Positions 1-64,000 of a stretch of DNA of 64,000 nucleotides are shown here, piece after piece (within the stretch, counting starts at the first letter, position 1; each line of letters starts with the position of its first letter). A model generated the notes under the pieces. That model was not told where the DNA came from, searched no databases, and saw nothing but the letters and a program-made list of their open reading frames with translations. The translations under genes were made by a program, and so were the position numbers. Source of the stretch: a bacterium (lineage in GTDB: Bacteria > Hydrothermota > Tepidihabitantia > SM23-42 > JAOAFX01); NCBI GenBank assembly GCA_036382775.1, contig DASVHD010000016.1:8323-72322 (forward strand). Reading direction: 5' to 3'.

Positions 1-59
1 TATGCTTTCAATGATTCGGTAAGAATTACTATTGCATTAAGGAAATTTGACCCCATATC

Positions 60-250
60 CATATCCTAATAAAGGATGAGATTGCTTCCCCTCTTTCCTC
101 GGGACTCCAGTTATCCCCCTCACCCTTACCCTCCCCCTCGAGGGGGGAGGAAAAAGGAGGGGGTGTAAGGTTGCGCACGATGATTGCTCGCAATGACCAC
201 AATAAGACGCTTTGCATCTAATCGGGCAGGCAAAGGGGAGAGGTGAAGAA
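60..250. repeat. composite hairpin-rich repeat cluster (units A', B, E)
   Basis: gagattgcttcccctc...ggactccagttatcccc, ccctcgaggggggaggaaaaaggagggggtg.aaggttgcgcac and gctcgcaatgacc...tgcatctaatcgggcaggca recur at 1255-1700 and 37190-37570. Confidence 0.7.
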
Positions 251-287
251 ACGTGAAACCAATGAGTTCATAATTAAAGTTTTACGC

Positions 288-315
288 TTGACATATACTT
301 ACCTATCGGTATAAT
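288..315 (+). promoter_or_regulatory. sigma70-like promoter TTGACA(288-293)-16 nt-TATAAT(310-315); the ATG at 321 lies 5 nt after the -10, so the transcript is probably leaderless
   Basis: Exact consensus hexamers read directly; no Shine-Dalgarno sequence between the -10 and the ATG. Confidence 0.55.
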
Positions 316-320
316 AGACC

Positions 321-530
321 ATGAAAGCAATGAATATTTTGAGAAAGATTGAGAAGAAATATATCGTGGATGATAAAGGAAGAAAATCCGCAATCATTGT
401 TCCAATCGAAAAATACGAGGAACTTCTTGAAGACATTCATGACCTTGCCATTGTCGCCGAGCGGCGCGATGAAGAGACGGTTAGTTTTTATGACCTTAAG
501 AAAAAATTGAAGAAAAATGGGCTCCTATGA
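321..530 (+). CDS. type II antitoxin (Phd/YefM- or RelB-like), 69 aa
   Basis: Small acidic protein immediately upstream of, and overlapping by 14 nt, a RelE/ParE toxin gene; AT-rich cassette. Confidence 0.6.
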   Translation: MKAMNILRKIEKKYIVDDKGRKSAIIVPIEKYEELLEDIHDLAIVAERRDEETVSFYDLKKKLKKNGLL

Positions 531-789
531 AATTCGATGGAAGAAATCGGCGATTAGCGATCTGCGGAGAATCGACAAGCAGTTTGTCAGCCGAATCATA
601 AGAGGAATTGAAGACTTAGTAACAAATCCTTACCCTGCTCACTCCAAAAAACTCAAGGCCACGGAGCATATTTATCGTTTGCGCATCGGTGATTACCGGG
701 TTGTTTATCATGTAGATGCAGGTGCAAGAACAATAACCATCTATCATATAAGACATCGCAAAGATGTTTACCGCTTCATGAAATTGTAA
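517..789 (+). CDS. RelE/ParE family toxin, 90 aa
   Basis: C-terminal ...YRLRIGDYRVVYHVDAGARTITIYHIRHRKDVYR matches the RelE/ParE signature; start overlaps the antitoxin. Confidence 0.75.
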   Translation: MGSYEIRWKKSAISDLRRIDKQFVSRIIRGIEDLVTNPYPAHSKKLKATEHIYRLRIGDYRVVYHVDAGARTITIYHIRHRKDVYRFMKL

Positions 790-1283
790 TGACAATAATA
801 CAAGGGAAAGCTAAGCTCAACCATCTAAATTCATATAGTCAAAAAAAAGTCGCAACATCCATGTATCAAAAAGGAAAGGATTTCATTCTCGCTGCCATGT
901 TATTAAATCAAAAGAACAGATTTAACTATGTCTACCGCCATTTGATTTGCCAAGAACTTGAAAATATTCTAAAATCATTACTTCTATTCAAAGATTTCAA
1001 ACGGTTCAAACCGCTCTTAAAACCAAGAAGAGAGTTGGGACATGATCTAGAAAAAATAGTACTATGTTGGTCAAAGGAACTTAATGGAAATCGTATTAAC
1101 GTTAAATTGCTTAATGAAATCAAAACACCGAACATATTTTATAAAAATCATCGTCTGAGATACGGGTCAATTGCCGATTTGCTCTTTGATCTTAGAAAAA
1201 GCAAAGTAAAGTCAACAATGAAATTTATTCATAAGATTATTATTAAAGTCAATAAGAAATTGAGATTGCTTCGTCCCGCTTAA
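789..1283 (+). CDS. hypothetical protein, possible HEPN-like (R-x4-H: RRELGHDLEKI) third gene of the TA operon
   Basis: Its ATG overlaps the toxin TAA stop (TAATG); AT-rich; the 3' end runs into a repeat element, so the true stop may be earlier. Confidence 0.35.
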   Translation: MTIIQGKAKLNHLNSYSQKKVATSMYQKGKDFILAAMLLNQKNRFNYVYRHLICQELENILKSLLLFKDFKRFKPLLKPRRELGHDLEKIVLCWSKELNGNRINVKLLNEIKTPNIFYKNHRLRYGSIADLLFDLRKSKVKSTMKFIHKIIIKVNKKLRLLRPA

Positions 1284-1700
1284 GCGGAACTCGCAATGAC
1301 AGAGAGAAAGATAAGATTGCTTTGCACGAGGCATGCTCGCAATGATCCCGATTAGATGCTCTGCATCTAACGGGGCAGGCAGAGGGAGGGATGTAAAAGC
1401 AGAAAACCAGCGACCTTCGGTATGTGAGACCGACGCTCTTTTGCGGACACCCTCAAACCCCATGAAATATCGGGAGTTTTCAGCGAACGCCGCCAGGTCA
1501 CCTTTGGATTCCCCATTTTACTTATTTCATAAGTCCCCTCTCCCACAGGGACACCAATTATTTTTGATGTTCAATTTTTTGATGTTCCTTTTAAAGGGAG
1601 AGGAATAAGGTATGGGTTTAATCCTTAGGTTGCCCCACAGGGACACCAGTATCTTTTATCCAAATTTGTTGAAGCCATCAAGGGAGGGGATTTGTTATAG
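1255..1700. repeat. composite repeat cluster (units A, E, C, D), downstream flank of the TA cassette
   Basis: gagattgcttcgtcccgcttaagcggaactcgcaatgacag (near-identical to 37276-37325); unit E again (1335-1390); cccacagggacacca x2; agggagaggaataaggt.gggttta. Confidence 0.7.
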
Positions 1701-1810
1701 GATTCATGGATGCAAACCGTTGACAACGTCGGTTTTATCAATATAATTGGGGTAAATTCGCAGACAGTTTCTTTGTGAATCCAGCAAGGAGATAAATGAA
1801 ATTCTGACTC

Positions 1811-2722
1811 ATGATGTTGTTTTTTTCAGCGTTGTTTATTTACGCGGATGAACCAGTGACCGCTAAGATCACGGCCCTCGAAGGTGATGTCCGCATTGTA
1901 AAAAGATCCGACGGCCAGGAGTCCATGGCTCAGCTCCTGGGCGTACTATTTGACGGCGACAGTTTGAAGACCGGGTCTGGATCAAAGGCCACGGTTCTTT
2001 ACGCTAACGGAAAGATCCTGGCGATAAACGATCAGGCGCAGATGGAAATAAAGGGCGCGGTACCGGATACGATCAGGGGCAAAGCGAATGACGGCGCCGG
2101 CGCGACCGCGGGTGACGCGTCAGTTCTGTTCGCGTTCGTCACGGAGAATGAGGCCGGGACGAGGAAACTGATGGTGAGGGGTCCGGAGGATTCTTTCGTT
2201 ATCTATAAACCCGGCAATACGGCGCTGATGGACAGCCGACCCGAATTGCTGTGGAGTTCTCGGCCGGACGCCCAGGCTTACGTGGCGGTTTTCCAGAAAA
2301 TGGGTGATATCGTCATGAGCGTGATCACGGTCGATACATTTCTGGCTTATCCCCAGACCATGAATGATCTTGACCCCGGTTCTTACATGCTAAAAGTAAG
2401 CGCGATCAAAGGAAACGACACGGTCGGGTCCGTAGCGCGGTTCGTGAAGATCTTGAAACCCGAGGATATCGAAGGCGTAAAGACTTTGCTTAAACAGATC
2501 GCCGCGCAGAAGTGTGATCCATTCACGCTTCATTTGCTAAAAGCCCAGGTCTATGAGAAAAAGGGATTGATCGCCGACGCGATCGAACAATATGAGATAT
2601 TGCTCTCGCAAAAGCCGGATGCCGCGGTGATCCACCAGGCATTGTGTACTTTGTACACAAAGCTTGGCGTACAGGCAGCGGCAAATAGTCATCTTGACCA
2701 GTACCGGGAACTCAAACAGTGA
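1811..2722 (+). CDS. FecR-like domain protein with C-terminal TPR-like helices
   Basis: ITALEGDVRIVKR...GDSLKTGSGSKATVLYANG resembles the FecR sensor domain; stop overlaps the CHAT gene start (TGATG). Confidence 0.45.
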   Translation: MMLFFSALFIYADEPVTAKITALEGDVRIVKRSDGQESMAQLLGVLFDGDSLKTGSGSKATVLYANGKILAINDQAQMEIKGAVPDTIRGKANDGAGATAGDASVLFAFVTENEAGTRKLMVRGPEDSFVIYKPGNTALMDSRPELLWSSRPDAQAYVAVFQKMGDIVMSVITVDTFLAYPQTMNDLDPGSYMLKVSAIKGNDTVGSVARFVKILKPEDIEGVKTLLKQIAAQKCDPFTLHLLKAQVYEKKGLIADAIEQYEILLSQKPDAAVIHQALCTLYTKLGVQAAANSHLDQYRELKQ

Positions 2723-5496
2723 TGCTGATCGCCGTCTTTATTTTCGCTGCCTCGTTAGACTTAAGAGTACAAAAGGCGGATTCATTATTCGACATCGAGA
2801 ATTACGCGTCAGCGGAAAGCATTTATACCGGCGTCCTGGCGACCGCCCAGGGCGCGGATAAGGCCGCCTGTTTGAAAGGCCTGGGTAACATCCGGTTCAG
2901 TTATGGCGCGTTCGATAAAGCTTACGTATATTACAACGATGCGTTATCGATATTCAAAAAGATCAAAGACCGGCGCGGGGAGGCCAGGATTGCCATCAAC
3001 CTGGGAAGCCTGTCCGTGTACCGCGGGACGCCCGATAAAGCCATTAAATACTACGACCGGGCGCTGGTCCTGGTGCAAAAGATCAAGGACCCTACCGATG
3101 ATGACCGAAAAGACGAGGCGGCTGTTTACCTGAACAGGGGCCAGGTCTATGAGGACGGACGGCAATACGACAGGGCACGCGGGCAATATCAGGAAGCGCT
3201 GGCGATTTCAGCGGCGATCGGTTATGAACGGGGGATGGCCGACAGTTATTACCACAGCGCGTCGCTTTTCCAAAATGCCGGCGAGGCGGACAGCGCTCTG
3301 TTGTACTTGGGTAAGGCGCAGCGGTCTTATCGACAGCTGAATAACGGCAAGGGCGCAGCCGATTGCCTGCGCGAAGCCGGGAACATCCACCGGAAACTTT
3401 CAGATTACACCGCCGCGCTCGACTGTTTCTTCCGGGCGTTAGACCTGGTGAAGGCGGCAAGAGGTAATGAAAAGAGCGTGCTGGGCGAAGCCGAACTGTG
3501 CATGTACATTGGCCGGTTATATCTTGAGATGGGCAAATACCACGATGCCTTGCAGAACTTCACGGCAGCACGGAAAATATTTGAAGGTTCATACGACCGC
3601 ATGGGCAAGGTCTCGGTATTCGAGAGTATCGCCCAGGCCCATTTGTTCACCGCGATGTACGATAGTGCTTTGTATTATTATGAACAGGCGCAGCAAACAG
3701 CAGTTTCAGATATTCAGAAAGCGAGCCTTGTCAATAATGCAGGCATTGTCTATGAAAAGGAGCATAATTACGATGCCGCCATGAAACAATTCCGGTCTGC
3801 CCTTGACATATATACTTTTTGGCACGACAGCGTTGGCATTGCCAAGGTGATGGGCAATATGGCCAACTGCGCACTGGCCAAAGGTGACTATAACAGTGCC
3901 ATAATCTGGTACCAGACAGCTTTGAGTACTGTAAAGAAACTAAAGCGCCAGGACTGGGAAGTCGGGCTATTCTCCAACCTGGGTCGCGCGCAGCAGGGTG
4001 CCGGCAGGACGAACGATGCGATCCAGTCAATGTGCTCAGCGGTTGACCGCATCGAGGCGCTGCGCGGTAATATAACAAGCCAGGAATTCAGGTCGACGTA
4101 TTTTGAGGATAAGATCAAAGTCTATGAGGAACTGGTCAGTCTGTATTGCGACCAGGGCGACGCGGTCAGCGCATTCAACACGGCCGAGAGAGCGAAAGCC
4201 CGGGCTTTCCTTGATCTGGTCGGCAGCGTGGATTTGAGCAAGCGGGATGACATTGATCCCGGGGTGCGCGTTTTGATCGAAAAGGAGCAGCGCCTGGCGC
4301 GGAAGGTGGAATATTTAACGGGCAGTCCCCAGCAGCCGGCCGCGATCGTGGAGCACGTCCGGGTGACTGACAGCCTGGCGCGGCTGTGGCCCGAATACGC
4401 GGCGCTGAGGTCGGCCCGGCCGGTCGATGTCGGCGGTCTGCAATCGGTCCTGGACAGCAGCACGGCGTTCGTGGAGTATTTTCTTGGCGTCCGCAAGGGA
4501 TTCGTATTCGTAGTGAGGAACAAGAAGATCAGCGTTTTGCCGCTGGGCAAGGATCCGGCCGTCATATATCAGGCCGTGGACTCTTTACGGCGCGAGGTCA
4601 GGCGCAAGGGTAACTATGCTCCCTACGGGCGAATGCTCTTTAACACCTTGCTTTCGCCGGTGTATTCTGACCTGGCGTCGGCCAAACGGGTGGGGATAGT
4701 CCCTCACGGCGTGCTTCATCACCTGCCCTTCTCATTGCTCGTTACGCGGGAAGATCCCCGCCGGCTTTTGATCGAGGACCACGATATTTTTTACGTACCC
4801 TCGGCCTCGGTCTTCGAGATCGCGCACCGGCGGAACACACGGCAGAAAGACCGCGCTGTGGTTTTTGCTAAATCGGATTTTGCCGAACACCCCGACTGGT
4901 TCGACGTGCCGTTGCCGGGCACGAATATCGAGAAAGACTCGCTTCTGGCGCACCGGGTTTTTCCCAAGGTCATAGTATTTTCAGACCGGGACAGCGTTCT
5001 TCCCCTGCCCACCGAAAGCAGTGCCAAGCGCCTGCTCGATTCGTTCGACATTATCCATTTTGCCACGCACGGCAAGCTTGACGAAGAATCACCGCTTGAT
5101 TCCCGCATCGTGCTGGGGGCGGATCCGGCCGAGGACGGCAACCTGAAAGTACGCGAGATCTTCAATCTGGCGGCGCACGCTTACCTGATTACACTTTCCG
5201 CCTGTGAAACCGGGCGGCTAAAAACCTTCGCCGAAACCGGAAAGTACGGCGCGGGCGATGAGCTGACCGGCTTGAGCCGGGCATTCATCTATGCTGGCGC
5301 CGCGTCCGTGGTCGCCTCGCTGTGGAAGGTGAGCGATGCCTCAACCGCCCTGCTCATGGTGGATTTCTATGAGCGTCTGAAGGATCATGACAAAGCTGGC
5401 GCGCTGTGCGCGGCTCAGCGCCGGCTGATGAAAAGCGAATATTATGCTGAACCGTTCTACTGGGCGCCGTTCGTGGTGATCGGGGACTGGAGATGA
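2722..5496 (+). CDS. TPR-repeat protein with C-terminal CHAT (caspase-like) protease domain
   Basis: Many TPR units; C-terminal HFATHG...LSACETG His/Cys dyad typical of CHAT. Confidence 0.8.
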   Translation: MLIAVFIFAASLDLRVQKADSLFDIENYASAESIYTGVLATAQGADKAACLKGLGNIRFSYGAFDKAYVYYNDALSIFKKIKDRRGEARIAINLGSLSVYRGTPDKAIKYYDRALVLVQKIKDPTDDDRKDEAAVYLNRGQVYEDGRQYDRARGQYQEALAISAAIGYERGMADSYYHSASLFQNAGEADSALLYLGKAQRSYRQLNNGKGAADCLREAGNIHRKLSDYTAALDCFFRALDLVKAARGNEKSVLGEAELCMYIGRLYLEMGKYHDALQNFTAARKIFEGSYDRMGKVSVFESIAQAHLFTAMYDSALYYYEQAQQTAVSDIQKASLVNNAGIVYEKEHNYDAAMKQFRSALDIYTFWHDSVGIAKVMGNMANCALAKGDYNSAIIWYQTALSTVKKLKRQDWEVGLFSNLGRAQQGAGRTNDAIQSMCSAVDRIEALRGNITSQEFRSTYFEDKIKVYEELVSLYCDQGDAVSAFNTAERAKARAFLDLVGSVDLSKRDDIDPGVRVLIEKEQRLARKVEYLTGSPQQPAAIVEHVRVTDSLARLWPEYAALRSARPVDVGGLQSVLDSSTAFVEYFLGVRKGFVFVVRNKKISVLPLGKDPAVIYQAVDSLRREVRRKGNYAPYGRMLFNTLLSPVYSDLASAKRVGIVPHGVLHHLPFSLLVTREDPRRLLIEDHDIFYVPSASVFEIAHRRNTRQKDRAVVFAKSDFAEHPDWFDVPLPGTNIEKDSLLAHRVFPKVIVFSDRDSVLPLPTESSAKRLLDSFDIIHFATHGKLDEESPLDSRIVLGADPAEDGNLKVREIFNLAAHAYLITLSACETGRLKTFAETGKYGAGDELTGLSRAFIYAGAASVVASLWKVSDASTALLMVDFYERLKDHDKAGALCAAQRRLMKSEYYAEPFYWAPFVVIGDWR

Positions 5497-5802
5497 ATGA
5501 AAAAACACGCTGACGCTGCAGATACGCCTGCGGCTGTAGACACGGCACAAAGTGCCTGTAGTCATGGGATGCAGCGGTGAAAAAGAATGAAGATGCGAGG
5601 TTGTGAGGATTGGAGGATATGAAAAAGCATATGGGTAAGGGGATATGGGGATGGAAAACGGTGAAGTTATGAAGTTGAGAAGTTATGAGGTTGGGAAATA
5701 ATTAAGAAGTATCTCTGCGGTTTTCCGCGAAAATTTCTGCGGGATCCACGGTTTTGGCTTTAAGCCAAAACAACGAATGGCTAATCTAAAAAAGGAGGAT
5801 GC

Positions 5803-6513
5803 ATGAAAGCCATAACAAAGACACTGGCGATCGTAATGATCGCCGCATTGGTCATACCGGGGCTCGTGATTGCCCAGGCAAAAGGACCAGGGGAAAAAGT
5901 CGGGGCCGGGAAAAAGGAAGTGGTCAAGCTCAAGTACGTGAATATCCAGGATGAGATCAATCCCGATTACAATTTTCTGGCTGATATCGGGTCGATGATC
6001 GACGATGCGCGTCATCTGAAAGACGGTAACAGCATGCTGGCATCGGCGCTCATGCTGATCTACGCGGAAAAGAACGCGGGGAAGAAGAGCCCGGCGGTTA
6101 CGGGCGAAGCGCTGGTGAACGAAGCCGGTGATATCGCCAAGGAGCAGAAGAACGTGAAACTGGCCAAGGCGGTAAGCGACATTTATAGCGATGCCGTCTT
6201 CGGTCTGGGTAACAAGGCGAAAGCCGATGAATTCACCAAGCTGGCGAAGGAATATGACGCGGTCGCGGCCACGACCCGCGGCTATGGCTGGGTGAAGATC
6301 ATCAACGAGTCATCGTATTTTGTCGATATTTACGTTGATGGATATTACAAAGGACGTCTGTACAGCGGTTATTACGCGTTTTACAAGATCTGGGAAGGCA
6401 CGACCAAGCTGTACGCCGAAGCGCCCTATACCGAACCTAACAACTGGTTCTGGGGTCCGAAATGGGTCGAGCTGTACGAAGACGAAACCTACGAATGGAC
6501 GATCACTGACTAA
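5803..6513 (+). CDS. secreted hypothetical protein (signal peptide), 236 aa
   Basis: RBS AAGGAGG 5 nt upstream; N-terminal MKAITKTLAIVMIAALVIPGLVIAQA. Confidence 0.6.
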   Translation: MKAITKTLAIVMIAALVIPGLVIAQAKGPGEKVGAGKKEVVKLKYVNIQDEINPDYNFLADIGSMIDDARHLKDGNSMLASALMLIYAEKNAGKKSPAVTGEALVNEAGDIAKEQKNVKLAKAVSDIYSDAVFGLGNKAKADEFTKLAKEYDAVAATTRGYGWVKIINESSYFVDIYVDGYYKGRLYSGYYAFYKIWEGTTKLYAEAPYTEPNNWFWGPKWVELYEDETYEWTITD

Positions 6514-6521
6514 AAAAGTGC

Positions 6522-6553
6522 GCAATCCCTCCCCTGCAAAGGGGAGGGATTGC
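6522..6553 (+). terminator. GC-rich hairpin (13-bp stem gcaatccctcccc/ggggagggattgc, loop tgcaaa) after the 5803-6513 gene
   Basis: Perfect inverted repeat; no clean U-tract follows. Confidence 0.5.
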
Positions 6554-6603
6554 CAGCCGTTTCAATGGTGCCGGAACCATATGATCAAGGCCTGGGGGTG
6601 GCA

Positions 6604-8331
6604 ATGAAGATATCTTTACTTTCCCTGTTATGCGGTGTTTGTTTTGTGACCTCTATCGGTTTTTGCGATGATGTCGGCAAAGGTCCCGCGTTCGTCGTCA
6701 AGATCAGCGAGGAAGCGGCAAAGGAGATCGAAGCCGAGGATGGCGTGCTGAATAGCCCGGTACTGCTGGATCGCCTGCAGCCGATAGTCGAGGATATCAT
6801 GAAGGCCTCGGACGTGCGGCAGATCTTTCCGTGCCGGATCCTGAAGAGCGACGTCGTGAACGCCTTCGCTTTGCCCGCCGGCCCCGTTTACGTGACGCTG
6901 GGGATGCTGGATTTCCTCGATTCTTTGCGCGATGAAGGCTCACGCTCGGTGATCGCGGGCATCATCGGTCATGAGATCGCCCACGTCTATCTGCGGCATT
7001 CGGTCGCATGGGCGCGCCTTAATAATTTCATGAAAGAACAGCCCTCCCAGATACCGACAGACATTGCCCGCATCCTCGAGCTGGGCTACGTGCGCGAGCA
7101 GGAATTCGAAGCCGATGAATACGGCATCTTGTACGCGATGCGGGCCGGCTATGATTTTGAATCGATCATCAAATTTTACAAAAAAGTGCGGGAAACGTAC
7201 GGTGAAACAGCGCCCGGCGACGAGATGTACGCCGACCATCCTCGAATGACCGAGCGGATCGCGCGGCTGTACGAAGTAAGGGCTCAGATCGAACGGGATT
7301 TTGACCAGTTCAACTACGGGGTCGCGGCACTGGCTGAAGGCCGTTACCCGGACGCCATTTCGGCGTTCCGGGCATTCACCTCGACGTTCGCCAACAGCGC
7401 GACCGGCTGGACGAACCTGGGGACCGCCTATTTGTTCGAGGCCATAGCCAAGGTCGAGGGGCCGCCGGTCCGTTATATGATAACTTATTACGAACAACCC
7501 AAGGATGTTCTGCGCGGAAAACCCGAGGAGCTGATCGAAGCCGAGGAAGCATTCCGGAGGTCGGTCGAGATCGATACTGCGTATAATATCGTGTACAACG
7601 GGAATATGGGGATAATCGCGGCACTAAACGGCGAATATGACAGGGCGCTGGAATTCACAAAAAAAGCCCTGGAGGGCAATGAGGGGCAGCATTTTTTCTA
7701 TAACAATCTCGGCAATATTCTGTTTTTAAAAGAAAGCTATGAGGACGCTGCCGACGCATATAAAAAAGCACTGGACCTGAACGCTTATTGGCCCTTGCCA
7801 AGGTACAACCTCGCCCTTACGTTTGAAAAGGCCGGTCAGAAAGAACTGGCGATCGATACCTGGAAGGAGCTCCTCGACGTGTCCGGTTTCAGCGGCGAGG
7901 CTGTTAAACATCTGACCGCGCTGGACAGCAAATTCAAATCGCCGGTGTACGGGGTAGAGCCTGAAACATGCCTGGCCGGTGTGAAAATAGGCATGATCGA
8001 AGATGACGTGCGCGGACTGTTTGGTGAACCGGGCAACCGGATCGTCCTGGAAAAGATCATCGCCCTTGAGTATGATGTGCCGGGAATCCTGGTCTTTATC
8101 CGCGAAAAATTGGTGAGCGGCGTGCTTGCCGAAGGGGCATTTCAGGGAGCGACGGCCAAGGGCATCAAGATCGGTTCGACCGTTGCGGATGTTCAGGCTG
8201 CGTACGGGCTTCCCGACGACATCATCCAGCAGAAGAGCGATGAGCAGTGGGTCTACGGCCGGGTCGGTCTGATGGTAGGAGTCAGCGGCGGTTACGTCAA
8301 TGGACTGCAGCTGGTGGAGGCGAACAAGTGA
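6604..8331 (+). CDS. M48-family metallopeptidase with TPR repeats (BepA-like)
   Basis: HEIAHVYLRH HExxH motif; lipoprotein-like signal MKISLLSLLCGVC; TPR units in the C-terminal half. Confidence 0.75.
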   Translation: MKISLLSLLCGVCFVTSIGFCDDVGKGPAFVVKISEEAAKEIEAEDGVLNSPVLLDRLQPIVEDIMKASDVRQIFPCRILKSDVVNAFALPAGPVYVTLGMLDFLDSLRDEGSRSVIAGIIGHEIAHVYLRHSVAWARLNNFMKEQPSQIPTDIARILELGYVREQEFEADEYGILYAMRAGYDFESIIKFYKKVRETYGETAPGDEMYADHPRMTERIARLYEVRAQIERDFDQFNYGVAALAEGRYPDAISAFRAFTSTFANSATGWTNLGTAYLFEAIAKVEGPPVRYMITYYEQPKDVLRGKPEELIEAEEAFRRSVEIDTAYNIVYNGNMGIIAALNGEYDRALEFTKKALEGNEGQHFFYNNLGNILFLKESYEDAADAYKKALDLNAYWPLPRYNLALTFEKAGQKELAIDTWKELLDVSGFSGEAVKHLTALDSKFKSPVYGVEPETCLAGVKIGMIEDDVRGLFGEPGNRIVLEKIIALEYDVPGILVFIREKLVSGVLAEGAFQGATAKGIKIGSTVADVQAAYGLPDDIIQQKSDEQWVYGRVGLMVGVSGGYVNGLQLVEANK

Positions 8332-8374
8332 CCGCTCAAACGATCGGTGTTGGGTCGCTCACGAAGGAGGTATC

Positions 8375-10342
8375 ATGAAACGGTCGGCGATCCTTGTGAT
8401 ATTGACCGGCGTAATAGCCGCTGGTGTGGACATCGCAGAGAATTATTTTGTCAAGGGAGTCGAGTCGTATGACGCGGGAGATATCCAGAAAGCGATCCAG
8501 CAGTACACTTATGCGGTAAAACTCCAGCCCGAAGTCGGCATATACCGTCTGGCATTAGGAACCGCATTCGGGAAAAACAACCAGTATCAGGAAGCCCTTC
8601 CGCACCTAAAAAAAGCGGTGGAATACGATTCCACGCTGACCGACGCATATTACTTAATAGAAGATTATTATGCGAAGACCGGCGGCAGCAGACAAGCATT
8701 TGCTTTTTTTTCGGAGCAGCGCCAGCTGCATCCCGAGCGGGCAGCCATCGCGATAAATCTGGGTCATCTTTATTACCGGAGCGGCGATACCGAGAAGGCG
8801 ATAGCCGAATATAGCACAGCCCAGATACTCGATCCTGGCAACCCCGTTCCTTTTTGCGGTCTGGGCGTGGTAGCTCTGGCCCAGGGACGCGATTCCATCG
8901 CTGAAGGTTTCTTTTTAAGCGCGCTGGAAATGGATTCGACGTATGCGGCAGCCCATCTTTATTACAGCTACGTGCTGGAAAGAAAAGGGATGTTGGAACA
9001 GGCCGCGGTTGAAAAAGAAATCGCTTTCAGGTTAAAACCGGAATTAAAAGACCTCGACTTGAGCGGTATCCTGCCGCTGCGCGGGGAAAAGGCTGATATC
9101 CCGTTCATTGTCAGCACACTGGATATCATTATCGATAAGCTCGTCCGTCCCGAAGAACGACGGGCGCTCATGGCCATGCGCAAGCCGTTCGACCTCAATC
9201 TGGGATTGGGATTTGCAAGCGTTGACAGCGATTCCACGCTCTGGCTGGCCTTGACCTCGGCTCCGGAAATGGATATGAACTGGCTCGGCTTCAAGTTGTC
9301 GCTGGGTTTTTTCTTCAATCAGAACGGCGATATGAGGCAGAAGGAACTGGATTACACCAAGATCTTCCAGAACGTTAGGATCGGGCATCCGAACCTTCCG
9401 GTTCACGCGGGGTTCGGCGTGGTTCGGGACTACACGCTCGGGTACGGCTTGATCGTGCGCAGTTATTTTAACCAGGCTGACGAAAATAACCGCAAGTTGG
9501 GCGGCCTTTTCACGCTGCAGACGCCAACCAATACCATCGGGATACATGGCATGCTCAATGATTTCAAGGACCGGGGCGTTATCGCCGGACATGCTTTCCT
9601 TGGCCGCTGGGCTCCGTACCCGGAAGATGTTTTCCAGCGTTTTGAACTGGGTTGTACCTATGCGCAGGATGCCGATAACGAACTCAAGGTCGTCGGCGGG
9701 GACGCGTTGGTCTACCTGGCTTCAAGCGGGAAGTTCCACTTCCTGTTCGTGACCGAAGGAGCCAAGATCCAGGAACACGGGTTTGGTGATATGTCGGGGC
9801 TGATGCTGCATTTTGGCGGTCTTTCACCGCGTGCCTTTTCTTTTTCGCTGTTCGGCGCGGGATTGTTCCTGGCTGCGGATTTTGTCCCGGCGCCTTTTGA
9901 TGCATTTTATGAAAAGAACCGCAAACAATACGGATCTAACGCGGTCAGCACGATGCTGGCGGATTATCAGAGCGCAGGGACCGGTATGTATACAATGACG
10001 GGGTTGCAGCTGGGACCGGTCATCAAACTGACGGTCGATCTCCAGAGCGTTTCCGGCGTGCCAGAGAGCGGCGTTTTTTCCTGCCGCGGCATTGTCGGCG
10101 ATGATATTCCCTATGTTAAGCTCCAGGGGTTTTTCTACAAATACCAGTTCGATGATATGTCAACTCTGACGACGATGGATGAAAATACGTACGTCGCCGG
10201 TTTGGCTGGTATAAAGCTCGTGGGTGAGCTTTTATCAGTGAATTTTCTTTACGAACGCACATACGCGTGGCAGGAAACATCCGGCTCTTATGAAGTGCAG
10301 GAGAGGATCTCGCCTTTTATCCAGTTCGGGACCAGATTTTAG
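8375..10342 (+). CDS. TPR-repeat protein with large C-terminal domain of unknown function
   Basis: RBS GAAGGAGG before the ATG at 8375; signal-anchor MKRSAILVILTGVIAAG; TPR units. Confidence 0.6.
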   Translation: MKRSAILVILTGVIAAGVDIAENYFVKGVESYDAGDIQKAIQQYTYAVKLQPEVGIYRLALGTAFGKNNQYQEALPHLKKAVEYDSTLTDAYYLIEDYYAKTGGSRQAFAFFSEQRQLHPERAAIAINLGHLYYRSGDTEKAIAEYSTAQILDPGNPVPFCGLGVVALAQGRDSIAEGFFLSALEMDSTYAAAHLYYSYVLERKGMLEQAAVEKEIAFRLKPELKDLDLSGILPLRGEKADIPFIVSTLDIIIDKLVRPEERRALMAMRKPFDLNLGLGFASVDSDSTLWLALTSAPEMDMNWLGFKLSLGFFFNQNGDMRQKELDYTKIFQNVRIGHPNLPVHAGFGVVRDYTLGYGLIVRSYFNQADENNRKLGGLFTLQTPTNTIGIHGMLNDFKDRGVIAGHAFLGRWAPYPEDVFQRFELGCTYAQDADNELKVVGGDALVYLASSGKFHFLFVTEGAKIQEHGFGDMSGLMLHFGGLSPRAFSFSLFGAGLFLAADFVPAPFDAFYEKNRKQYGSNAVSTMLADYQSAGTGMYTMTGLQLGPVIKLTVDLQSVSGVPESGVFSCRGIVGDDIPYVKLQGFFYKYQFDDMSTLTTMDENTYVAGLAGIKLVGELLSVNFLYERTYAWQETSGSYEVQERISPFIQFGTRF

Positions 10343-10379
10343 GTTCAGCAGCAGGCGATCCGTGACAAAACCTTTCAGG

Positions 10380-11537
10380 ATGGGCATTACGTTCATCGTG
10401 CTGGCGCTTGGATTGTCGGCGCAGAATGTACGTCTGCCAAACCTGATTCCCTACCGGAAAGACACTTTATGGGGATACTGCGACAGCAATAAGACGCTCA
10501 TTATCCAGCCGCAGTATGACCAGGCTTTCTTGTTTACGGAAGGCCGAGCCCTGGTAGTGCTCGATGGAAAATTCGGATTTATCGACACCCTCGGCAATAT
10601 TGCAGTGCCGTTCATCTATGATAATGCCGGGATATTTAAGGACCGCGCAGCGAAAGTTTGCTTTCAGGGATACTGGGGATTTGTTGACCGGTACGGCAAG
10701 GAATTCCAACCGGCGATATATGATGATGTTGGTGAATTCAGCGACGGTATGGCCGCGGTCAATTACCGCGGAAAGTGGGGTGTAATAGACCGCGCCACCA
10801 GGACGATACTGCCAGTGAAATATGAAGGGGTAAGCAACTTCTACGGTGGATTTGCCCTGGTGCTGCTTGGCGATAAGTACGGTTTCGCCGACGACCAGGG
10901 TCACGAAATCAGTCCGCCTATCTATGATGATGCAGCTGGATTTTTTAGTGATGGTCTGGTCTGGGTGCGGAGCGATAAGAAATTCGGTTTTGTCGATACC
11001 GCGGGGAAAATGGTCATACCTTTAAAGTATGACGGAGCTGGGTCGTTCAGTGAAAATCTTGCGGCCGTGAAAATAAAAAACAAGTGGGGTTATATTGATG
11101 GCCACGGCCGGTTTGTTATCAAGCCAAAGTACGATCAGGCGGCGTGTTTCAGTCAGGGATTAGCGGCCGTAAGGAATAATGGTAAATACGGCTATATTAA
11201 CACGAAGGGAAAGATTAAGATCCCGTTTCGGTATGATCATGCCGGCGATTTTGCATGGGGTCTTGCGGTGGCGGGAGTAGACAGCGGAGTTGGGATTATC
11301 GATAAAAAAGGAAAGGTGATTATACCACTGACCTATACGTCGGCTTATATCATGGGCGATGGGCTCTTCAGGATTGAAATGGATGGTAAGTACGGGTTGG
11401 TCAATGCGACGGGTGGAATAGTGGCATCAATAAAATATGACGATATCTTAACGACGTACCAGGGCTTAATCCCGGTGCTCTACCACGGGGAGCGGGGGTT
11501 TATCGATTGCCGGGGCCGGGAATATTTTGAAGATTGA
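10380..11537 (+). CDS. WG-repeat (KWG) protein, secreted
   Basis: Repeated ~35-aa units with KFGFIDTxGKxVIPxKYDxA; signal peptide. Confidence 0.7.
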   Translation: MGITFIVLALGLSAQNVRLPNLIPYRKDTLWGYCDSNKTLIIQPQYDQAFLFTEGRALVVLDGKFGFIDTLGNIAVPFIYDNAGIFKDRAAKVCFQGYWGFVDRYGKEFQPAIYDDVGEFSDGMAAVNYRGKWGVIDRATRTILPVKYEGVSNFYGGFALVLLGDKYGFADDQGHEISPPIYDDAAGFFSDGLVWVRSDKKFGFVDTAGKMVIPLKYDGAGSFSENLAAVKIKNKWGYIDGHGRFVIKPKYDQAACFSQGLAAVRNNGKYGYINTKGKIKIPFRYDHAGDFAWGLAVAGVDSGVGIIDKKGKVIIPLTYTSAYIMGDGLFRIEMDGKYGLVNATGGIVASIKYDDILTTYQGLIPVLYHGERGFIDCRGREYFED

Positions 11538-11567
11538 CCAGTGGGTATTTGAGTTAAGGGGGAACAT

Positions 11568-14500
11568 ATGACCAGATGTCGCATTCCTTCGAAGAGATCG
11601 CGGAGATATTGGATGTTAATGATCGCGGCCTTGTGCATTATCCCCGTGCTTTCATTTGCCGGACCGGATGAACCTTATTTGATAACGGGTCGGGTTCTTG
11701 CGGTCTCGGAAGACGGGCGCCAGGTCGTGATAAACAAGGGCGCGAATGACCGTGTCCTGAAGGATTCTTTATGCGCTTTCCGGCCTAACCGGGGGTATGA
11801 TCAGGGTGATGTAGAATGGGATATCCTGCTGGCGAGCGGGGAGATCACCTTCATCGGACCGGATACGGCGGTGATCGAGCTTACCGACGTCCGCGACAGT
11901 GTCCTGGTCAATGATTGCTGCGAGCTATTTGTCCGGGTTCCGTCATTTGTCCTCGACAGCGATCTGGGAAAGATCGCGATATGGGATATTGCTTTCGTGG
12001 ATTACGACAATTCGCTCCCCTTTTTCACTCTGGGCGGTATCATCAGCGATCCCCATCCAACTTACACTGACAGCATTGTCAACCGGATGGCCGAAGAGAT
12101 AAGATCTCATCCTGATGCCGTTGATTACGGCGGCGACAAAGTTCAGGGCGGGATATTCAACGGCATGACCGTCCGGGAAGCCATGCTTAAAACGACCGCC
12201 GAGCATGTCAAGCTCTACCTTGAATACGTACGGTATTATCCGGGGCGTTATATAAATTTTGACTGGTATCTTACCAATACCTACCCGTGGTGGGTCTTTC
12301 TGGGCACCAAAACCGCCGAGCGTGACCGTAAATTGAAAGTCATCGGGCCCCTGCTCGACAGCGCCTATTACGCGACCCAGCGCAGTGATTTCCATGCGGC
12401 GATCGGCTACTACAAAAGGGTTCTCGGCCAGGTGCCGGACCATGCAGACGCGGTTAAATCCATGAAACTGCTCAACACGATACTCCAGGACCGCAAGATC
12501 GTCGAGAACGACCCGAGTGATGTCACCACCTGTTTCGCATTGGGCAAGGCTTATTATGACATAGACCTGTTTGACAGCGCGCTGGTCTATTTTCGCAGGG
12601 CACGCAACCTTGGTTATGACAGTCTTGATATCGATAGGAACGTCGGTTATGTGCTGGTTTCACAGCGCGCTTACAAAGACGCGCGAAAGATCTTTGAGAA
12701 GCTGAACAAAGTCATGCCCAGGGATGAGAACATCCTGAAATGGCTCAATTATTCGAACGCGCGCGAAAAACAGTCCAGATCGGCATCCACCCTGGAGTCG
12801 TACATCATGACCGGTGATATAAAGTATGCCGAGGACAATTATGATGACGCGATCTCCGAGTATAAGAAGGCACTGGCGATCCAGCCCCATTCAGACCGCG
12901 TCCAGGATCTGATCGAGAAGGCAGCAAAACGGCGGAAAGCGCAGGAGCGGCAGACCTGGGCTGCGGACTACTGGGAAAAGGGCAAATTTGAGGAGGCCAA
13001 GGGTTTCTGGCAGGAAGCATTCGGTCTGTGCGAGGAGATCGGCGATACCTCTGCCATGGAGACCGTCTTTGATGAAATGGCAGACGCGATGTACGATGGG
13101 ATGTTCTACGATGACGCGATCGGCGTCTACGAGCGCATACTGGAAATAAATTCTGGATCCTACGATTCCTATATCAGCCTCAGCAACTGCTACAAGGCCA
13201 AAAAGGACTATGAAACTGCTGTTTCCTGGGCGGAAAAAGGGATCACGGTAGATCCCCAGGACGCGTGGGCATATAATATCCTTGGTTTGATCTACAAACA
13301 GACAAAAAAGTACGACCAGGCGATCGAATATTTTCTCAAGGCCAGCGAAATGGACGAGGAATACAAATATCCCAATTACAACGCCGCGCTCGTATATGTT
13401 GCGGGACAGGAATATGAAAAGGCCCGTATCTACCTTCACAAGGCCCTCGAGATCGACATCGAATACTCCGATGCCCGATACGACCTCGTCGCCCTGGAAT
13501 GCCTGCTGGAAACATCACAAAAGGTTTCATCGGACCCGGATGATGCCGACACCCGTTTGAGGTACGGACGGGCGCTGTACAACCTGGAGGATTACAGCCG
13601 TGCGATCACGGAATTGAATACCGTGATCGCGAAAAGGGGAGATGATGCGGTGGCCTGGGCGTATCTGGGTTTTGCTTATAATGAATCCGGCCAGCTGGAT
13701 AAAGCACGGGACTGTTTTGAACGTTCGTATAAGCTTCATCCATATCCGAACATCAAGGCATGGATATTCCACAACGAAGGTACCAGCGCCCTGGAGAATG
13801 ATCCTTATGATCCGGCCGCCTACCTGAAACTGGCGGACAGCGATCTTTACTGGGAATATTTCGATGAGGCGCTGTCCGATTGCGAGCTGGCGCTGCAGAT
13901 GGGTGCCGATACGCAGGTAGTGTACGAGAAGTCAGCGATCGCCCGTACCGGTCTGCAGGGGAACGAGCTGTACAGCACGGCCAGCGATTACTATGACCGC
14001 GCCGAGTATGATAAAGCGATCGAGTACGCGGACAGTGCCTGCAAGGTCTACGAGAGCATCGGGGATATATTCGGCGAAATGTGGGCGCTATTGAAACTGG
14101 GCTGGTCGCATGCCAATCTTTTCGAACACGACAGGGCGCTGGAGTACTACGACCGTGCCGGAAAGGTCGCTGAGCTGATCTTCGACCGGGCTAACAAGGG
14201 CAATTACCTATCGGCGGTCGGCGATTATCACTGGAACATGGGTGATTACAATAAAGCGCTCGAGTACAAGAAAGAAGCGCGCGATATCTTCCACCGCAAC
14301 AATGATCTCACCAACGAGGCCAATGTCCTGATCAGCATAGGTTCGCTCACCGGCGGCGGCGGTGAGTTCGACCAGATGATCGAGTATTACACCAAGGCGC
14401 TCGATATCCACGTAAAGACAATGAATTACACAGGTGAGAGTTATGCCCTGGGCACCTTGGGTTGGGCGTACCAGGATGACGGCGATTTCGCCAATGCATT

Positions 14501-16595
14501 GGAATACCAGAAAAAAGCTCTCAAGATCGCGCAAAAATATAACGATAAATGGCGGGAGATGAGCGCCTACAGCGGTATCGGGAACATCTACGAGGACCTA
14601 GGTGACACTTTGAACGCGATCCGTTACCTCCATTATTACCTCGATGCCGCGACCGCGATCGGCAGCAGGACCGACCGCGCGAATGCCCTGAACACGATCG
14701 GCCTGGTCTATCTCGAGATCGTCAAGGATTACGAAAAGGCTTACGATTTCTTTGTCCGTTCCAGGGATCTGTCGAAGGCCACCGGTTATATCCTGGGCGA
14801 AGGGGTGGCGATCGCCAATATCGGCGTGACCTTTTCCCGGAGAAAGATGTACACTGAAGCCATGCCCTTTCACGAGCAGAGCCTCGAGATCGTCAGGAGT
14901 AAGAACGCATCCTATCAGGAAATGCAGGGGCTGAACGAGTACGGGGAGACCTACCTGGGGCTGAAGGACTATGACAAGGCTCTGGAGTGCTTCAAGCGGT
15001 CGATCGCCCTGGCGGACACGATCGGCGTAAGGCGGGAAAAATGGAAGTATGAGCTAAATGCCGGCATCGCCCACGAAGCAAGGGGTGACCTGGAAGCCGC
15101 GGTCGAGATGTACAAGGACGCGGCCGCGACCCTGACCAATATCAAGAACAAGATCAAGAGCGAGCAGTTGAAAAAGGGTTTTTCTGAACTGGACAAGCAG
15201 ATCGACGTGTATAAACGGCTGGTCGACATCCTGATACGAGCCGGCAAGCCGGACGAAGCCTTGAAATACATCGAAGAGAGTAAATCAAAGATCATCAAGG
15301 ATGCTTTTGGCGATATCAAACCCAAAGCTGAAGATTCCAACCTTCAAGAAACCCTTGCCAACGTCGACAAGATGGAAAAGCAGAAGGAGACGCTGGAACA
15401 AAAGTTGGTCGAGGAACGGCAAAAACCGGCGAATGAACAGGACCAGACCAAGATCCGGATCTTGAGCAGCACCCTGGCCACGACCGAAGGCGAGTTCAAT
15501 CAATGGATGCTGAAACTGAAATTCCAGAACCGGAAGATGTATGATGCACTGACTATCAATCCCACGACCCTGGGCGATGTCCAGAAGGATATACCGGCAA
15601 ACACGATCCTGCTCGAGTATTTTATATCGTCCGACAAGCTCTATATTTTCGGCATCGGTCGAGAACAGTTCATCGCCAAGTCGGTCGATGTCACGGAGCC
15701 GGACATCAACGCGACCGTTGATTTTTATCTAGGCCTGCTGCGCGATCCGCAGTCCGGTATGGACGAGGATCTGAAGGCCGCGTCCCACAAGCTGTACGGA
15801 TACTTGATCAAGCCGATCGAGCCGGAAGTCAGCGTTTTTGAAAATATCGTGGTCGTGCCCTACGGGATCCTGTACTATCTTCCATTCCACGCGCTGCGGC
15901 GGGACGATGATCAGTACGTCATTCAGTGGAAGCGGTTGTCATACACGACATCGGCGACGTTTGCCGATCTGCTGAAACAGGAACGAGGGGAAATGAATAG
16001 CCTGCTGGCGATCGGCAATCCCGATGGCAGTCTGCCGGGCGCTGCCGATGAAGTGAAAGAGGTCAAGGATGAGGTTTTCAAACAGGACGCGATCATCTGG
16101 ACGCTGTCCGAGGCGACGAAGAAAAAATTTCTGGAACAGGCAAAAAACTACAATATCGTGCACCTGGCGACGCACGGTTTTATCCAGAACAATCCTCTTG
16201 AATCATACCTGCTATTCGCCGGCGATAACTCGGAAGAACAGCGGCTGACCCTGCTGGAAGTTGCCGGTTACACTTCTTTAAGAGAAAGGACCGATCTGGT
16301 CTTTTTATCCGCCTGCCAAACGGCCATGGAAAAAGGCGCCACCAGCGGATCCGAGCTTATTTCCCTGGCCGAGGCGTTCGCGATGGCCGGACCGCCAACG
16401 CTTATCGCCACGCTCTGGCAGGTCAGCGATGTTTCAACCAGCCGGCTCGTGATATCGTTCTACACCAGGCTTAAAAGAAAAAAAGATGATAAATTAGGCG
16501 CGCTGCGGGACGCGCAGCTGGAGCTCCTGGCGACGCCGGAATATGCCCATCCATTTTACTGGGCGCCGTTCATCCTGATCGGAAACTGGAGATAA
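11568..16595 (+). CDS. giant TPR-repeat protein (1675 aa) with C-terminal CHAT domain
   Basis: RBS AAGGGGGAA; dozens of TPR units; C-terminal HLATHGF...LSACQTA. Confidence 0.8.
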   Translation: MTRCRIPSKRSRRYWMLMIAALCIIPVLSFAGPDEPYLITGRVLAVSEDGRQVVINKGANDRVLKDSLCAFRPNRGYDQGDVEWDILLASGEITFIGPDTAVIELTDVRDSVLVNDCCELFVRVPSFVLDSDLGKIAIWDIAFVDYDNSLPFFTLGGIISDPHPTYTDSIVNRMAEEIRSHPDAVDYGGDKVQGGIFNGMTVREAMLKTTAEHVKLYLEYVRYYPGRYINFDWYLTNTYPWWVFLGTKTAERDRKLKVIGPLLDSAYYATQRSDFHAAIGYYKRVLGQVPDHADAVKSMKLLNTILQDRKIVENDPSDVTTCFALGKAYYDIDLFDSALVYFRRARNLGYDSLDIDRNVGYVLVSQRAYKDARKIFEKLNKVMPRDENILKWLNYSNAREKQSRSASTLESYIMTGDIKYAEDNYDDAISEYKKALAIQPHSDRVQDLIEKAAKRRKAQERQTWAADYWEKGKFEEAKGFWQEAFGLCEEIGDTSAMETVFDEMADAMYDGMFYDDAIGVYERILEINSGSYDSYISLSNCYKAKKDYETAVSWAEKGITVDPQDAWAYNILGLIYKQTKKYDQAIEYFLKASEMDEEYKYPNYNAALVYVAGQEYEKARIYLHKALEIDIEYSDARYDLVALECLLETSQKVSSDPDDADTRLRYGRALYNLEDYSRAITELNTVIAKRGDDAVAWAYLGFAYNESGQLDKARDCFERSYKLHPYPNIKAWIFHNEGTSALENDPYDPAAYLKLADSDLYWEYFDEALSDCELALQMGADTQVVYEKSAIARTGLQGNELYSTASDYYDRAEYDKAIEYADSACKVYESIGDIFGEMWALLKLGWSHANLFEHDRALEYYDRAGKVAELIFDRANKGNYLSAVGDYHWNMGDYNKALEYKKEARDIFHRNNDLTNEANVLISIGSLTGGGGEFDQMIEYYTKALDIHVKTMNYTGESYALGTLGWAYQDDGDFANALEYQKKALKIAQKYNDKWREMSAYSGIGNIYEDLGDTLNAIRYLHYYLDAATAIGSRTDRANALNTIGLVYLEIVKDYEKAYDFFVRSRDLSKATGYILGEGVAIANIGVTFSRRKMYTEAMPFHEQSLEIVRSKNASYQEMQGLNEYGETYLGLKDYDKALECFKRSIALADTIGVRREKWKYELNAGIAHEARGDLEAAVEMYKDAAATLTNIKNKIKSEQLKKGFSELDKQIDVYKRLVDILIRAGKPDEALKYIEESKSKIIKDAFGDIKPKAEDSNLQETLANVDKMEKQKETLEQKLVEERQKPANEQDQTKIRILSSTLATTEGEFNQWMLKLKFQNRKMYDALTINPTTLGDVQKDIPANTILLEYFISSDKLYIFGIGREQFIAKSVDVTEPDINATVDFYLGLLRDPQSGMDEDLKAASHKLYGYLIKPIEPEVSVFENIVVVPYGILYYLPFHALRRDDDQYVIQWKRLSYTTSATFADLLKQERGEMNSLLAIGNPDGSLPGAADEVKEVKDEVFKQDAIIWTLSEATKKKFLEQAKNYNIVHLATHGFIQNNPLESYLLFAGDNSEEQRLTLLEVAGYTSLRERTDLVFLSACQTAMEKGATSGSELISLAEAFAMAGPPTLIATLWQVSDVSTSRLVISFYTRLKRKKDDKLGALRDAQLELLATPEYAHPFYWAPFILIGNWR

Positions 16596-16843
16596 ACAAT
16601 GAAGAGATGCAGAGAAGCAGGGGAGAAAATAGATGGGATGAAGGGATGCAAGAACCGCGAACCGTCAATCCTAAACCGTAAACCGTGGAAAAAGAGATGT
16701 AGGGCAAGGTCATGATCCCGCGACGCGAGGCTTTAGCCTTGCAAAAAAGGAGTTAACTCGTAAGAGTTTTAAATAAAAGCCTTACGGCTTAATTCCTGGC
16801 AATGCATCGAAGGCTCCCTTAAAAGGGTAAAGGGTGATAAGAA

Positions 16844-16874
16844 CCCGCTGGATGCATTTGATGCATCCAGCGGG
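16844..16874. terminator. perfect 14-bp-stem hairpin cccgctggatgcat-ttg-atgcatccagcggg
   Basis: Inverted repeat read directly; lies ~30 nt 3' of the minus-strand gene 16903-17529. Confidence 0.4.
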
Positions 16875-16902
16875 GTAGGAAGGAGGGAGGAACAAAGAAG
16901 AA

Positions 16903-17529
16903 TCAAAAGTGACCGAATTTGAAGGTCAGCGCACCACTGGGCCCGCTCATGTCCTGATCAGAAAGACCGGCGAGACTAATGCCCTGGATCAGCCGGTACG
17001 TACCGCCAAAACCGATCCGGAAGTGGTGACTGACATTCAATTCCAGGTCAGCACCGGGTTCGAACACGAAAAAGGCATCGTCATCCCAGTAATCATAGTA
17101 GGGCGTCCGGTATTGGGCGCCGCCACCGCCGATAAGGGCATTCATCGACAGATGCACTAGTTTGTGCGAACCCAGGACAAACTCAAAGAAAACGCCGCCA
17201 TAACCAAAATCAAGAAGGAGGTCAGGCGACGGATAAATAGGCGGAGCCTCGATCTCATTTACCAGGCCATAACCGCCTCCGCCGATGACAAACATATGAT
17301 TGAACATCAGGCCGCCCTTGCCGCCGACTAAACAGGCAAAATCATCGTTCAGTTCGCTGAACATGATAATAGGGCCGCCATAAAGACCGATTGATAAGGG
17401 ACTATGAAGCAGGGTCTCATCGTCTGATTCTTTGGGAACACACTCTATAGCATTATGGATCTCGCCAATGGGGAACGGAAATGGGCACCACATTTGCCCG
17501 ATCAAGAAAGCAATGCAAAGACCTGTCAT
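16903..17529 (-). CDS. small secreted Gly-rich hypothetical protein
   Basis: RBS GGAGGAAAA before the ATG; hydrophobic N-terminus. Confidence 0.5.
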   Translation of the reverse strand: MTGLCIAFLIGQMWCPFPFPIGEIHNAIECVPKESDDETLLHSPLSIGLYGGPIIMFSELNDDFACLVGGKGGLMFNHMFVIGGGGYGLVNEIEAPPIYPSPDLLLDFGYGGVFFEFVLGSHKLVHLSMNALIGGGGAQYRTPYYDYWDDDAFFVFEPGADLELNVSHHFRIGFGGTYRLIQGISLAGLSDQDMSGPSGALTFKFGHF

Positions 17530-17664
17530 TTTTCCTCCTTGTTTCCTTTTGACTTGTATGATCTCATACCATTATATTATGCAAAGACCGTGCCAGGGAA
17601 AAGTATCGTGAAACAATGACTTTGTACTTATATATGCAGCAAAATGTGGTGGTCTTGCACAAAA

Positions 17665-17681
17665 AAAGTGCCCAGCACTTT
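17665..17681. promoter_or_regulatory. palindrome AAAGTGC-CCA-GCACTTT (second copy at 37908-37924)
   Basis: 7-bp perfect inverted arms; identical 17-mer at both island borders; half-site also at ~37998-38008. Confidence 0.45.
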
Positions 17682-17952
17682 CTGAATGTATTTTGCCGTT
17701 ATAATAAATGTTGCATATTATTGAAGCTGGACCGCTGCTACTAGTCAGACACCCCTATATTCTTTATATGTTTTGATTTTACGAACATATAGCGGACAGG
17801 CCGGTTATGGTTGGTTTTGATGCACTATCTTACGTGATTTCAAGATGTTACTAAAAATGAACTGCGAGTGAGTGATTTTTTGTGTTATTTTGGTCGGTTT
17901 TAAGCCTAAAACACCATGAAATATCGTGAGATTCAGGCGCGCTGACAAGTCT

Positions 17953-18023
17953 ATTCCGGATTCCCCGTTTTTTTTATAATCATAGAAACATATAAGGAAA
18001 CGGGACTATAGTGTACCATGTTG
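17953..18023. repeat. ~70-bp direct repeat, left copy (attccccgtttt...gggactatagtgtaccatgttg); candidate island boundary
   Basis: Matches 37166-37226 (attccccgcttt...gcgggactatagtgtgccatgttg). Confidence 0.55.
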
Positions 18024-18229
18024 TCTGAAACACAACTAGCTATAACATCCTTGAGAATTGGAAAAATAAGGGAAATTAGTACTGGAAATAATTTTTTAAT
18101 CCAGGCGACAATATTGTCGAACAGATGACTTGAGTGCCGTAAGAAACTTATTGCAACAAGTATCCTCTGTCAACGCAATTCGTGACTACTCCAAATGATG
18201 TCCCTCATCGACCGAATTAAAAAACATAT

Positions 18230-18679
18230 CTAAGGCCATCTGTAATACTGTGCTTTTTTATGAGGGCACAATTCTTCAAATATTATATAATCATCTTTCT
18301 TGGTATAAAATACCCGCCAAGAAACCGATATGTAGAAATGCCATAGACCGGGACTTTCCTTGATCGGCGCATCACGCAAACCGCTGCAGGGTATCCGGTG
18401 TACTATTTTCATCATAGAATCTATCAATTTAAATCTCAAGGTTTTTGTTGTGCAGTATCTGTTTACTGATTTAATGAATCCTTCGCTAAACCCAAATTTA
18501 ACGGGCTCCCTTATAGTGTGATTGTACTGCTTCATTTCCGGACTGGTCTTATAATGCAATTCCATACACAGTTTCAAATCCGGCCATTTGTCGAGCACGT
18601 TGACAGTGGCCTCATCGGTATCGTCCCATCGAATTTTCTTATGACGCTGGTACAATAAGATCTTTACATTTCTTTTCAT
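18230..18679 (-). CDS. hypothetical protein in AT-rich segment; weak RelE/HigB-like C-terminus
   Basis: C-terminal ...WRVFYTKKDDYIIFEELCPH resembles RelE-superfamily ends; no partner ORF seen. Confidence 0.35.
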   Translation of the reverse strand: MKRNVKILLYQRHKKIRWDDTDEATVNVLDKWPDLKLCMELHYKTSPEMKQYNHTIREPVKFGFSEGFIKSVNRYCTTKTLRFKLIDSMMKIVHRIPCSGLRDAPIKESPGLWHFYISVSWRVFYTKKDDYIIFEELCPHKKAQYYRWP

Positions 18680-18751
18680 GATGCTTTTCGGTTATTAAAC
18701 ATTATTACTCGGTGTTAACGCGTAACGATAAAATCAACACGAAGGAGATAA

Positions 18752-19198
18752 TCAATCATACGCGCGGCGGGTTATTTCATCGGTCACGATCGGTTGAATC
18801 AAAGCCTCCCATTCCGGAGAATCCCAGGTTTTAAGTGCAGTATGCATAATGTAATATTTTTGAGGAATCGGGTGAGTTCCAACGACAACTTCAATTCCGT
18901 ATTTATTCTTGATGAAATCGCGCAATTGGGTGATGTACGGGCACGGCGGGTAACCAACAACCATGCCCGTCGCGAAATGGATGACGCTGGCTCCGTTTTT
19001 CTTCATTTCTTCAGGCGCGTATTCAATATTGCCTCCGGGGCAACCATTGCAGGTCGCGTACCCCACGATTTCTAAATTCTGCTTCTGGTACCGGCCGAAA
19101 GCACCCTCTCTGTTTCTGGCGGCACGAAAGCATTTTCCTCCGGCGCAGGTTCGATAACGGTCACAAATTATTATGCCGATCTTCACTTTTTCTTTCAT
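18752..19198 (-). CDS. CGGC-domain protein
   Basis: KIGIIICDRYRTCAGGKCF...GYATCNGCPGG...VIHFATGM...PCPY matches the CGGC family pattern; RBS AAGGAG before the ATG at 19198. Confidence 0.6.
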   Translation of the reverse strand: MKEKVKIGIIICDRYRTCAGGKCFRAARNREGAFGRYQKQNLEIVGYATCNGCPGGNIEYAPEEMKKNGASVIHFATGMVVGYPPCPYITQLRDFIKNKYGIEVVVGTHPIPQKYYIMHTALKTWDSPEWEALIQPIVTDEITRRAYD

Positions 19199-19234
19199 CG
19201 CAGCTCCTTGTTCATATATTGCAGATACCAATGG

Positions 19235-20542
19235 TCACGGTATGACCGTAATTCTCCCCGGATTTTTTTTGGTTACCCTGCCAATTACCGGCGATAAGTT
19301 CGGATACCTTTCCCAGAAAAACCCCAGTTTATCCTCAGGCAATACGACTGCCAATCCACCCGATGTTTCAGAACTGAAGATGAGCTTGCCAAGCAGAGAA
19401 TTTTTATCTTTTCTCCGCACGTTATTTGAAAAAGAACCAAGGTTCATGGAAATGCCTGGTTCCTCAACTCCTTTTTTCAAAACTTCCAGAACTCCTTTGT
19501 GCACAGGTATTTGAGAAAGCCGCAGTTCAATGCCCACCCTGCTCGCCTGCGCCATCTCTACCAAATGGCCCGCCAATCCATAGCCAGTAATATCGGTGGC
19601 AGCGTGAGTTCCTGCCTGCCTCATGGCAAGCGAGGCATCACGGTTCAAAGTAGTCATTGCTTCAACAACCTGCTGTAAATCAATCCCTTGGTCTTTTTTT
19701 TCGATAACCGATTGAATGATGGTCCCGGTACCGATTGGTTTGGTGAGTACAACCACATCCCCCGGTTGGGCTCCAGTATTGGTGATTATTCTATCCGGGT
19801 GAATATAGCCAAAAACCGCGAGCCCATATCTAATCTCGTTGGCAACAAAGGTATGCCCGCCAAGGATAGTGACTCCTGCTTCTTGTGCCCTTTCTTCGCC
19901 ACCAAGCAGAATTTGCCCTAATATTTCAGGATCGCCGTCCCCTGGAAAACCGATGATATTTAGACCGAGTTTTGGATCCCCGCCCATCGCGTAGATGTCA
20001 GAAATAGAATTCGCGGCCACAATCATACCATACACTTTTGGATCCGAGATAACGGGGGTGAGCATATCAACAGTAAAGACAACTGCGGAATTCTTACTTA
20101 TCCGATAGACACCTGCGTCATCAGCAGTATTAATGCCAACCAGAAGATTTTTATCCTTGCTCCGGGGGAGAATGGAAAGTGCTTGCGCCAACTGCGCAGC
20201 CGACATCTTTGACGCTCAACCCGGGCAGGTAATGGTCTCGAGAATATTGAATATCTCTCGTTTATAGTCTTTTTTGCAAAAGAGCCGACAGTGGCAATAA
20301 CCATCCTGCTCCACCTCATCATCCAGGGTCGGACAGGGGCATACGACATCGCATTCTCGATCTACCGGATGGTGTTGTTTGCAGGGGCAATAATATTTGC
20401 CATGCTCTTTCAGGTTATTGGTCATGAGCCCGATTATCTGTTCATCCCAATCCCGATTGGGATTTATTATAAATCCTTTCCTTTCGGCAATTTTTTTTAA
20501 CCGCTGATAGTTCATTTGACAATCATTATCATGTTCAAACAT
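19235..20542 (-). CDS. selD: selenophosphate synthetase SelD with in-frame UGA (selenocysteine) codon and an N-terminal FTR-catalytic-subunit-like domain (fusion)
   Basis: The track's ORFs 20216-20542 and 19235-20206 are in the same frame, separated by TGA(20216-20218)+GCG TCA AAG. ...ITCPG-U-ASKMSAAQL aligns to E. coli SelD GAGCGCKISPKVL with U at the catalytic Cys. The N-terminal 95 aa carry CPC-x13-CPC-x11-CHC. Strong RBS AAGGAG at the 20542 ATG. Confidence 0.7.
20181..20200 (-). ncRNA. SECIS-like stem-loop 16 nt 3' of the UGA in the selD mRNA
   Basis: mRNA GCUGCGC-AGUUG-GCGCA(A)GC: 7-bp stem with a bulged A and a 5-nt G/U-rich loop. Confidence 0.45.
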
Positions 20543-20648
20543 TTTTTCTCCTTAAATTTTCCGTGTCGGCAATAAGTTTGGGTGTTCCAAACTGACAACA
20601 AACACAATTAAAGATAATGATTTGGTTTTTCAATTCGATCTCAGCCTT

Positions 20649-21899
20649 TCATCTATCGAGCGACGTATCTTTATCTGAACCTTTGCCGCTGCTGAACTTT
20701 TTCAAATCTATGGCCATTCCAAGTATTTTCTGTTTTTCATTCTCGAAGAGTTGTTTATATTCTTTCTTAACTGAGGGTGCTCTGGGTATCTTTATGCTTA
20801 AAGGATTGACGGGCACATTGTTGATATGAAGCTCAAAATGGAGATGGGGACCGGTGCTTAGACCGGTATTCCCCGAATAGGCGATCAAATCACCCATTTT
20901 GACATATTTACCTACCTTTATGCCTGGGGCAATTTTTGAAAGATGACCATACCGCGTCAAATAATTATTCGGATGCTTAATCTCAACCAGGTTGCCGTAT
21001 CCCCCTTTCCAACCCGCATAGGTGATCTTTCCATCGCCGATCGAAGATACCGGAGTGCCGATCGGTGCAACATAATCAAGACCATGGTGAGGACGCCAGA
21101 TACGCAGGATCGGATGAAAACGGCGGTTAGAAAAATAGGAGCTTATCCGGCTGTAACGGAGCGGCGACTTAAGCAGCGATTTCCTTAAAGATTCGCCTTT
21201 CAAGCTGTAAAAATCATCATAACCTTCAGGATCGTCGAAATAGATGCCCGCGTAATCACCGACATAACCCTGATAGCGAACATAAAATATCTTCGGATAG
21301 CTTACCGAATTCGAATCGACAATTTCTTTCTCAACTAAGATTTCAAAGCTATCCCCATTCTGGGTCTCAGTGGAAAAATCTATCTCCCGGGCAAAAATGT
21401 CGGCAAAATTGTAAACCAGTTCTGGTGTTTCGCCCATCTTCAGCATCGTCTCGTAGAGCGAAGAATTGATCTTACCCCAAATAATAACCATGTGCCGTTC
21501 GATATAGGGGGAATGCATGTAGCAGATTAATCCCTGGGAATCTTTCTCGACAATATATTTTTCTTTCGGACTCATTGTATAGCAAAATTTTGAAAACTCA
21601 CCATTAATCCGCACGATATAGACCGAATCAGCGGGACGGCAGTACCGAAAGGGAAATTGGGATATTTTTAATTCATCGATAATTTGCAGGGCAAGTGAAC
21701 GATCAAGGCTCGTGCGGAAGAGAGCTGCCTGAAGGTGATCATTTCTCTTGATCTGTACAAACTCAGTCGTGACAACCGGCTGATGAATTTTTCCGGTGAC
21801 TTTATCTTCTTTTCTTCTGGAACAGCCTAAAATGAGAAGCGACAATAACAAAAGAAATTCAGCAAACCGAGTAAGAAGAAGGGGTCTCATCTTATGCAC
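20649..21899 (-). CDS. M23-family peptidase lipoprotein (copy 1)
   Basis: HHGLDY...GYGNLVEIKH...GHLS...GNTGLSTGPHLHFELH LytM/M23 motifs; lipobox LILGC. Confidence 0.75.
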   Translation of the reverse strand: MHKMRPLLLTRFAEFLLLLSLLILGCSRRKEDKVTGKIHQPVVTTEFVQIKRNDHLQAALFRTSLDRSLALQIIDELKISQFPFRYCRPADSVYIVRINGEFSKFCYTMSPKEKYIVEKDSQGLICYMHSPYIERHMVIIWGKINSSLYETMLKMGETPELVYNFADIFAREIDFSTETQNGDSFEILVEKEIVDSNSVSYPKIFYVRYQGYVGDYAGIYFDDPEGYDDFYSLKGESLRKSLLKSPLRYSRISSYFSNRRFHPILRIWRPHHGLDYVAPIGTPVSSIGDGKITYAGWKGGYGNLVEIKHPNNYLTRYGHLSKIAPGIKVGKYVKMGDLIAYSGNTGLSTGPHLHFELHINNVPVNPLSIKIPRAPSVKKEYKQLFENEKQKILGMAIDLKKFSSGKGSDKDTSLDR

Positions 21900-22135
21900 T
21901 TCCTATCATCAGCACAGGGTGGTTTTCCGCACCGCTCATTTTTGCCGCAGCAGGTCTTGTCTTTATTTAAGCCACCTGCCTTTGTGCTCAGCGGGACGTG
22001 GCTCTTTGAAAATATCCGGTTCAATTCCTTGCTGCCACAATATTGGCATTTAATCTCTGCATCGCCTTGTTCCATGCCGACTAGGAATTCGTTAATCGCA
22101 GCATAGAGTGCGCACCGGTATTCATAAATCGGCAT
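21887..22135 (-). CDS. FmdB-family zinc-ribbon protein (copy 1)
   Basis: MPIYEY-R-C... CQYCGSKEL; paralog of 26978-27226; its stop overlaps the next gene's start by 13 nt. Confidence 0.6.
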   Translation of the reverse strand: MPIYEYRCALYAAINEFLVGMEQGDAEIKCQYCGSKELNRIFSKSHVPLSTKAGGLNKDKTCCGKNERCGKPPCADDRKCIR

Positions 22136-22237
22136 CTGAATTCCCTTTATTTAACCCTTATATTGTATCTCACTAAACAATAATCTCCTCTTTTAGCACG
22201 ATCTACCATAACATCAAACAAATTTTCAATTACTGGT

Positions 22238-23407
22238 TCAGATCTTTTCAAGAGCCTGCTGTAAATCAAATATAATATCTTGGACATTTTCAATGCCAAC
22301 TGACAAGCGCACAAAACCCGGACTGATTCCGCATTTCTGTAAATCGTTTTCAGAATAGTTCGAATGGGTCATTGAGGCAGGATGCTCGATCAAAGTATCG
22401 ACATCTCCGAGACTCACCGCGAGGATGCACAATTTGACTGAATTCATGAGAACCTTCCCCGCTTCTTTCCCGCCCTTCATATCAAAACCAATCATGCCGC
22501 CGAAATCACTCATCTGTTTCCTGGCGGTCCCGTGTCCGGGATGATCTGGCAAACCAGGGTAATATACTTTTTCAACCCTGGGCTGGCTTGTGAGAAACTG
22601 AACAATTCTTTTTGCGTTTTCGCAATGACGGGTCATCCGCACGGCGAGTGTTTTCAATCCTCTTAAAATCAGCCAGGCATTGAAAGGCGATGCCGTTGCA
22701 CCCATTTCTTTAGCAGTCTCGGCCTGCATTCTCGCGATAAAATCCCCCTTGCCGACAACCATGCCGCCGACAATATCACCGTGCCCGCTCAAATACTTGG
22801 TTGCCGAATGGACCACGATGTCGGCCCCAAGTTCTATTGGTCGCTGGAGATATGGGGTCGCAAAAGTATTGTCCACACATACCGGGATATTACGGCTTCG
22901 GGCGATTTCAGAGCACCGTGCAATATCGATAATTTTGAGCGTAGGATTGACCGGCGTCTCAATAAATATCATTCGGGTGTTCGGTTTTATTGCTTTGTTT
23001 AATTCATCAATTTTCGTCGCATCAACAATAGTAACCTGAATGCCCAGGCGGGGCAGGATTGTGTTGAATAAAGCAAATGTGCCGCCGTAAATTGTATTGT
23101 CCGAGATGATGTAATCATTGCAGCCCGCGCAAGTTATGATCGTGGCTAAGATTGCGGCAAGACCAGAAGAGAATACCAAACCGGACTCGGCTGACTCCAA
23201 CCGCGCAATTTTGCCTGCCAGAATGTCAATCGTGGGGTTGCTGATCCTTGTATAGATATATCCTTCTTCTTCATTTTTAAACAAACGCGCCCCGTGATCG
23301 GCATCGCGGAAGGCAAAAGTTGATGTCTGATAGATGGGCGGCGAGATCGCACCGGTTGATTTATCCGGGTGCTGACCACCATGAACGATATCGGTCTCAA
23401 TACGCAT
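22238..23407 (-). CDS. Cys/Met-metabolism PLP-dependent enzyme, methionine gamma-lyase-like (copy 1)
   Basis: Start chosen at MRIETDIVHGG by alignment with paralog 33853-35022; ...SATKYLSGHGD... PLP-Lys region. Confidence 0.75.
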   Translation of the reverse strand: MRIETDIVHGGQHPDKSTGAISPPIYQTSTFAFRDADHGARLFKNEEEGYIYTRISNPTIDILAGKIARLESAESGLVFSSGLAAILATIITCAGCNDYIISDNTIYGGTFALFNTILPRLGIQVTIVDATKIDELNKAIKPNTRMIFIETPVNPTLKIIDIARCSEIARSRNIPVCVDNTFATPYLQRPIELGADIVVHSATKYLSGHGDIVGGMVVGKGDFIARMQAETAKEMGATASPFNAWLILRGLKTLAVRMTRHCENAKRIVQFLTSQPRVEKVYYPGLPDHPGHGTARKQMSDFGGMIGFDMKGGKEAGKVLMNSVKLCILAVSLGDVDTLIEHPASMTHSNYSENDLQKCGISPGFVRLSVGIENVQDIIFDLQQALEKI

Positions 23408-23556
23408 TATCGCCTCGGGTTCGGCAAAGATGGGAAGAAAAAGGCTTCCCCTGATCAGATGCAATGGCAAGCTTGTTTAGGACATATCCTTTGTCTTCCC
23501 CCATCTCTGATGGTTTTTTGTAATCCTGCCGGTAAACTTCGTCTTCTTTATATTCT

Positions 23557-23832
23557 TTATACATCCTTTTTCTCCAGTTCTTCCATGCGTTTTTGCAATT
23601 CTTGCTTCTCTTTGGTCAAAGCCTCGAGTTCCGCCTTCAAATCCTCGGCCGTGGGTTCCGGCGGAATTATTCCGTGGTGCAGACTGCGTCCATGGACAAG
23701 TCTGCCGTTTCGGTCTTGATAGAATGCATGCGGGCCAGTGCTACAGCGACATGGCCCGACATATGTATATCCCGATGGGATGATCGTTTCTGGCCACCGA
23801 CATCTGTTCCAGCTTCTTCCATATCCATACAT
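23557..23832 (-). CDS. DUF5320-like protein (Gly/Arg/Cys-rich N-terminus plus coiled coil)
   Basis: GPCRCSTGPHAFYQD followed by EDLKAELEALTKEKQELQKRMEELEK; from memory this family co-occurs with DUF134/NifX-like/Mrp genes. Confidence 0.45.
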   Translation of the reverse strand: MYGYGRSWNRCRWPETIIPSGYTYVGPCRCSTGPHAFYQDRNGRLVHGRSLHHGIIPPEPTAEDLKAELEALTKEKQELQKRMEELEKKDV

Positions 23833-23833
23833 T

Positions 23834-24034
23834 TCAGACTCCTTTCTTTTTTTCTTCTATTAACTGATGATGGTAAGAGCATTCTCGGACCATCTTTGAC
23901 CCGCACTGGGGACATTTTTCTTCTCGGCATGGCACCCCTGCTTCATGCGATTGCTTAAAGCCACGTTTCGGACAGACACAAAATCCATTAGGCACTGTTA
24001 CCACGGGACCCCCTAATATTGTTTTTTCTTTCAA
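23834..24034 (-). CDS. small CxCPxCG...CPxCG zinc-ribbon protein (TTG start); paralog of the C-terminal extension of 27710-28183
   Basis: FCVCPKRGF...[31 protein letters not shown] versus FCLCPKCGE...[31 protein letters not shown]. Confidence 0.5.
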   Translation of the reverse strand: MKEKTILGGPVVTVPNGFCVCPKRGFKQSHEAGVPCREEKCPQCGSKMVRECSYHHQLIEEKKKGV

Positions 24035-24334
24035 TAAACTTGCTCTCTGCTCTTGCGAGAAGTTCGCCGTTTGATGACAATTCTGCTTTCAACTTATATA
24101 AAGAATAGCCGGCAGATATAACCCAAGCTTTAATGAACAAAGATGAATCACAGGGCACCGGTTTTATGAATCGGACAACAAGTTCTGCGGTTCGGGCTTC
24201 AACATTACGGCTGAACAGGCAATATGTCATCGCGCAATCTAATAAAGAGCTGATGATTCCTCCATGCATTAGTCCTTTATACCCTTGCAGATTACGGTTC
24301 CCTTAAAAAATCGTGGTGACGTTTCCTGTTTCAT
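23988..24334 (-). pseudogene. hotdog-fold (PaaI-like) thioesterase, apparently frameshifted or N-terminally truncated
   Basis: ...GLMHGGIISSLLDCAM... core; an in-frame stop 12 codons upstream; a short ORF MKQETSPRFFKGTVICKGIKD sits in another frame overlapping the start. Confidence 0.3.
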
Positions 24335-24473
24335 CCAAATTGAATTTCAAGTGAAATGATAATTCATTGTTGGATCCACACATAATGCATTCTTTATGCG
24401 AATCGGGAATCGAAACCGGGCCGCGTTTTTCATTGCTCATAGGTGTCCCCCCATAGGCTTCCCGCTATACGAA

Positions 24474-25016
24474 TTACGGCACCAGAACCGCAGCCGCAAG
24501 AACGGTGGTCCAAAGACCGTACTTCTCGCCGATCGCGGTCTGGCTGATGTTCATGGTTTTCACGATTTTAGTGGAAATTTTCCAGATTTCCTTTCTTTCA
24601 TCATAACTGACATCCGGTTCAAACGGCACGCCCAGAGTCGTGGCAAGCATTTGCGCCGCCAGATCTTCGGCTTTATCTCCGGAATTTGTTTCGGTCTCGC
24701 CATAAGAGTGGTATTCGGAAAGATAACCGTACTGGGACCGCTCCGCGGGAACCGCGACTCCGATTGACGCGGCGATCAGCCGGTATGGTTCATTGGTGCT
24801 GCATTCGGCAATAACCGCGTAGACGATCTCGCCCGGCGAGAGATATTGAAGACCTTTGAACCGGGAAAGGATTTTTGCTCCCGGCGGCAGGATGCTCGAT
24901 ACGCGAACGATATTAAAAGGGGCGGTACCGGCGTCACGGAGAGCGGCCTCGAAACTGGCTAGCTTCTCCTTGTGCCGGCCGGCGCCTTTCGTCAGAAAAA
25001 TTCTTTTAGGTATAAT
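24474..25016 (-). CDS. pdaD: pyruvoyl-dependent arginine decarboxylase PdaD, with non-canonical start (ATT at 25014-25016, or ATA at 25011-25013)
   Basis: Not in the ORF track. Translation IIPKRIFLTKGAGRHKEKLASFEAALRDAGTAPFNIVRVSSILPPG... (Ser-Ser self-cleavage site); no ATG/GTG/TTG in frame near the N-terminus; GGAG 7 nt upstream of the ATT. Confidence 0.65.
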   Translation of the reverse strand: MIPKRIFLTKGAGRHKEKLASFEAALRDAGTAPFNIVRVSSILPPGAKILSRFKGLQYLSPGEIVYAVIAECSTNEPYRLIAASIGVAVPAERSQYGYLSEYHSYGETETNSGDKAEDLAAQMLATTLGVPFEPDVSYDERKEIWKISTKIVKTMNISQTAIGEKYGLWTTVLAAAVLVP

Positions 25017-25051
25017 GATTACGCTCCGTTTTCATATCTATCATACACTTC

Positions 25052-26137
25052 TCAAATAATCTTTTTAAGGGCATCGATCAACCGGCGGTTCTGACTCTCG
25101 GTGCCGACCGTAATCCGCAGGGCATTGGGAAAACCGTATTCTTTAATCGGGCGGGTAATGATACCCCTTTTTTGCAATTCTTCAAAGACAATTTGACTGT
25201 TTTTATCGAAATCGACGAAGATGAAGTTCCCATAAGTCGGCAGATAAAAAAGTCCCAGTCTTTTGTAAACATCGAAAAGAAATTCTTTGCCTGCCTCGTT
25301 TACTTCTTGTCCTTGTTTCACATGATCAAAATCCTCAAGCGCGGCGATTCCCGCGGCCTGGGAAATTCTGTTGACATTGAAAGAAATCCTCAATTTCATC
25401 AGATTTGAAATTATTTCTCTTTTCGCAAATCCATAACCCAGTCGAGCGCCAGCCAGCCCGTAGATCTTGGAAAAGGTCCGCAGGATCAGCATATCCTTCC
25501 CGGCGCGGAAATAATTGAATGAGCTTGGATAATCCGGGTCGGATATGTACTCATAATAGGCTTCATCCATGATCACCAGCACATCTGACGGCAGTTGCCT
25601 GAAAAAATCATTAACTTCGGCCTTGGTGACCATCGTGCCGGTAGGATTATTGGGATTGTCAATATAGATCAGTTTTGTATCCTTTTTTACGGCCATAAGC
25701 ATGCTTTTTAAATCATGGGTATAATGCTTCATCGGCACTTCAATTAATCGGGCACCGGCAATACTGACGGCAATCTTAAACCAGATGAATGCCCCCTCGC
25801 TCGTGATCGCGCTGTCGGCCGGATCAAGGTAGGCTAAAGCAGCGAGCAGCAGAATTTCAACCGAACCGTTGCCAATAATGGTCGCTTCCGGGTCAACCTG
25901 GAATCTCCGGGCCAAGACATTCCTTAATTTACAACAGTTGTCATCCGGGTAAAGAAAGCATTCATTTATCGCCTTTTGCATGGCTTTGATCGCCAGCGGA
26001 GATGTACCCAGCGGATTTTCATTGGAGGCGAGTTTAATCACATCTCCTTTCAGGTTCAGCTCCCGAATCACTTCCTCTATGGGCTTGCCCGGTTTGTAAG
26101 GTCTTATTCTCTTGACTAAATCTCTCGCTTCAATCAT
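25052..26137 (-). CDS. hisC: histidinol-phosphate aminotransferase-like class II aminotransferase
   Basis: LASNENPLGTSPLA motif; ~360 aa. Confidence 0.65.
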   Translation of the reverse strand: MIEARDLVKRIRPYKPGKPIEEVIRELNLKGDVIKLASNENPLGTSPLAIKAMQKAINECFLYPDDNCCKLRNVLARRFQVDPEATIIGNGSVEILLLAALAYLDPADSAITSEGAFIWFKIAVSIAGARLIEVPMKHYTHDLKSMLMAVKKDTKLIYIDNPNNPTGTMVTKAEVNDFFRQLPSDVLVIMDEAYYEYISDPDYPSSFNYFRAGKDMLILRTFSKIYGLAGARLGYGFAKREIISNLMKLRISFNVNRISQAAGIAALEDFDHVKQGQEVNEAGKEFLFDVYKRLGLFYLPTYGNFIFVDFDKNSQIVFEELQKRGIITRPIKEYGFPNALRITVGTESQNRRLIDALKKII

Positions 26138-26138
26138 A

Positions 26139-26990
26139 TTATTTCTCTTTATCTTTAATAGGCCTTATTCTTTCGTCTATTGAGCGGCATATCCTTTCCA
26201 GGATCTTTGCCGCTTCGGCATCCGGATACATTTCGACAAATGGTCTACCATTATCAGTGGTCTCGACGATCCGCGGGTCTAAAGGGACTTGTCCTAAAAA
26301 TGGCACACCCATTTCCCTGGCGGCTTTCTCGCCCCCGCCGGACTTAAAGAGATCGATTTTGGTGCCACAGTTAGGACAGCTCAAACCGCTCATGTTTTCC
26401 AACATGCCAAGGACTGGAACGGAAAGCTGCTGGAGAAACCGGACGCATTTGCGTGAATCAAGCAGGGCAATATCCTGAGGTGTGGTAACGATGATCGCGC
26501 CGGTCAGCTTATTTATCATCTGGCATATGGAAAGCGGCTCATCACCCGTGCCCGGGGGCGAATCAATGATCAAATAGTCAAGTTTACCCCAGTTTACTTC
26601 GGCAAGGAACTGCCTCAAAACGCCCATTTTCATCGGTCCCCGCCAGATTACCGGCATATCGGTATTCTGAAGCAGGGAAGCCATGGAAAAGGCAACAAGA
26701 TTAGGATTAATTTGAAACGGAACCATTCCCTCAGTATCCATCTGCAGCTCTTTGCCTTCAAAACCGAGCATTTTTGCGACCGAAGGGCCATGGATATCCG
26801 CATCAAGCAACCCCACTTTTGCTCCCCGGCGGCTCAGACAAGCCGCTATATTGATAGCCACAAAACTTTTGCCGACCCCGCCCTTGTTGGATAAAACCAG
26901 TATCTTCGCCAAGATTTGCGCCATATTCTTGGCTAACATCGCTTCCAGGCGTTTCAGGTCATTTTCTTTATCACTACTCATCTTCTGCAC
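26139..26990 (-). CDS. Mrp/NBP35 (ApbC) family Fe-S cluster carrier ATPase
   Basis: SNKGGVGKSFVAINIAACL P-loop; C-terminal CPNCG. Confidence 0.8.
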   Translation of the reverse strand: MQKMSSDKENDLKRLEAMLAKNMAQILAKILVLSNKGGVGKSFVAINIAACLSRRGAKVGLLDADIHGPSVAKMLGFEGKELQMDTEGMVPFQINPNLVAFSMASLLQNTDMPVIWRGPMKMGVLRQFLAEVNWGKLDYLIIDSPPGTGDEPLSICQMINKLTGAIIVTTPQDIALLDSRKCVRFLQQLSVPVLGMLENMSGLSCPNCGTKIDLFKSGGGEKAAREMGVPFLGQVPLDPRIVETTDNGRPFVEMYPDAEAAKILERICRSIDERIRPIKDKEK

Positions 26991-27226
26991 TTCCCATCAC
27001 CAGAACAGGGCGGCTTTTCGCAGCGATCATCCCGACCGCAACAAGTCTTACCTTGTTGTGATCCGATCGCACGTCCGCCCACGGCAACATTACTTTTAGA
27101 AAGTATCCTATTCAATTCTTTACTGCCACAATACTGGCATTTAATTGCTATGTCACCCTGTCCTATGCCAATAAGAAATTCGTTTATCGCATTACAGTGT
27201 TTGCATTGGTATTCATAAATAGGCAT
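26978..27226 (-). CDS. FmdB-family zinc-ribbon protein (copy 2)
   Basis: MPIYEYQCKHCNAINEF...CQYCGSKEL; 13-nt overlap with the next gene, as in copy 1. Confidence 0.6.
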   Translation of the reverse strand: MPIYEYQCKHCNAINEFLIGIGQGDIAIKCQYCGSKELNRILSKSNVAVGGRAIGSQQGKTCCGRDDRCEKPPCSGDGKCRR

Positions 27227-27315
27227 ATGGACTTTGCGTTATCGCGCTGGTCTCATATATATCTCCTTGGCTCAAGCCTTCATTAGATGAACAATTAATA
27301 GGGGACCAAGGGACC

Positions 27316-27705
27316 TTACTTTACCTCCGGCTCGTTGTGAGAGCAACCGAGTTCCGGTCGGTTCACCAGATTGCCGTTCAGGAAGAGTTTCAGCGCATTT
27401 TCAACGTCTTCTATCTCTGTAATAAATGCTTCGATCTTTGCGTTGCTGAGATCGTCATAGATCCGTCTACCCATACCGTGCGATATGACAACCCCGCAAT
27501 CGCTAAGGGCCTCAAGAATGGGGGCGTGGCGGTCAAAGCTATGGTTTGAGCCTTCGAGACCCCGGGCATGACCCGTAAAAGTATTGTCGCGATACTCCTG
27601 TTTCTTGATCTCCATGCCTTCGATCTCAAAAATCACAAAACCTCGGGTTCGACCGAAATGTGAAGAAATAGTTTTCCCGTCATCAGATGCAATGGCAATC
27701 TTCAT
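27316..27705 (-). CDS. NifX/NifB-like dinitrogenase FeMo-cofactor-binding domain protein
   Basis: MKIAIASDDGKTISSHFGRTRGFVIFEIEG; RBS AAAGGAG before the ATG at 27705. Confidence 0.7.
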   Translation of the reverse strand: MKIAIASDDGKTISSHFGRTRGFVIFEIEGMEIKKQEYRDNTFTGHARGLEGSNHSFDRHAPILEALSDCGVVISHGMGRRIYDDLSNAKIEAFITEIEDVENALKLFLNGNLVNRPELGCSHNEPEVK

Positions 27706-27709
27706 AAAT

Positions 27710-28183
27710 TCAATCTCCTTTCTTTTTTTTCTCAACTAACTGGTGATGGTAAGAACCTTCTCTTATCATTCTTACTCCGCATTTTGGACATTTTTCTTCC
27801 CGGCACGGCATTCCTGGTTTATGCGGTATCTTTTCGCCGCACTTTGGACATAAACAGAATCCGCATGAACCCATACCTGTTTTTAACATGGCATTCATTT
27901 GTATATTACCTCCTTCAATCCTTAATGCCTTGCCTTTGACCAAGGCAGCAGCCACCTTTCTGTGCGCCGACTCAATGATTCTGCCGAAAGTCTGACGCGA
28001 CACCTTCATTTTTTCTGCCGCCTGTTCCTGGTAAAGACCCTCAAGGTCGGCAAGCCTCACAGCCTCGAATTCATCCAAAGTCAATATTTCGACTTCAAGC
28101 ATGACCAGGGGTACACCACGGGGTTTAAAATAACAGCACCTGGGTTCAGACCCGATTTGTCGGCAGCATTGCGGTCTCGCCAT
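27710..28183 (-). CDS. DUF134 (UPF0251) DNA-binding protein fused to a CPxCG zinc-ribbon module
   Basis: [25 protein letters not shown]...[37 protein letters not shown] matches the DUF134 pattern; C-terminus paralogous to 23834-24034. Confidence 0.6.
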
Positions 28184-28213
28184 CTATTCGATACTCCTTA
28201 CCATAGCCTATAT

Positions 28214-28241
28214 ATTATAGGCATATGCTCATAATTGTCAA
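28214..28241 (-). promoter_or_regulatory. consensus promoter TTGACA-16-TATAAT for the DUF134-NifX-FmdB-Mrp operon, overlapped by the near-palindrome cctatatattatagg (28207-28221)
   Basis: Hexamers read on the minus strand; 30-nt leader with RBS AAGGAG. Confidence 0.5.
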
Positions 28242-28309
28242 GGGAGTAAATTATATCAGCAATAAACATCAACCATTGATTCCGTACACTTCTTGGTTAA
28301 AATACCGCT

Positions 28310-28837
28310 ATGGACCAAAAAAAATTTATTGAACCAAAAGACCTTGATAAAAAACAACTGCTGGAATTACTGGAAGATGCCGCGAGAAACTGGCTTGCCC
28401 ACGACGGACTGTGGTTTCAAGCGGTTGAAAAAAAATGCGGTTTGGAGACGGCGATCGAACTTGATGGCAATGCCTGGAAAGAGTTCACTCAGATCGAAGC
28501 CCGGAGAATCATGAAACGCCTGAACATCAAACCCGGCGGCGGAATCCCGGCATTGCATCAGGCATTAAAATTTCGACTTTATGCGTTTGTAAATGTACAA
28601 GCAATAACTGAAGTTTCAGATAACCGATGCCTTTTCCGCATGATGAATTGTCGCGTACAAGAAGCGCGCAGAAGGAAAAACCTGCCTGACTTTCCATGTA
28701 AACCCGTAGGCATGATTGAATATTGCCATTTTGCAAAAACTATTGACCCGCGCATAGAAACACGCTGTATCGCGTGCCCGCCGGATCCCCATCCGGGAGA
28801 ATTCTATTGCTGCTGGGAATTTACTGCAGTTAAATAA
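28310..28837 (+). CDS. Cys-rich hypothetical protein (C-terminal CIACPPDPHPGEFYCCWEF)
   Basis: ORF only; no family recognised with confidence. Confidence 0.4.
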   Translation: MDQKKFIEPKDLDKKQLLELLEDAARNWLAHDGLWFQAVEKKCGLETAIELDGNAWKEFTQIEARRIMKRLNIKPGGGIPALHQALKFRLYAFVNVQAITEVSDNRCLFRMMNCRVQEARRRKNLPDFPCKPVGMIEYCHFAKTIDPRIETRCIACPPDPHPGEFYCCWEFTAVK

Positions 28838-30545
28838 TTTTAAAGATCAAATTTAGGATTCCACCAACCAGGAAACCGGAGCCGAGCAGGATCAACAGTA
28901 TTCTTAACGCATCACGCCACCCAAGTTCCCTCGCCATGGTGAAGAAGGTCGCGCAACAAGGAAGGTAGAGCACCAAAAAAATGCAGGCGATAACGAGCTG
29001 TTCAGGCCCGAGGTTATAAGGCGCCAACAATGCGATGGAGACATCTTTGCGCAAAAAACCGGATATCATAACCAGCGCCGTCTGCGGCGGCAGTCCGAGG
29101 ATGTACTCAAGTGGCGCGCCCAATATCACCGATAACGCATTGATCACCTTGAGCTGTTCTAAGATTCCAATGAAAAAGACACCCAGTATGATCAGCGGTA
29201 TCGCTTCGATGAAAAATGTACTCAACCGCAGCCAGACCTTCCTGAAAAGAATCGAAAGTCTCGGAATACGATAAGGCGGGATTTCGACGAACAGCTCGGG
29301 CGTCTCGCCCCTGAGCAGCTTATTCAGGAAAAAGCCCGTTAGGGCCGCGATGACGATGAGGATACCAAAGATTAATGCCACGTATCCGGCGCCATGGGGC
29401 ATGACCAGGCTTACGATCATAGCGGTCTGGGGCATGCAGGGCGCACTCATCATAATCAGAGCGACGGCTATCACCTTCTCCCGTCTGGTTTCCAGGATCC
29501 TCGTGGCGAGCATCGCCGGGACTTTGCATCCAAGACCTAATATGATGGGGATAGCGGAATAACCGTGCAGTCCCAGCCGATGAAAAATGCTGTCCAGAAG
29601 GACGGCCAACCGGGGGAGATAGCCCCAATCCTCCAGGAAACTCAATACTAAATAGAAGCCGAAAAGATAGGGAAGCACAACAACCAGCGGAATATAGAGA
29701 GCGGTTGTCAAAAGCCCGAATGATTCCAGAACATTCGGAGTTGTTCCCAGAAGCAGGGCACGGATAAACGGCACCGGTATCAAACTCACAATCCTTGCGA
29801 TAAAAGGTAAATAAAGGTTGTTGAACAAGGGATCGAGCAGAATGTTGATCAGTCCTTCACCGATAAGCCTGATAACATAAAATGTAGCCGCGAGGATAAC
29901 GAGGGCAATCATGATCCCGGTCACCGGTTTTATGGTCAGGTCGCCCAACATCTCCCAGAACGTGTGATGCCGGTGCCTCACGGTCTGGACCTGCTCTATG
30001 ATTTTCCCAACCTCGTGCCATTTTTCGGCATCTTCGTATTCATAAATACTTTTTTTAGCTTCGTTCAGCCTCCCGATCAATTCCTTTATTCTTTCACCCG
30101 TAACCGCGACCGTGGGTACGACCGGAATGCCGAGGATCGCCTCGAGCTTACCGATATTAATAGTGATACCAGTGTGTTTTGTTTCATCCCAGAGGTTAAG
30201 CACAACGATCAACAGGATATCTTTTTTCAGGAGCTGGAGCGTCAAGTTCAGATTTCTCTCCAGATTCGTGGCATCCAAAACATTTACCACAACAACGCCC
30301 TTGTCGCCGACCGCATCGTTAAGCAGCTCCAGCGCGACCTTTTCGGCCGGATTGGTCGGCTCCAGGCTGTATGTTCCCGGCACATCAACCACATCAACCT
30401 TCTGGTCGCCGACCTTCATGCTGCCCGACACGAATTCTACCGTGGTTCCCGGATAATTCGACGATATGACCCCGACGCCGGTAAGCCTTGAAAAAACGAC
30501 ACTCTTACCCACGTTGGGATTACCCATTAGCAAGATCTTTTTCAT
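28830..30545 (-). CDS. feoB: ferrous iron transporter FeoB
   Basis: N-terminal G-domain MGNPNVGKS; polytopic membrane C-terminus. Confidence 0.8.
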   Translation of the reverse strand: MKKILLMGNPNVGKSVVFSRLTGVGVISSNYPGTTVEFVSGSMKVGDQKVDVVDVPGTYSLEPTNPAEKVALELLNDAVGDKGVVVVNVLDATNLERNLNLTLQLLKKDILLIVVLNLWDETKHTGITINIGKLEAILGIPVVPTVAVTGERIKELIGRLNEAKKSIYEYEDAEKWHEVGKIIEQVQTVRHRHHTFWEMLGDLTIKPVTGIMIALVILAATFYVIRLIGEGLINILLDPLFNNLYLPFIARIVSLIPVPFIRALLLGTTPNVLESFGLLTTALYIPLVVVLPYLFGFYLVLSFLEDWGYLPRLAVLLDSIFHRLGLHGYSAIPIILGLGCKVPAMLATRILETRREKVIAVALIMMSAPCMPQTAMIVSLVMPHGAGYVALIFGILIVIAALTGFFLNKLLRGETPELFVEIPPYRIPRLSILFRKVWLRLSTFFIEAIPLIILGVFFIGILEQLKVINALSVILGAPLEYILGLPPQTALVMISGFLRKDVSIALLAPYNLGPEQLVIACIFLVLYLPCCATFFTMARELGWRDALRILLILLGSGFLVGGILNLIFKII

Positions 30546-30563
30546 GTCATTAATTTATTATTG

Positions 30564-30815
30564 CTATTGGCTACGATCATTGTCTGCAGGTTTGACAATA
30601 ATCCGGCGGGCTATGCCAAAACCTATCGCAACCTGGGCTTTGCCAACGCCTACGATCACCGGTCCGTGCATAATCTGCGTACTCACTTTGGTTATTTCTA
30701 CTCCGGGACGGATCTCCAGTGCCTCCAGTTTCATGGCCATTCCCCTGCCGCCCTGGATTTCAATAACTTTTCCCTTTTGGCCCGGTTGCATTACTGTTAA
30801 ATCGATCTTGTTCAT
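30564..30815 (-). CDS. feoA: FeoA
   Basis: 83-aa SH3-like protein immediately upstream of feoB. Confidence 0.7.
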   Translation of the reverse strand: MNKIDLTVMQPGQKGKVIEIQGGRGMAMKLEALEIRPGVEITKVSTQIMHGPVIVGVGKAQVAIGFGIARRIIVKPADNDRSQ

Positions 30816-31277
30816 TTACCTCTCCTTTGAAGAGCACTTCTTACAAAGCCCGTACAATTCCAATTTATGCGATTCTACTTTAAACCCATGCTTCGCCGCA
30901 ACCTGTTTTTGCAATTTTTCTATCTCATCTTGAGAAAATTCTATTATTTGCCCGCACCTCAAACAGATCAGGTGGTCGTGATGCTCGGCTTTGTGTCTGG
31001 GTTCAAATCTTGTCTCTTTGCCTTTAAATTGGCAGATATGCGCCAAACCCATATTGGCAAGTAATTTCAACGCGCGATAAACAGTCGCATAGCTGATCTG
31101 GGGATTGATTTTTTTGATTTCGTTATAGAGTTCCTCGGCCGTAAAATGCCGGTCCTCCTTAAGAAAATAATTAACGATGGATGTTCTTTTTTTAGAAGCT
31201 TTCAGCTTTTGTTCTTTTTTATATTTCTGGTACTCGTCCAGTCCATTTTGCTTTTTGATTTTGATTTGCATTTTCAT
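30816..31277 (-). CDS. Fur-family metalloregulator (copy 1), probably translated from a leaderless mRNA
   Basis: HHDHLICLRCGQIIEF...CKKC; start reassigned to the ATG at 31277 (MKMQIKIKK) because the track's TTG start is the -35 box itself. Confidence 0.7.
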   Translation of the reverse strand: MKMQIKIKKQNGLDEYQKYKKEQKLKASKKRTSIVNYFLKEDRHFTAEELYNEIKKINPQISYATVYRALKLLANMGLAHICQFKGKETRFEPRHKAEHHDHLICLRCGQIIEFSQDEIEKLQKQVAAKHGFKVESHKLELYGLCKKCSSKER

Positions 31278-31283
31278 TATTAT

Positions 31284-31311
31284 ATTATACTTAAAGAGCC
31301 GCAAATGTCAA
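31284..31311 (-). promoter_or_regulatory. consensus promoter TTGACA-16-TATAAT, 6 nt before the fur ATG
   Basis: Read on the minus strand: ttgaca tttgcggctctttaag tataat ataata ATG. Confidence 0.55.
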
Positions 31312-31407
31312 GAACCATTGTTACCGGCTGTCAATCTCTCCGCAATCGGCGCGTTCCGATTTATGCTCATTATGCGAGACCGCGAAGTAATTTTTCTCCA
31401 TCCGGAT

Positions 31408-31435
31408 TGACTAATATGAATAAAACCCTATAATA
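31408..31435 (+). promoter_or_regulatory. promoter TTGACT-16-TATAAT for the DUF192 gene, with ~7-nt leader
   Basis: Hexamers read directly; the ATG at 31449 has no obvious RBS. Confidence 0.5.
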
Positions 31436-31448
31436 TTCCTGAGACACG

Positions 31449-32006
31449 ATGAGATCAATGAGGCAAGAAATAAGGCAAAAAACAATATTAGTCCCGAATA
31501 AGATAATTGATCATACGGTTGTATGCACATTGTGTTTCCTCGCATGGTGGGTGCTCAACGCAGCCTGCAAAAAATCCGAGCGGGCACCTGCTTCGGATAA
31601 GCGGTACGAAGTTCCATTCAAGAAAGAAGGCCGGCTCGCGTTTATCAAAAAGGACACAAACGATACATTGATCGTGATCGATATTGAAATCGCCGATAAC
31701 GAGGAAGAAAGAACCCGGGGACTCATGTGGCGCTATTCAATGCCAGACGGCGATGGCATGCTATTTGTTTTCGGAGAGGAAAGTCCGTTGTCGTTCTGGA
31801 TGAAGAACACGTATATACCTCTAGATATTGTGTTTGTCAATAAGAGATATGAAATCATCACAATTCGGCAGAACACAACTCCTTTGGATGAAATGCCGAT
31901 ACCGTCGGATAAACCAGCCCAGTACGTGGTCGAAGTAAATGCCTGGTTTTGCGCCCGCCGCCGGATTAAAACCGGCGATGGGATCGGGTATGTTAAAGTC
32001 AAATAA
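31449..32006 (+). CDS. DUF192 (UPF0127/COG1430) protein with N-terminal membrane anchor
   Basis: MPDGDGMLFVF...FWMKNTYIPLDIVFV matches the DUF192 pattern. Confidence 0.5.
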   Translation: MRSMRQEIRQKTILVPNKIIDHTVVCTLCFLAWWVLNAACKKSERAPASDKRYEVPFKKEGRLAFIKKDTNDTLIVIDIEIADNEEERTRGLMWRYSMPDGDGMLFVFGEESPLSFWMKNTYIPLDIVFVNKRYEIITIRQNTTPLDEMPIPSDKPAQYVVEVNAWFCARRRIKTGDGIGYVKVK

Positions 32007-32011
32007 AAACG

Positions 32012-32314
32012 TCAGTGCTTTTTTACCCGAAAAAACAGTTTGCAGTAACAATGGCCGTCCTTTTTTACCTCTTCATCGAGCGCGGGGCACGGGCAGAGGA
32101 CGTCATTAACCTCATCCAGTGGATCACTCTGCTTGCAGGGACAGAAGTATTTCCCATGCTCCTGATAATTCATGGTCATTAGTCCCACAACTTTTTTAAC
32201 CCGCTCATTATTCTGGTTCAGCCTGTATCCTTTGCTATTAGCAATACCTTCGATTCTTTTTAGATTTTCATCGTATTCTGTCATGCCGACAACGTCATCC
32301 CACTCATTAGCCAT
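32012..32314 (-). CDS. ferredoxin:thioredoxin reductase catalytic-subunit-like protein, standalone (copy 2)
   Basis: CPC-x13-CPC-x11-CYC motif; paralog of the N-terminal domain of the selD fusion. Confidence 0.6.
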   Translation of the reverse strand: MANEWDDVVGMTEYDENLKRIEGIANSKGYRLNQNNERVKKVVGLMTMNYQEHGKYFCPCKQSDPLDEVNDVLCPCPALDEEVKKDGHCYCKLFFRVKKH

Positions 32315-32564
32315 GTTGCCTCCCTTTTTTTAGTTTTAGAAAATCAGGAACTAAACAGGAATTTTTGGAATGTATTAAATGTAAATTGCGTAGATTGAAT
32401 AACTGGTGATGATTTTCTAAAGAGACCCGACCGGGTCGAAAAACCCGGAGAGTCATTTGTTATTTCCCCAAAAGGTAATGAGTTCTCTCATATTCAAGGC
32501 AATCATATGCGAATAATTTTTAATGTCAACATGGCAACTTGTTTTTTGCATGGTGCACCATGTG

Positions 32565-32930
32565 TCAATACATATTCCATTTCAATTTTGTTTCAAGGAT
32601 TTTGTTCTCTTTTATTTTTTCTTCACGCTGTTCAGAGTCGCATTCTAAAAGCAATGTTTTGAGCACTTCGGCATGCGCCTTTGCGTCTCTCGCCAGGTCA
32701 AGGAGAATCTTCCTAATGTGCTCGTTCGTGGTGAGCGTTGACAATTGTTCATAGAGATTTATCGCATCCGACTCCGCATTAGTACCAGCCCTGATGATTT
32801 CTTTGTCTAATTCCTCTTTGTGCAATTTATCCCATTTTGAAGGAATTTGGAATGGCATTTTTACCTCCTTCTCAAACATTTCGTCCTTAATATGTTCAAA
32901 AGACACCCAGAGCTTTTTTAACAAAATCAA
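32565..32930 (-). CDS. small ferritin-like/rubrerythrin-like protein
   Basis: AESDAINLYEQLS...EHIRKILLDLARDAKAHAEVLKTLL four-helix-bundle-like pattern; ATGA-coupled to the upstream M23 gene. Confidence 0.4.
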   Translation of the reverse strand: MILLKKLWVSFEHIKDEMFEKEVKMPFQIPSKWDKLHKEELDKEIIRAGTNAESDAINLYEQLSTLTTNEHIRKILLDLARDAKAHAEVLKTLLLECDSEQREEKIKENKILETKLKWNMY

Positions 32931-33844
32931 TCATAAATCATATCGGACAGATTGATGTAATTAGATGGATTTACTCTGATGCCTGAGACGTGTACTTCAT
33001 AATGCAAGTGCGAACAGGTTGCACGGCCTGTTGAGCCGACAGTGGCAATTATCTGTCCCCGCTTTATTATATCACCTAATTTCACCAAAATACTTTGACA
33101 ATGAGCATAGCGGGTTACATATCCATAACCATGGTCAATTTCAACCGACAATCCAAAACCCTGATTCCATCCCGTAAAGATAACTATGCCATCAGCTGTT
33201 GCATAAATTTGTGTTCCGGTCGGAGCACCGATATCAACGCCCCAATGCATGCGGATTTCTTTGGTGAACGGATCAACCCGGTAACCAAAGGGCGAGCCAA
33301 GAATACGCCCAGGTAAAGGATTTACTGAAGGCATATGTGCATAGCAATTCAGGTTGTCATCGATTTTGCGTTTTATTTCACCAAGACTCTTTCCTCTGAG
33401 ATTGCATTGACCACATAGGATATTAAGAGCATCGTGGATATCATCCAACATTTTTTGCGTCTGACTCGACAAATTTTTATCTGAGAAATCACTGGTGCTG
33501 CCGCCTATTCCCATAGACCACACATCGGGGTGTATATTGGCCATTTCCAGATAGGTGCGCTCGCGATAATCTCTGGCAATTTGTGTTTCCAGTTGCTGAT
33601 TTGCAGCTTGAACTAAGTGAGATAGTGAATCCGATTTCGCCAACAAGAATAAGTGTTCATCTTCAAGTCTGGCAAGGTTTGTCTTGGCAGCCGTAGTACA
33701 TGCGCGATAACAAAATAAGGCTATCGTAAAGGTAGTGAGAATCAAAAAGAGTGTAGCAATAAAATATGGTAGTATCCATGGCAGAGAAAGGCGGCGTGTC
33801 CAATTCCTCTTTCTGGATATCAACACTAAGTTGATTTTTTCCAT
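32927..33844 (-). CDS. M23-family peptidase (copy 2) with N-terminal membrane anchor
   Basis: HWGVDIGAP...GFGLSVEIDHGYGYVTRYAH...GSTGRATCSHLHYEVH. Confidence 0.75.
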   Translation of the reverse strand: MEKINLVLISRKRNWTRRLSLPWILPYFIATLFLILTTFTIALFCYRACTTAAKTNLARLEDEHLFLLAKSDSLSHLVQAANQQLETQIARDYRERTYLEMANIHPDVWSMGIGGSTSDFSDKNLSSQTQKMLDDIHDALNILCGQCNLRGKSLGEIKRKIDDNLNCYAHMPSVNPLPGRILGSPFGYRVDPFTKEIRMHWGVDIGAPTGTQIYATADGIVIFTGWNQGFGLSVEIDHGYGYVTRYAHCQSILVKLGDIIKRGQIIATVGSTGRATCSHLHYEVHVSGIRVNPSNYINLSDMIYD

Positions 33845-33852
33845 TATCCCTT

Positions 33853-35022
33853 TTATATTTTATCCAGCGCCTGTTTCAAATCATCAATCAAGTCGTTTAT
33901 GTTCTCAAGTCCAACTGACAACCTGACGAAACCTGGTTTGATACCGATTCTCATTAACTCTTCTTCAGTGTATGCCACGTGTGTCATTGAAGCCGGGTGT
34001 TCGATCAATGTATCAATATCACCGAGACTAACAGCAAGGATGCACAGTCTGACCGAATTCATTAATTTTTTACCTGCTTCAATGCCATTCTTAAGATCAA
34101 AACCGATCATACCTCCGAAGTTTGTCATCTGTTTCTTAGCCATTTCATAGCCGGGGTGCCCGGGCAGACCGGGATAATAAACTCTTTCAACTTTAGGGTG
34201 AGCCGCGAGGAAATCGGCAATTTCCATCGCATTTAAACAGTGCCTGTCCATTCTCACGGCAAGCGTCTTCAATCCACGTAAAACCAGCCAAGCGTTGAAA
34301 GGCGACATTGTTGCGCCGGTATGTTTTGCGAATTCTGACTGCATCCTTACAATGAAGTCGTTTTTACCGACAACTGCGCCGCCGATTATATCACCATGTC
34401 CGCCAAAATACTTCGTTGCCGAGTGAACAACTACGTCAGCACCGAATTGTATGGGCCTTTGCAGATATGGCGTTGCAAAGGTATTATCTACACACAAGTA
34501 TATTTGGTGTTTTTTTGCAATTTCTGCACATCGTTCAATGTCAATAATTTTCAATGTTGGATTTGCCGGGGTCTCAAAGAAAATCAGCCTGGTATTGGGT
34601 TTTATTGATCTTTCTATCTCCCCATTTTGCGCTGCATCAATAAAAGTTGTATGAATGCCCAACCGCGGCAGGACAATCTTGAATTGAGCGTATGTTCCAC
34701 CGTAAATTGTATTGTCACAAATGATATGCTCATTACTTTTAACACAGGTTATTATCGTCGCGAAAATAGCGGCGAGGCCCGAAGCAAATATAAGTCCGGC
34801 TTCGGCTGATTCCAGAAGGGCAATCTGCCGAGCAAGAAGGTCGGTGGTCGGATTTCGAAGCCGGGTGTAGATATATCCCGCTTCTTCATTTTGGAAAAGA
34901 TCAGCGCCGTGCTCGGCACTCTTGAAAGCAAAAGTTGATGTTTGATATATAGGCGGTGAAATGGCGCCCGTAATTTTGTCGGGATGCTGTTCCCCGTGAA
35001 CGATTATCGTTTCAACCCGCAT
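33853..35022 (-). CDS. methionine gamma-lyase-like PLP enzyme (copy 2)
   Basis: Colinear with 22238-23407 and similar along its whole length. Confidence 0.75.
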   Translation of the reverse strand: MRVETIIVHGEQHPDKITGAISPPIYQTSTFAFKSAEHGADLFQNEEAGYIYTRLRNPTTDLLARQIALLESAEAGLIFASGLAAIFATIITCVKSNEHIICDNTIYGGTYAQFKIVLPRLGIHTTFIDAAQNGEIERSIKPNTRLIFFETPANPTLKIIDIERCAEIAKKHQIYLCVDNTFATPYLQRPIQFGADVVVHSATKYFGGHGDIIGGAVVGKNDFIVRMQSEFAKHTGATMSPFNAWLVLRGLKTLAVRMDRHCLNAMEIADFLAAHPKVERVYYPGLPGHPGYEMAKKQMTNFGGMIGFDLKNGIEAGKKLMNSVRLCILAVSLGDIDTLIEHPASMTHVAYTEEELMRIGIKPGFVRLSVGLENINDLIDDLKQALDKI

Positions 35023-35181
35023 AGAACCTCCTCAACCATTGAAATGTGCTTGGATCCAGTGCCCTTAAAACGCTGGTTGCCCGTGCACGCGAAATTAATG
35101 ACCTTGCATGCAGTCGGTAGGAAAGAGAAATCGTTACGATGTTAATGAAAACCATTATCACTTATGAAAAAAAATATATCA

Positions 35182-36393
35182 TCATGATTTACCAACGGCG
35201 TTTTCTGCTATTTCACTTATCGCTTGTATTGTTCTTTGGATTTCCACGGCGGTGTTGAATGGTCCGATCGACAGCCGAACAGTACCGTCTGGCATCGTGC
35301 CGATGTTGTCATGAACAAGAGGGGCACAATGCAAACCCGTCCGCGAGTAAATGCCGTATCTGGTTTCAAGCATAGCACCTGTTTTATCCACGTCAAGTCC
35401 CTTTATTCGGAATGAGATTATGGCAGTGTGCTTTCCCATAACCGGTTCATTATAAAGAACGACATTGTCGATCTTCCGGAGTTCATTGCACAGCATTTTT
35501 GCGAGTTTCATTTCGTGTTTATATATGTTTTCTATTCCTTTTTCGAAAATATAATCATGCGCTGCAAAAAGACCCGCCACTCCAACCATATTTATCGTGC
35601 CGCACTCCAGATAATACGGAAACTTTTCTGGTTGATATCTTTCCTGGGAAAGTATTCCTGTACCGCCGAAACGAACCGCTTCTATTTTCACTCCATCCCG
35701 GATTTGCATGCCGCCGATGCCCATTGGACCCAACAACGATTTGTGTCCTGTAAACGCCACGACGTCAATATGCGATTTTTCCATATCGATGGGCACAACA
35801 CCAGCCGTCTGCGCGGCATCAAGCGCGAAAATCACGCCTGCTTTTGTGCATATTTCGCCGATATCCTTTATCGGTTGAATTGAGCCGATTACATTAGAGC
35901 AATGATTGACGATGACCAGTTTCGTATTCTTTTTGATTTTTTTCTTTATATCAGCAGGATCGATAAATCCTTTTTTATCGAATCCGATCCAATCTACATT
36001 GATATGCATCCTTAACGCCAGGTGATTCAATGGCCGAATAACCGCATTATGCTCCAGCGCAGTTGTTATGACGTGATCGCCATTTTTCAGAATACCATTG
36101 ATTATCATATTGAGCGAATCAGTTGCATTGTATGTAAAAATCAACCGATTGCGGTTCTCGGAATGAAAGAACCGCGTTAGTTTATCGCGTGTTCTCTCAA
36201 GTATCGTCTCCGCCTGTTGATAAGCATAACCTTTTGCCCGGCCGGGATTGACTCCATATTGTCGATAAAAGGCATTCATGAATTTGTAAACGCAATCCGG
36301 CTTGGGAAAAGTAGTTGATGCATTATCAAGATAGACGAAAGAAGTTCGCCTGAATTCTTTGGTGGCTCTTGTAATTTTTTTCATTTTACTCAC
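35182..36393 (-). CDS. class V aminotransferase, cysteine desulfurase/selenocysteine lyase-like (NifS/CsdA family)
   Basis: ~400 aa; ...VAFTGHKSLLGPMGIGG... PLP-Lys region. Confidence 0.7.
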   Translation of the reverse strand: MSKMKKITRATKEFRRTSFVYLDNASTTFPKPDCVYKFMNAFYRQYGVNPGRAKGYAYQQAETILERTRDKLTRFFHSENRNRLIFTYNATDSLNMIINGILKNGDHVITTALEHNAVIRPLNHLALRMHINVDWIGFDKKGFIDPADIKKKIKKNTKLVIVNHCSNVIGSIQPIKDIGEICTKAGVIFALDAAQTAGVVPIDMEKSHIDVVAFTGHKSLLGPMGIGGMQIRDGVKIEAVRFGGTGILSQERYQPEKFPYYLECGTINMVGVAGLFAAHDYIFEKGIENIYKHEMKLAKMLCNELRKIDNVVLYNEPVMGKHTAIISFRIKGLDVDKTGAMLETRYGIYSRTGLHCAPLVHDNIGTMPDGTVRLSIGPFNTAVEIQRTIQAISEIAENAVGKS

Positions 36394-36446
36394 GTTACCT
36401 CCTTTTTTCAGCGGGAAAGATAATTTTCATGATTAAGTTATCCTAA

Positions 36447-36466
36447 TAGTAATGATAATCATTTTC
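36447..36466. promoter_or_regulatory. Fur box: AATGATAATCATT, an exact 13-mer core of the Fur consensus GATAATGATAATCATTATC
   Basis: tagtaatgataatcattttc lies ~55 nt upstream of the NifS-like start and directly downstream of the Fur copy 2 gene. Confidence 0.6.
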
Positions 36467-36483
36467 ATTAATAAAAAAAATTT

Positions 36484-36987
36484 TTATTTCTGACAATCGG
36501 CACATAATCCGCAAAATTGAATTACATGATTTGTGATCTTGAAACCAAATTTCTGTGAAAGTCCTCTTTCAGTCCGTTTTACCAGCTCGAGTTCGTCCTC
36601 GATAAAATCCGTATAATCTATCACTCGGCCACAACGTTTACAGACAAGATGATGATGATGCTGTTGACCCTTTGGACCTTCCGACAACTCATAACGAGCA
36701 CGGTCATCGCCAAAGTCAAATTTAAAAACCAATCCCATTCGGACCAGCAATTCAAGGGTGCGATATATTGTGGTTAATCCGATATTCGGATAAACTTTAT
36801 GCACAATAAAATAAATGTCTTCCGCGCTTAAGTGCTCAGTTGTGCTGTGCAACACATCCAAGATCGCCTCACGGGGTACAGTCATTCTATAGCCATGACC
36901 ATTGAACTTATGGCGCCAATATGACCATAATTTATATTTCTTTTTTAGCATATTTTCTTTCTTGGCAACTGTTGATAATGCAACCAT
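36484..36987 (-). CDS. Fur-family metalloregulator (copy 2)
   Basis: HHHHLVCKRCGRVIDY...CADC. Confidence 0.7.
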   Translation of the reverse strand: MVALSTVAKKENMLKKKYKLWSYWRHKFNGHGYRMTVPREAILDVLHSTTEHLSAEDIYFIVHKVYPNIGLTTIYRTLELLVRMGLVFKFDFGDDRARYELSEGPKGQQHHHHLVCKRCGRVIDYTDFIEDELELVKRTERGLSQKFGFKITNHVIQFCGLCADCQK

Positions 36988-37001
36988 TTTTGACCTATTC
37001 C

Positions 37002-37029
37002 ATTATAAACATAAGATGCGGAGTGTCAA
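37002..37029 (-). promoter_or_regulatory. consensus promoter TTGACA-16-TATAAT for Fur copy 2, with ~8-nt leader
   Basis: Read on the minus strand: tcttgaca ctccgcatcttatgtt tataat ggaataggtcaaaa ATG. Confidence 0.5.
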
Positions 37030-37165
37030 GACCGTTCACATTTTATGTCATATAAAACCAAAAGCACATTTATTAATCAATTCAAAATCTAAAAACACAT
37101 ACCCGAGAAAGGTTCTCTGTTTCAATATCGTTAGTTTTAACGCTTTGGTCTTTGATATTTTGAGC

Positions 37166-37226
37166 CATATTCCCCGCTTTGGCCGCTAATACAAACAATG
37201 ATGCGGGACTATAGTGTGCCATGTTG
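37166..37226. repeat. ~70-bp direct repeat, right copy (candidate island boundary)
   Basis: Matches 17953-18023. Confidence 0.55.
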
Positions 37227-37259
37227 CGACTGAAATGTACAGCAGCCCTATAATAAATA

Positions 37260-37570
37260 TAATGTGAAATAAAAAGTTGAGATTGCTTCGTCCCGCTTAA
37301 GCGGAACTCGTAATGACAGGGAGACAGATGAGATTGCTTCCCCTCGTTCTTAGGGACACCAGTTATCCCCCCCACCCTTACCCTCCTCCTAACAGGACTC
37401 CAGTTATCCCTCACCCCTACCCTCTCCCTTTCCAAGGGAGAGGAATAAGGTGAGGGTTTAGTCTTTGATGCTGCCCTCGAGGGGGGAGGAAAAAGGAGGG
37501 GGTGAAAGGTTGCGCACAAAGAGCGTTCGCCATGACAACAAACAAACAGCCGATTCTGCTTTTTTTCAAA
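37260..37570. repeat. composite repeat cluster (units A, A', C, D, B); full-length counterpart of the elements flanking the TA cassette
   Basis: 37276-37325 matches 1264-1312 with 2 mismatches; 37327-37375 matches 78-125; 37433-37465 matches 1596-1630; 37473-37518 matches 133-178. Confidence 0.7.
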
Positions 37571-37745
37571 TCTGAACTTTTCAGTGGTTAGTATCCATGG
37601 CAAGGAACGAAAACTGACCTGCCATACATTTTATAGTTTCATGCCATAAAACTACCGATATTTCAGAACATATTTTGGACGTAAAACGTTTTTATAGAAT
37701 TCATTATAGTTTTGAAGTTGAAGAGAAAAACATTATTGAGCACCT

Positions 37746-37769
37746 GTCCACAAATTCGAATTTGTGGAC
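37746..37769. repeat. perfect 24-bp palindrome GTCCACAAATTC|GAATTTGTGGAC
   Basis: Read directly; lies in an intergenic AT-rich segment. Confidence 0.6.
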
Positions 37770-38015
37770 TAATGGCTCGGTTTTATTCCCCTCCCTCTTA
37801 TTCCCTCCCGCAGGGGGAGGGAAGTGAGTAGGAGGGGCGGGAGCCGGCAAAGAGTCACAAGCCCTTCGTAATGGTAATAGTCCGATGCAGGCGGATGATA
37901 TTGTTTGGAAAGTGCCCAGCACTTTTTGAAACCTGACCGATTGAGCAACAAATACGATTTATTGTAAAAGCAGTATGCGATGATTTGTTCTGCGGTGGTG
38001 TTAAAAAGTGCTGGG

Positions 38016-38534
38016 TTATCCGGTGATAATGAGCTGCATGATAAGGACGTCGAGCCGGCGGTTGAATTTCTTGCCGATCTCCTTAAGGACGCCGACTTTC
38101 TGAAAATAGAATTTTTCCAGGACGTGGATGATCACGCTGTTGCTCGTTTCGATGCGGGCGACGACCGAGTGCAGGTGGTGCTTGGTCGCTTCCAGCAAGA
38201 CCGCGCGCACAAGCTCGGTGCCGATCCCCTTGCCTTGATGGCCGGCATTGATATAGATCGACAGCTCGACGCTGTCTGAATAAGCGCACCGGTCAGACCA
38301 CGGGCTCAATGAACACCAGCCGACAACATCCGGTCCGATCTCCGCAACGAGGATCGGGTGTTTTGGACCATGGCTTTTGAACCAAACGACCTGGTCGTCC
38401 ATGGTCTTGGGCTCGGTGTCAAAGGTCGCGACCGAAAGCACGACCGATTCATTGTAGATATCCGTGATCGCCTTGAGGTCGCTGATCGTGGCACGGCGGA
38501 TCGTGGGTTTTACTTTACCGGGTTGGTCGGGCAT
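38016..38534 (-). CDS. GNAT N-acetyltransferase (phosphinothricin-acetyltransferase-like)
   Basis: ...IRRATISDLKAITDIYNE...HQGKGIGTELV... Confidence 0.65.
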   Translation of the reverse strand: MPDQPGKVKPTIRRATISDLKAITDIYNESVVLSVATFDTEPKTMDDQVVWFKSHGPKHPILVAEIGPDVVGWCSLSPWSDRCAYSDSVELSIYINAGHQGKGIGTELVRAVLLEATKHHLHSVVARIETSNSVIIHVLEKFYFQKVGVLKEIGKKFNRRLDVLIMQLIITG

Positions 38535-38599
38535 GATCTAAGATTATAGTCATTATCGCAAGGCGGTCAAGGATATGATAAACACGATGCGGTACCGGT

Positions 38600-40399
38600 T
38601 CAATAAGCGATGCCGAAACGGTCGATGAGGAATTTCCTTGCTTGGTCAAACCCCAGGTCCGCCGCTTTTTTTAGATCCCAGACGGCGGAATCGCGGTTGC
38701 CGTTCTTATCGTAGGCGATACCGCGGTTATAGTATGCTTCAACGTACAACGGGCTCAGCTCGATCGCTTTGGTAAAGTCCTTGACCGCTCTGGCATATTC
38801 GGTCTTGGAATAATAAACGGTCCCCCGGTTAAAATAGGCTTTCACGTGCCCGGGATCGAGCTTCAGGGCGCTGCTGTAATCCTCCAGCGCCCGTGTCCAT
38901 TCTTTTATCAGCGTATGCGCCAGCCCGCGGTTGAACAGCAGTTCCGGGTCGTCAGGTCTTAGTTCCAGCGCCCTGGTGTAATCCTTTACGGCTTCCTCTA
39001 CTTCTTTTTTCTTGAGGTATGCGTGCGCCCTGAACGTGTAAGCCATGATATTTGCGGGGTCGAGTGTTTGCGCACGGGAACAATCCTTTATAGTGCTTTC
39101 GTAATCACCGGTATTATAGAAAGCGATCGCCCGGTTGACCAGGGCGGTCGTGTTATTGGCATCGCGCGCAAGGACCTTGTCGCAGTCAGCCGCGGCGCTC
39201 CTGTAGTTGTTGACCTTGAGGTAGGCTGAAGCCCGGCTGCAATATGCCGCAGCGTAACCGGCATCGATGCCAATAGCCTTCGTGAGATCGTTGATCGCGG
39301 ACTGGTACTCGCCCGCGTCCAGCTTGATAATACCGCGGTTAAAATAAGCTTCTTTGTAGCGCGAGTTGAGCTCGATCGTTCTGGTAAAGTCCTTCAGCGC
39401 TTTATCCTTTTGGCCTAGTTCGCAGTAAACGTTCCCGCGCCGGAAAAAGAGCGAATCATCTTTGGAATTGATATTGATCGCTTTGATAAGATCGGAGACC
39501 GCTTTGGGATATTGCTTCTGGGCAGTGTAGATCGTGCTCCGGAGTACATAGGCTTGCGCCATGGCCGGTTTGAGCTCCAGCGCCCGGTCTAAATTTTCAA
39601 GCGCCTTCTCGAAGTCATGTTTGCGGTACAGGTCGGATCCCCGGCGATAATATCGGTCGGCTTTCGAGACGGTTCCCAAAATTTCATTACCGGCATATTC
39701 TTTATCAAGTTTCGCCGCCATCGCCAGATCGGCGTCGGATTTTTCATAAAGACCTTTATGTTCATAGGCAATGCTGCGCTGGAAATATGCTTTTGCATAC
39801 TTGGCATCAATATCAATGGCGCGCGAGAGGTCCGCGATCGCGGTTTCATAAGATTCTTTTTTTAAATACGCGATCCCCCGGTTGCAGAATGCCCTGGCAT
39901 TTCGGCTGTCATGTTCGATCACAGCCGAGTAATCTTTTATTGCTAATTCGGTCTTGCCGATACTGTAATAAGCAGTGCCCCGGTCCGTGCGAAAAGCGGC
40001 GTTGTTCGGCTCCAGTTCGACCGCTCTGGTTAGATCCTTGATCGCCAGGTCGTAATCGGCGGTTTTTATGTAGATCCCGCCCCGGCTCGCGTAGGCCGCC
40101 GCAAAATCCGGACGCAACCGGACCGCGCTGGCAAGATCATCACAGGCTGCGCCATGATTCCCGGTCATTATGTACGCCAGCCCCCGGTTAAAATATGCCT
40201 GCGCCTCGCCCGGGTCCTGTTCCAGGGATTTTGTATAATATTCGACCGCAAGTTTATAGTTGCCTTTTTTGTATGCTTCAAGCCCCAGCTTGTTATAGTC
40301 GGTGGCAGCATAGGTGACGGCGACGATAATCGCCAGCGCCATCAACGCCTGGCCACTGCCCAGCGGATCAATGCTCATGCGTTTCCAGTGTAGTTTCAT
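38600..40399 (-). CDS. secreted TPR-repeat protein (599 aa)
   Basis: Signal-anchor plus >12 TPR units (AYFNRGLAY...). Confidence 0.7.
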   Translation of the reverse strand: MKLHWKRMSIDPLGSGQALMALAIIVAVTYAATDYNKLGLEAYKKGNYKLAVEYYTKSLEQDPGEAQAYFNRGLAYIMTGNHGAACDDLASAVRLRPDFAAAYASRGGIYIKTADYDLAIKDLTRAVELEPNNAAFRTDRGTAYYSIGKTELAIKDYSAVIEHDSRNARAFCNRGIAYLKKESYETAIADLSRAIDIDAKYAKAYFQRSIAYEHKGLYEKSDADLAMAAKLDKEYAGNEILGTVSKADRYYRRGSDLYRKHDFEKALENLDRALELKPAMAQAYVLRSTIYTAQKQYPKAVSDLIKAININSKDDSLFFRRGNVYCELGQKDKALKDFTRTIELNSRYKEAYFNRGIIKLDAGEYQSAINDLTKAIGIDAGYAAAYCSRASAYLKVNNYRSAAADCDKVLARDANNTTALVNRAIAFYNTGDYESTIKDCSRAQTLDPANIMAYTFRAHAYLKKKEVEEAVKDYTRALELRPDDPELLFNRGLAHTLIKEWTRALEDYSSALKLDPGHVKAYFNRGTVYYSKTEYARAVKDFTKAIELSPLYVEAYYNRGIAYDKNGNRDSAVWDLKKAADLGFDQARKFLIDRFGIAY

Positions 40400-43011
40400 G
40401 GTCCGTGTTTTCCCTGATTTATAATCCGGACGGTTCCCTGGTCGCCATCCACCTCGAGCATCTGACCGGTCCTGATTATCTTCGTGGCCGGCCCTACGTT
40501 CACCACGGCCGGTATCCCGTATTCCCGCGCCACAATGCTGCCGTGACTCAGCAAACCTCCCATGTCGACCACGATCGCGGCGGCGGACATGAAGTAAGGC
40601 GTCCAGCCCGGGTCCGTGAAGGGTGCGACGAGGATCTCGCCGGGTCTGACCGTCTCCCTGGAACGCGTGTCGAGGATGACCCGGGCTTTTCCCCGGACCA
40701 CGCCGGAGCTGACCGCGAGGCCGGTCATGACCCGCTGTCCCTGCGCCACCGGCTCGGGCTGGTGTCTGCGCGGATCGAAGACCCCCCTGATAACCTTGGG
40801 CGGCGTGATGGTCCGGTCCAGATCGTACTCCCGGCGCCGTTCCTTGAGCAGACCGCGGACGCCGGAGCGCGGGGAGCCTTTTAATAGCGGACCGATCTCC
40901 TCCATGCGGAGGAAGAAAATATCATCGACCTTCGATATGATGCGCCTTTGACGAAGTCGGTTCCCGAATTCCAGGATGATGCGGCGTATGACAAACCAGG
41001 CCTTCATCCACATGTTCTTCAAATTCTCCCGGATGACGCTGCCCTGCTGGGCCTTCCGCAGGTAATAGTTGAAAACGAATCGATGAACGGGATTCTTGAG
41101 TTTCGCGCGTAAATCGGCGGTGAGTTTGACGCGGCGCTCCGTGACGCGGTCATAGTGCTCGGTCGGGTTCCCGTCCGTATCCGAGGCTCTGAGGTAATTG
41201 CGGATCATGCCCAGGACGAAATCGGAGGACTCGCTCCACCGCGGATTCATGAGTTCGATCTCGCTGCCGGTATGATGGCCGTACCGGATCATGAAATCAT
41301 GCCAGGCGTGAAGGAATTCCCGACCGTCTTTCACGCGCGCGATCCGCGGCCGCAGAGCTTGCCAATTTTGCCGACCCGAAATGTTCCGCAGTAACACTGG
41401 GTGCTGTCGGGCGGACCGGGACAGTTCGTAAAGGGCCAGGCCGGCCTTGGCCGGCTCGATATCGCCGATGCCAGCGAGCAATTGGTTGGTCTGTTCGCCG
41501 GGCCGGCCCTTGAACCATTTTTGGCACAGTTTATCCAGGTTCGTGTAGTACATCATGGCCAGAGCGAGGAATCCTGACTGATGGATAGTGGAATATATCT
41601 TATCACACACCTCGCGCCATAGGCCGAAAAGATCGTCATCGGAAAGGCCGGCAAGGTCATACTTGTAAAGGCGTTCGATATTGGTTTTGATATTTTCCAG
41701 GTCCTTTATGGCCGTTTTCGGGTTGAAGGTGAGGAGCTGGAGCGTGCGCAGGGGCAGGAAAAGGAAGGCACGGGAGACCTTGAACCGGATCACGGGGATG
41801 TCTTCGTCCGCGATCGTCAGGTTCCCCATGTCACCCATGGAACCCTGGGCGCCGCCGAAAACGTTCGTTATATCGAACTTCCGGAAGCCGGGTATGCTGC
41901 GTAAAATGCCAGCAAGGGTATTGAGATTGAAATAGGCCCGGCCGGCTATGCGATTGAACAGGACGATGTCGCCCAGCTCAGCGCCGACGATGCCGAGGAA
42001 TGAGTCGAAGATGCATTTGACGAACGGCACGACCACGGTCCAGGTCATGGGCGTGACCACGTCGGGAAGCACCTCGCCGGTGTTGGCGTTCGTCCATATC
42101 TGGCGGTCTTCCCAACTGCTTTCCGCGCGCGCCGTGGTTATGGGCCGGGTCTGGAGGATAAATATTTTCTTACCAGCCACCGCCCATTCGATGTCCTGCG
42201 GGACGCCGAATTTTTTCTCGATCCGGACCGCCTGAACGGCGAGCTTCCTGATAATCCCGGGATCGAGCCCGCGTCCGGTCGTCTCCGCGGAGGGGGTTTT
42301 GGAGATCTTGCCGCCGCACTTGACCACGGTCGCCCGGTCCGGCGCGGCATGGCCTGAGACCAGCCGGTCACCCAAACCAGAGACATATTCGATCATCACT
42401 TTGTCCTGCCCACCGGTCGCCGGATCACGCGTGAAGGCAACACCGGCAAAGTCCGCGGGAACCTGTCGCTGGACGATTACCGCCATCCCCAGCGAAGCGT
42501 GGGCGATGTTGTTCTTCCGGCGGTATTCGTATGCCCGTTCGCTCCACAGCGAAGCCCAGCACTTTTTAACGGCGGTCTGAAGACCTTGGAACGAACTAAC
42601 GCCCAGGATTGTTTCATATTGCCCGGCAAAGGATAACCGCGCCTGGTCTTCGGCGGTCGCCGACGAACGGACCGCCATGAGCGGAGCCTTCAATGTTGAA
42701 TAGTATTCAAGTAGCCCCCTGACCAGTTGGGGATCGATGGTCGGTTCGAGTATCTGACGGCGGATCCCGGCCAGGATTTTGGGCCGGTCATTCTTTTTTG
42801 CTTTTTGGATATCCCCGAGAGCGTCGTGCAATGGCATGCTTAAGCGTTCGTTAACATGCTGTTCATACGCCATGCAGGTAAGGCAAAAACCGGGCGGCAC
42901 GGGCAAGCCATACTTACGAAGGATGAAAAGGTTGCGCGCTTTACCGCCGACTTGTTCGGTCGAAGGCTGATGACGAGATCTTAGATCGATTATCAGATCG
43001 GCTAGCGACAC
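40396..43011 (-). CDS. PEP-utilising enzyme, PEP-synthase/rifampin-phosphotransferase-like (ATP-grasp plus swivel phospho-His domain, no TIM-barrel C-domain)
   Basis: N-terminal GGKARNLFILRKYGLPVPPGFCLT; C-terminal GGLLSHGSIVAREYGIPAVVNVG; ATGA overlap with the TPR gene. Confidence 0.7.
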   Translation of the reverse strand: MSLADLIIDLRSRHQPSTEQVGGKARNLFILRKYGLPVPPGFCLTCMAYEQHVNERLSMPLHDALGDIQKAKKNDRPKILAGIRRQILEPTIDPQLVRGLLEYYSTLKAPLMAVRSSATAEDQARLSFAGQYETILGVSSFQGLQTAVKKCWASLWSERAYEYRRKNNIAHASLGMAVIVQRQVPADFAGVAFTRDPATGGQDKVMIEYVSGLGDRLVSGHAAPDRATVVKCGGKISKTPSAETTGRGLDPGIIRKLAVQAVRIEKKFGVPQDIEWAVAGKKIFILQTRPITTARAESSWEDRQIWTNANTGEVLPDVVTPMTWTVVVPFVKCIFDSFLGIVGAELGDIVLFNRIAGRAYFNLNTLAGILRSIPGFRKFDITNVFGGAQGSMGDMGNLTIADEDIPVIRFKVSRAFLFLPLRTLQLLTFNPKTAIKDLENIKTNIERLYKYDLAGLSDDDLFGLWREVCDKIYSTIHQSGFLALAMMYYTNLDKLCQKWFKGRPGEQTNQLLAGIGDIEPAKAGLALYELSRSARQHPVLLRNISGRQNWQALRPRIARVKDGREFLHAWHDFMIRYGHHTGSEIELMNPRWSESSDFVLGMIRNYLRASDTDGNPTEHYDRVTERRVKLTADLRAKLKNPVHRFVFNYYLRKAQQGSVIRENLKNMWMKAWFVIRRIILEFGNRLRQRRIISKVDDIFFLRMEEIGPLLKGSPRSGVRGLLKERRREYDLDRTITPPKVIRGVFDPRRHQPEPVAQGQRVMTGLAVSSGVVRGKARVILDTRSRETVRPGEILVAPFTDPGWTPYFMSAAAIVVDMGGLLSHGSIVAREYGIPAVVNVGPATKIIRTGQMLEVDGDQGTVRIINQGKHGP

Positions 43012-43037
43012 GCAATATCATAATCAACCGGCATAAA

Positions 43038-43838
43038 GTGTCAACAGCCGCGGGCGACCTAGCGGAACGCTCCTCCTTGACGAGTAATGCTGAGTGGGTA
43101 GACTATCATGATATGGGTATGGGAACAAAAATGCACCTGGGAGATCTCGGTTCACCGGTCGTACAGTGTGGTTTATTCTTGATTTTGTACAATAATGTCG
43201 TTAATCTGATCCCGCCGGCAGTACACGCGCGACTGTATGTGGGATTGAACGTCCTTGTACTGATCATTCTGTGGTCATACGCACACCGTTACTGGAATTT
43301 CCGGCCAGCTGATGCGGGGATAAGAGCGGGCGGTTTTTGGACGAGCCTGGGGCTGGGGATATGCCTGGCAGCGATCATCATTATTCCTTTTTATATTGCG
43401 CTGGTGATCTTGCCCAAGATCGGTATATCGCTGCCCGCGATCCATCTTGATGAGGTCGATCAGGAAGGTCTGATAAGAAGGTTGCTTGTCCGGATCCCGG
43501 TGGGCACGGTTCTTTTCGAGGAGATGCTATTCCGTGGTATTTTTCTTGGCCTGTTATTGAGAGAACAAAATCGGCCACGGGCCCTGATTGTATCAAGCTT
43601 TGTTTTTGGCGTCTGGCATATCGTTCCGGCATTAAAAGTAATGTTCAGGAATTTTGGAGTTTCCAGCATTCTCCCCGGGATCGGCATGTTCATCCTCGGG
43701 ATAATTGGAGCTGTGATCGCTGGCTATGTTTTTGGTTGGGTGAGGATTAGAAAGAACAACATCATCGGACCGGTCATTGCCCATCTGCTCATAAACGATA
43801 CCGCACTCGTCTTGATATATTTCATGTGGCGGGCTTGA
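43038..43838 (+). CDS. CPBP-family (CAAX/Abi) intramembrane metalloprotease
   Basis: EEMLFRG motif; polytopic. Confidence 0.65.
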   Translation: MSTAAGDLAERSSLTSNAEWVDYHDMGMGTKMHLGDLGSPVVQCGLFLILYNNVVNLIPPAVHARLYVGLNVLVLIILWSYAHRYWNFRPADAGIRAGGFWTSLGLGICLAAIIIIPFYIALVILPKIGISLPAIHLDEVDQEGLIRRLLVRIPVGTVLFEEMLFRGIFLGLLLREQNRPRALIVSSFVFGVWHIVPALKVMFRNFGVSSILPGIGMFILGIIGAVIAGYVFGWVRIRKNNIIGPVIAHLLINDTALVLIYFMWRA

Positions 43839-43857
43839 CCGGTGCGCTTAAAAAGCG

Positions 43858-45675
43858 CTAAAAGTAGATAATATTCCGGTACTTAACCGTCGCCGGCCTG
43901 TCCTTGTACATCATTTCATATAATTCCTGGTAAGCTTCCTGGATCCGGTTCCTTTTGAGTTTCAAGGTCTGTGTGAGCATGCCATGTTCGACTGTAAGGC
44001 TTTCTTCAAGCAGTATGCACGCCTTTGGTTTTTCGTACGAAGGCAGATCGGCGATCGCGTTGGAGATCTCCTTTTTTAAAAGCGTTTTGATCACATCATT
44101 TTCAAGTAGCTCGCCGTAGCGCTTGAACTCGATCCCCTGTGCTTTTGCGTGCTTCTCGATCGCCTCGCGGCTGGGAATAACGAGAGCGACAAGATACTGT
44201 TTATTCTCGCCCCACACCACTGCCTGTTCAATAAATGGGCTGAACGTGATCCTCGCTTCGATCGGCGCGGGAGGGATCTTCTTCCCGCCGGACGTGACTA
44301 TCAACTCTTTTATCCGGCCGGTGATCACAAGATGGCCATGCTCGTCGAATTTACCCTGGTCACCAGTATGCAGCCAGCCATCCGGATCAAGCACTTTTGC
44401 CGTTTCCTCCGGTTTATGGTAATACCCTTTCATCACGTTCGGGCCCCTAACCAGGATCTCATCGTTTTCGCCGATCTTAACTTCAATGCTGTCGAACGGT
44501 CGGCCCACGGTACCAAGGATATTGTCTTCGACGGTATTGCTGGATACGACCGGCGCGGTTTCGGTCAGACCATATCCTTCGATAATATTGAAGCCCAGGA
44601 CATAAACGATCTTGGCGATCTGACGGTTTAACGGCGCGCCGCCAACAACGATGGCGCGTATCCTGCCGCCGCCGAGTTTTTTGAATTTTGACGCGACTAA
44701 TTTTTTATACACCGCGCACTTCATGGTAAGACCAAGAGACACCTTTTGTTTTTTATATATCCGATTCGCCCGTTCATTCAGTGTTTTGATCGCCGATGTC
44801 ACCAGCATTTGCATGAATCGGGAACTACCGGTGATCTTGGCGACCCCGGAATTGTAAGCTTTTTCTATGACCCGCGGCACGGCCAGCAGAATTGTCGGGC
44901 GGATCTCTTCGGCATCATCAACGACCGTCGTCAGGTCCTGCGCATAACCGATGGAACCGCCGGCGAAAAGCACCGAGTAGTAACCGCAGGTCCTTTCCAG
45001 CATGTGGCCGATGGGAAGATAGGAGATCACAACGTCATCCGGCGTAAAATTGAATTTTTTGATCGCGATATCGGTGTTGGAGACGATATTGGTATGCGTG
45101 AGCATGACGCCTTTAGGTTCGCCGGTGGTGCCTGAAGTATAGACGACCGTTGCCAGGTCATTGGGTGAGATCCCGGTTATTGCCGTATCGAGGCGTTTAC
45201 TACTGGTTTTCATATCGGCAAAACTGATAGTTCTCTTATCGGTCTTACCTTCGTGGTCGAATATGACGATTCGCTGAATAGACGGAGTTTCAGGCAATAT
45301 CTGCTCGACGATCGACAATAACTCGCGGTTTTCTACAAAGATCAACTTCGCTCCAGAGTCATTGAGAATGTATTTCACACTGGCCGGGGGCAGAACATGA
45401 CCCGGCATATGATAGATGGGAACGACGATCGCGCCCAGCTTCAGTATCGCCAGGTCAGTCATCGCCCATTCGGGTCGGTTGTACGACATGATGGCGACAG
45501 TGTCACCCTGCTTTATTCCCAGCGAGCGCATCTCCGCCGCCACGGCGTCGATTATGGCGCTCAGCTCTTTATAGGTCATTGACCGGTAGATACCTTGTTC
45601 CTTGTGCCGGAGCGCAATGCGGTCAGGGTAGCGCACAACCGCGTCGTGGAATGTTTCATAGACCGTCTTATACAT
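43858..45675 (-). CDS. long-chain-fatty-acid--CoA ligase (AMP-binding)
   Basis: YTSGTTGEPKGVMLTH; start reassigned to MYKTVY, which has RBS GGAGGAGG. Confidence 0.75.
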   Translation of the reverse strand: MYKTVYETFHDAVVRYPDRIALRHKEQGIYRSMTYKELSAIIDAVAAEMRSLGIKQGDTVAIMSYNRPEWAMTDLAILKLGAIVVPIYHMPGHVLPPASVKYILNDSGAKLIFVENRELLSIVEQILPETPSIQRIVIFDHEGKTDKRTISFADMKTSSKRLDTAITGISPNDLATVVYTSGTTGEPKGVMLTHTNIVSNTDIAIKKFNFTPDDVVISYLPIGHMLERTCGYYSVLFAGGSIGYAQDLTTVVDDAEEIRPTILLAVPRVIEKAYNSGVAKITGSSRFMQMLVTSAIKTLNERANRIYKKQKVSLGLTMKCAVYKKLVASKFKKLGGGRIRAIVVGGAPLNRQIAKIVYVLGFNIIEGYGLTETAPVVSSNTVEDNILGTVGRPFDSIEVKIGENDEILVRGPNVMKGYYHKPEETAKVLDPDGWLHTGDQGKFDEHGHLVITGRIKELIVTSGGKKIPPAPIEARITFSPFIEQAVVWGENKQYLVALVIPSREAIEKHAKAQGIEFKRYGELLENDVIKTLLKKEISNAIADLPSYEKPKACILLEESLTVEHGMLTQTLKLKRNRIQEAYQELYEMMYKDRPATVKYRNIIYF

Positions 45676-46810
45676 TTGCACCTCCTCCGGCCGGTGTTTT
45701 TTCAAATCGCTGGAAAGCGATCACCAGCATGACCAGAATTATCCCGGGAATGATGATCCATAACGGTCTTTCGACCCAAAATCTGGACAGGTCCATCATA
45801 TTCCGCCCAAAACCGGCAACGCGCAAGACCAAATATCCAAAAGCAAAAGCTACGAGGTGCCATAAGTACAAGGTCATGATCATGGAGTTGGCGAGGATCA
45901 CTGCCATCCATGGTTTTGTTCGGCTCAACCACCGCGTCAGGGGGTTTCGCAACAGCATGGCCAGACCAACCAGCCAGATGGCCAGGGCGGCAATGCAGAT
46001 TGTGGGCGGGTGCATATTGGAGAATTTTTCAAAACCCGTGCCGACCATACTGCGGGGGTAGACACCGATATTAGTAAGGACAATGAGGGCGGTTAGACCG
46101 GCTGCGGCGATCGCTCCGTGCACCCGGCGGGGTATCCGCGTCAAAGTGCCGTCGGCATAGAAAAATCCCAGTTGGTGCACAAAAAGCCAGACAAATGCGA
46201 CATTGAACCATCGGATCAAGTGTATTTGCGAGTTGATCGCGATTATGTCCACGCAGATCGCAAGCAGAAGCAGCGCCGCGGGGATAGCCAGACCGAAACG
46301 CCGGTGCACCGCGCGCATGAGCGGCGTCAAGAGCACCATGAAAAGGTATACGCCCAAAAACCACAAAGGCAGCACGACCATTATGCCGACCCGTGCGTAC
46401 GTTTGCCAGTTCGGGATGACACCGATCATGATCACGTACATCAGGGCGATTATGAACAGAAAGGCGAAGGTCGGTTTGAACAAACGTACCAGCCTTGTCC
46501 GGTAAAAGTCAAAAAGTGATTGTCCCTTGCGTTTATACGAGTCGTAGGTGATCATGTTCGAGAACCCCCCGACGAAAAAAAACAGCGGCATGACCTGCAG
46601 TATCCAAGTTGCCGCCCACATGCCGGGGATCATGCCCACGGCGTTGCAGCCCCTGATTCCCTGACTATCGTTCACTATCATTGAGCTCAGCCAGTGTCCC
46701 AGGACCACGACCATGATGCTCATTGCCCGCAGGAAGTCAACATACCGGTCGCGTGTAGCTGGCGTTCGAGCCGCCAGTTGCGCGAGTTTTGAGTTGAATA
46801 TAATACCCAT
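45668..46810 (-). CDS. acyltransferase-3 family membrane protein
   Basis: FLRAMSIMVVVLGHWL; polytopic. Confidence 0.6.
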   Translation of the reverse strand: MGIIFNSKLAQLAARTPATRDRYVDFLRAMSIMVVVLGHWLSSMIVNDSQGIRGCNAVGMIPGMWAATWILQVMPLFFFVGGFSNMITYDSYKRKGQSLFDFYRTRLVRLFKPTFAFLFIIALMYVIMIGVIPNWQTYARVGIMVVLPLWFLGVYLFMVLLTPLMRAVHRRFGLAIPAALLLLAICVDIIAINSQIHLIRWFNVAFVWLFVHQLGFFYADGTLTRIPRRVHGAIAAAGLTALIVLTNIGVYPRSMVGTGFEKFSNMHPPTICIAALAIWLVGLAMLLRNPLTRWLSRTKPWMAVILANSMIMTLYLWHLVAFAFGYLVLRVAGFGRNMMDLSRFWVERPLWIIIPGIILVMLVIAFQRFEKTPAGGGANV

Positions 46811-46917
46811 GAGATCCTGTTACCTCCGTTTGGCTATTGGGCTATTGCGCTGCGCGTTATTATACAGTTGTCTGCTATTTTGTCAATGGCGTGTATTGGC
46901 AGTCGCATAACATATGG

Positions 46918-47664
46918 CTATTCGGCATCCTGTATCTCTTCTTCACATGGCAGCGTGTCTTTAGATCCTATATTCCCGAGTTCAAACTGTTCGGCACGCG
47001 TGCGCAAAATTTCTTTTAGCCAGGATTCCGGGTATTCCCGGTACTGACGTTCGCCATTTTCATCCTGAACATATCCGTCATTGTATTTGGTTACCAGGCG
47101 TTCCCCAAGTTCACGCCATTTTCCTACGACCATTTCAGCCTGAATGACGGAATAGTTTGAAAGATAATCAACCATTGCTGTCGTATCCGATCGATACAGA
47201 GCCAGGGCGGTTTTTTCAATGGAAGGTTGTAATTGAAGGAAGCTGCTTTCGAGCTCGCCTGGCACCGATTGGATATCTTTTATCATGTAACAATACCGAA
47301 GGTTTGAGTAATTGGAAACAAAGTTGAAAACCCACCAACCGCAGTCCCGGGAGAATTTTTTTTGATCTCCGCGGGTGAAAGATTCAGGAACGGTGTTATT
47401 ACCGCAGTAAAAGGGAATATAACAGGAGGCGTATGTATCGTCCAGCCCGTACCAGTAGACGCCGCCGATTTTGTCCGGCAGCCACGAGCGTGATTGCGAA
47501 ACGAAGGAATATGCGGTCGGCTGGGTCGAAATTGCACGTTCCCATCCATACTGCACGCTGTCGATGGTCCAGAATAGAGGCCGCCAGCGGTAAGGAAGGC
47601 CGTGCGCGCCGGCGTCAACACCTTTGGTCATGTCATAGTCTGTATTTTCAAAATGATCCCGCAA
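46918..47664 (-). pseudogene. C69-dipeptidase-like C-terminal fragment; the catalytic N-terminal half is missing
   Basis: ...YWYGLDDTYASCYIPFY...; only ~50 nt separate it from the upstream gene and contain no N-terminal ORF. Confidence 0.35.
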
Positions 47665-47717
47665 TAAAAAACCACAGACCTTGATCCGCGCTTGAGCGCT
47701 GAGTTACTTAACGTGAG

Positions 47718-48692
47718 TTATTCAAATATTTTGAGGTATTTGCCGTATCCTTCTTTTTCCATGGCTTCTTTGGGTATAAAACGAAGCGAAGCCGAGTTTA
47801 TGCAATAGCGCATGCCAGTCGGTGCCGGTCCGTCGTAAAAAACATGGCCCAGGTGAGAATTGGCGTGTGCGCTTCTCACCTCTGTCCGCGTCATGCCCTG
47901 AGTCGTATCTTGTTTTTCCATAATGTTTTCAGGTTCGATCGGGCTCGTGAAACTGGGCCAGCCGCATTCGGAATCGAATTTGTCGCGAGAACTGAACAAG
48001 GGCTCGCCCGATACCACGTCGACATATATCCCTTCACGCTTGTTGTTCCAGAATTCATTGAAAAAAGGCGGTTCGGTCGCGTTTTCTTGCGTGACCTTAT
48101 ACCGCACAGAAGTGAGTTTTTTCTTAAGTTCCTTTTTGAGCGGCACACTGTACGTTTCGGTGCCATTGTCCTGCTGAAATTTTTCAATAAACCGTTTTCT
48201 ACCGGACAGGAGCTTGTAGGTTTCATAACGCGCCGGGTTTTTTTGATAAAAATCCTGATGGTATTCTTCCGCCGGGTAAAAGACCTTGAAGGGCTTGATC
48301 TCGGTCCTTATCGGCTTTTTGAACCATCCTGATTTCTTAAGTGCATCCCTCGATGCAACGGCCTGCTTAAGCTGGTTTTCATCGTGGTAAAATATCGCGG
48401 TCCGGTATTGGGGTCCCTTGTCGCTGAACTGTCCGTCAGCATCGGTCGGATCGATCTGCTGCCAGAATACCGTCAGCAGCTGATCATAGGATACCTTAGC
48501 CGGATCATATGTGATCTGTACTGCTTCATAATGCCCGGTCGTTTCAGAACATACCTGCTCATAGGTCGGGTTCTCTACAAACCCGCCCGTGTATCCAGAC
48601 TTAACGTCGATGACGCCGTCCAAGTTCTTAAAGGCCGGCACTACGCACCAGAAACAGCCGCCGGCAAATGTCGCAATTGCAAGTGATCCCAA
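47718..48692 (-). CDS. msrAB: bifunctional peptide-methionine sulfoxide reductase MsrA/MsrB
   Basis: GCFWC (MsrA) N-terminal; CGWPSF...HLGHVF...RYCINS (MsrB) C-terminal. Confidence 0.8.
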
Positions 48693-48813
48693 GCCAAACC
48701 CCCTTTTTAGTTTTCATGATTTAGACACTACAGAGTATCCTTTGTTTATGTCCAAGCATGGTCGACATTGATTTTCGTATGGCTATCTGTATAATCCTTT
48801 GCCAGGAGATATT

Positions 48814-50943
48814 ATGATAATAAAGCATTTATCCATCAGCTTTATCGCGATCGTAGCGTTAGCGGTCTGTTCATGCAGTCTGCCAACTATGAAAAATATT
48901 GAGTGGATCCATTGGCCTAAAATGTACAATCCGGTCAGCGAAACTCTGCATGGCCGGGTTGTCGTCGACGAATTCCGGGGATTGGAAAATTTCGACGATC
49001 CGGTGGTCCAGGAATGGATTAATTGGCAAAACAGGATCTCAAGGAAGTTCCTTGACGGATTGCCGCAGAGGGATTATTTGAGGAAGAGGCTCACTGAGTT
49101 AAGGCGGTATGACGATGAATCAACGCCAGACCAGGTTCTTGTCGGTGACCGGATCTTTTATTCAGTCATTAAAAAAGACTGGGAGCGCTGGGCCTACTAC
49201 ACTAAAGAGAATGAAAATGCCGGTCCGGAGTTGCTGCTGGACCCCAACCAATGGGGATTGAAACAGCTGGGCGCGGTCTATCCATCGAGGGACGGTAAAT
49301 ACCTCGCTTACAGCGTGGAAGAGGCAGGCAAAGAAAACCCGGTGATAAAAATTATGGTCGTAGGAACGAAAGAGATCTTGCGCGACTCCCTTGCGGGCTG
49401 GCGCCAAGCCGGAATCTCGTGGCTGCCGGATAACTCCGGTTTTTACTATACTGCTAATCCTCTCAAGAGAACTGTCCCTGCTGGTGAGGAAAATTACTGG
49501 GACGCGGTCTATTTCCATAAACTGGGGACGATGGCAAGCGAGGATGCCAAGCTGTTTTATCATGATAAGGTCAAGGAGTATTTTCACTCTGCCGAAGTCA
49601 GCGAGGACGGAAAATATATCCTGTTCTACCGCTCACAGTTCTATAAGAACGAGGTGTATCTGCAAAAGCTCGGGTCAGACCAGCCTATGATACCGGTTAT
49701 AACGTTTATGGACGCTGAATACTCGATAAATGTAATCGATGATAAGATTGTCATTACTACGAACTGGGACGCTCCCAAACGCCGGGTTATGATAACTGAC
49801 ATTGACAAACCTGATCGGTCAAGCTGGACCGAGATCATTCCGGAGACCGAAGATAACCTTGAATACATCAATACAATCGCCGGTCAGCTATATGCGGTTT
49901 ATATGCATAATGCGCATACGGTTATCAAGATCTTCACGCTTGAAGGAAAATACGTCAGAGACCTTCCTTTGCCCACGTTCGGTACCGCCGCGGTGTGGGG
50001 ATACTGGTCAAAATCCGATATATGGGTTAATTTTACTTCATATACATATCCCGGGACGGTTTTTAAATATGACTTCAGCCGGGACACGCTCGTCCTTTTT
50101 CACCGGCCGCCGATCGATATTGACCTTTCCGACTACACTGTGGAACAGGTGTGGTACCAATCGAAAGACGGCACTTTGATCCCGATGTTCCTTGTTTATC
50201 GCAAGAGCTTGAAACTAAACAGCAATAATGGGGTGTATCTGACCGGCTACGGGGGATTCAATATTCCTAAGAATCCGTCTTTTTCTTCAGGCTACGCGGT
50301 CTGGCTGGAATCGGGCGGCATGATCGCGATACCCGGTCTGCGGGGCGGTAGTGAGTTCGGCGAGGAATGGCACAAAGCGGGCATGCTTAATAAAAAACAA
50401 AACGTGTTTGACGATTTTATATACGCCGCGAAATGGCTCATAGGCAACAAATATACAAGCACGGAAAAACTGGGCATTGCCGGCGGCAGCAACGGCGGTC
50501 TGCTCACTGGTGCGGCCCTTGTGCAGGCACCAGAGCTTTTCAGAGCAGTCTACGTTGGCGTACCCCTACTGGACATGTTGCGCTACCACAAATTCAGCTA
50601 CGCAAACATCTGGGCCGAAGAGTACGGCAGTGCGGATGATTCCGCGCAGTTTGAATGCATATTGAAATATTCTCCTTACCATAATGTCACGTCGAATACG
50701 ATCTATCCAGCTGTGCTGTTCGAGGCGAGCGATAACGACCCCAGGTGCCATCCCATGCATGCCATGAAAACGGCGGCAAAGATGCAGGCGGCACAAGCGG
50801 GTAAGGAGCCTATTTTGCTTTTGGTGCGCAAACACGCCGGCCACAGCGGCGGCATTACCCTGTCCGAGAGCATCGATGAGCAGGTGGATGAGTGGTCGTT
50901 CATGATGGAAGAGCTGGGTCTGAAAGCACCCAATAAAAAATAG
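48814..50943 (+). CDS. prolyl oligopeptidase family (S9) serine peptidase
   Basis: GGSNGGLL nucleophile elbow; start at MIIKH with RBS AGGAG. Confidence 0.75.
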   Translation: MIIKHLSISFIAIVALAVCSCSLPTMKNIEWIHWPKMYNPVSETLHGRVVVDEFRGLENFDDPVVQEWINWQNRISRKFLDGLPQRDYLRKRLTELRRYDDESTPDQVLVGDRIFYSVIKKDWERWAYYTKENENAGPELLLDPNQWGLKQLGAVYPSRDGKYLAYSVEEAGKENPVIKIMVVGTKEILRDSLAGWRQAGISWLPDNSGFYYTANPLKRTVPAGEENYWDAVYFHKLGTMASEDAKLFYHDKVKEYFHSAEVSEDGKYILFYRSQFYKNEVYLQKLGSDQPMIPVITFMDAEYSINVIDDKIVITTNWDAPKRRVMITDIDKPDRSSWTEIIPETEDNLEYINTIAGQLYAVYMHNAHTVIKIFTLEGKYVRDLPLPTFGTAAVWGYWSKSDIWVNFTSYTYPGTVFKYDFSRDTLVLFHRPPIDIDLSDYTVEQVWYQSKDGTLIPMFLVYRKSLKLNSNNGVYLTGYGGFNIPKNPSFSSGYAVWLESGGMIAIPGLRGGSEFGEEWHKAGMLNKKQNVFDDFIYAAKWLIGNKYTSTEKLGIAGGSNGGLLTGAALVQAPELFRAVYVGVPLLDMLRYHKFSYANIWAEEYGSADDSAQFECILKYSPYHNVTSNTIYPAVLFEASDNDPRCHPMHAMKTAAKMQAAQAGKEPILLLVRKHAGHSGGITLSESIDEQVDEWSFMMEELGLKAPNKK

Positions 50944-50949
50944 TCTTTT

Positions 50950-51010
50950 TTGTCTGTCTAGACTGTTTGGTCTTTTTGGTTTTTAACTAAAAAGACGAAA
51001 AAGACCAAAT
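50950..51010 (+). terminator. long imperfect hairpin with T-runs (ttggtcttttt...aaaaagaccaa) after the S9 peptidase gene
   Basis: Inverted repeats read directly. Confidence 0.5.
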
Positions 51011-51114
51011 AGATTAAATGGACTTCGTTATTAATTCATTCCTCCCTTGAAATTTGTTCCTTTTTGAATATAATATCACTGGCAATTTGATTATTTTTAA
51101 AAAAGGAGGCTTTT

Positions 51115-51954
51115 ACGGCTAAAAAAGAATACGTCGACAAGCTGGTAAAGTTAGGAATATCCGAGGCACAGGCGCGGATCTATGTCGCTCTGCTCGAAAA
51201 ACGGGAATTGAGCGCGATGGAGATCCATGAGCAGACCCACGTGCCCCGGTCCAAGGTCTACGAGATAACCCGGAACATGATGCTCAAGGGCATGTGCATC
51301 GAAAAGACCATGGGCCGGAACAAAAAGTACCAGGCGGTCGAACCGCAGCGCGCGTTCAACAATATCATCGCGGAGCAGGACCGCATACTGCAGGAGAAAA
51401 AGGACATAGCAAGTTCGATCAGCAAGATGTTCAGCCCGCTGTACAGCCAGGGAATGCAAAACGTCAACGTCTTTGAATATGTCGAGATCATCAGGGATAT
51501 GGCTTCGATCCACGAGCGGTATGTGAGCCTGCTGAAGAATACGCGCCATGAGCAGCTCGGTTTTGTTAAACCGCCGTTCTCTTACCAGGTCAGGCGCAAG
51601 CTTCAAGAACAGGAGAATACCGAGCTTGAGATTCTGAAAAAGGGTGTGATGGTCCGCGTGTTGTACGAATATTCAAGCCGGGACCTGGGGGAATTGTACG
51701 AACATGTCAAGAAATGCACGACTGCTGGAGAACGGGCAAGGGTTGTGGAGAAACTGCCGATCAAGATGTACGTCTTTGACCGGCGGTATGTGCTGATGGC
51801 ACTGCCCAACCGGCGCTCCGCCACCTCGCCTTTGACCATGCTGGTGATCGACAATCCGGCACTTGCCAACGCCTTGAAGATATTATTCGACCATCTCTGG
51901 GAAGGCGCGTATGAATACCAGTTCATAAAGTCATTGATCGACAAGAAGAAATAA
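51115..51954 (+). CDS. TrmB-family transcriptional regulator; ACG occupies the start position 5 nt after RBS AAGGAGG
   Basis: In-frame translation (T)AKKEYVDKLVKLGISEAQARIYVALLEKRELSAMEIHEQTHVPRSKVYEITRNMMLKG is the TrmB winged helix; the track begins it at an internal TTG (51208). Confidence 0.55.
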   Translation, partial: TAKKEYVDKLVKLGISEAQARIYVALLEKRELSAMEIHEQTHVPRSKVYEITRNMMLKGMCIEKTMGRNKKYQAVEPQRAFNNIIAEQDRILQEKKDIASSISKMFSPLYSQGMQNVNVFEYVEIIRDMASIHERYVSLLKNTRHEQLGFVKPPFSYQVRRKLQEQENTELEILKKGVMVRVLYEYSSRDLGELYEHVKKCTTAGERARVVEKLPIKMYVFDRRYVLMALPNRRSATSPLTMLVIDNPALANALKILFDHLWEGAYEYQFIKSLIDKKK

Positions 51955-52051
51955 CGGCATTGACAAGGCTAATGCCGAAGATTACGGTGATAAAAAAATA
52001 GATTACAGTGATAAAGCAAAAAAATAAAGTGATCTTGAACGGAGGAAACCA

Positions 52052-54373
52052 ATGGACATTCTGAGTCTTGGATCAAGGCACGGGCTTAATGGTTTTGAAC
52101 AGCTCGCGATCATTGGCGTGCTCGTCACCGCGTTTATCAGTCTGTTATACGCGTGGCTGCTGCGGGGCACGGTCTTGAAAAAGGATAAAGGCACACCAAA
52201 AATGCAGGAGGTCTGGGACGCGATACGCATCGGCGCCGACAGCTATCTTAACCGGCAGCTGCGGTCGATATTGCCATCGATCGCATTGATGTGCGTTGCA
52301 TTGTTCTTCAGCGTCTACATTGCCAGGCCGACATACGAGGCGGTCGAGGAATTCGGCCAAGCCGCCCAGATCGTGATCGCCATTGGCAGGACCCTGGCTT
52401 TTATCGTGGGAGCGACATTCTCGGTCCTGGTCGGCCAGCTGGGCATGCGCATGGCAATCCAGGCCAATGTTCGGGCTGCGTCAGCCGCAAAACGCAGTTT
52501 CAACGAGTCATTATCGATCGCCTACTACGCCGGGACTATTACCGGCATGCTGACCGACGGGCTGGGTTTGCTCGGCGGCACGGTCATTTTCATTATTTTC
52601 GGCAAAGCCGCACCCGACGCCCTGCTGGGATTCGGTTTTGGCGGGACCCTGATCGCGTTGTTCATGAGGGTCGGCGGGGGGATCTATACCAAGGCAGCGG
52701 ATGTCGGCGCTGATCTTGTCGGTAAGGTAGAGAAAGATATCCCGGAAGACGACCCGCGCAACGCGGCGGTGATCGCAGACCAGGTCGGTGACAATGTCGG
52801 CGATTGTGCCGGTATGGCCGCCGATATCTTTGAAAGTTATGAGGTCACGATCGTTTCGGCTCTGATCCTGGGTATCGCACTGGTCCAGCTGGATCCCAGC
52901 CATAGCCTGAAATGGATCGTCTATCCCCTGATCATCCGCGGTATCGGCGTCATCAGTTCGATCCTGGGAACGTTCGCGGTTCCGATCTGGGAAAGATTCC
53001 CGTTGAAGTTTCTGAGAGCAAAGGACGCGGAAGCGGCTATGTTCCGCTCCTACGAAGTCTCAAGCGTAAACACAGTTCTCTGGTCTTTTTTGGTCGCGAC
53101 ATTGTATGCCGGTGACTGGCGGCTTGCCATGCTCACGACCATCGGTGTGGGTCTGGCAGTGGCCTTCAATCCCCTGACGTCGTACTTTACTTCCACCAAA
53201 CACACGCCGGTCAAAGAGATCGTGAAATCGACGCGCGCGGGCCCGGCGACGACCATCCTTTCCGGGCTTTCCGTCGGTATGGAATCAAGCGTCTGGGCAT
53301 TGCTGGTCATTGCCCTATCATTCGTTTTTGCGCTGTTGTTGTACGGCGGTTCGACCAATGCCACCTACGTGCTGTACGCCGTTGCCATGATCGGCATCGG
53401 AATGCTCAGCCATACCGGCAACAATGTTGCCATGGATTCTTATGGTCCGATCTCCGACAATGCCAACGGGATCGCCGAGATGGCATGGCATGATCTGGAC
53501 GATCAGGAGACGCGAAAAGCCAGACAGATTCTAGCAGACCTCGACGCCGTCGGCAACACCACAAAAGCGATTACCAAGGGAGTCGCGATCGCGTCGGCGG
53601 TGATCGCAGCGGTGAGCTTGTTTTCGTCGTACATTACGGATATCGGCAGGGTTCAGGCACAGCTGGGCTTCAAGCTTGACCAGATCATCTCGTCCATCCG
53701 CGTCTCCAATACCAAGGTTTTTGTCGGCATGCTGCTCGGCGGTGCTTTGCCATGGTTATTCAGCGCGCTATCGATCCGCGCTGTATCCAGGGCTGCCAGC
53801 CAGATCGTGGAAGAGGTCCGTCATCAGTTCCGCATTCCCGGCATCATGGAAGGAACGGTGAAACCGGATTACGCCCGCGTGGTCGGGATATCGACTCGGT
53901 CCGCACAGAAGGAATTGATACCGCTGGCTGCGATCGCAGTGCTGCTGCCCATCGTAGTAGGGTTGGTGCTTCAGGTCGAAGCGCTGGGCGGGTTCCTCGC
54001 GGGTGTCATACTGAGCGGACAGCTGCTTGCCGTTTTCATGGCCAACAGCGGTGGCGCGTGGGACAACGCGAAAAAGAGCATCGAAGATGAAAAGCGCGAC
54101 CTCAAAGCCAACACGGGCAAAGGCAGCGAACGGCACAAAGCCAGCGTGGTCGGAGATACGGTCGGTGATCCGCTCAAAGACACGGCCGGCCCGGCGCTCA
54201 ATCCAATGATCAAGGTCGTGAACCTGGTCAGTCTGCTGATCGCACCGCTCCTGGTGTCTGCCGACTTGCACAAGTGGTATGTCTGGGTTATCATCGTAAT
54301 ATTGCTTGCTGCCATGATCTGGGCGATCTCGAAGAGCAGCCGCTCGCCAAAGGAAAAGACTGAAAGTAAATAG
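52052..54373 (+). CDS. hppA: membrane-bound H+-translocating pyrophosphatase (V-PPase)
   Basis: GDNVGDCAGMAADIFESYEVT; 773 aa polytopic. Confidence 0.85.
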   Translation: MDILSLGSRHGLNGFEQLAIIGVLVTAFISLLYAWLLRGTVLKKDKGTPKMQEVWDAIRIGADSYLNRQLRSILPSIALMCVALFFSVYIARPTYEAVEEFGQAAQIVIAIGRTLAFIVGATFSVLVGQLGMRMAIQANVRAASAAKRSFNESLSIAYYAGTITGMLTDGLGLLGGTVIFIIFGKAAPDALLGFGFGGTLIALFMRVGGGIYTKAADVGADLVGKVEKDIPEDDPRNAAVIADQVGDNVGDCAGMAADIFESYEVTIVSALILGIALVQLDPSHSLKWIVYPLIIRGIGVISSILGTFAVPIWERFPLKFLRAKDAEAAMFRSYEVSSVNTVLWSFLVATLYAGDWRLAMLTTIGVGLAVAFNPLTSYFTSTKHTPVKEIVKSTRAGPATTILSGLSVGMESSVWALLVIALSFVFALLLYGGSTNATYVLYAVAMIGIGMLSHTGNNVAMDSYGPISDNANGIAEMAWHDLDDQETRKARQILADLDAVGNTTKAITKGVAIASAVIAAVSLFSSYITDIGRVQAQLGFKLDQIISSIRVSNTKVFVGMLLGGALPWLFSALSIRAVSRAASQIVEEVRHQFRIPGIMEGTVKPDYARVVGISTRSAQKELIPLAAIAVLLPIVVGLVLQVEALGGFLAGVILSGQLLAVFMANSGGAWDNAKKSIEDEKRDLKANTGKGSERHKASVVGDTVGDPLKDTAGPALNPMIKVVNLVSLLIAPLLVSADLHKWYVWVIIVILLAAMIWAISKSSRSPKEKTESK

Positions 54374-54440
54374 TAAATATTATTTAGTTATTTGTAGACA
54401 GATCGCTTCTGATCATTATCCCAGGTAAATCAACCTGATC

Positions 54441-55432
54441 TTAACGGTTTTTGTTGTTTTGTCCGTGGTTGAGTTTTTTATTCCGGTACATCAGGTGGTC
54501 GGCCCGCGCCAGGAGTTCATCCAACGATACCGGCGAAGCGGGGTCAAAACAGCAATGCCCGATGCTGAGCGAAATGGGGTAGGGGTATAGCTTTTTTTGT
54601 TAAACTCATCGACCGCCTGATCCAGCCGGATTTCAATATTATCATTGCTGACATCCTGTGTCTGGATCGTCAGCACGGAAAATTCATCGCCTCCATAGCG
54701 GGCGACAATATCCGATTCCCGATATGTGCTGCGCAGGATATAAGCGGTCTCGAACAACGCTTTGTCGCCCTCAAAGTGACCGTACTGGTCGTTGATCTGC
54801 TTGAGGTTGTTTATATCAATAAAATAAACATGGACTTTTTTGTCCAGTCTCCGGGCCAGCCGCAGTTGCTGCTCGCCAAGCGTATGAAAAGCCCGGCGGT
54901 TATAAAGCCCGGTGAGCTCATCAGTCAGGGATAGTGAACGGAGCTCGTCCTCCATCACCTTTTGCTCGGTAATATCGCTCATGATACCGTTGGCTGCCAT
55001 GAGTTGGTCTCCATCCCACTCGAACCTCATCGAATCACGGATCCATAGGATCCGGCCGTCAGAGCGCACCATCCGGCATTCCACGATCAGCGGTTCAGAG
55101 TCGCCCTTTTTATCAGCCATGTGCTTTTGTATTTCCTGCGATAGCCGGTCGCGGTCATCAGGATGCATCACGCGCAGCGTGAATTCCCGGGGATGCTGGA
55201 GGGGTTCTGACAGGGGATATCCGAGCATCGATTCCAGGACCGGTGAGAGGTATTCATATTTGCCGGTCAGCATGTTGATGCGGTAAAGCACGTCCGGCAC
55301 CGTTGCCGCCAGCTCCTCGAACAGCTCGCGTTCCCGGAATAGCATTTCTTCGCTCTTTTTATATTCCTTGATCTCGGATTCGAGGTCCGCGATCCGCCTT
55401 TTTAGATCCGCGATCAATTCATCACTGTCCAT
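54441..55432 (-). CDS. PAS-GGDEF diguanylate cyclase with -1 frameshift in a T7 run (54592-54598)
   Basis: RYGGDEFSVL; after the homopolymer the conserved C-terminus ...SLSIGHCCFDPASPVSLDELLARADHLMYRNKK continues in another frame. Confidence 0.6.
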
Positions 55433-55447
55433 GTCGGGACCGGAGCA

Positions 55448-56395
55448 TCAGTTGTTCTCAAAATACTCATAAGCGTCGATGATGTCGAGGTAAACGCCGT
55501 CAAAACCGCCTTCTACGATCTTTTTAACGTAGCCGAAGATGATCGCCTGCCATTGCGGATCCCAATACGTCACCTTGAAATTCCCCGGCCAGTCAGGATT
55601 TTCCTCATAAATGAATGACGGATCGCCTTCCTCCCAGCCGCTCTGCCAGTAGTGACGGTAATCCTCGGCTTCGCCGATCGAGAGGTAGGCGATGACCTTG
55701 CGGCGCTTGCCGTCGGCCTTTGTTTTCATCTGCGAGACCTGCTGGGGGGTGAACCGCTCTGCGTCCGTTCCGTCGAATGAGTAATCGATGATGGCGAGAT
55801 CATAATATGTGTTGGCCAGCGCCGCTACGAATGAATCGGCATTGCCGAAAGATTGGTACTGCAGGATATACACAAAGTGCCCGATATCGTTCCACGAGAC
55901 AACATCGTGGGAAGCGGATGAATCGGGCGCGTGCAGGTTATCGCGGATCCGGTCCAGCGCCCGGACGGTCACATACGGAACGTATTGCCGGTCAAGCGAT
56001 CTTTGATAAGCGTCGTCAACGTTCGCCTGGGTGGTCGCGTAATCTACCGTCATGACCAGCCGTCCCGCATTTTTAAAGATCTCGAGAGCCGACTCCATTT
56101 CCGTGGTTACTGCCGCCGGTGTAGGTTCATCGTCCGCATCGTAACCGTAGTAGATGTCTTCGCAACCGATACCGTCGACAGCCAGAACGTATGACTGGTC
56201 ACTGCCCAGGCCTTCGCCATTTTGTGGGAAGATGCCAAAGCCGGTTATCCCCAGGGAATCGCGCGCATAATCCCCGATGGCAGCGACGAACCCGACCATT
56301 TCCTGCCTGAAATCGATGTTGTCAAATTCATCCTTCTTGCATCCCATCGCAAGAAGAGCGATCATGGCGATGCCTGACAGATTCTTCATTATCAC
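55448..56395 (-). CDS. lipoprotein, GH114-like (endo-alpha-1,4-polygalactosaminidase/PelA-like) TIM-barrel glycosidase
   Basis: Lipobox LAMGC; ...IAYLSIGEAEDYRHYW...GFDGVYLDIIDAYEY. Confidence 0.45.
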   Translation of the reverse strand: MIMKNLSGIAMIALLAMGCKKDEFDNIDFRQEMVGFVAAIGDYARDSLGITGFGIFPQNGEGLGSDQSYVLAVDGIGCEDIYYGYDADDEPTPAAVTTEMESALEIFKNAGRLVMTVDYATTQANVDDAYQRSLDRQYVPYVTVRALDRIRDNLHAPDSSASHDVVSWNDIGHFVYILQYQSFGNADSFVAALANTYYDLAIIDYSFDGTDAERFTPQQVSQMKTKADGKRRKVIAYLSIGEAEDYRHYWQSGWEEGDPSFIYEENPDWPGNFKVTYWDPQWQAIIFGYVKKIVEGGFDGVYLDIIDAYEYFENN

Positions 56396-57238
56396 TTAAG
56401 TCCCTTCGAACAGGGTAGCGACAAAATCGGCAGCGTTGAATTCCAGGATATCTTCAAGCCCTTCGCCGATTCCAAGGAAAAGGATTGGCAGGCCGAGTTC
56501 ATGGCAGATCGGGATGATCGCGCCGCCCTTCGCAGTACCGTCGAACTTAGTGAGGACGATGCCGTTAACGCCGAGTTCCTGCTTGAAGACCCGAGCCTGT
56601 TGGATGGAATTCTGGCCCAGCGTGGCGTCGATCGTCAATAGGTTAAGGTCGGGACCAGACGGTTTGCACTTCATGGTCACGCGCCTGATTTTTTTGAGCT
56701 CGTCAATGAGATCGATGCGCGTATGCAGCCGGCCGGCGGTGTCAATGAGCACGGCATCGATGGATTGCGACTTCGCTTTGGCAAGCGCATCAAAAACGAC
56801 CGCGCCCGCGTCCTGGCCGCGCCGGGACCGGACGACCTCGACCTGAGCCCGCTCTGCCCAGATGCTGAGTTGTTCCGATGCAGCGTCCCGATAGGTGTCG
56901 GCGCTGGTGAGAAGCACGGAGCCGCGCTGTCGGTACAACCAAGCCAGCTTTGCCAGGGTCGTTGTTTTGCCCGATCCATTGACACCGCTGATCATGATGA
57001 TACGGGGAGGGATGTTGTCGACAACCGGCGGGGGCAGGTTTATTAGTTTGGATACGGTTTCTTTGAACGCCTTATCTTTTTGCGACGCGGAGCTGATCCG
57101 GTCCATGATCAGTTTCGTGCATGCAGTGCCCACGTCCGCCTGCAGGAGAATCTCCTCGATCGCTGCCAGCTCGGCACCCCTGGTTCGGTCGAAGATCCCT
57201 GATATTTTGGCGAGAGCCAGTTTTAATCGGCCCAGCAT
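56396..57238 (-). CDS. ftsY: signal recognition particle receptor FtsY (NG domain only)
   Basis: GVNGSGKTTTLAKLA; ...DTAGRLH... Confidence 0.85.
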   Translation of the reverse strand: MLGRLKLALAKISGIFDRTRGAELAAIEEILLQADVGTACTKLIMDRISSASQKDKAFKETVSKLINLPPPVVDNIPPRIIMISGVNGSGKTTTLAKLAWLYRQRGSVLLTSADTYRDAASEQLSIWAERAQVEVVRSRRGQDAGAVVFDALAKAKSQSIDAVLIDTAGRLHTRIDLIDELKKIRRVTMKCKPSGPDLNLLTIDATLGQNSIQQARVFKQELGVNGIVLTKFDGTAKGGAIIPICHELGLPILFLGIGEGLEDILEFNAADFVATLFEGT

Positions 57239-57244
57239 GATGCC

Positions 57245-60200
57245 TTACAGGGCGGCATCCAATTTTTCCAGATCAGCGAGGCGCACGGATATGATCTTGC
57301 TCTGACCGGCCCTTTCCATGGTCAATCCGTACAGGTAATCGGCATACTCCATGGTCGCCCGGTTATGGGTGATGATGACGACTTGTGTCCTCTGGGAGAG
57401 ATCACGAAGGAATTTGTTGAACCGCACGACATTCGCATCGTCGAGCGGCGCGTCGATCTCGTCGAGGATGCAGAACGGCGCCGGTTTGACCAGGTAGAAA
57501 GCCAGCAGAAGGCTCACCGCCAGCAAGGTGCGTTCGCCGCCGGAAAGCTGGTTGATCATCTTGACGCGCTTCCCTTTCATGCGCACCACGATCTGGACTT
57601 CCGACGTCAGGGGGTTGGCGGCATCGCTGAGTACAAGGTCGGCTTCTCCGCCCTCGAAGAAATTGGCAAAAACCGTATTGAATTTTTCCTTGACTTCATT
57701 GAAGGTCGTGATGAACCGATCCCGGGCGCGCTGGTCGAGTTCATCGATGGATTTCAAAAGGCTCTGCTTGGCGGCGATGATGTCGTTGCGTTGGGTAAAA
57801 AATTCATCGAGCCGTTTTTTCTCCTGCTCGTAAGCCTGGAGGCTCAGGGGGTTTATTTCTCCGAGTTTTTCCAGCCGTTCTCTGATCTCCACCTGTTTTG
57901 CATTTATGTCCGGTATTTTCTCAGACTGGTAAACAGCGAGGTCCGTGCTGAATTCAGCCATCGCTTTTTTGGCAAGTTCTTCCTGGCGATACTCAAACTG
58001 AAAGACCTCGTAATCGATCTTCAAGACGTCATTCTGGATCTCCTCAAGGGATTTTTGCTTCGCGGTCAATTCCTCGTACAGGCTTTCCTGTTTTCCGGAG
58101 ATCTCCTCGATCCTTTTGTCTTGGGCCGTGAACTCGAGTTCTGCCAGCGTCTGTTTTTTGACCGCAGCTTCGCTTTTAAGCGATCGGAGGCGTTCCTGGA
58201 TCTCGACCAGCTGCTGGGTGACCTCGTTTTTGTGGATGGCGGCGATCTCGTTTTCAACGGTTTTGTTGTCCTGAAGCATCGCGGCGATCGTCTTTTCAAT
58301 GCTGTCATGCCGTTCCTTGAGAACGGACGTCTGCAGAACGAACTCGTTGAGCGCGGCGGTCTGCTCCTCGATGCGACTTTTCAACTGCGCAGCGATTGAA
58401 GTGCTCTGCTCGACGGCACTGGTAAGCGAAGTTATTTCGGCCGCAGCCGTATTCTTTTTTATATCAAAATCGGCCGTTTGTTTTTGGATAAGCTCGATAT
58501 CCCCGGCCAGCGCGTCCCGCTCAGCGGTCAGATGATCCTGTTCCCGGGTCAGCCGCTGGACCTGTTGCGACAGCTCGTTTAAATGGAGGGTGGCCTCGGA
58601 TCTGGTCATGCTAAGGTTGATCAAGGCGCCGCTCAGTTGTTCAATGTTCTGCCTGAGTCCATCCAGGTCAGCGATTGCATGTTTCTTGCGGTCCCGAGTG
58701 AAGATCATTTCATTGCTCAGCGTCTCATGGCGTCGCCGGCTTTCCTGCAGCGCCTGGGTGATCCGGAAATACCCGATGTCGCCTTTGAGCACGGTGATCG
58801 TTCCGCGGTCGAACAATATCCCTTCGCGTACGACAAAACCGTACTGATCGAATTTTTCGGAAAGCGACAGCGCCTGGCCTGCGTTATCAGCAACGAGAAA
58901 ACGCCGGAGGTGCGCGTTGACGGCCGGTCGGTCGGTTTTCAAGCGGACTACATCGGCGAGCGATTTCAACCCCGCCAGTTCGGCTGGAAGCGCTGGTCCC
59001 TCGCCTGGAGCGCGAAGCGCGATGAACCCGATCCTGCCTTCCGGCAGGTTGCGGAGATCTTTAAGATCGAAATCACTGAGGACGAAATACCCAAGGATAT
59101 CTGCCAGACATATATCGACCGCGGTTTCATACCCGGCGTCGACCTCGGTGATCTCGCGCAGCAAGCCCGTGATCTTCGCTCCGAACTGCTGACGCACCTG
59201 TTTAATGCCGTCCGGCTGCCCGATCCGGTGGGTTAGCGTGTCAATAGTGACTTTCAGATCGCTCAGTTCTGCCTGCCTTTGATCGATCTCGTCTTCCAAC
59301 GCCTGCAATTCGGTTTCTTTGGCCTTGAGCAGGCCCTGCGCCTCGCTCAGTTGCGCAGAGAGTTTGTCTTGTTCGCGGATCGTCTCCTGCAGTTCATTGT
59401 CTTTTTGTTTTTTGTTTGACTGGTACTGGACCAGTTCCTGCGCTATTTCCGAGAGCTCGTTATTTATCCGGTCAATGATCGCGGTTTTGTTCAACCGGGA
59501 AGATTCCAGTTTGACGATCTCGTCCCGGTCCAGATCGATGATCGACTTCAGTTCACCGATCTCCTCATCCTGTTTCTTGAGCGCCTGCTGGGACGCAAAA
59601 TACTCGGCCTGGGTTTTTACCAGATCAGCCTTTGTGTTCCGGGATCGTTCCTCGTTCGCTGATAGTTCCGCTTGCAAGTGCGCCAGGGATTCCTCGTGTT
59701 CGATCATCCGCTTGCGGTTGGACGCGACAAACTCCTGTTTCTCCTTGGCGCTGGCCACAAGGCGTTCCGAAGTTATGAGCAGGTCTTTTGCTTTTTCATC
59801 CGACTGAGCAATAGCGGCTTCTAGTTCGGCGATCGCTTGCTTGATGTCATTGATCCGGGCCGCGCTTTCTTTTTTCTGCTGCTCGGCAGCGGTCAGTTCT
59901 TCTTTCCACCGCTTCCGCTCTTCTTCAAGGCGGCTGAGAGCCTGGAGCGCTGACTGCCGCTCATTATCCCTGCTTGCCTTTCGCTCGCGGGCATCGCTGA
60001 TACTCTTCATGATCCCGAGATGATCGGCTTTCATGATCGTCAGGTTCACGGTCTTGTATTCTTCACGCAGTTCCTGGTACATCTGGGCTTGGCGTGCCTG
60101 CCTTCTCAGGCTCCGGATACCTCGTTCCATCTCGCCGATCACGTCCTCGAGCCTCAACAGATCCTGTTCGGTTTGCTCAAGGCGCCGGTTGGTTTGTTCG

Positions 60201-60703
60201 CGGCGTTCCTGGTAGCGGAGGATGCCCGATACATCGTCGAACATGTCCTTGGTATCACCATGGATGATTTTTTCGATCTCGGCAAGTTCCAGGAATGAAT
60301 AGGTTAGCGTTCCCGAGTTAAGGAAAAGGGCCTGGATGTCTTGCAAACGGCATTTGACGCGGTTTAGATAAAATTCGCTTTCGCCCGTGCGATAGAATCT
60401 CCTTTTGATCTCGAATTCACTGCCGAATTGGGGAAAAAAGTCTTCGTTCTCGATGATCACGCTTACTTCCGTGAAATTAGTATCGTCGATAAGCTCCGGC
60501 GAGGTATGGATAAGATCTTCATTTTTCTCGCATCGCAGAGCCTTCATACTCTGTTCACCGAACACCCAACGGAGGGCATCAAAAATGTTCGATTTGCCGC
60601 TGCCGTTAGGACCGACAAAAGCGGTGATCCCCGGCGTCAGGACACACTTGGTCTCGCCGGCGAATGATTTGAAACCGTACAGCCCGATATCCTTGATCTT
60701 CAC
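57245..60703 (-). CDS. smc: chromosome segregation protein SMC
   Basis: N-terminal Walker A GPNGSGKSN; long coiled coils; C-terminal LSGGERTL...ILDEIDAPLD; conserved smc-ftsY synteny. Confidence 0.85.
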   Translation of the reverse strand: MKIKDIGLYGFKSFAGETKCVLTPGITAFVGPNGSGKSNIFDALRWVFGEQSMKALRCEKNEDLIHTSPELIDDTNFTEVSVIIENEDFFPQFGSEFEIKRRFYRTGESEFYLNRVKCRLQDIQALFLNSGTLTYSFLELAEIEKIIHGDTKDMFDDVSGILRYQERREQTNRRLEQTEQDLLRLEDVIGEMERGIRSLRRQARQAQMYQELREEYKTVNLTIMKADHLGIMKSISDARERKASRDNERQSALQALSRLEEERKRWKEELTAAEQQKKESAARINDIKQAIAELEAAIAQSDEKAKDLLITSERLVASAKEKQEFVASNRKRMIEHEESLAHLQAELSANEERSRNTKADLVKTQAEYFASQQALKKQDEEIGELKSIIDLDRDEIVKLESSRLNKTAIIDRINNELSEIAQELVQYQSNKKQKDNELQETIREQDKLSAQLSEAQGLLKAKETELQALEDEIDQRQAELSDLKVTIDTLTHRIGQPDGIKQVRQQFGAKITGLLREITEVDAGYETAVDICLADILGYFVLSDFDLKDLRNLPEGRIGFIALRAPGEGPALPAELAGLKSLADVVRLKTDRPAVNAHLRRFLVADNAGQALSLSEKFDQYGFVVREGILFDRGTITVLKGDIGYFRITQALQESRRRHETLSNEMIFTRDRKKHAIADLDGLRQNIEQLSGALINLSMTRSEATLHLNELSQQVQRLTREQDHLTAERDALAGDIELIQKQTADFDIKKNTAAAEITSLTSAVEQSTSIAAQLKSRIEEQTAALNEFVLQTSVLKERHDSIEKTIAAMLQDNKTVENEIAAIHKNEVTQQLVEIQERLRSLKSEAAVKKQTLAELEFTAQDKRIEEISGKQESLYEELTAKQKSLEEIQNDVLKIDYEVFQFEYRQEELAKKAMAEFSTDLAVYQSEKIPDINAKQVEIRERLEKLGEINPLSLQAYEQEKKRLDEFFTQRNDIIAAKQSLLKSIDELDQRARDRFITTFNEVKEKFNTVFANFFEGGEADLVLSDAANPLTSEVQIVVRMKGKRVKMINQLSGGERTLLAVSLLLAFYLVKPAPFCILDEIDAPLDDANVVRFNKFLRDLSQRTQVVIITHNRATMEYADYLYGLTMERAGQSKIISVRLADLEKLDAAL

Positions 60704-60716
60704 TTATCCGCTTGGT

Positions 60717-61670
60717 TTATTCTTCTTCCTTAAGATAGATCTCCCGCTCAAGGAAGGGATGATAGTCACTCCATTCTTTTTCGATCCCCCGGCTCCGGCG
60801 GATGGCGTCGTTCATCATTTCCACTTTGGAATCAAGGTTATCGATGAAGTGCAGTATGATCGCTTCGGGAAAGGAGGGCAGTTTGGGGGAGCCGTATTCC
60901 AGTTCGCCGTGGTGCGACAGGATCATGTGCAGGACCTTGAGTTTTAACTCTTCGGGGAAATGCGGGATTTTGTCGATTTTTTCTTTCACCATGTCGCAGC
61001 CGATGACGATGTGCCCTATCAGCCGTCCGCGCGTCGAGATATCGATCTTCTTGTGGTACGTGTACTCGTAGATCTTGCCAATATCGTGTAGCAGTGCGCC
61101 GGCGATCAGTAGGTCCTTGTTCACGAACGAATATGTTGTCTGGATCAGGGTTACCTGTTTCACGACGGTCCGGGTGTGGACGGCTAACCCGCCGAGGTGG
61201 GCATGATGAGCTCTTTTGGCGGCCGGGGCCTGGCGGAAGAGGTTGGTGATGAACATGTCGCCGAAAAAAAGGTCTAGCAGTTTACGCAGGTGAGTGTTCT
61301 GTACCTGCTTTACGTAGTCCGTGATCTCGGACATCACTGCATTGATGTCCTCATCGGGACCGGGTAAAAAATCCTCGCTGTTGATCTCATCCTCAGAGAG
61401 GCGGCTGATGGCCTGGACCACGATCTGGAGCCGATCATTGTACTCATTGACGTTCCCGGAGACGTATACGAACTCGCCGGCCGGGATCGCCCGTACCTCG
61501 TCACTGGCGTTGTCCCAGGCGATGCCTTCGATCGTGCCGGTGCGGTCCGAAAATTCGGTGAGTGAAAAAGATCCTCCATCTTTTTTCTCTTTCAGGATCT
61601 TTTTCGATAAAATGAACTTGTCCTTGACAGTCTGTCCGGCCTTAAGTTCTTCGACAAACTGGCTTTTCAT
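60717..61670 (-). CDS. YhaM-like 3'-5' exonuclease (OB-fold plus HD domain)
   Basis: HTRTVV...LLHDIGK...HHGELEYGSPK. Confidence 0.6.
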   Translation of the reverse strand: MKSQFVEELKAGQTVKDKFILSKKILKEKKDGGSFSLTEFSDRTGTIEGIAWDNASDEVRAIPAGEFVYVSGNVNEYNDRLQIVVQAISRLSEDEINSEDFLPGPDEDINAVMSEITDYVKQVQNTHLRKLLDLFFGDMFITNLFRQAPAAKRAHHAHLGGLAVHTRTVVKQVTLIQTTYSFVNKDLLIAGALLHDIGKIYEYTYHKKIDISTRGRLIGHIVIGCDMVKEKIDKIPHFPEELKLKVLHMILSHHGELEYGSPKLPSFPEAIILHFIDNLDSKVEMMNDAIRRSRGIEKEWSDYHPFLEREIYLKEEE

Positions 61671-61773
61671 GGGTCCTGGCGGTGATGGCGCTGGCGGCGA
61701 CGGTAACGATCAAATAAGCGCTGCAACAACGTATCGTTGGCGGATGGTCTACCGGAGTGGCGGTAAAACAACG

Positions 61774-62769
61774 TTATTTACTCGGAGTCTCAAGATGAAG
61801 GATCTTTTTCTTGATCAGGTCAAGTTTTTCCCGCAAAACGCTTTCTTCTTTTTTCTCGGCCTCAAGCGCGCTCCGGATTTCTTCACGCTGCTGTTTTACT
61901 AGCGCCGTTTCACTCTGGATCTTGGTTTCCTCTTTTTTCAATGTTTCAAGGCGCTTGATGAGCTCGGCTTCTTGAACCTTGAGTTTTTCGATCGTATGCA
62001 CTACGGGATTGGCTTCCAACTCTCTTTTACGGGTAAGGTATTCTTCATTCAATTTGTTCAGGGCAACCTGAGTATCCGATGTTTGTTTTTTCGCTTCATC
62101 GAGGTTCTTCTTGACCTCTGCTGTTTCGTTCTTCAGCGAGTCGATCTTCGGCAGGAACACTTCTTCCTGGCGTTTGTTAATATTCTCGACCATCTTCGAC
62201 TCAAGGCCCTTGCTCATCACGAGAGTGATGAAAAACGACAGAACGGCAAATACGAGACCGACGCCCAGGATGATGGGATTCGGGGTAACGGTGACGTTGA
62301 TCTGCGGGACCTGCGGCCTGGATGTGAAATACAGCGCGCCGACCCGGGTGGTCCCGATGTTGATGGCAAAGCCGCCTTCGTAAACAGAAGAGTTGGCCTG
62401 GACAGTGTTCTTACCCGAAGCCAGGGTCGTGCTGTTGTAGACCTTCCCGACCTGAGTTTCGTCCGACGACGCGATGACGTTGTTCTTGGCGTCGGTGAAA
62501 TAAAGGTTGGTTATCTCCGGCTCGTCCTGCTTGACCGTCGTTATGATCTCGTTTAGTTTTTCCGTCTGGTTTTCGAGGATGGCATCAAGCACGAACGTGG
62601 CGTGAGCGATCGAGTTCCCGATGCTCATGAGCCTTTTGTTCACGAGTTCGTTCAGCACGCTGTTTTCACCCGATCCTTTCTGCCCGAAAAAATTCGGAGC
62701 CATATAGGCGAAAACCGAAATGAGTGCGATAAGGATGAACGATATGATACTAAAACCGATCCTTGACAT
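61774..62769 (-). CDS. membrane-anchored coiled-coil hypothetical protein
   Basis: N-terminal TM helix plus a second TM helix, then a long Lys/Glu-rich coiled coil. Confidence 0.45.
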   Translation of the reverse strand: MSRIGFSIISFILIALISVFAYMAPNFFGQKGSGENSVLNELVNKRLMSIGNSIAHATFVLDAILENQTEKLNEIITTVKQDEPEITNLYFTDAKNNVIASSDETQVGKVYNSTTLASGKNTVQANSSVYEGGFAINIGTTRVGALYFTSRPQVPQINVTVTPNPIILGVGLVFAVLSFFITLVMSKGLESKMVENINKRQEEVFLPKIDSLKNETAEVKKNLDEAKKQTSDTQVALNKLNEEYLTRKRELEANPVVHTIEKLKVQEAELIKRLETLKKEETKIQSETALVKQQREEIRSALEAEKKEESVLREKLDLIKKKILHLETPSK

Positions 62770-63612
62770 TTATCCTCCTATGCTCAAAGACACCCTGTGT
62801 CCGCCGCCCAGGTCAAAATAGGGCGCGTATATATAAGAAATACGGATGGAATTTTTAGAGATGCTAAATCCCATGTTTAAACCAGTCAGCACATCAATAC
62901 CATTCCCGGTCCTCATGGACGAGAGCAGCGTGCTGTATGATGCTTTGATCGTGAAAAATTGGTTCACGATATATTCACCCCCGAAACGGATACCGAAATT
63001 GATCAGAGCAGGTTTTACCAGGTCAACGCCGAACCATCCCTTGCTCGATGTTTTGGCCACGCCAAGATCAATCTCGTAGGGCAGAGTTTCTTTTTGATCG
63101 ATAAAGGGTTTTACGGTCGTACCGAGGTTTTTCAGGGCCAGTCCGCACTGGATATTATGGTCAGTGAAGAAATACATCGCCCCGACATCGACGCCGGCGC
63201 CAAGCGAAAAAAGGGAATCGATATTCTCGTAAACCAATTTGACTGACGCCCCCAAAGCGATCTCGTTGATGAAAAAACCCTTGCCGACGCTAAGGTCGAT
63301 GAAATTTGTGGAAAAGGTCCCATACTCGTTGCCCAGAGCGTCGGTCTTTTTAATGCTTCCGCTGTAAAAATATTTGACACCAACACCGACCTGGTTTGTC
63401 TCATAGCCCAGGTAACCAAAATGGGTGCCGGCGATATAGCCAAGGTATGATGCCGAATAAAACGGTACCGAAGATATACTCAGCCCCGCCGGATTATAAT
63501 TGACGGAGTAGCCATCCGCGGCCATCGCATAACCCATACACGCGCGACCCGCAACCGGGTCGACCTGCAGATATTCGAAACCCGTTGAGGCGATCAAAAA
63601 AATGATAAGCAT
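62770..63612 (-). CDS. putative outer-membrane beta-barrel protein (PorQ/UPF0164-like)
   Basis: Signal peptide; alternating amphipathic strands rich in Gly/Tyr/Phe; C-terminal aromatic residue. Confidence 0.35.
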   Translation of the reverse strand: MLIIFLIASTGFEYLQVDPVAGRACMGYAMAADGYSVNYNPAGLSISSVPFYSASYLGYIAGTHFGYLGYETNQVGVGVKYFYSGSIKKTDALGNEYGTFSTNFIDLSVGKGFFINEIALGASVKLVYENIDSLFSLGAGVDVGAMYFFTDHNIQCGLALKNLGTTVKPFIDQKETLPYEIDLGVAKTSSKGWFGVDLVKPALINFGIRFGGEYIVNQFFTIKASYSTLLSSMRTGNGIDVLTGLNMGFSISKNSIRISYIYAPYFDLGGGHRVSLSIGG

Positions 63613-64000
63613 TGAACCTCCACTTATATTAAGTATATTAAACGCTTCATGAAAGTCAAGAGGTGCCTATGCGATGCGTCATGATAAAAATAAGGCAATC
63701 CCGGAAATTTATGGGATCAGATTTCTGTATTCTACATCAACATTGAAATAAGCCAGATGTTATATAGACTGAGACCATGGCTGGAGCGTTAAAGATTCGG
63801 GTCCCCGGCGTTTATTGTCATCGTTGAGAAGTTGTGAAAAGAAAAGTAATGACTGAATGAAAAAGCGCAAACTTGTTCTGATTAATCCGGTTAATCCGGC
63901 GCGCGGGCATTGCCGTTGTGGGTGCCTTTATCTTTGGTCTTGATAGCGATACGCCGGATATGCTGCGAAGACGCGCCAGTTACGTGATACGAAGCGGAGT

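What the first reader, a model, noticed from the sequence alone, without database searches (positions are those of the whole stretch)
19235..20542. FTR-like domain fused in frame to SelD through a UGA (selenocysteine) codon
The 108-aa ORF (20216-20542) and the 323-aa SelD ORF (19235-20206) share one frame. They are separated only by TGA + GCG TCA AAG.
- Reading through gives ...NILETITCPG-U-ASKMSAAQLAQAL.... This aligns with E. coli SelD GAGCGCKISPKVLETIL and places U exactly at the catalytic Cys17 position. That position is Sec in the selenoprotein forms of SelD.
- The 323-aa piece alone would lack this loop. It would be a SelD without its catalytic residue.
- The N-terminal ~95 aa carry CPC-x13-CPC-x11-CHC, the signature of the ferredoxin:thioredoxin reductase catalytic subunit.
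- A second, standalone FTR-like paralog sits at 32012-32314.
- An FTR-like/SelD fusion is not an architecture I know of. SelD fusions to NifS-like or NADH-oxidoreductase domains are known.
- A strong RBS (AAGGAG) precedes the 20542 ATG. A hairpin with a bulged A and a G/U-rich loop lies 16 nt after the UGA, where a bacterial SECIS would be.
- It could couple a ferredoxin-driven disulfide/selenotrisulfide reduction directly to selenophosphate synthesis.
Basis: partly seen in the sequence, partly recalled or inferred. Interest (0 to 1): 0.8.

Follow-up and report, generated by a model that had tools for sequence, protein, structure and literature searches.

The report
Ferredoxin-reductase domain fused to selenoprotein SelD
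This gene encodes selenophosphate synthetase (SelD), the enzyme that activates selenium, as one protein with a UGA-encoded selenocysteine and an iron-sulfur disulfide-reductase domain fused to its front; the papers I searched do not describe this fusion, and it suggests how some anaerobes feed reducing power or selenium to the enzyme.

Summary
Window 19235-20542 (minus strand) is a single reading frame. It contains a 108-codon FTR-like part (Pfam PF02943, above threshold), a TGA, then GCG TCA AAG and a 323-codon SelD (TIGR00476, above cut-off).

Read-through places the UGA at E. coli Cys17 and the following Lys at Lys20.

The junction is conserved:
- 38 loci (25 distinct junction peptides) carry the same in-frame TGA in an invariant C-P-G-U-A-S-K motif. 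They fall into at least three diverged clades: WOR-3-like, Calditrichota and others.
- One relative (P0166, 450 aa) is a single uninterrupted ORF with Cys at that position. It lies in a selB / FTR-selD / selA / tRNA-Sec cluster.
- A 6-bp hairpin begins 16-17 nt after the UGA. It shows compensatory changes and is weakened in the Cys form.

So this is a real selenoprotein fusion that gene callers split in two.

Four selenium-genomics papers from 2008-2026 were searched; the two that list SelD fusions name NADH-dehydrogenase-like, NifS-like and a few protist forms, and none mentions this one.

The proposed function is inferred, not shown: the [4Fe-4S]/disulfide domain would use ferredoxin electrons to reduce the adjacent CxxU loop, or selenium bound to it.

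No Sec machinery lies within the 64-kb window itself.

Verdict: a new variant of a known kind, of moderate to high interest.

The parts
19235..20542 (-). Complete FTR-like/SelD selenoprotein gene: 435 codons with one in-frame UGA, plus the terminal TGA at 19235-19237
   Evidence: One frame. SelD and FTR HMMs both pass their cut-offs. The same architecture occurs in 38 loci, and as an uninterrupted Cys ORF in P0166.
20548..20553 (-). Shine-Dalgarno-like AAGGAG, 5 nt upstream of the ATG at 20542
   Evidence: Read directly from the sequence.
20255..20506 (-). FTR catalytic-subunit-like domain, residues 13-96. Cysteines are C52-P-C54, C68-P-C70 and C83-H-C85.
   Evidence: PF02943 at 50.7 bits against gathering score 22. 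All six Cys are invariant in 17 sequences. They align with the CPC/CPC/C[HY]C motifs of PDB 4TPU, 7PWE and 1DJ7.
20216..20227 (-). C106-P-G-U109 motif; the Sec codon TGA is at 20216-20218
   Evidence: TGA is invariant in 21 unique junction DNAs. C-P-G-U is present in 25 of 25 distinct fused peptides. U aligns with E. coli Cys17.
20207..20215 (-). Codons Ala-Ser-Lys112 (Lys = E. coli Lys20), which gene callers leave as an intergenic gap
   Evidence: Variation occurs only at third codon positions: 0, 0 and 0.286 for positions 1, 2 and 3. Lys aligns with Lys20.
20181..20200 (-). SECIS-like hairpin: GCUGCGC / loop AGUUG / GCGC(A)AGC, starting 16 nt after the UGA
   Evidence: RNAfold. 93.5% of cells are paired, 3 of 6 pairs show changes on both sides, and 0 of 500 shuffles reach the observed covariation score. 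The stem is weakened in the Cys-form ortholog.
19238..20236 (-). SelD (selenide, water dikinase) module, residues 103-435: N-terminal loop, AIRS and AIRS_C domains
   Evidence: TIGR00476 at 310 bits over residues 103-404. PF00586 and PF02769 both hit. PDB matches 2YYE and 3U0O.
32012..32314 (-). Standalone FTR-like paralog (100 aa). Not part of the fusion; listed for comparison.
   Evidence: PF02943 at 49.1 bits. It aligns with all six Cys and ends 10 residues after the C-x-C motif.

Best explanation
Window 19235-20542 (minus strand) is one gene for a 435-residue selenoprotein. An N-terminal FTR-like module is fused through a linker of about 10 residues to SelD. This module is of the ferredoxin:thioredoxin-reductase catalytic-subunit type and is closest to the non-photosynthetic FDR group.

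Shown here:
- The in-frame UGA encodes the catalytic residue of SelD (E. coli Cys17).
- It is followed by a conserved SECIS-like hairpin.
- The fusion is conserved across at least three diverged clades.
- It exists as an uninterrupted Cys-containing ORF within a selB / selD / selA / tRNA-Sec cluster.

Inferred from what is established for FTR (not tested here):
- The six cysteines bind a [4Fe-4S] cluster next to a redox-active disulfide (C54/C85).
- Reduced ferredoxin delivers electrons one at a time.
- The disulfide/dithiol then reduces the neighbouring C106-P-G-U109 loop of SelD, about 20 residues downstream in the same chain or in the partner subunit.
- This either keeps the selenenylsulfide open or reductively releases selenium that has been loaded onto it (a perselenide or selenotrisulfide type species) as enzyme-bound selenide.
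- That selenide is phosphorylated by ATP to give selenophosphate.

In effect this would be the ferredoxin-dependent, anaerobic counterpart of the NAD(P)H-dependent Ndh-SelD fusion.
For: One polypeptide:
- The frame is continuous.
- Codon-position periodicity of variation runs through the UGA. The A-S-K codons between the UGA and the annotated ATG vary only at third positions.
- The 'start' codon of the 323-aa ORF is CTC, CTG, TTA or GTT in 7 of 21 distinct junctions; CTC (3 of them) is not a start codon under the bacterial code.
- P0166 is a 450-aa uninterrupted FTR-SelD with Cys at the Sec position and all three Pfam domains.

Sec:
- TGA is invariant in 38 loci.
- U aligns with Cys17 and K with Lys20.
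- Non-fused WOR-3 SelDs carry the same UGA behind a short 'M..KKKGILATVKCAG' N-terminus.
- The hairpin shows compensatory changes and is degraded in the Cys form.
- UGA is otherwise an ordinary stop in this window, for example at the end of SelD and of the M23 peptidase gene.

Sec-pathway role:
- L167 carries selB / FTR-selD / selA / tRNA-Sec.
- L175 carries selB next to the Sec-form fusion.

FTR-like module:
- PF02943 is above threshold.
- All six Cys are invariant.
- The best PDB relatives are 4TPU (E 2.6e-15) and 7PWE; classical FTRc 1DJ7 scores 1.7e-4.

Redox coupling:
- C-P-G-U is invariant in all 25 distinct fused forms.
- The linker is very short.
- The known Ndh and NifS fusions also sit N-terminal to SelD, and the papers report CxxC or CxxU motifs in them (PMC2398784; PMC4561486).
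- The in vivo selenium donor for SelD is described as incompletely elucidated (PMC13188914).
Against: - No biochemical data exist for this protein or any member of the fusion family. Cluster binding, ferredoxin dependence and the target of the disulfide are all inferred.
- The AlphaFold model of P0166 has pLDDT below 50 across the junction (residues 102-135), so it gives no geometry for an intramolecular relay.
- CxxU is not specific to the fusion. Non-fused WOR-3 SelDs have CAGU, and roughly half of the non-fused Sec-SelDs listed also have Cys at position -3 by my own count.
- No selA, selB or tRNA-Sec lies in the 64-kb window.
- No ferredoxin gene is consistently adjacent.
- One fused variant (P0161) has CPT in place of the first CPC, so it lacks the putative interchange cysteine.
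Confidence: 0.6

Rival explanations
1. These are two separate proteins. The FTR-like ORF ends at an ordinary UGA stop, and a truncated SelD starts independently at ATG 20206. The adjacency is operon organisation, not fusion.
For: Gene callers and NCBI annotate it this way. HEX7319269.1 is named a 'ferredoxin-thioredoxin reductase catalytic domain-containing protein', and the database holds many 318-323-aa 'SelD' entries. UGA is a normal stop elsewhere in the window.
Against: - The 323-aa product would lack Sec/Cys17 and Lys20.
- A-S-K between the UGA and the ATG is under protein-level constraint.
- The ATG is replaced by other codons in 7 of 21 junctions, including CTC, which is not a start codon.
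- The FTR ORFs all end with the SelD beta-1/loop sequence ILETITCPG, which standalone FTR-likes lack.
- A Cys ortholog is a single ORF.
- A covarying hairpin follows the UGA.
Confidence: 0.04
2. It is a real fusion, but the FTR-like domain is a redox switch rather than a catalytic partner. It would open the C106-U109 selenenylsulfide, activating SelD, only when the ferredoxin pool is reduced. This is analogous to FTR/thioredoxin activation of chloroplast enzymes.
For: The anatomical evidence is the same as for the main explanation. Classical FTR is a regulatory disulfide reductase (established knowledge). The loci come from anoxic-sediment metagenomes such as SMTZ and WOR contigs.
Against: Sequence data cannot distinguish regulation from catalysis. 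A covalently attached 1:1 reductase is an unusual design for a signalling relay.
Confidence: 0.15
3. It is a real fusion, but the FTR-like domain acts on an external selenium compound such as selenite-derived selenotrisulfide, elemental Se or polyselenide, or on a carrier protein. It would make free selenide for SelD and would not touch the CxxU loop.
For: FTR-like enzymes reduce intermolecular disulfides (established for FTR). The in vivo selenium donor of SelD is described as incompletely elucidated (PMC13188914). A NifU_N gene lies directly upstream in some fused loci, L001 and L002.
Against: The linker of about 10 residues and the invariant CPGU next to the domain favour an intramolecular target. 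No conserved carrier gene accompanies the fusion across loci.
Confidence: 0.15
4. The UGA acts as a selenium-dependent switch. When Sec-tRNA is scarce, translation ends at the UGA and releases a free 108-aa FTR-like protein with its own function. When selenium is available, the full fusion is made.
For: Termination competes with Sec insertion at bacterial UGA codons (general knowledge). Standalone FTR-like paralogs of similar size exist in the same genome, at 32012-32314.
Against: The Cys form P0166 cannot produce the short product, yet keeps the fusion. This reading adds to the main explanation rather than replacing it.
Confidence: 0.06

Closest known systems
Ndh-SelD fusion: an NADH-dehydrogenase-like (pyridine-nucleotide disulfide oxidoreductase) domain N-terminal to SelD (Zhang et al. 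2008, PMC2398784; Mariotti et al. 2015, PMC4561486)
   Same: A redox domain is fused to the N-terminus of SelD, directly before the catalytic loop. That loop carries a second cysteine three residues upstream (CxxC). The fusion is presumed to retain selenophosphate synthesis.
   Different: The Ndh domain is a flavoprotein using NAD(P)H, and these fusions are always the Cys form and mostly aquatic or aerobic. Here the domain is a small [4Fe-4S]/disulfide FTR-like module presumed to use ferredoxin. The catalytic residue is Sec in 25 of 26 distinct forms, and the hosts are anaerobic-sediment lineages.
NifS-SelD fusion of Geobacter sp. FRC-32 (PMC2398784; PMC4561486)
   Same: It is the only previously reported SelD fusion that is itself a selenoprotein. 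It has a CxxU motif, and the extra domain is N-terminal.
   Different: NifS is a PLP-dependent Cys/Sec desulfurase that delivers selenium. It is not an Fe-S disulfide reductase.
FDR, the FTR-like ferredoxin:disulfide reductase of Methanosarcina acetivorans (PDB 4TPU), and 7PWE
   Same: These are the best solved-structure matches to the N-terminal domain (E 2.6e-15 and 1.7e-13). They share the same CPC...CPC...CxC arrangement. From my own knowledge, not tested here, FDR has no variable subunit.
   Different: FDR carries a C-terminal rubredoxin domain, and its substrate is an external disulfide. Here the C-terminal partner is SelD.
Classical ferredoxin:thioredoxin reductase catalytic subunit (FTRc, PDB 1DJ7)
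   Same: It belongs to Pfam family PF02943. The six cysteines and the His of CHC are present in clade 1.
   Different: The match is much weaker (E 1.7e-4). No variable-subunit gene was seen. Clades 2 and 3 have CEC in place of CHC. The classical substrate is thioredoxin.
FtrB family double-selenoprotein (NCBIfam NF041072; FTR selenoproteins of the GOS metagenome, PMC2398784)
   Same: It is an FTR-like fold that is linked to selenium biology.
   Different: In that family Sec replaces the redox-active cysteines inside the FTR domain. Here the FTR cysteines are all Cys and the Sec belongs to SelD. The score is 34.9 bits against a cut-off of 160, so this protein is not a member.

Membership tests
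SelD / selenophosphate synthetase (TIGR00476) | Whole-protein HMM score above the curated cut-off | tested here: met
   310 bits against a cut-off of 125, over residues 103-404. The E. coli-type model NF002098 scores 242.8, below its cut-off of 299.
SelD / selenophosphate synthetase (TIGR00476) | Catalytic Sec/Cys (E. coli Cys17) and Lys20 in the N-terminal glycine-rich loop | tested here: met
   Met only in the read-through product: U109 and K112 align with Cys17 and Lys20 of 3U0O. The 323-aa ORF alone lacks both.
SelD / selenophosphate synthetase (TIGR00476) | AIRS N- and C-terminal domains | tested here: met
   PF00586 at 81.2 bits and PF02769 at 62.4 bits.
SelD / selenophosphate synthetase (TIGR00476) | Genomic association with selenium-utilisation genes (selA, selB, tRNA-Sec or ybbB) | tested here: inconclusive
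   Not present in the 64-kb window. Present next to orthologous fusions: L167 has selB / fusion / selA / tRNA-Sec, and L175 has selB / fusion.
SelD / selenophosphate synthetase (TIGR00476) | ATP- and selenide-dependent selenophosphate synthesis | not testable with these tools
   Requires an enzyme assay.
Bacterial selenoprotein gene (UGA plus bSECIS) | In-frame UGA at a position that is Cys in homologs | tested here: met
   The position is Cys in P0166 and in L030, and is Cys17 in E. coli.
Bacterial selenoprotein gene (UGA plus bSECIS) | Stem-loop shortly downstream of the UGA, with G/U in the apical loop, maintained by covariation | tested here: met
   The stem covers nt 20-25 and 31-36 with loop AGUUR. 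93.5% of cells are paired, 3 pairs show double changes, and 0 of 500 shuffles reach the score. Caveat: the region is also coding, and the sequences are related to each other.
Bacterial selenoprotein gene (UGA plus bSECIS) | Sec actually inserted, requiring SelB, SelA and tRNA-Sec in the same genome | not tested
   Only 64 kb of the genome was available, and none of these genes lies in it.
FTR catalytic subunit family (Pfam PF02943 FeThRed_B) | HMM score above the gathering threshold | tested here: met
   50.7 bits against 22.
FTR catalytic subunit family (Pfam PF02943 FeThRed_B) | Six cysteines in the CPC...CPC...CHC arrangement (four cluster ligands plus a redox-active pair) | tested here: met
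   C52, C54, C68, C70, C83 and C85 are invariant in 17 sequences. They align with 4TPU, 7PWE and 1DJ7. His is kept in clade 1 and is Glu in clades 2 and 3.
FTR catalytic subunit family (Pfam PF02943 FeThRed_B) | [4Fe-4S] cluster and ferredoxin-dependent disulfide reduction | not testable with these tools
   Requires spectroscopy and an activity assay.
Classical heterodimeric FTR (catalytic plus variable subunit, thioredoxin as substrate) | Partner variable subunit and a thioredoxin substrate | not tested
   The genes beside the fusion that were scanned or carry precomputed Pfam hits (M23 peptidase, CGGC protein, an unassigned 149-aa ORF) show no FeThRed_A hit. The rest of the window was not scanned. 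The domain is closer to single-subunit FDR-type proteins. I do not file it as classical FTR.
FtrB family double-selenoprotein (NF041072) | Score above the cut-off, with Sec replacing the redox-active cysteines | tested here: not met
   34.9 bits against a cut-off of 160. The FTR cysteines are all encoded as Cys.

The most novel reading that the evidence does not exclude
The FTR-like module is a dedicated, ferredoxin-driven [4Fe-4S] selenium reductase built into SelD. It would convert selenium bound to the CPGU loop, or an incoming selenotrisulfide or perselenide, into enzyme-held selenide at the ATP site. If so, these anaerobes would solve the unresolved question of the physiological selenium donor and reductant for selenophosphate synthetase without free selenide, thioredoxin or glutathione. 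A further possibility is that the fusion arose more than once, because the FTR-domain and SelD trees disagree.
Probability: 0.3. Interest if true: 0.75.

Novelty: new variant of a known kind. Interest (0 to 1): 0.62.

Why it matters
A 2026 review states that the in vivo form of selenium used by SelD, and the system that delivers it, remain incompletely elucidated (PMC13188914).

Domain fusions give natural hints about functional partners. The two known prokaryotic fusions, Ndh and NifS, already point to a need for a reductant or a selenium donor at the N-terminal loop. A third fusion, conserved across phylum-level lineages, links a ferredoxin-type Fe-S disulfide reductase to the same loop. That supports the idea that the CxxU/CxxC loop cycles through an oxidised or selenium-loaded state that must be reduced.

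It also provides a compact single-chain system for testing this in vitro, and the natural Cys variant P0166 could be expressed without Sec machinery.

There is a practical point too. Current pipelines split all of these genes into an 'FTR catalytic domain protein' and a truncated 'SelD'. Selenoproteome and SelD surveys of WOR-3, Calditrichota and related lineages therefore mis-annotate them.

Tried and rejected
- The first genome-contig scan, using the single read-through protein, found nothing.
The exact 108-aa ORF was used instead.
- Rfam gave no SECIS or other match at gathering thresholds over the window. A permissive scan of 20100-20300 gave only chance hits.
- ARAGORN found no tRNA in the window. 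tblastn with SelB and SelA from L167 found nothing in the window.
- A scan for other in-frame-TGA split ORFs in the window gave no convincing second selenoprotein.
- The MAFFT alignment of P0166 with many SelD fragments misplaced the FTR fragments. A smaller alignment fixed the core but misplaced the tails.
- The resulting AlphaFold model is confident for the FTR core and for AIRS_C, but below 50 pLDDT at the junction and low over much of the N-terminal SelD domain. I drew no conclusion about domain geometry and ran no fold search.
- NJ trees were built to decide between one and several fusion events. The SelD tree suggests one clade with secondary loss. The FTR tree separates clade 1 from clades 2 and 3. 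There is no bootstrap support and the domain is short, so the question is left unresolved.
- Literature searches for FDR/FTR-like enzymes returned nothing usable. The 2022 SelD family review (Manta et al.) is not held, so an earlier mention of this fusion there cannot be excluded.
- An alternative genetic code with UGA as a sense codon was rejected. SelD itself and neighbouring genes end in TGA.
- Sequencing error or a pseudogene was rejected, because the same TGA appears in 38 fetched loci from many different samples and assemblies.
Full report
OBSERVATION

On the minus strand, an ATG at 20542 is preceded by AAGGAG at 20548-20553. It opens a 108-codon ORF that ends in TGA at 20216-20218. After GCG TCA AAG, an ATG at 20206 opens a 323-codon ORF that ends at 19235. 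Everything is in one frame.

The read-through product, with U written as C, gives these scores:
- TIGR00476 (SelD): 310 bits against a cut-off of 125. The match begins at residue 103, upstream of the UGA.
- PF00586 and PF02769: both above threshold.
- PF02943 (FTR catalytic chain): 50.7 bits against a gathering score of 22, over residues 13-96.

Against solved structures, 'pGCaSK' aligns with E. coli SelD 3U0O 'aGCgCK' starting at residue 15. So U109 corresponds to Cys17 and K112 to Lys20. A. aeolicus SelD 2YYE aligns in the same way. The 323-aa ORF alone would therefore lack both essential loop residues.

The cysteine pattern is CPC-x13-CPC-x12-CHC.

The second FTR-like gene at 32012-32314 (minus strand) is real, with PF02943 at 49.1 bits.

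IS IT ONE PROTEIN?

All 120 best database relatives of the read-through protein are 263-343-aa entries. Most are 311-326-aa 'SelD' ORFs that start after the UGA, and the named ones come from WOR-3 and Stahlbacteria MAGs.

Their genomic contexts fall into two groups:
- In relatives with 78% and 69% identical SelD, a FeThRed_B ORF sits upstream, separated by exactly 9 nt after its stop. The in-frame junction reads ETITCPG*ASKMSAAQLAQAL.
- More distant WOR-3 genomes, such as GCA_001303785, have an ordinary Sec-SelD with a short N-terminus, MSENKKKGILATVKCAG*ASK, and no fused FTR.

Thirteen database clusters of 108-112-aa 'FTR' proteins all end in ...IL[EK]TITCPG. That is the beta-1/loop sequence of SelD. 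Standalone FTR-likes stop about 10 residues after the last CxC.

A metagenome scan and an exhaustive representative search added two further, much more diverged groups:
- Clade 2: ...CECH[VIL]FF...GLLSTVTCPG*ASK.SKAQLALAL (L121, L127, L146, L155, L173, L175).
- Clade 3: ...CECGLFID...GLLATILCPG (P0159, P0170, P0166).

In total, 38 fetched loci (25 distinct junction peptides) carry the Sec-type fusion. All have TGA and all have C-P-G-U.

P0166 is decisive. It is a 450-aa uninterrupted ORF reading ...ILCPGCASKLNRAQL..., and it carries PF02943, PF00586 and PF02769.

Nucleotide variation among 21 distinct junctions keeps its codon-position periodicity straight through the UGA:
- Upstream of the UGA: 0.11, 0.04 and 0.40 for codon positions 1, 2 and 3.
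- The A-S-K codons: 0, 0 and 0.29.
- Downstream: 0.19, 0.12 and 0.35.
In 7 of the 21, the supposed SelD start codon is CTC, CTG, TTA or GTT.

UGA is an ordinary stop for neighbouring genes. An alternative genetic code is therefore excluded.

SEC DECODING

A hairpin (CUGCGC / AGUUR / GCGCAG) starts 16-17 nt after the UGA.

On 23 distinct sequences, 93.5% of cells pair and three of the six pairs show changes on both sides. Examples are C-G to A-U, U-A to A-U and G-C to A-U. None of 500 shuffles reaches the observed covariation score, and slid registers collapse. L173 and L175 add G-C and A-U or G-U outer pairs.

In the single Cys-type gene (L167) the 3' arm reads AUGCUU. The loop-closing pair is lost and RNAfold no longer forms the stem. 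This is what is expected if the stem serves Sec insertion, but it rests on one sequence.

Rfam has no model that matches.

Sec machinery is absent from the 64-kb window, but it lies next to orthologous fusions:
- L167: selB, FTR-selD, selA and tRNA-Sec.
- L175: selB followed by the Sec-type fusion.

WHAT THE N-TERMINAL DOMAIN IS

All six cysteines are invariant in fused and standalone relatives.

A profile of the family was compared with solved structures:
- 4TPU, the FTR-like protein of M. acetivorans that also carries a rubredoxin domain: E 2.6e-15.
- 7PWE: E 1.7e-13.
- Classical FTR catalytic subunits such as 1DJ7: E 1.7e-4.
The CPC/CPC/CxC motifs are in register in all of these. I therefore place the domain in PF02943, in its non-photosynthetic branch, and not in classical heterodimeric FTR.

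It is also not the FtrB double-selenoprotein family (34.9 bits against a cut-off of 160).

The distance from the last FTR cysteine (C85) to C106 is 21 residues, of which about 10 form the linker.

MECHANISM (INFERRED)

From what is established for FTR, four cysteines hold a [4Fe-4S] cluster beside a redox-active disulfide. That disulfide is reduced by two successive one-electron transfers from ferredoxin.

The nearest plausible substrate is the invariant C106-P-G-U109 motif of the SelD loop. Proline at this position is specific to the fused forms. Non-fused relatives have CAG or CGG.

I propose that the module keeps the selenenylsulfide reduced, or that it reductively releases selenium loaded onto the loop. 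This would make it a ferredoxin-dependent analogue of the Ndh-SelD fusion. The loci come largely from anoxic sediments (contig names).

Regulatory and external-substrate versions of this idea cannot be separated by sequence. The AlphaFold model of P0166 is confident for the FTR core (pLDDT 83-93) and for AIRS_C. It is below 50 across residues 102-135, so it says nothing about geometry.

EVOLUTION

An NJ tree of the SelD parts places all fused forms and the non-fused WOR-3 SelDs in one clade. The non-fused group is nested within clade 1, which suggests secondary loss of the domain.

An NJ tree of the FTR parts separates clade 1 from clades 2 and 3. Clade 1 is sister to standalone FTR-likes, including the window paralog.

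The trees have no support values and the domain is short. Whether the fusion arose once or twice is unresolved.

COMPARISON WITH WHAT IS KNOWN

Zhang et al. 2008 (PMC2398784) and Mariotti et al. 2015 (PMC4561486) list these SelD fusions:
- NADH-dehydrogenase-like: always Cys, with a CxxC motif.
- NifS-like: Geobacter FRC-32 is the single Sec-containing case, with CxxU.
- A methyltransferase fusion in Naegleria.
- An uncharacterised extension in Plasmodium.

A term search of Mariotti's supplements for 'ferredoxin' and 'FTR' found nothing relevant. The passages returned by term searches of the 2022 and 2026 reviews do not mention an FTR-SelD fusion. NCBIfam has no model for it, and NCBI annotates the two halves separately.

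VERDICT

The redox-relay function is a reasoned inference, at about 0.5-0.6 when its catalytic and regulatory forms are taken together.

It is a new domain architecture of a known enzyme, so a new variant of a known kind. It bears directly on how selenium and reducing equivalents reach SelD. Interest 0.62.

Noticed in passing
P0343-P0413; sequences shown: A separate, widespread group of Cys-type SelDs (396-624 aa) carries an N-terminal cysteine-rich extension of about 50 residues...LGHCxCxPKxxCPCxxF...CxCAGE. This is three CxC pairs, like a compressed version of the FTR motif. Many also have a C-terminal AhpD/CMD domain (PF02627). Pfam and NCBIfam do not recognise the N-terminal extension. It may be another undescribed redox-module fusion to SelD.
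   Followed up: partly
window 18752-19198 (-): A CGGC-domain protein (PF08821, 106.8 bits) starts 36 nt after the SelD stop codon, on the same strand. This pairing is kept in contigs that carry the identical FTR ORF (L170-L172), but not in L001 or L003.
   Followed up: partly
window 32012-32930 (-): The standalone FTR-like paralog (100 aa) lies about 250 nt downstream of a rubrerythrin-like gene (32565-32930, PF02915 at 32 bits) on the same strand. The substrate of this second FTR-like protein is unknown.
   Followed up: no
L005/L006 5088-6957 (WOR-3 SM23_42, GCA_001303785): In a WOR-3 genome whose SelD is not fused, a standalone FeThRed_B gene lies about 1.1 kb downstream of selD. It overlaps the start of an HGD-D (2-hydroxyglutaryl-CoA dehydratase D-component-like) gene, which is followed by a BcrAD_BadFG activator-like gene.
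   Followed up: no
L001 2172-2639 and L002 122-589: A NifU_N (IscU-like) gene ends 22 nt upstream of the fused FTR-selD gene in one sub-clade. It is not present at this position in the window.
   Followed up: no
P0089: A database SelD entry has Trp at the Sec position (GILASVKCAGWASK). The likeliest reason is that the source pipeline translated that contig with a UGA=Trp code. This is another way Sec-SelDs get mis-recorded.
   Followed up: no
P0161: One fused-type FTR ORF ending in ...DDCPG has CPT in place of the first CPC. It therefore lacks the cysteine that corresponds to the interchange thiol of FTR. It could be an inactive variant or a sequencing error.
   Followed up: no
window 21887-22135 (-) and 22238-23470 (-): Two genes lie upstream of the fusion on the same strand, beyond an M23 peptidase gene. 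One is a Cys/Met-metabolism PLP enzyme (PF01053, 495.6 bits). The other is an FmdB-type zinc-ribbon protein (33.2 bits, just under the Pfam cut-off of 34.4) whose first CxxC reads C-A-L-Y. FmdB-family proteins are a known selenoprotein family, but this copy has no in-frame UGA.
   Followed up: no

What the first reader, a model, noticed from the sequence alone, without database searches (positions are those of the whole stretch)
36447..36466. Canonical Fur box between Fur copy 2 and the NifS-like / MGL / M23 operon
The + strand reads tagtAATGATAATCATTttc. Its 13-mer core is identical to the centre of the E. coli Fur consensus GATAATGATAATCATTATC.
- It lies ~55 nt upstream of the cysteine-desulfurase-like gene and immediately 3' of a fur paralog.
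- This predicts metal-dependent repression of the desulfurase-lyase-peptidase operon.
- It ties the duplicated cassette to iron (or another metal) homeostasis, alongside the second Fur-FeoAB unit at 28.8-31.3 kb.
Basis: partly seen in the sequence, partly recalled or inferred. Interest (0 to 1): 0.5.

Follow-up and report, generated by a model that had tools for sequence, protein, structure and literature searches.

The report
Conserved Fur-family operator after fur gene
The flagged sequence is a real, evolutionarily conserved binding site for a Fur-type metal-sensing repressor, placed just after that repressor's own gene to switch off a downstream cysteine-desulfurase operon; this is an ordinary kind of switch, but the regulator belongs to an uncharacterised subfamily common in uncultured anaerobes.

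Summary
Window 36447-36466 reads tagtAATGATAATCATTttc, 16/19 to the E. coli Fur box (0.01 such hits expected per window) and 16/17 to the published delta-proteobacterial FUR box. All genes here are on the minus strand.

The box lies 15 nt after the stop of Fur2 and 53 nt before the GTG start of a TIGR01977 (SclA-like) cysteine desulfurase. I built a matrix from the autoregulatory promoters of 12 Fur2 orthologues, independent of the window. It ranks this box second in the window (25.8 bits).

The layout fur, T-run, box, target gene recurs in 13 of 23 related loci from Omnitrophota, WOR-3, Latescibacteria and others. Two of them (L033, L034) have the same desulfurase downstream and a nearly identical box.

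It is therefore a functional Fur-family operator, most likely bound by Fur2. The signal is less certain. All 120 Fur2-clade proteins carry the PerR-type Asp instead of the Fur-type Glu at a key metal ligand, while a canonical Fur (Fur1) sits beside feoAB. This is a new member of a known kind, of moderate interest.

The parts
36447..36473 (-). Box A, the finding: a Fur-family operator. Matrix registers are 36447-36467 (25.8 bits) and 36453-36473 (22.9 bits). The 17-bp dFUR register is 36452-36468; the minus strand reads A-TGAAAAT-G-ATTATCA-T.
   Evidence: conserved in L033 (29.7 bits) and L034 (25.9 bits); footprint alignment A3
36473..36480 (-). T-run (8 T on the minus strand) between the fur2 stop codon and box A. 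It corresponds to the conserved (A)TATTTTTTT element that precedes post-fur boxes in orthologues. Its function is unknown.
36484..36951 (-). Fur2: a Fur-family regulator of 155 aa. The true start is ATG 36951-36949, not 36987. It has two CxxC motifs, an HHHH motif, Asp at the PerR-D104 / Fur-Glu position, and Arg in the recognition helix.
37002..37029 (-). fur2 promoter: TTGACA (37029-37024), 16-nt spacer, TATAAT (37007-37002). It matches the sigma-70 consensus at 12/12.
   Evidence: the same promoter architecture occurs in all orthologues
36973..36993 (-). Degenerate remnant of the autoregulatory operator. It scores 8.9 bits and has a 1-bp deletion in the centre. It sits where orthologues carry a 22-33-bit box.
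35182..36393 (-). SclA-like cysteine desulfurase family protein (TIGR01977, 453.5 bits against a cutoff of 377). It is the first gene controlled by box A.
35140..35160 (-). Box B, a second and stronger operator (31.9 bits). The minus strand reads TGATAATGGTTTTCATTAACA, one mismatch from the clade's post-fur consensus. It lies in the 159-nt gap before MGL2.
35167..35177 (-). ATATTTTTTTT element upstream of box B. The same element is seen before post-fur boxes in orthologues. The string ATATTTTTT occurs only twice in the window on both strands.
33853..35022 (-). Methionine-gamma-lyase-like PLP enzyme, copy 2. It scores below the NCBIfam equivalog cutoffs.
32927..33844 (-). M23 peptidase, copy 2.
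32565..32930 (-). Ferritin-like / rubrerythrin-domain protein (EncB-like). Its orthologue directly follows the desulfurase in L034.
32012..32314 (-). FtrB-like protein (ferredoxin:thioredoxin reductase catalytic-chain family), copy 2. It is 57% identical to the FeThRed_B gene inside the Fur2-linked cluster of L038. It is preceded by its own 11/12 promoter at 32529-32502.
31256..31276 (-). Weaker Fur-like box (18.2 bits), 7 nt downstream of the -10 element of the fur1-feoAB promoter. That promoter is TTGACA 31311-31306, 16-nt spacer, TATAAT 31289-31284.
28830..31277 (-). The fur1-feoA-feoB unit. Fur1 is a canonical Fur (HHDH motif, Glu ligand; best solved relatives are C. jejuni and E. coli Fur).
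20517..20537 (-). Candidate weak site (17.7 bits; 2 mismatches to the dFUR box) over codons 2-9 of ftrB1-selD in cassette copy 1. A 13.8-bit site lies upstream in the intergenic region at 20612-20632.

Best explanation
Box A is the operator of a Fur-family, metal-dependent repressor. The most likely binder is Fur2, the protein encoded immediately upstream.

In its metal-loaded form (Fe2+ is the most likely corepressor), a Fur2 dimer or dimers bind the 17-21-bp dyad, which has an overlapping second register 6 bp away. Binding blocks transcription into the SclA-like cysteine desulfurase gene. A second, better operator (box B) does the same job in front of MGL-M23-ferritin-like. When the regulator loses its metal, repression is relieved and the sulfur-mobilising and iron-handling genes are expressed. 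Metal loss could come from iron limitation or, given the PerR-type Asp ligand, possibly from metal-catalysed oxidation.

The fur2 promoter is a perfect sigma-70 consensus whose own operator has decayed, and no terminator lies between fur2 and the desulfurase gene. Box A therefore probably acts on transcripts that start upstream of it. It would work as a roadblock to read-through from the fur2 promoter, or by occluding a weak AT-rich promoter at the T-run. It probably does not act at a classical -35/-10 promoter of its own.

What is shown:
- the motif and its statistical significance;
- its conservation and its fixed position after fur across phyla;
- identity with the clade's autoregulatory operator.

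What is inferred:
- that Fur2 binds it;
- that the effect is repression;
- which signal is sensed;
- the roadblock mode of action.
For: Match and significance:
- 16/19 to the E. coli consensus, with 0.01 hits expected.
- 16/17 to the dFUR box, the best hit in the window (PMC545781).
- A matrix built from 12 orthologue autoregulatory sites (TTGACA-17-TATAAT followed directly by TGATAATGrnAACCATTATCA, then the ribosome-binding site and ATG) ranks box B first (31.9 bits) and box A second (25.8 bits) in the window. Both fall within the training range of 22.9-33.4 bits. The null expectation is 0.01 hits >=22.9 bits.

Specificity:
- In 205 kb of 23 Fur2-clade loci, every hit >=20 bits lies at the fur promoter, directly after fur, or (L040) at the CGGC-fur promoter.
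- 131 kb of unrelated control loci reach at most 19.0 bits.

Conservation:
- 13 of 23 loci have a box >=20 bits within 120 nt after the fur stop codon.
- L033 (Fur2 88% identical) and L034 (about 75% identical) have the same desulfurase downstream. Their boxes are TGAAAATGGTTATCATTAACA and TGAAAATGATTATCATTAGCA, while the flanks diverge. L033 even has a 114-nt insertion between the box and the ribosome-binding site.
- In alignment A3 of 12 regions, only the T-run and box columns are invariant.

Regulator and surroundings:
- Fur2 is a PF01475 protein with all metal-ligand positions filled and the Fur-type 'YRTLELL' recognition helix.
- There is no terminator and no Rfam element in the gap.
- The fur2 promoter matches 12/12 and its own box is degenerate.
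Against: - No strong promoter could be assigned to box A. The best candidate, TTATTA-17-TACTAT, matches only 7/12 and is not conserved in orthologues, so the mode of repression is inferred.
- A second Fur paralog (Fur1, canonical) is in the same window and has the same Arg-containing recognition helix, so it could bind the box too.
- Fur2 scores below every NCBIfam equivalog cutoff (125.8 against 220 for Bacillus-type Fur).
- Fur2 carries Asp where Fur proteins have Glu, so iron as the physiological signal is not secure.
- Most SclA-like homologues at 50-55% identity have neither a neighbouring Fur gene nor a box, so control of this gene family by Fur is lineage-specific.
- There are no expression or binding data.
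Confidence: 0.72

Rival explanations
1. The box is bound by Fur2, but Fur2 is functionally a PerR-like peroxide or redox sensor rather than an iron-limitation sensor. Fe2+-loaded Fur2 represses. H2O2 oxidises a metal-ligand histidine and releases the repressor. This induces Fe-S repair and assembly genes (desulfurase, NifU, Mrp/MinD-like, NifX-like), a ferritin/rubrerythrin-like protein and an FtrB-like thiol-redox protein.
For: - The Asp at the BsPerR-D104 position is invariant in 120 of 120 clade proteins. Fur1 has Glu there (alignment to 2fe3).
- PMC4866751 states that Fur proteins have Glu at this position and PerR proteins have Asp. It also reports that B. licheniformis PerR3, with Glu at position 85 plus Asp104 (the same ligand set as Fur2), is oxidised by H2O2.
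- A canonical Fur already sits beside feoAB.
- The regulon includes a rubrerythrin-domain protein next to the regulator (window, L034). This recalls the perR-rbr operons listed in PMC545781.
- The predicted PerR box of Desulfotalea, GTTAATGATAATCATTAct (PMC545781, Table 7), is about 16/19 identical to box A.
Against: - Overall similarity favours Fur. NCBIfam gives Fur (Bacillus type) 125.8 bits against PerR 85.6. The PDB search gives Fur 9ire 106 bits against BsPerR 70.8.
- The residues of the second Fur metal site (EcFur H87, D89, E108, H125) are retained as H, H, E, H, whereas BsPerR has Tyr at the D89 position.
- The box has the Fur-type G at half-site position 2 (TGAnAAT), not the B. subtilis PerR-type TTATAAT. 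The recognition helix has Arg, not Asn (own knowledge of Fuangthong & Helmann 2003 and Caux-Thang 2015; not retrievable here).
- The regulon lacks catalase, AhpC and Dps.
Confidence: 0.3
2. The box is an operator of the canonical iron sensor Fur1, either alone or shared with Fur2. Its position next to fur2 would then be incidental or reflect cross-regulation between the paralogs.
For: - Fur1 is a textbook Fur: HHDH motif, Glu ligand, C. jejuni Fur 100 bits and E. coli Fur 98 bits.
- It has the same Arg in the recognition helix.
- Its own promoter carries a related box (18.2 bits).
- Box A is 16/19 to the E. coli Fur box.
Against: - The motif was derived from promoters of Fur2 orthologues, where autoregulation is the simplest reading.
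- The fur, T-run, box module travels with Fur2-clade genes across phyla.
- The fur1 promoter box scores much lower than boxes A and B.
Confidence: 0.25
3. The sequence is a non-functional relic or a chance AT-rich palindrome. It might be left over from the ancestral fur, box, DUF5320 arrangement and have no regulatory role for the desulfurase operon.
For: - The intergenic region is AT-rich.
- In most orthologues the gene downstream of the box is DUF5320, not the desulfurase.
- No promoter could be assigned to box A.
Against: - Shuffles with intergenic or local AT-rich composition never reach 22.9 bits.
- The box is kept in three diverged lineages that have the desulfurase downstream, while the flanks change.
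- A second, near-consensus box lies inside the same gene string.
Confidence: 0.05
4. The site is a Zur (zinc) operator. The M23 peptidase would then be a zinc-starvation-regulated endopeptidase.
For: An M23 endopeptidase lies in the gene string. Zur control of an M23 endopeptidase is known in Vibrio (own knowledge; not checked here).
Against: - Fur2 keeps the His37-equivalent residue and has Glu, not Cys, at the position-85 equivalent. According to PMC4866751 these features are absent or replaced in Zur.
- The Zur model scores only 46.5 bits.
- The box is not of the Zur type: it matches neither TCGTAATnATTACGA nor the Desulfovibrio ATGCAACnnnGTTGCAT (PMC545781).
Confidence: 0.03

Closest known systems
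E. coli Fur box (GATAATGATAATCATTATC) and Fur repression of the sufABCDSE cysteine-desulfurase operon
   Same: The dyad has the same 19-bp architecture (arms GATAATG / CATTATC, 5-bp centre), with a 16/19 match. The target includes a class-V cysteine desulfurase. The regulator is a PF01475 protein.
   Different: - The operator sits directly after the regulator's own gene, not in a defined -35/-10 promoter.
- The desulfurase belongs to the TIGR01977 (EF2568/SclA) family, not SufS (259.5 bits against a 475 cutoff).
- There are no SufBCD genes.
- The regulator has Asp instead of Glu at the O-donor ligand.
Delta-proteobacterial dFUR box WTGAAAATNATTTTCAW (Rodionov et al. 2004, PMC545781)
   Same: Box A matches at 16/17. 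The clade's post-fur consensus A-TGAAAAT-G-GTTTTCA-T is the same 7-1-7 dyad. Overlapping boxes shifted by 6 bp occur, as described for Desulfovibrio. Boxes lie upstream of fur genes and feoAB.
   Different: The organisms here are Omnitrophota, WOR-3, Latescibacteria and similar, not delta-proteobacteria. The regulon differs (DUF5320, NifX-like, MinD/Mrp-like, FtrB-like, SclA-like). I did not test whether Fur2 belongs to that paper's FUR_Delta branch.
PerR, especially B. licheniformis PerR3 (PMC4866751) and the perR-rbr operons of anaerobes (PMC545781)
   Same: The regulatory ligand set H/E/H/H/D is identical to that of PerR3. The regulator gene is followed by a rubrerythrin-domain gene. The predicted Desulfotalea PerR box is nearly the same sequence as box A.
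   Different: Overall sequence, the second metal site, the recognition helix and the G-containing half-site are all Fur-like. No peroxidase or catalase genes are in the regulon seen here.
SclA selenocysteine lyase of Enterococcus faecalis (EF2568; bioRxiv 10.1101/2020.02.07.939272)
   Same: The regulated first gene belongs to the family named after EF2568 (TIGR01977, 453.5 bits against a 377 cutoff). A selD gene lies 15 kb away in the sister cassette.
   Different: The gene falls below the SclA-specific model cutoff (339 against 525). Its orthologue in L034 has no selenium genes nearby. Substrate preference is unknown.

Membership tests
Fur box (E. coli 19-bp consensus) | Close match to GATAATGATAATCATTATC, beyond what chance would give | tested here: met
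   16/19 match; 2 hits in the window against 0.01 expected.
Fur box (E. coli 19-bp consensus) | Location in a non-coding region upstream of the regulated gene | tested here: met
   The box lies wholly in the 90-nt gap between the fur2 stop codon and the desulfurase start, 53 nt before the GTG.
Fur box (E. coli 19-bp consensus) | Metal-dependent binding by a Fur protein | not testable with these tools
   This needs gel-shift, footprinting or ChIP experiments.
dFUR box (PMC545781) | 17-bp palindrome WTGAAAATNATTTTCAW upstream of fur or iron genes, often in pairs shifted by 6 bp | tested here: met
   16/17 at 36452-36468, the best hit in the window. A second register lies 6 bp away at 36453-36473.
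Cognate operator of the Fur2 clade | Same motif as in the autoregulated promoters of Fur2 orthologues | tested here: met
   A matrix from 12 orthologue promoters scores box A 25.8 bits and box B 31.9 bits, within the training range of 22.9-33.4.
Cognate operator of the Fur2 clade | Conserved in orthologous positions of diverged genomes | tested here: met
   13 of 23 loci have a box >=20 bits within 120 nt after the fur stop codon. L033 and L034 have the same downstream gene.
Fur (iron-sensing) protein, for Fur2 | PF01475 domain with a structural Cys4 site | tested here: met
   109.5 bits against a 23.1 cutoff. Both CxxC motifs are invariant.
Fur (iron-sensing) protein, for Fur2 | Reaches an NCBIfam Fur equivalog cutoff | tested here: not met
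   The best score is 125.8 bits against a 220 cutoff.
Fur (iron-sensing) protein, for Fur2 | Glu at the O-donor ligand (BsFur E108 / EcFur E101), which distinguishes Fur from PerR (PMC4866751) | tested here: not met
   Asp in Fur2 and in 120 of 120 clade members. Fur1 has Glu.
PerR, for Fur2 | Ligands His37, Asp85, His91, His93 and Asp104 | tested here: inconclusive
   Fur2 has H, E, H, H, D. This is 4 of 5 identical, with Glu at position 85 as in the H2O2-sensing PerR3 of B. licheniformis (PMC4866751).
PerR, for Fur2 | Reaches an NCBIfam PerR equivalog cutoff | tested here: not met
   85.6 bits against 180, and 73.2 against 200.
PerR, for Fur2 | H2O2-dependent oxidation and release from DNA | not testable with these tools
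   This needs biochemistry.
Zur, for Fur2 | Cys in place of the position-85 O-donor, and no His37 equivalent (PMC4866751) | tested here: not met
   Both the Glu and the His are present and invariant. The Zur model scores 46.5 bits against a 167 cutoff.
TIGR01977 cysteine desulfurase family (EF2568 type), for gene 35182-36393 | Score above the family cutoff | tested here: met
   453.5 bits against 377. The SclA-specific model is not met (339.4 against 525).

The most novel reading that the evidence does not exclude
Fur2 may represent a large, uncharacterised Fur-family subfamily. It has 1662 database proteins at E<=1e-30, found in Omnitrophota, WOR-3, Latescibacteria, Nitrospirota and others.

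The subfamily combines a Fur-type DNA-reading head and Fur box with an invariant HHHH motif and the PerR-type Asp ligand. It may act as the dedicated master switch of Fe-S cluster supply and trafficking genes in uncultured anaerobes. Those genes are DUF5320, NifX-like, MinD/Mrp-like, FtrB-like, NifU, the SclA-like desulfurase and a ferritin-like protein. The signal would be iron status read through peroxide-sensitive Fe2+.

The switch would use a two-operator design: one operator at its own promoter and one directly after its own gene. The second operator gates read-through into the target genes.
Probability: 0.3. Interest if true: 0.6.

Novelty: new member of a known kind. Interest (0 to 1): 0.38.

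Why it matters
The finding gives a concrete regulon prediction for organisms that cannot be cultured. A Fur-family repressor couples metal or redox status to sulfur mobilisation (desulfurase, methionine-gamma-lyase-like enzyme), to a ferritin-like protein, and in relatives to a widespread but functionally obscure gene cluster (DUF5320, NifX-like, MinD-like). The operator sequence is now defined well enough to scan whole MAGs (a 21-bp matrix with no false hits >=20 bits in about 330 kb of test loci).

The invariant Asp-for-Glu change offers a simple, testable question: is this clade a Fur or a PerR? By itself, a Fur box in front of a desulfurase gene is textbook biology.

Tried and rejected
- **Same-strain contigs.** Exact-protein contigs L001-L005 proved to be the same strain, with identical intergenic DNA. 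They are uninformative for footprinting.
- **Desulfurase homologues.** A metagenome scan with the desulfurase returned mostly 50-55% homologues with no neighbouring Fur gene and no box. Only L033 was syntenic. The other loci were reused as a negative control.
- **RNA element in the gaps.** Rfam found nothing at gathering thresholds over the whole window, and nothing credible at E<=1 in 31.9-37.2 kb. Folding of the fur2-sclA gap is no better than shuffles (z = 0.58). The terminator scan finds none between fur2 and the desulfurase gene.
- **A promoter for box A.** No candidate reached 9/12 on the minus strand. The TTATTA-17-TACTAT candidate that I noticed (7/12) is not conserved in L033, L034 or the DUF5320-type loci, so I did not adopt it.
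- **The ATATTTTTTT element as a -10 box.** Its spacing to candidate -35 hexamers is inconsistent across loci. It remains unexplained.
- **Literature searches.** I searched for Fur with DUF5320, for MTH1175/NifX-like clusters, and for the Asn61/Arg61 specificity switch. None returned anything usable.
- **SECIS fold after the in-frame UGA of ftrB1-selD.** The fold was not significant and I did not pursue it.

Full report
**1. Observation**

The + strand at 36447-36466 reads tagtaatgataatcattttc.
- Positions 36448-36466 match the E. coli Fur consensus GATAATGATAATCATTATC at 16 of 19 positions. At that stringency the 64-kb window holds two matches against 0.01 expected from dinucleotide-preserving shuffles.
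- The exact 13-mer core occurs once.
- All relevant genes are on the minus strand.

Gene order on the minus strand:

| Feature | Coordinates |
|---|---|
| Fur2 (PF01475) | 36484-36951 |
| Box A | 36447-36473 |
| Class-V aminotransferase / cysteine desulfurase | 35182-36393 |
| 159-nt gap | 35023-35181 |
| Cys/Met-metabolism PLP enzyme, methionine-gamma-lyase-like (MGL2) | 33853-35022 |
| M23 peptidase | 32927-33844 |
| Rubrerythrin/ferritin-like protein | 32565-32930 |
| FtrB-like protein | 32012-32314 |
| fur1-feoA-feoB | 28830-31277 |

Alignment to a related contig (L033) fixes two start codons. The desulfurase starts at GTG 36393. Fur2 starts at ATG 36951-36949 (155 aa), not at the longer ORF start 36987.

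**2.

The only other <=3-mismatch hit to the Fur consensus is 35141-35159, in the gap between the desulfurase and MGL2.

**3. What the regulator's relatives show**

A genome scan with Fur2 returned 12 loci at 56-67% identity. They are mostly Candidatus Omnitrophota, with some Auribacterota and bins labelled Spirochaetota. None has the desulfurase downstream.

All 12 share a striking promoter. It reads CTTGACA, about 17 nt, TATAAT, followed at once by the palindrome TGATAATGrnAACCATTATCA, then AAGGAG and the fur start codon. The simplest reading is an autoregulatory operator.

I built a 21-bp weight matrix from these 12 sites, which owe nothing to the window, and scanned the window.

| Position | Score (bits) | Location |
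|---|---|---|
| 35140-35160 | 31.9 | Box B, before MGL2 |
| 36447-36467 | 25.8 | The finding (box A) |
| 36453-36473 | 22.9 | Box A, second register shifted by 6 bp |
| 31256-31276 | 18.2 | 7 nt downstream of the -10 element of the fur1-feoAB promoter |
| 33939-33959 | 17.8 | 3' end of MGL2, about 95 nt before the M23 gene |
| 20517-20537 | 17.7 | First codons of ftrB1-selD |

- Training sites score 22.9-33.4 bits.
- First-order Markov shuffles give 0.01 hits >=22.9 bits and 1.13 hits >=13 bits per 64 kb. The window has 3 and 8.
- Sequence generated with intergenic or local AT-rich composition never reached 22.9 bits.

**4. Conservation of the box itself**

A protein search shows Fur2 belongs to a large, tightly conserved clade. 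It has 1662 proteins at E<=1e-30, many 70-79% identical. Source names include WOR-3, Latescibacteria, Nitrospirae/Nitrospirota and Omnitrophota/Omnitrophica.

Contexts of ten of these proteins, plus L033, were examined.

Two loci share the window's arrangement:
- L033 has Fur2 at 88% identity and the desulfurase at 91% identity over the 35 residues present. Its box is TGAAAATGGTTATCATTAACA (29.7 bits).
- L034 has Fur2 at about 75% identity and the desulfurase at 75% over 391 aa. Its box is TGAAAATGATTATCATTAGCA (25.9 bits).
- The window's minus strand reads TGAAAATGATTATCATTACTA.
- Flanking intergenic sequence diverges. L033 has a 114-nt insertion between the box and the ribosome-binding site, so the box stays with the fur stop codon, not with the target's start.

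In the other loci fur is followed by DUF5320, two NifX-like (Nitro_FeMo-Co) genes and two MinD/Mrp-like 4Fe-4S ATPases. L038 also has an FtrB-like gene and L036 a NifU_N gene. An almost invariant TGAAAATGGTTTTCATTAAC(G/A) sits between the fur stop codon and the DUF5320 ribosome-binding site.

Counts over 23 clade loci (205 kb):
- 21 have a box >=21.5 bits at the fur promoter.
- 13 have a box >=20 bits within 120 nt after the fur stop codon.
- The only other hit >=20 bits is at the promoter of a CGGC-fur operon (L040).
- Fifteen unrelated loci (131 kb) reach at most 19.0 bits.

An alignment of 12 post-fur / box B regions shows invariant columns only in a T-run and in the box.

Box A is therefore a conserved cis-element at a conserved position. 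Box B, one mismatch from the clade consensus and preceded by the same ATATTTTTTTT element, is a second copy of that module.

**5. Operon history**

- In L034 the desulfurase is followed directly by an orthologue of the window's ferritin-like gene (44% identity).
- The window therefore looks like an ancestral fur2, box, desulfurase, ferritin-like unit, into which box B + MGL + M23 has been inserted.
- Cassette copy 1 (MGL1 22238-23470, M23 20649-21899, ftrB1-selD, CGGC) has only the weak sites at ftrB1-selD, and none before MGL1.

**6. Mechanism**

- The fur2 promoter is a 12/12 sigma-70 consensus (37029-37002).
- The operator that follows it in orthologues has decayed here (8.9 bits, a 1-bp deletion) and also in L033.
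- No intrinsic terminator, Rfam element or unusually stable fold lies between fur2 and the desulfurase gene.
- No conserved -35/-10 pair can be placed around box A.
- In the DUF5320-type loci the box ends 6-10 nt before the ribosome-binding site, so transcription must start upstream of the box.

I infer that the post-fur operator gates transcripts that start upstream. These would come from the fur promoter or from a weak promoter at the T-run. Such a design lets the cell keep making the regulator while holding the targets off. This step is inference.

**7. Which signal?**

The motif matches the published delta-proteobacterial FUR box WTGAAAATNATTTTCAW at 16/17. That box was defined upstream of feoAB and fur genes (PMC545781).

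The same paper lists a predicted PerR box in Desulfotalea, GTTAATGATAATCATTAct, that is almost the same sequence. The motif alone therefore does not identify the sensor.

Evidence that Fur2 is Fur-like:
- It scores best against Fur models: Bacillus-type Fur 125.8 bits, PerR 85.6, Zur 46.5. All are below the equivalog cutoffs.
- It scores best against Fur structures: 9ire 106 bits, C. jejuni Fur 87, E. coli Fur 76, B. subtilis PerR 71.
- It keeps both CxxC motifs, the His33, Glu81, His87, His88, His90, Glu108 and His125 equivalents of E. coli Fur, and the 'YRTLELL' recognition helix with Arg.

Evidence that Fur2 is PerR-like:
- At the O-donor ligand where Fur proteins have Glu and PerR proteins have Asp (PMC4866751), Fur2 and all 120 clade members examined have Asp.
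- Its ligand set H/E/H/H/D equals that of the H2O2-sensing PerR3 of B. licheniformis (PMC4866751).
- Fur1 is a textbook Fur (HHDH, Glu; C. jejuni Fur 100 bits, E. coli Fur 98 bits) and sits with feoAB.

Zur is excluded by the ligand pattern and the scores.

I rate a Fur-family operator as very likely and Fur2 as its binder as likely. Fe2+ is the most probable corepressor. Whether derepression follows iron shortage or peroxide remains open, at roughly 55:30.

**8. Comparison with known systems**

The site works like a classical Fur box. Fur control of a cysteine desulfurase has a precedent in the E. coli suf operon (established knowledge; compare the PMC12683245 title).

It differs in three ways: the position of the operator after the regulator's own gene, the type of desulfurase (TIGR01977/EF2568 family, 453.5 bits against 377; below the SclA-specific cutoff), and the unusual ligand of the regulator.

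**9. Verdict**

The kind of element is known. This is a new member of that kind, belonging to an uncharacterised but widespread Fur subfamily. Interest is moderate.

Noticed in passing
window 19235-20542 (minus strand); TGA at 20216-20218: The FtrB-like ORF (20216-20542) and selD (19235-20206; TIGR00476, 296 bits) are in the same frame and separated only by a TGA. Read-through gives ...ETITCPG-U-ASKMSAAQL..., which fits the SelD active-site motif G(C/U)xxK. This looks like an FtrB-domain-SelD fusion selenoprotein. A quick fold for a SECIS hairpin was not significant.
   Followed up: partly
window 35140-35160: A second Fur-family operator (box B) is the best-scoring site in the window.
   Followed up: yes
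window 36473-36480 and 35167-35177; L006, L007, L008, L010, L012, L035, L036, L038, L039 just after the fur stop codon: A conserved (A)TATTTTTTT tract lies 5-15 nt upstream of post-fur operators across phyla. The string ATATTTTTT occurs only twice in the 64-kb window. It is not a terminator tail, because the T-run precedes the palindrome, and it is not convincingly a -10 element. Its function is unexplained.
   Followed up: partly
window 36973-37029 (minus strand): fur2 has a perfect 12/12 sigma-70 promoter, but the autoregulatory operator present in 21 of 23 related loci has decayed here (1-bp deletion, 8.9 bits) and in L033. This implies constitutive fur2 transcription in this lineage.
   Followed up: yes
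window 32315-32564 (minus strand): A strong promoter (TTGACA-16-TATGAT, 11/12, at 32529-32502) is followed by a leader of about 190 nt before FtrB2. The leader contains a GC-rich hairpin at 32426-32440. A 3-mismatch dFUR-like site (32507-32523) lies in the promoter spacer. There is no Rfam match. It could be an unknown leader or a small RNA.
   Followed up: no
window 26139-28837: Downstream of feoB lie DUF134 (27710-28183), a NifX-like gene (27316-27735) and an Mrp/NUBPL-type ATPase (26139-26990), plus a divergent DUF6125 gene. These are related to the cluster that follows Fur2 orthologues elsewhere, but no strong box accompanies them here. The best is a 4-mismatch dFUR site at 28225-28241.
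   Followed up: partly
window 22213-22229, 33939-33959, 34538-34554: Further weak Fur-like sites occur at three places: just after the MGL1 stop codon, in the 3' end of MGL2 about 95 nt before M23_2 (17.8 bits), and inside MGL2 (2 mismatches to the dFUR box). Each is individually compatible with chance, but all lie within the two cassettes.
   Followed up: no
L038 5968-6240; L040 3612-3980; L036 6067-6489: In relatives, FeThRed_B (57% identical to the window's FtrB2), a CGGC-domain gene and NifU_N are part of the Fur2-linked clusters. This links the window's FtrB-like and CGGC genes (18752-19231) to the same presumed regulon.
   Followed up: partly
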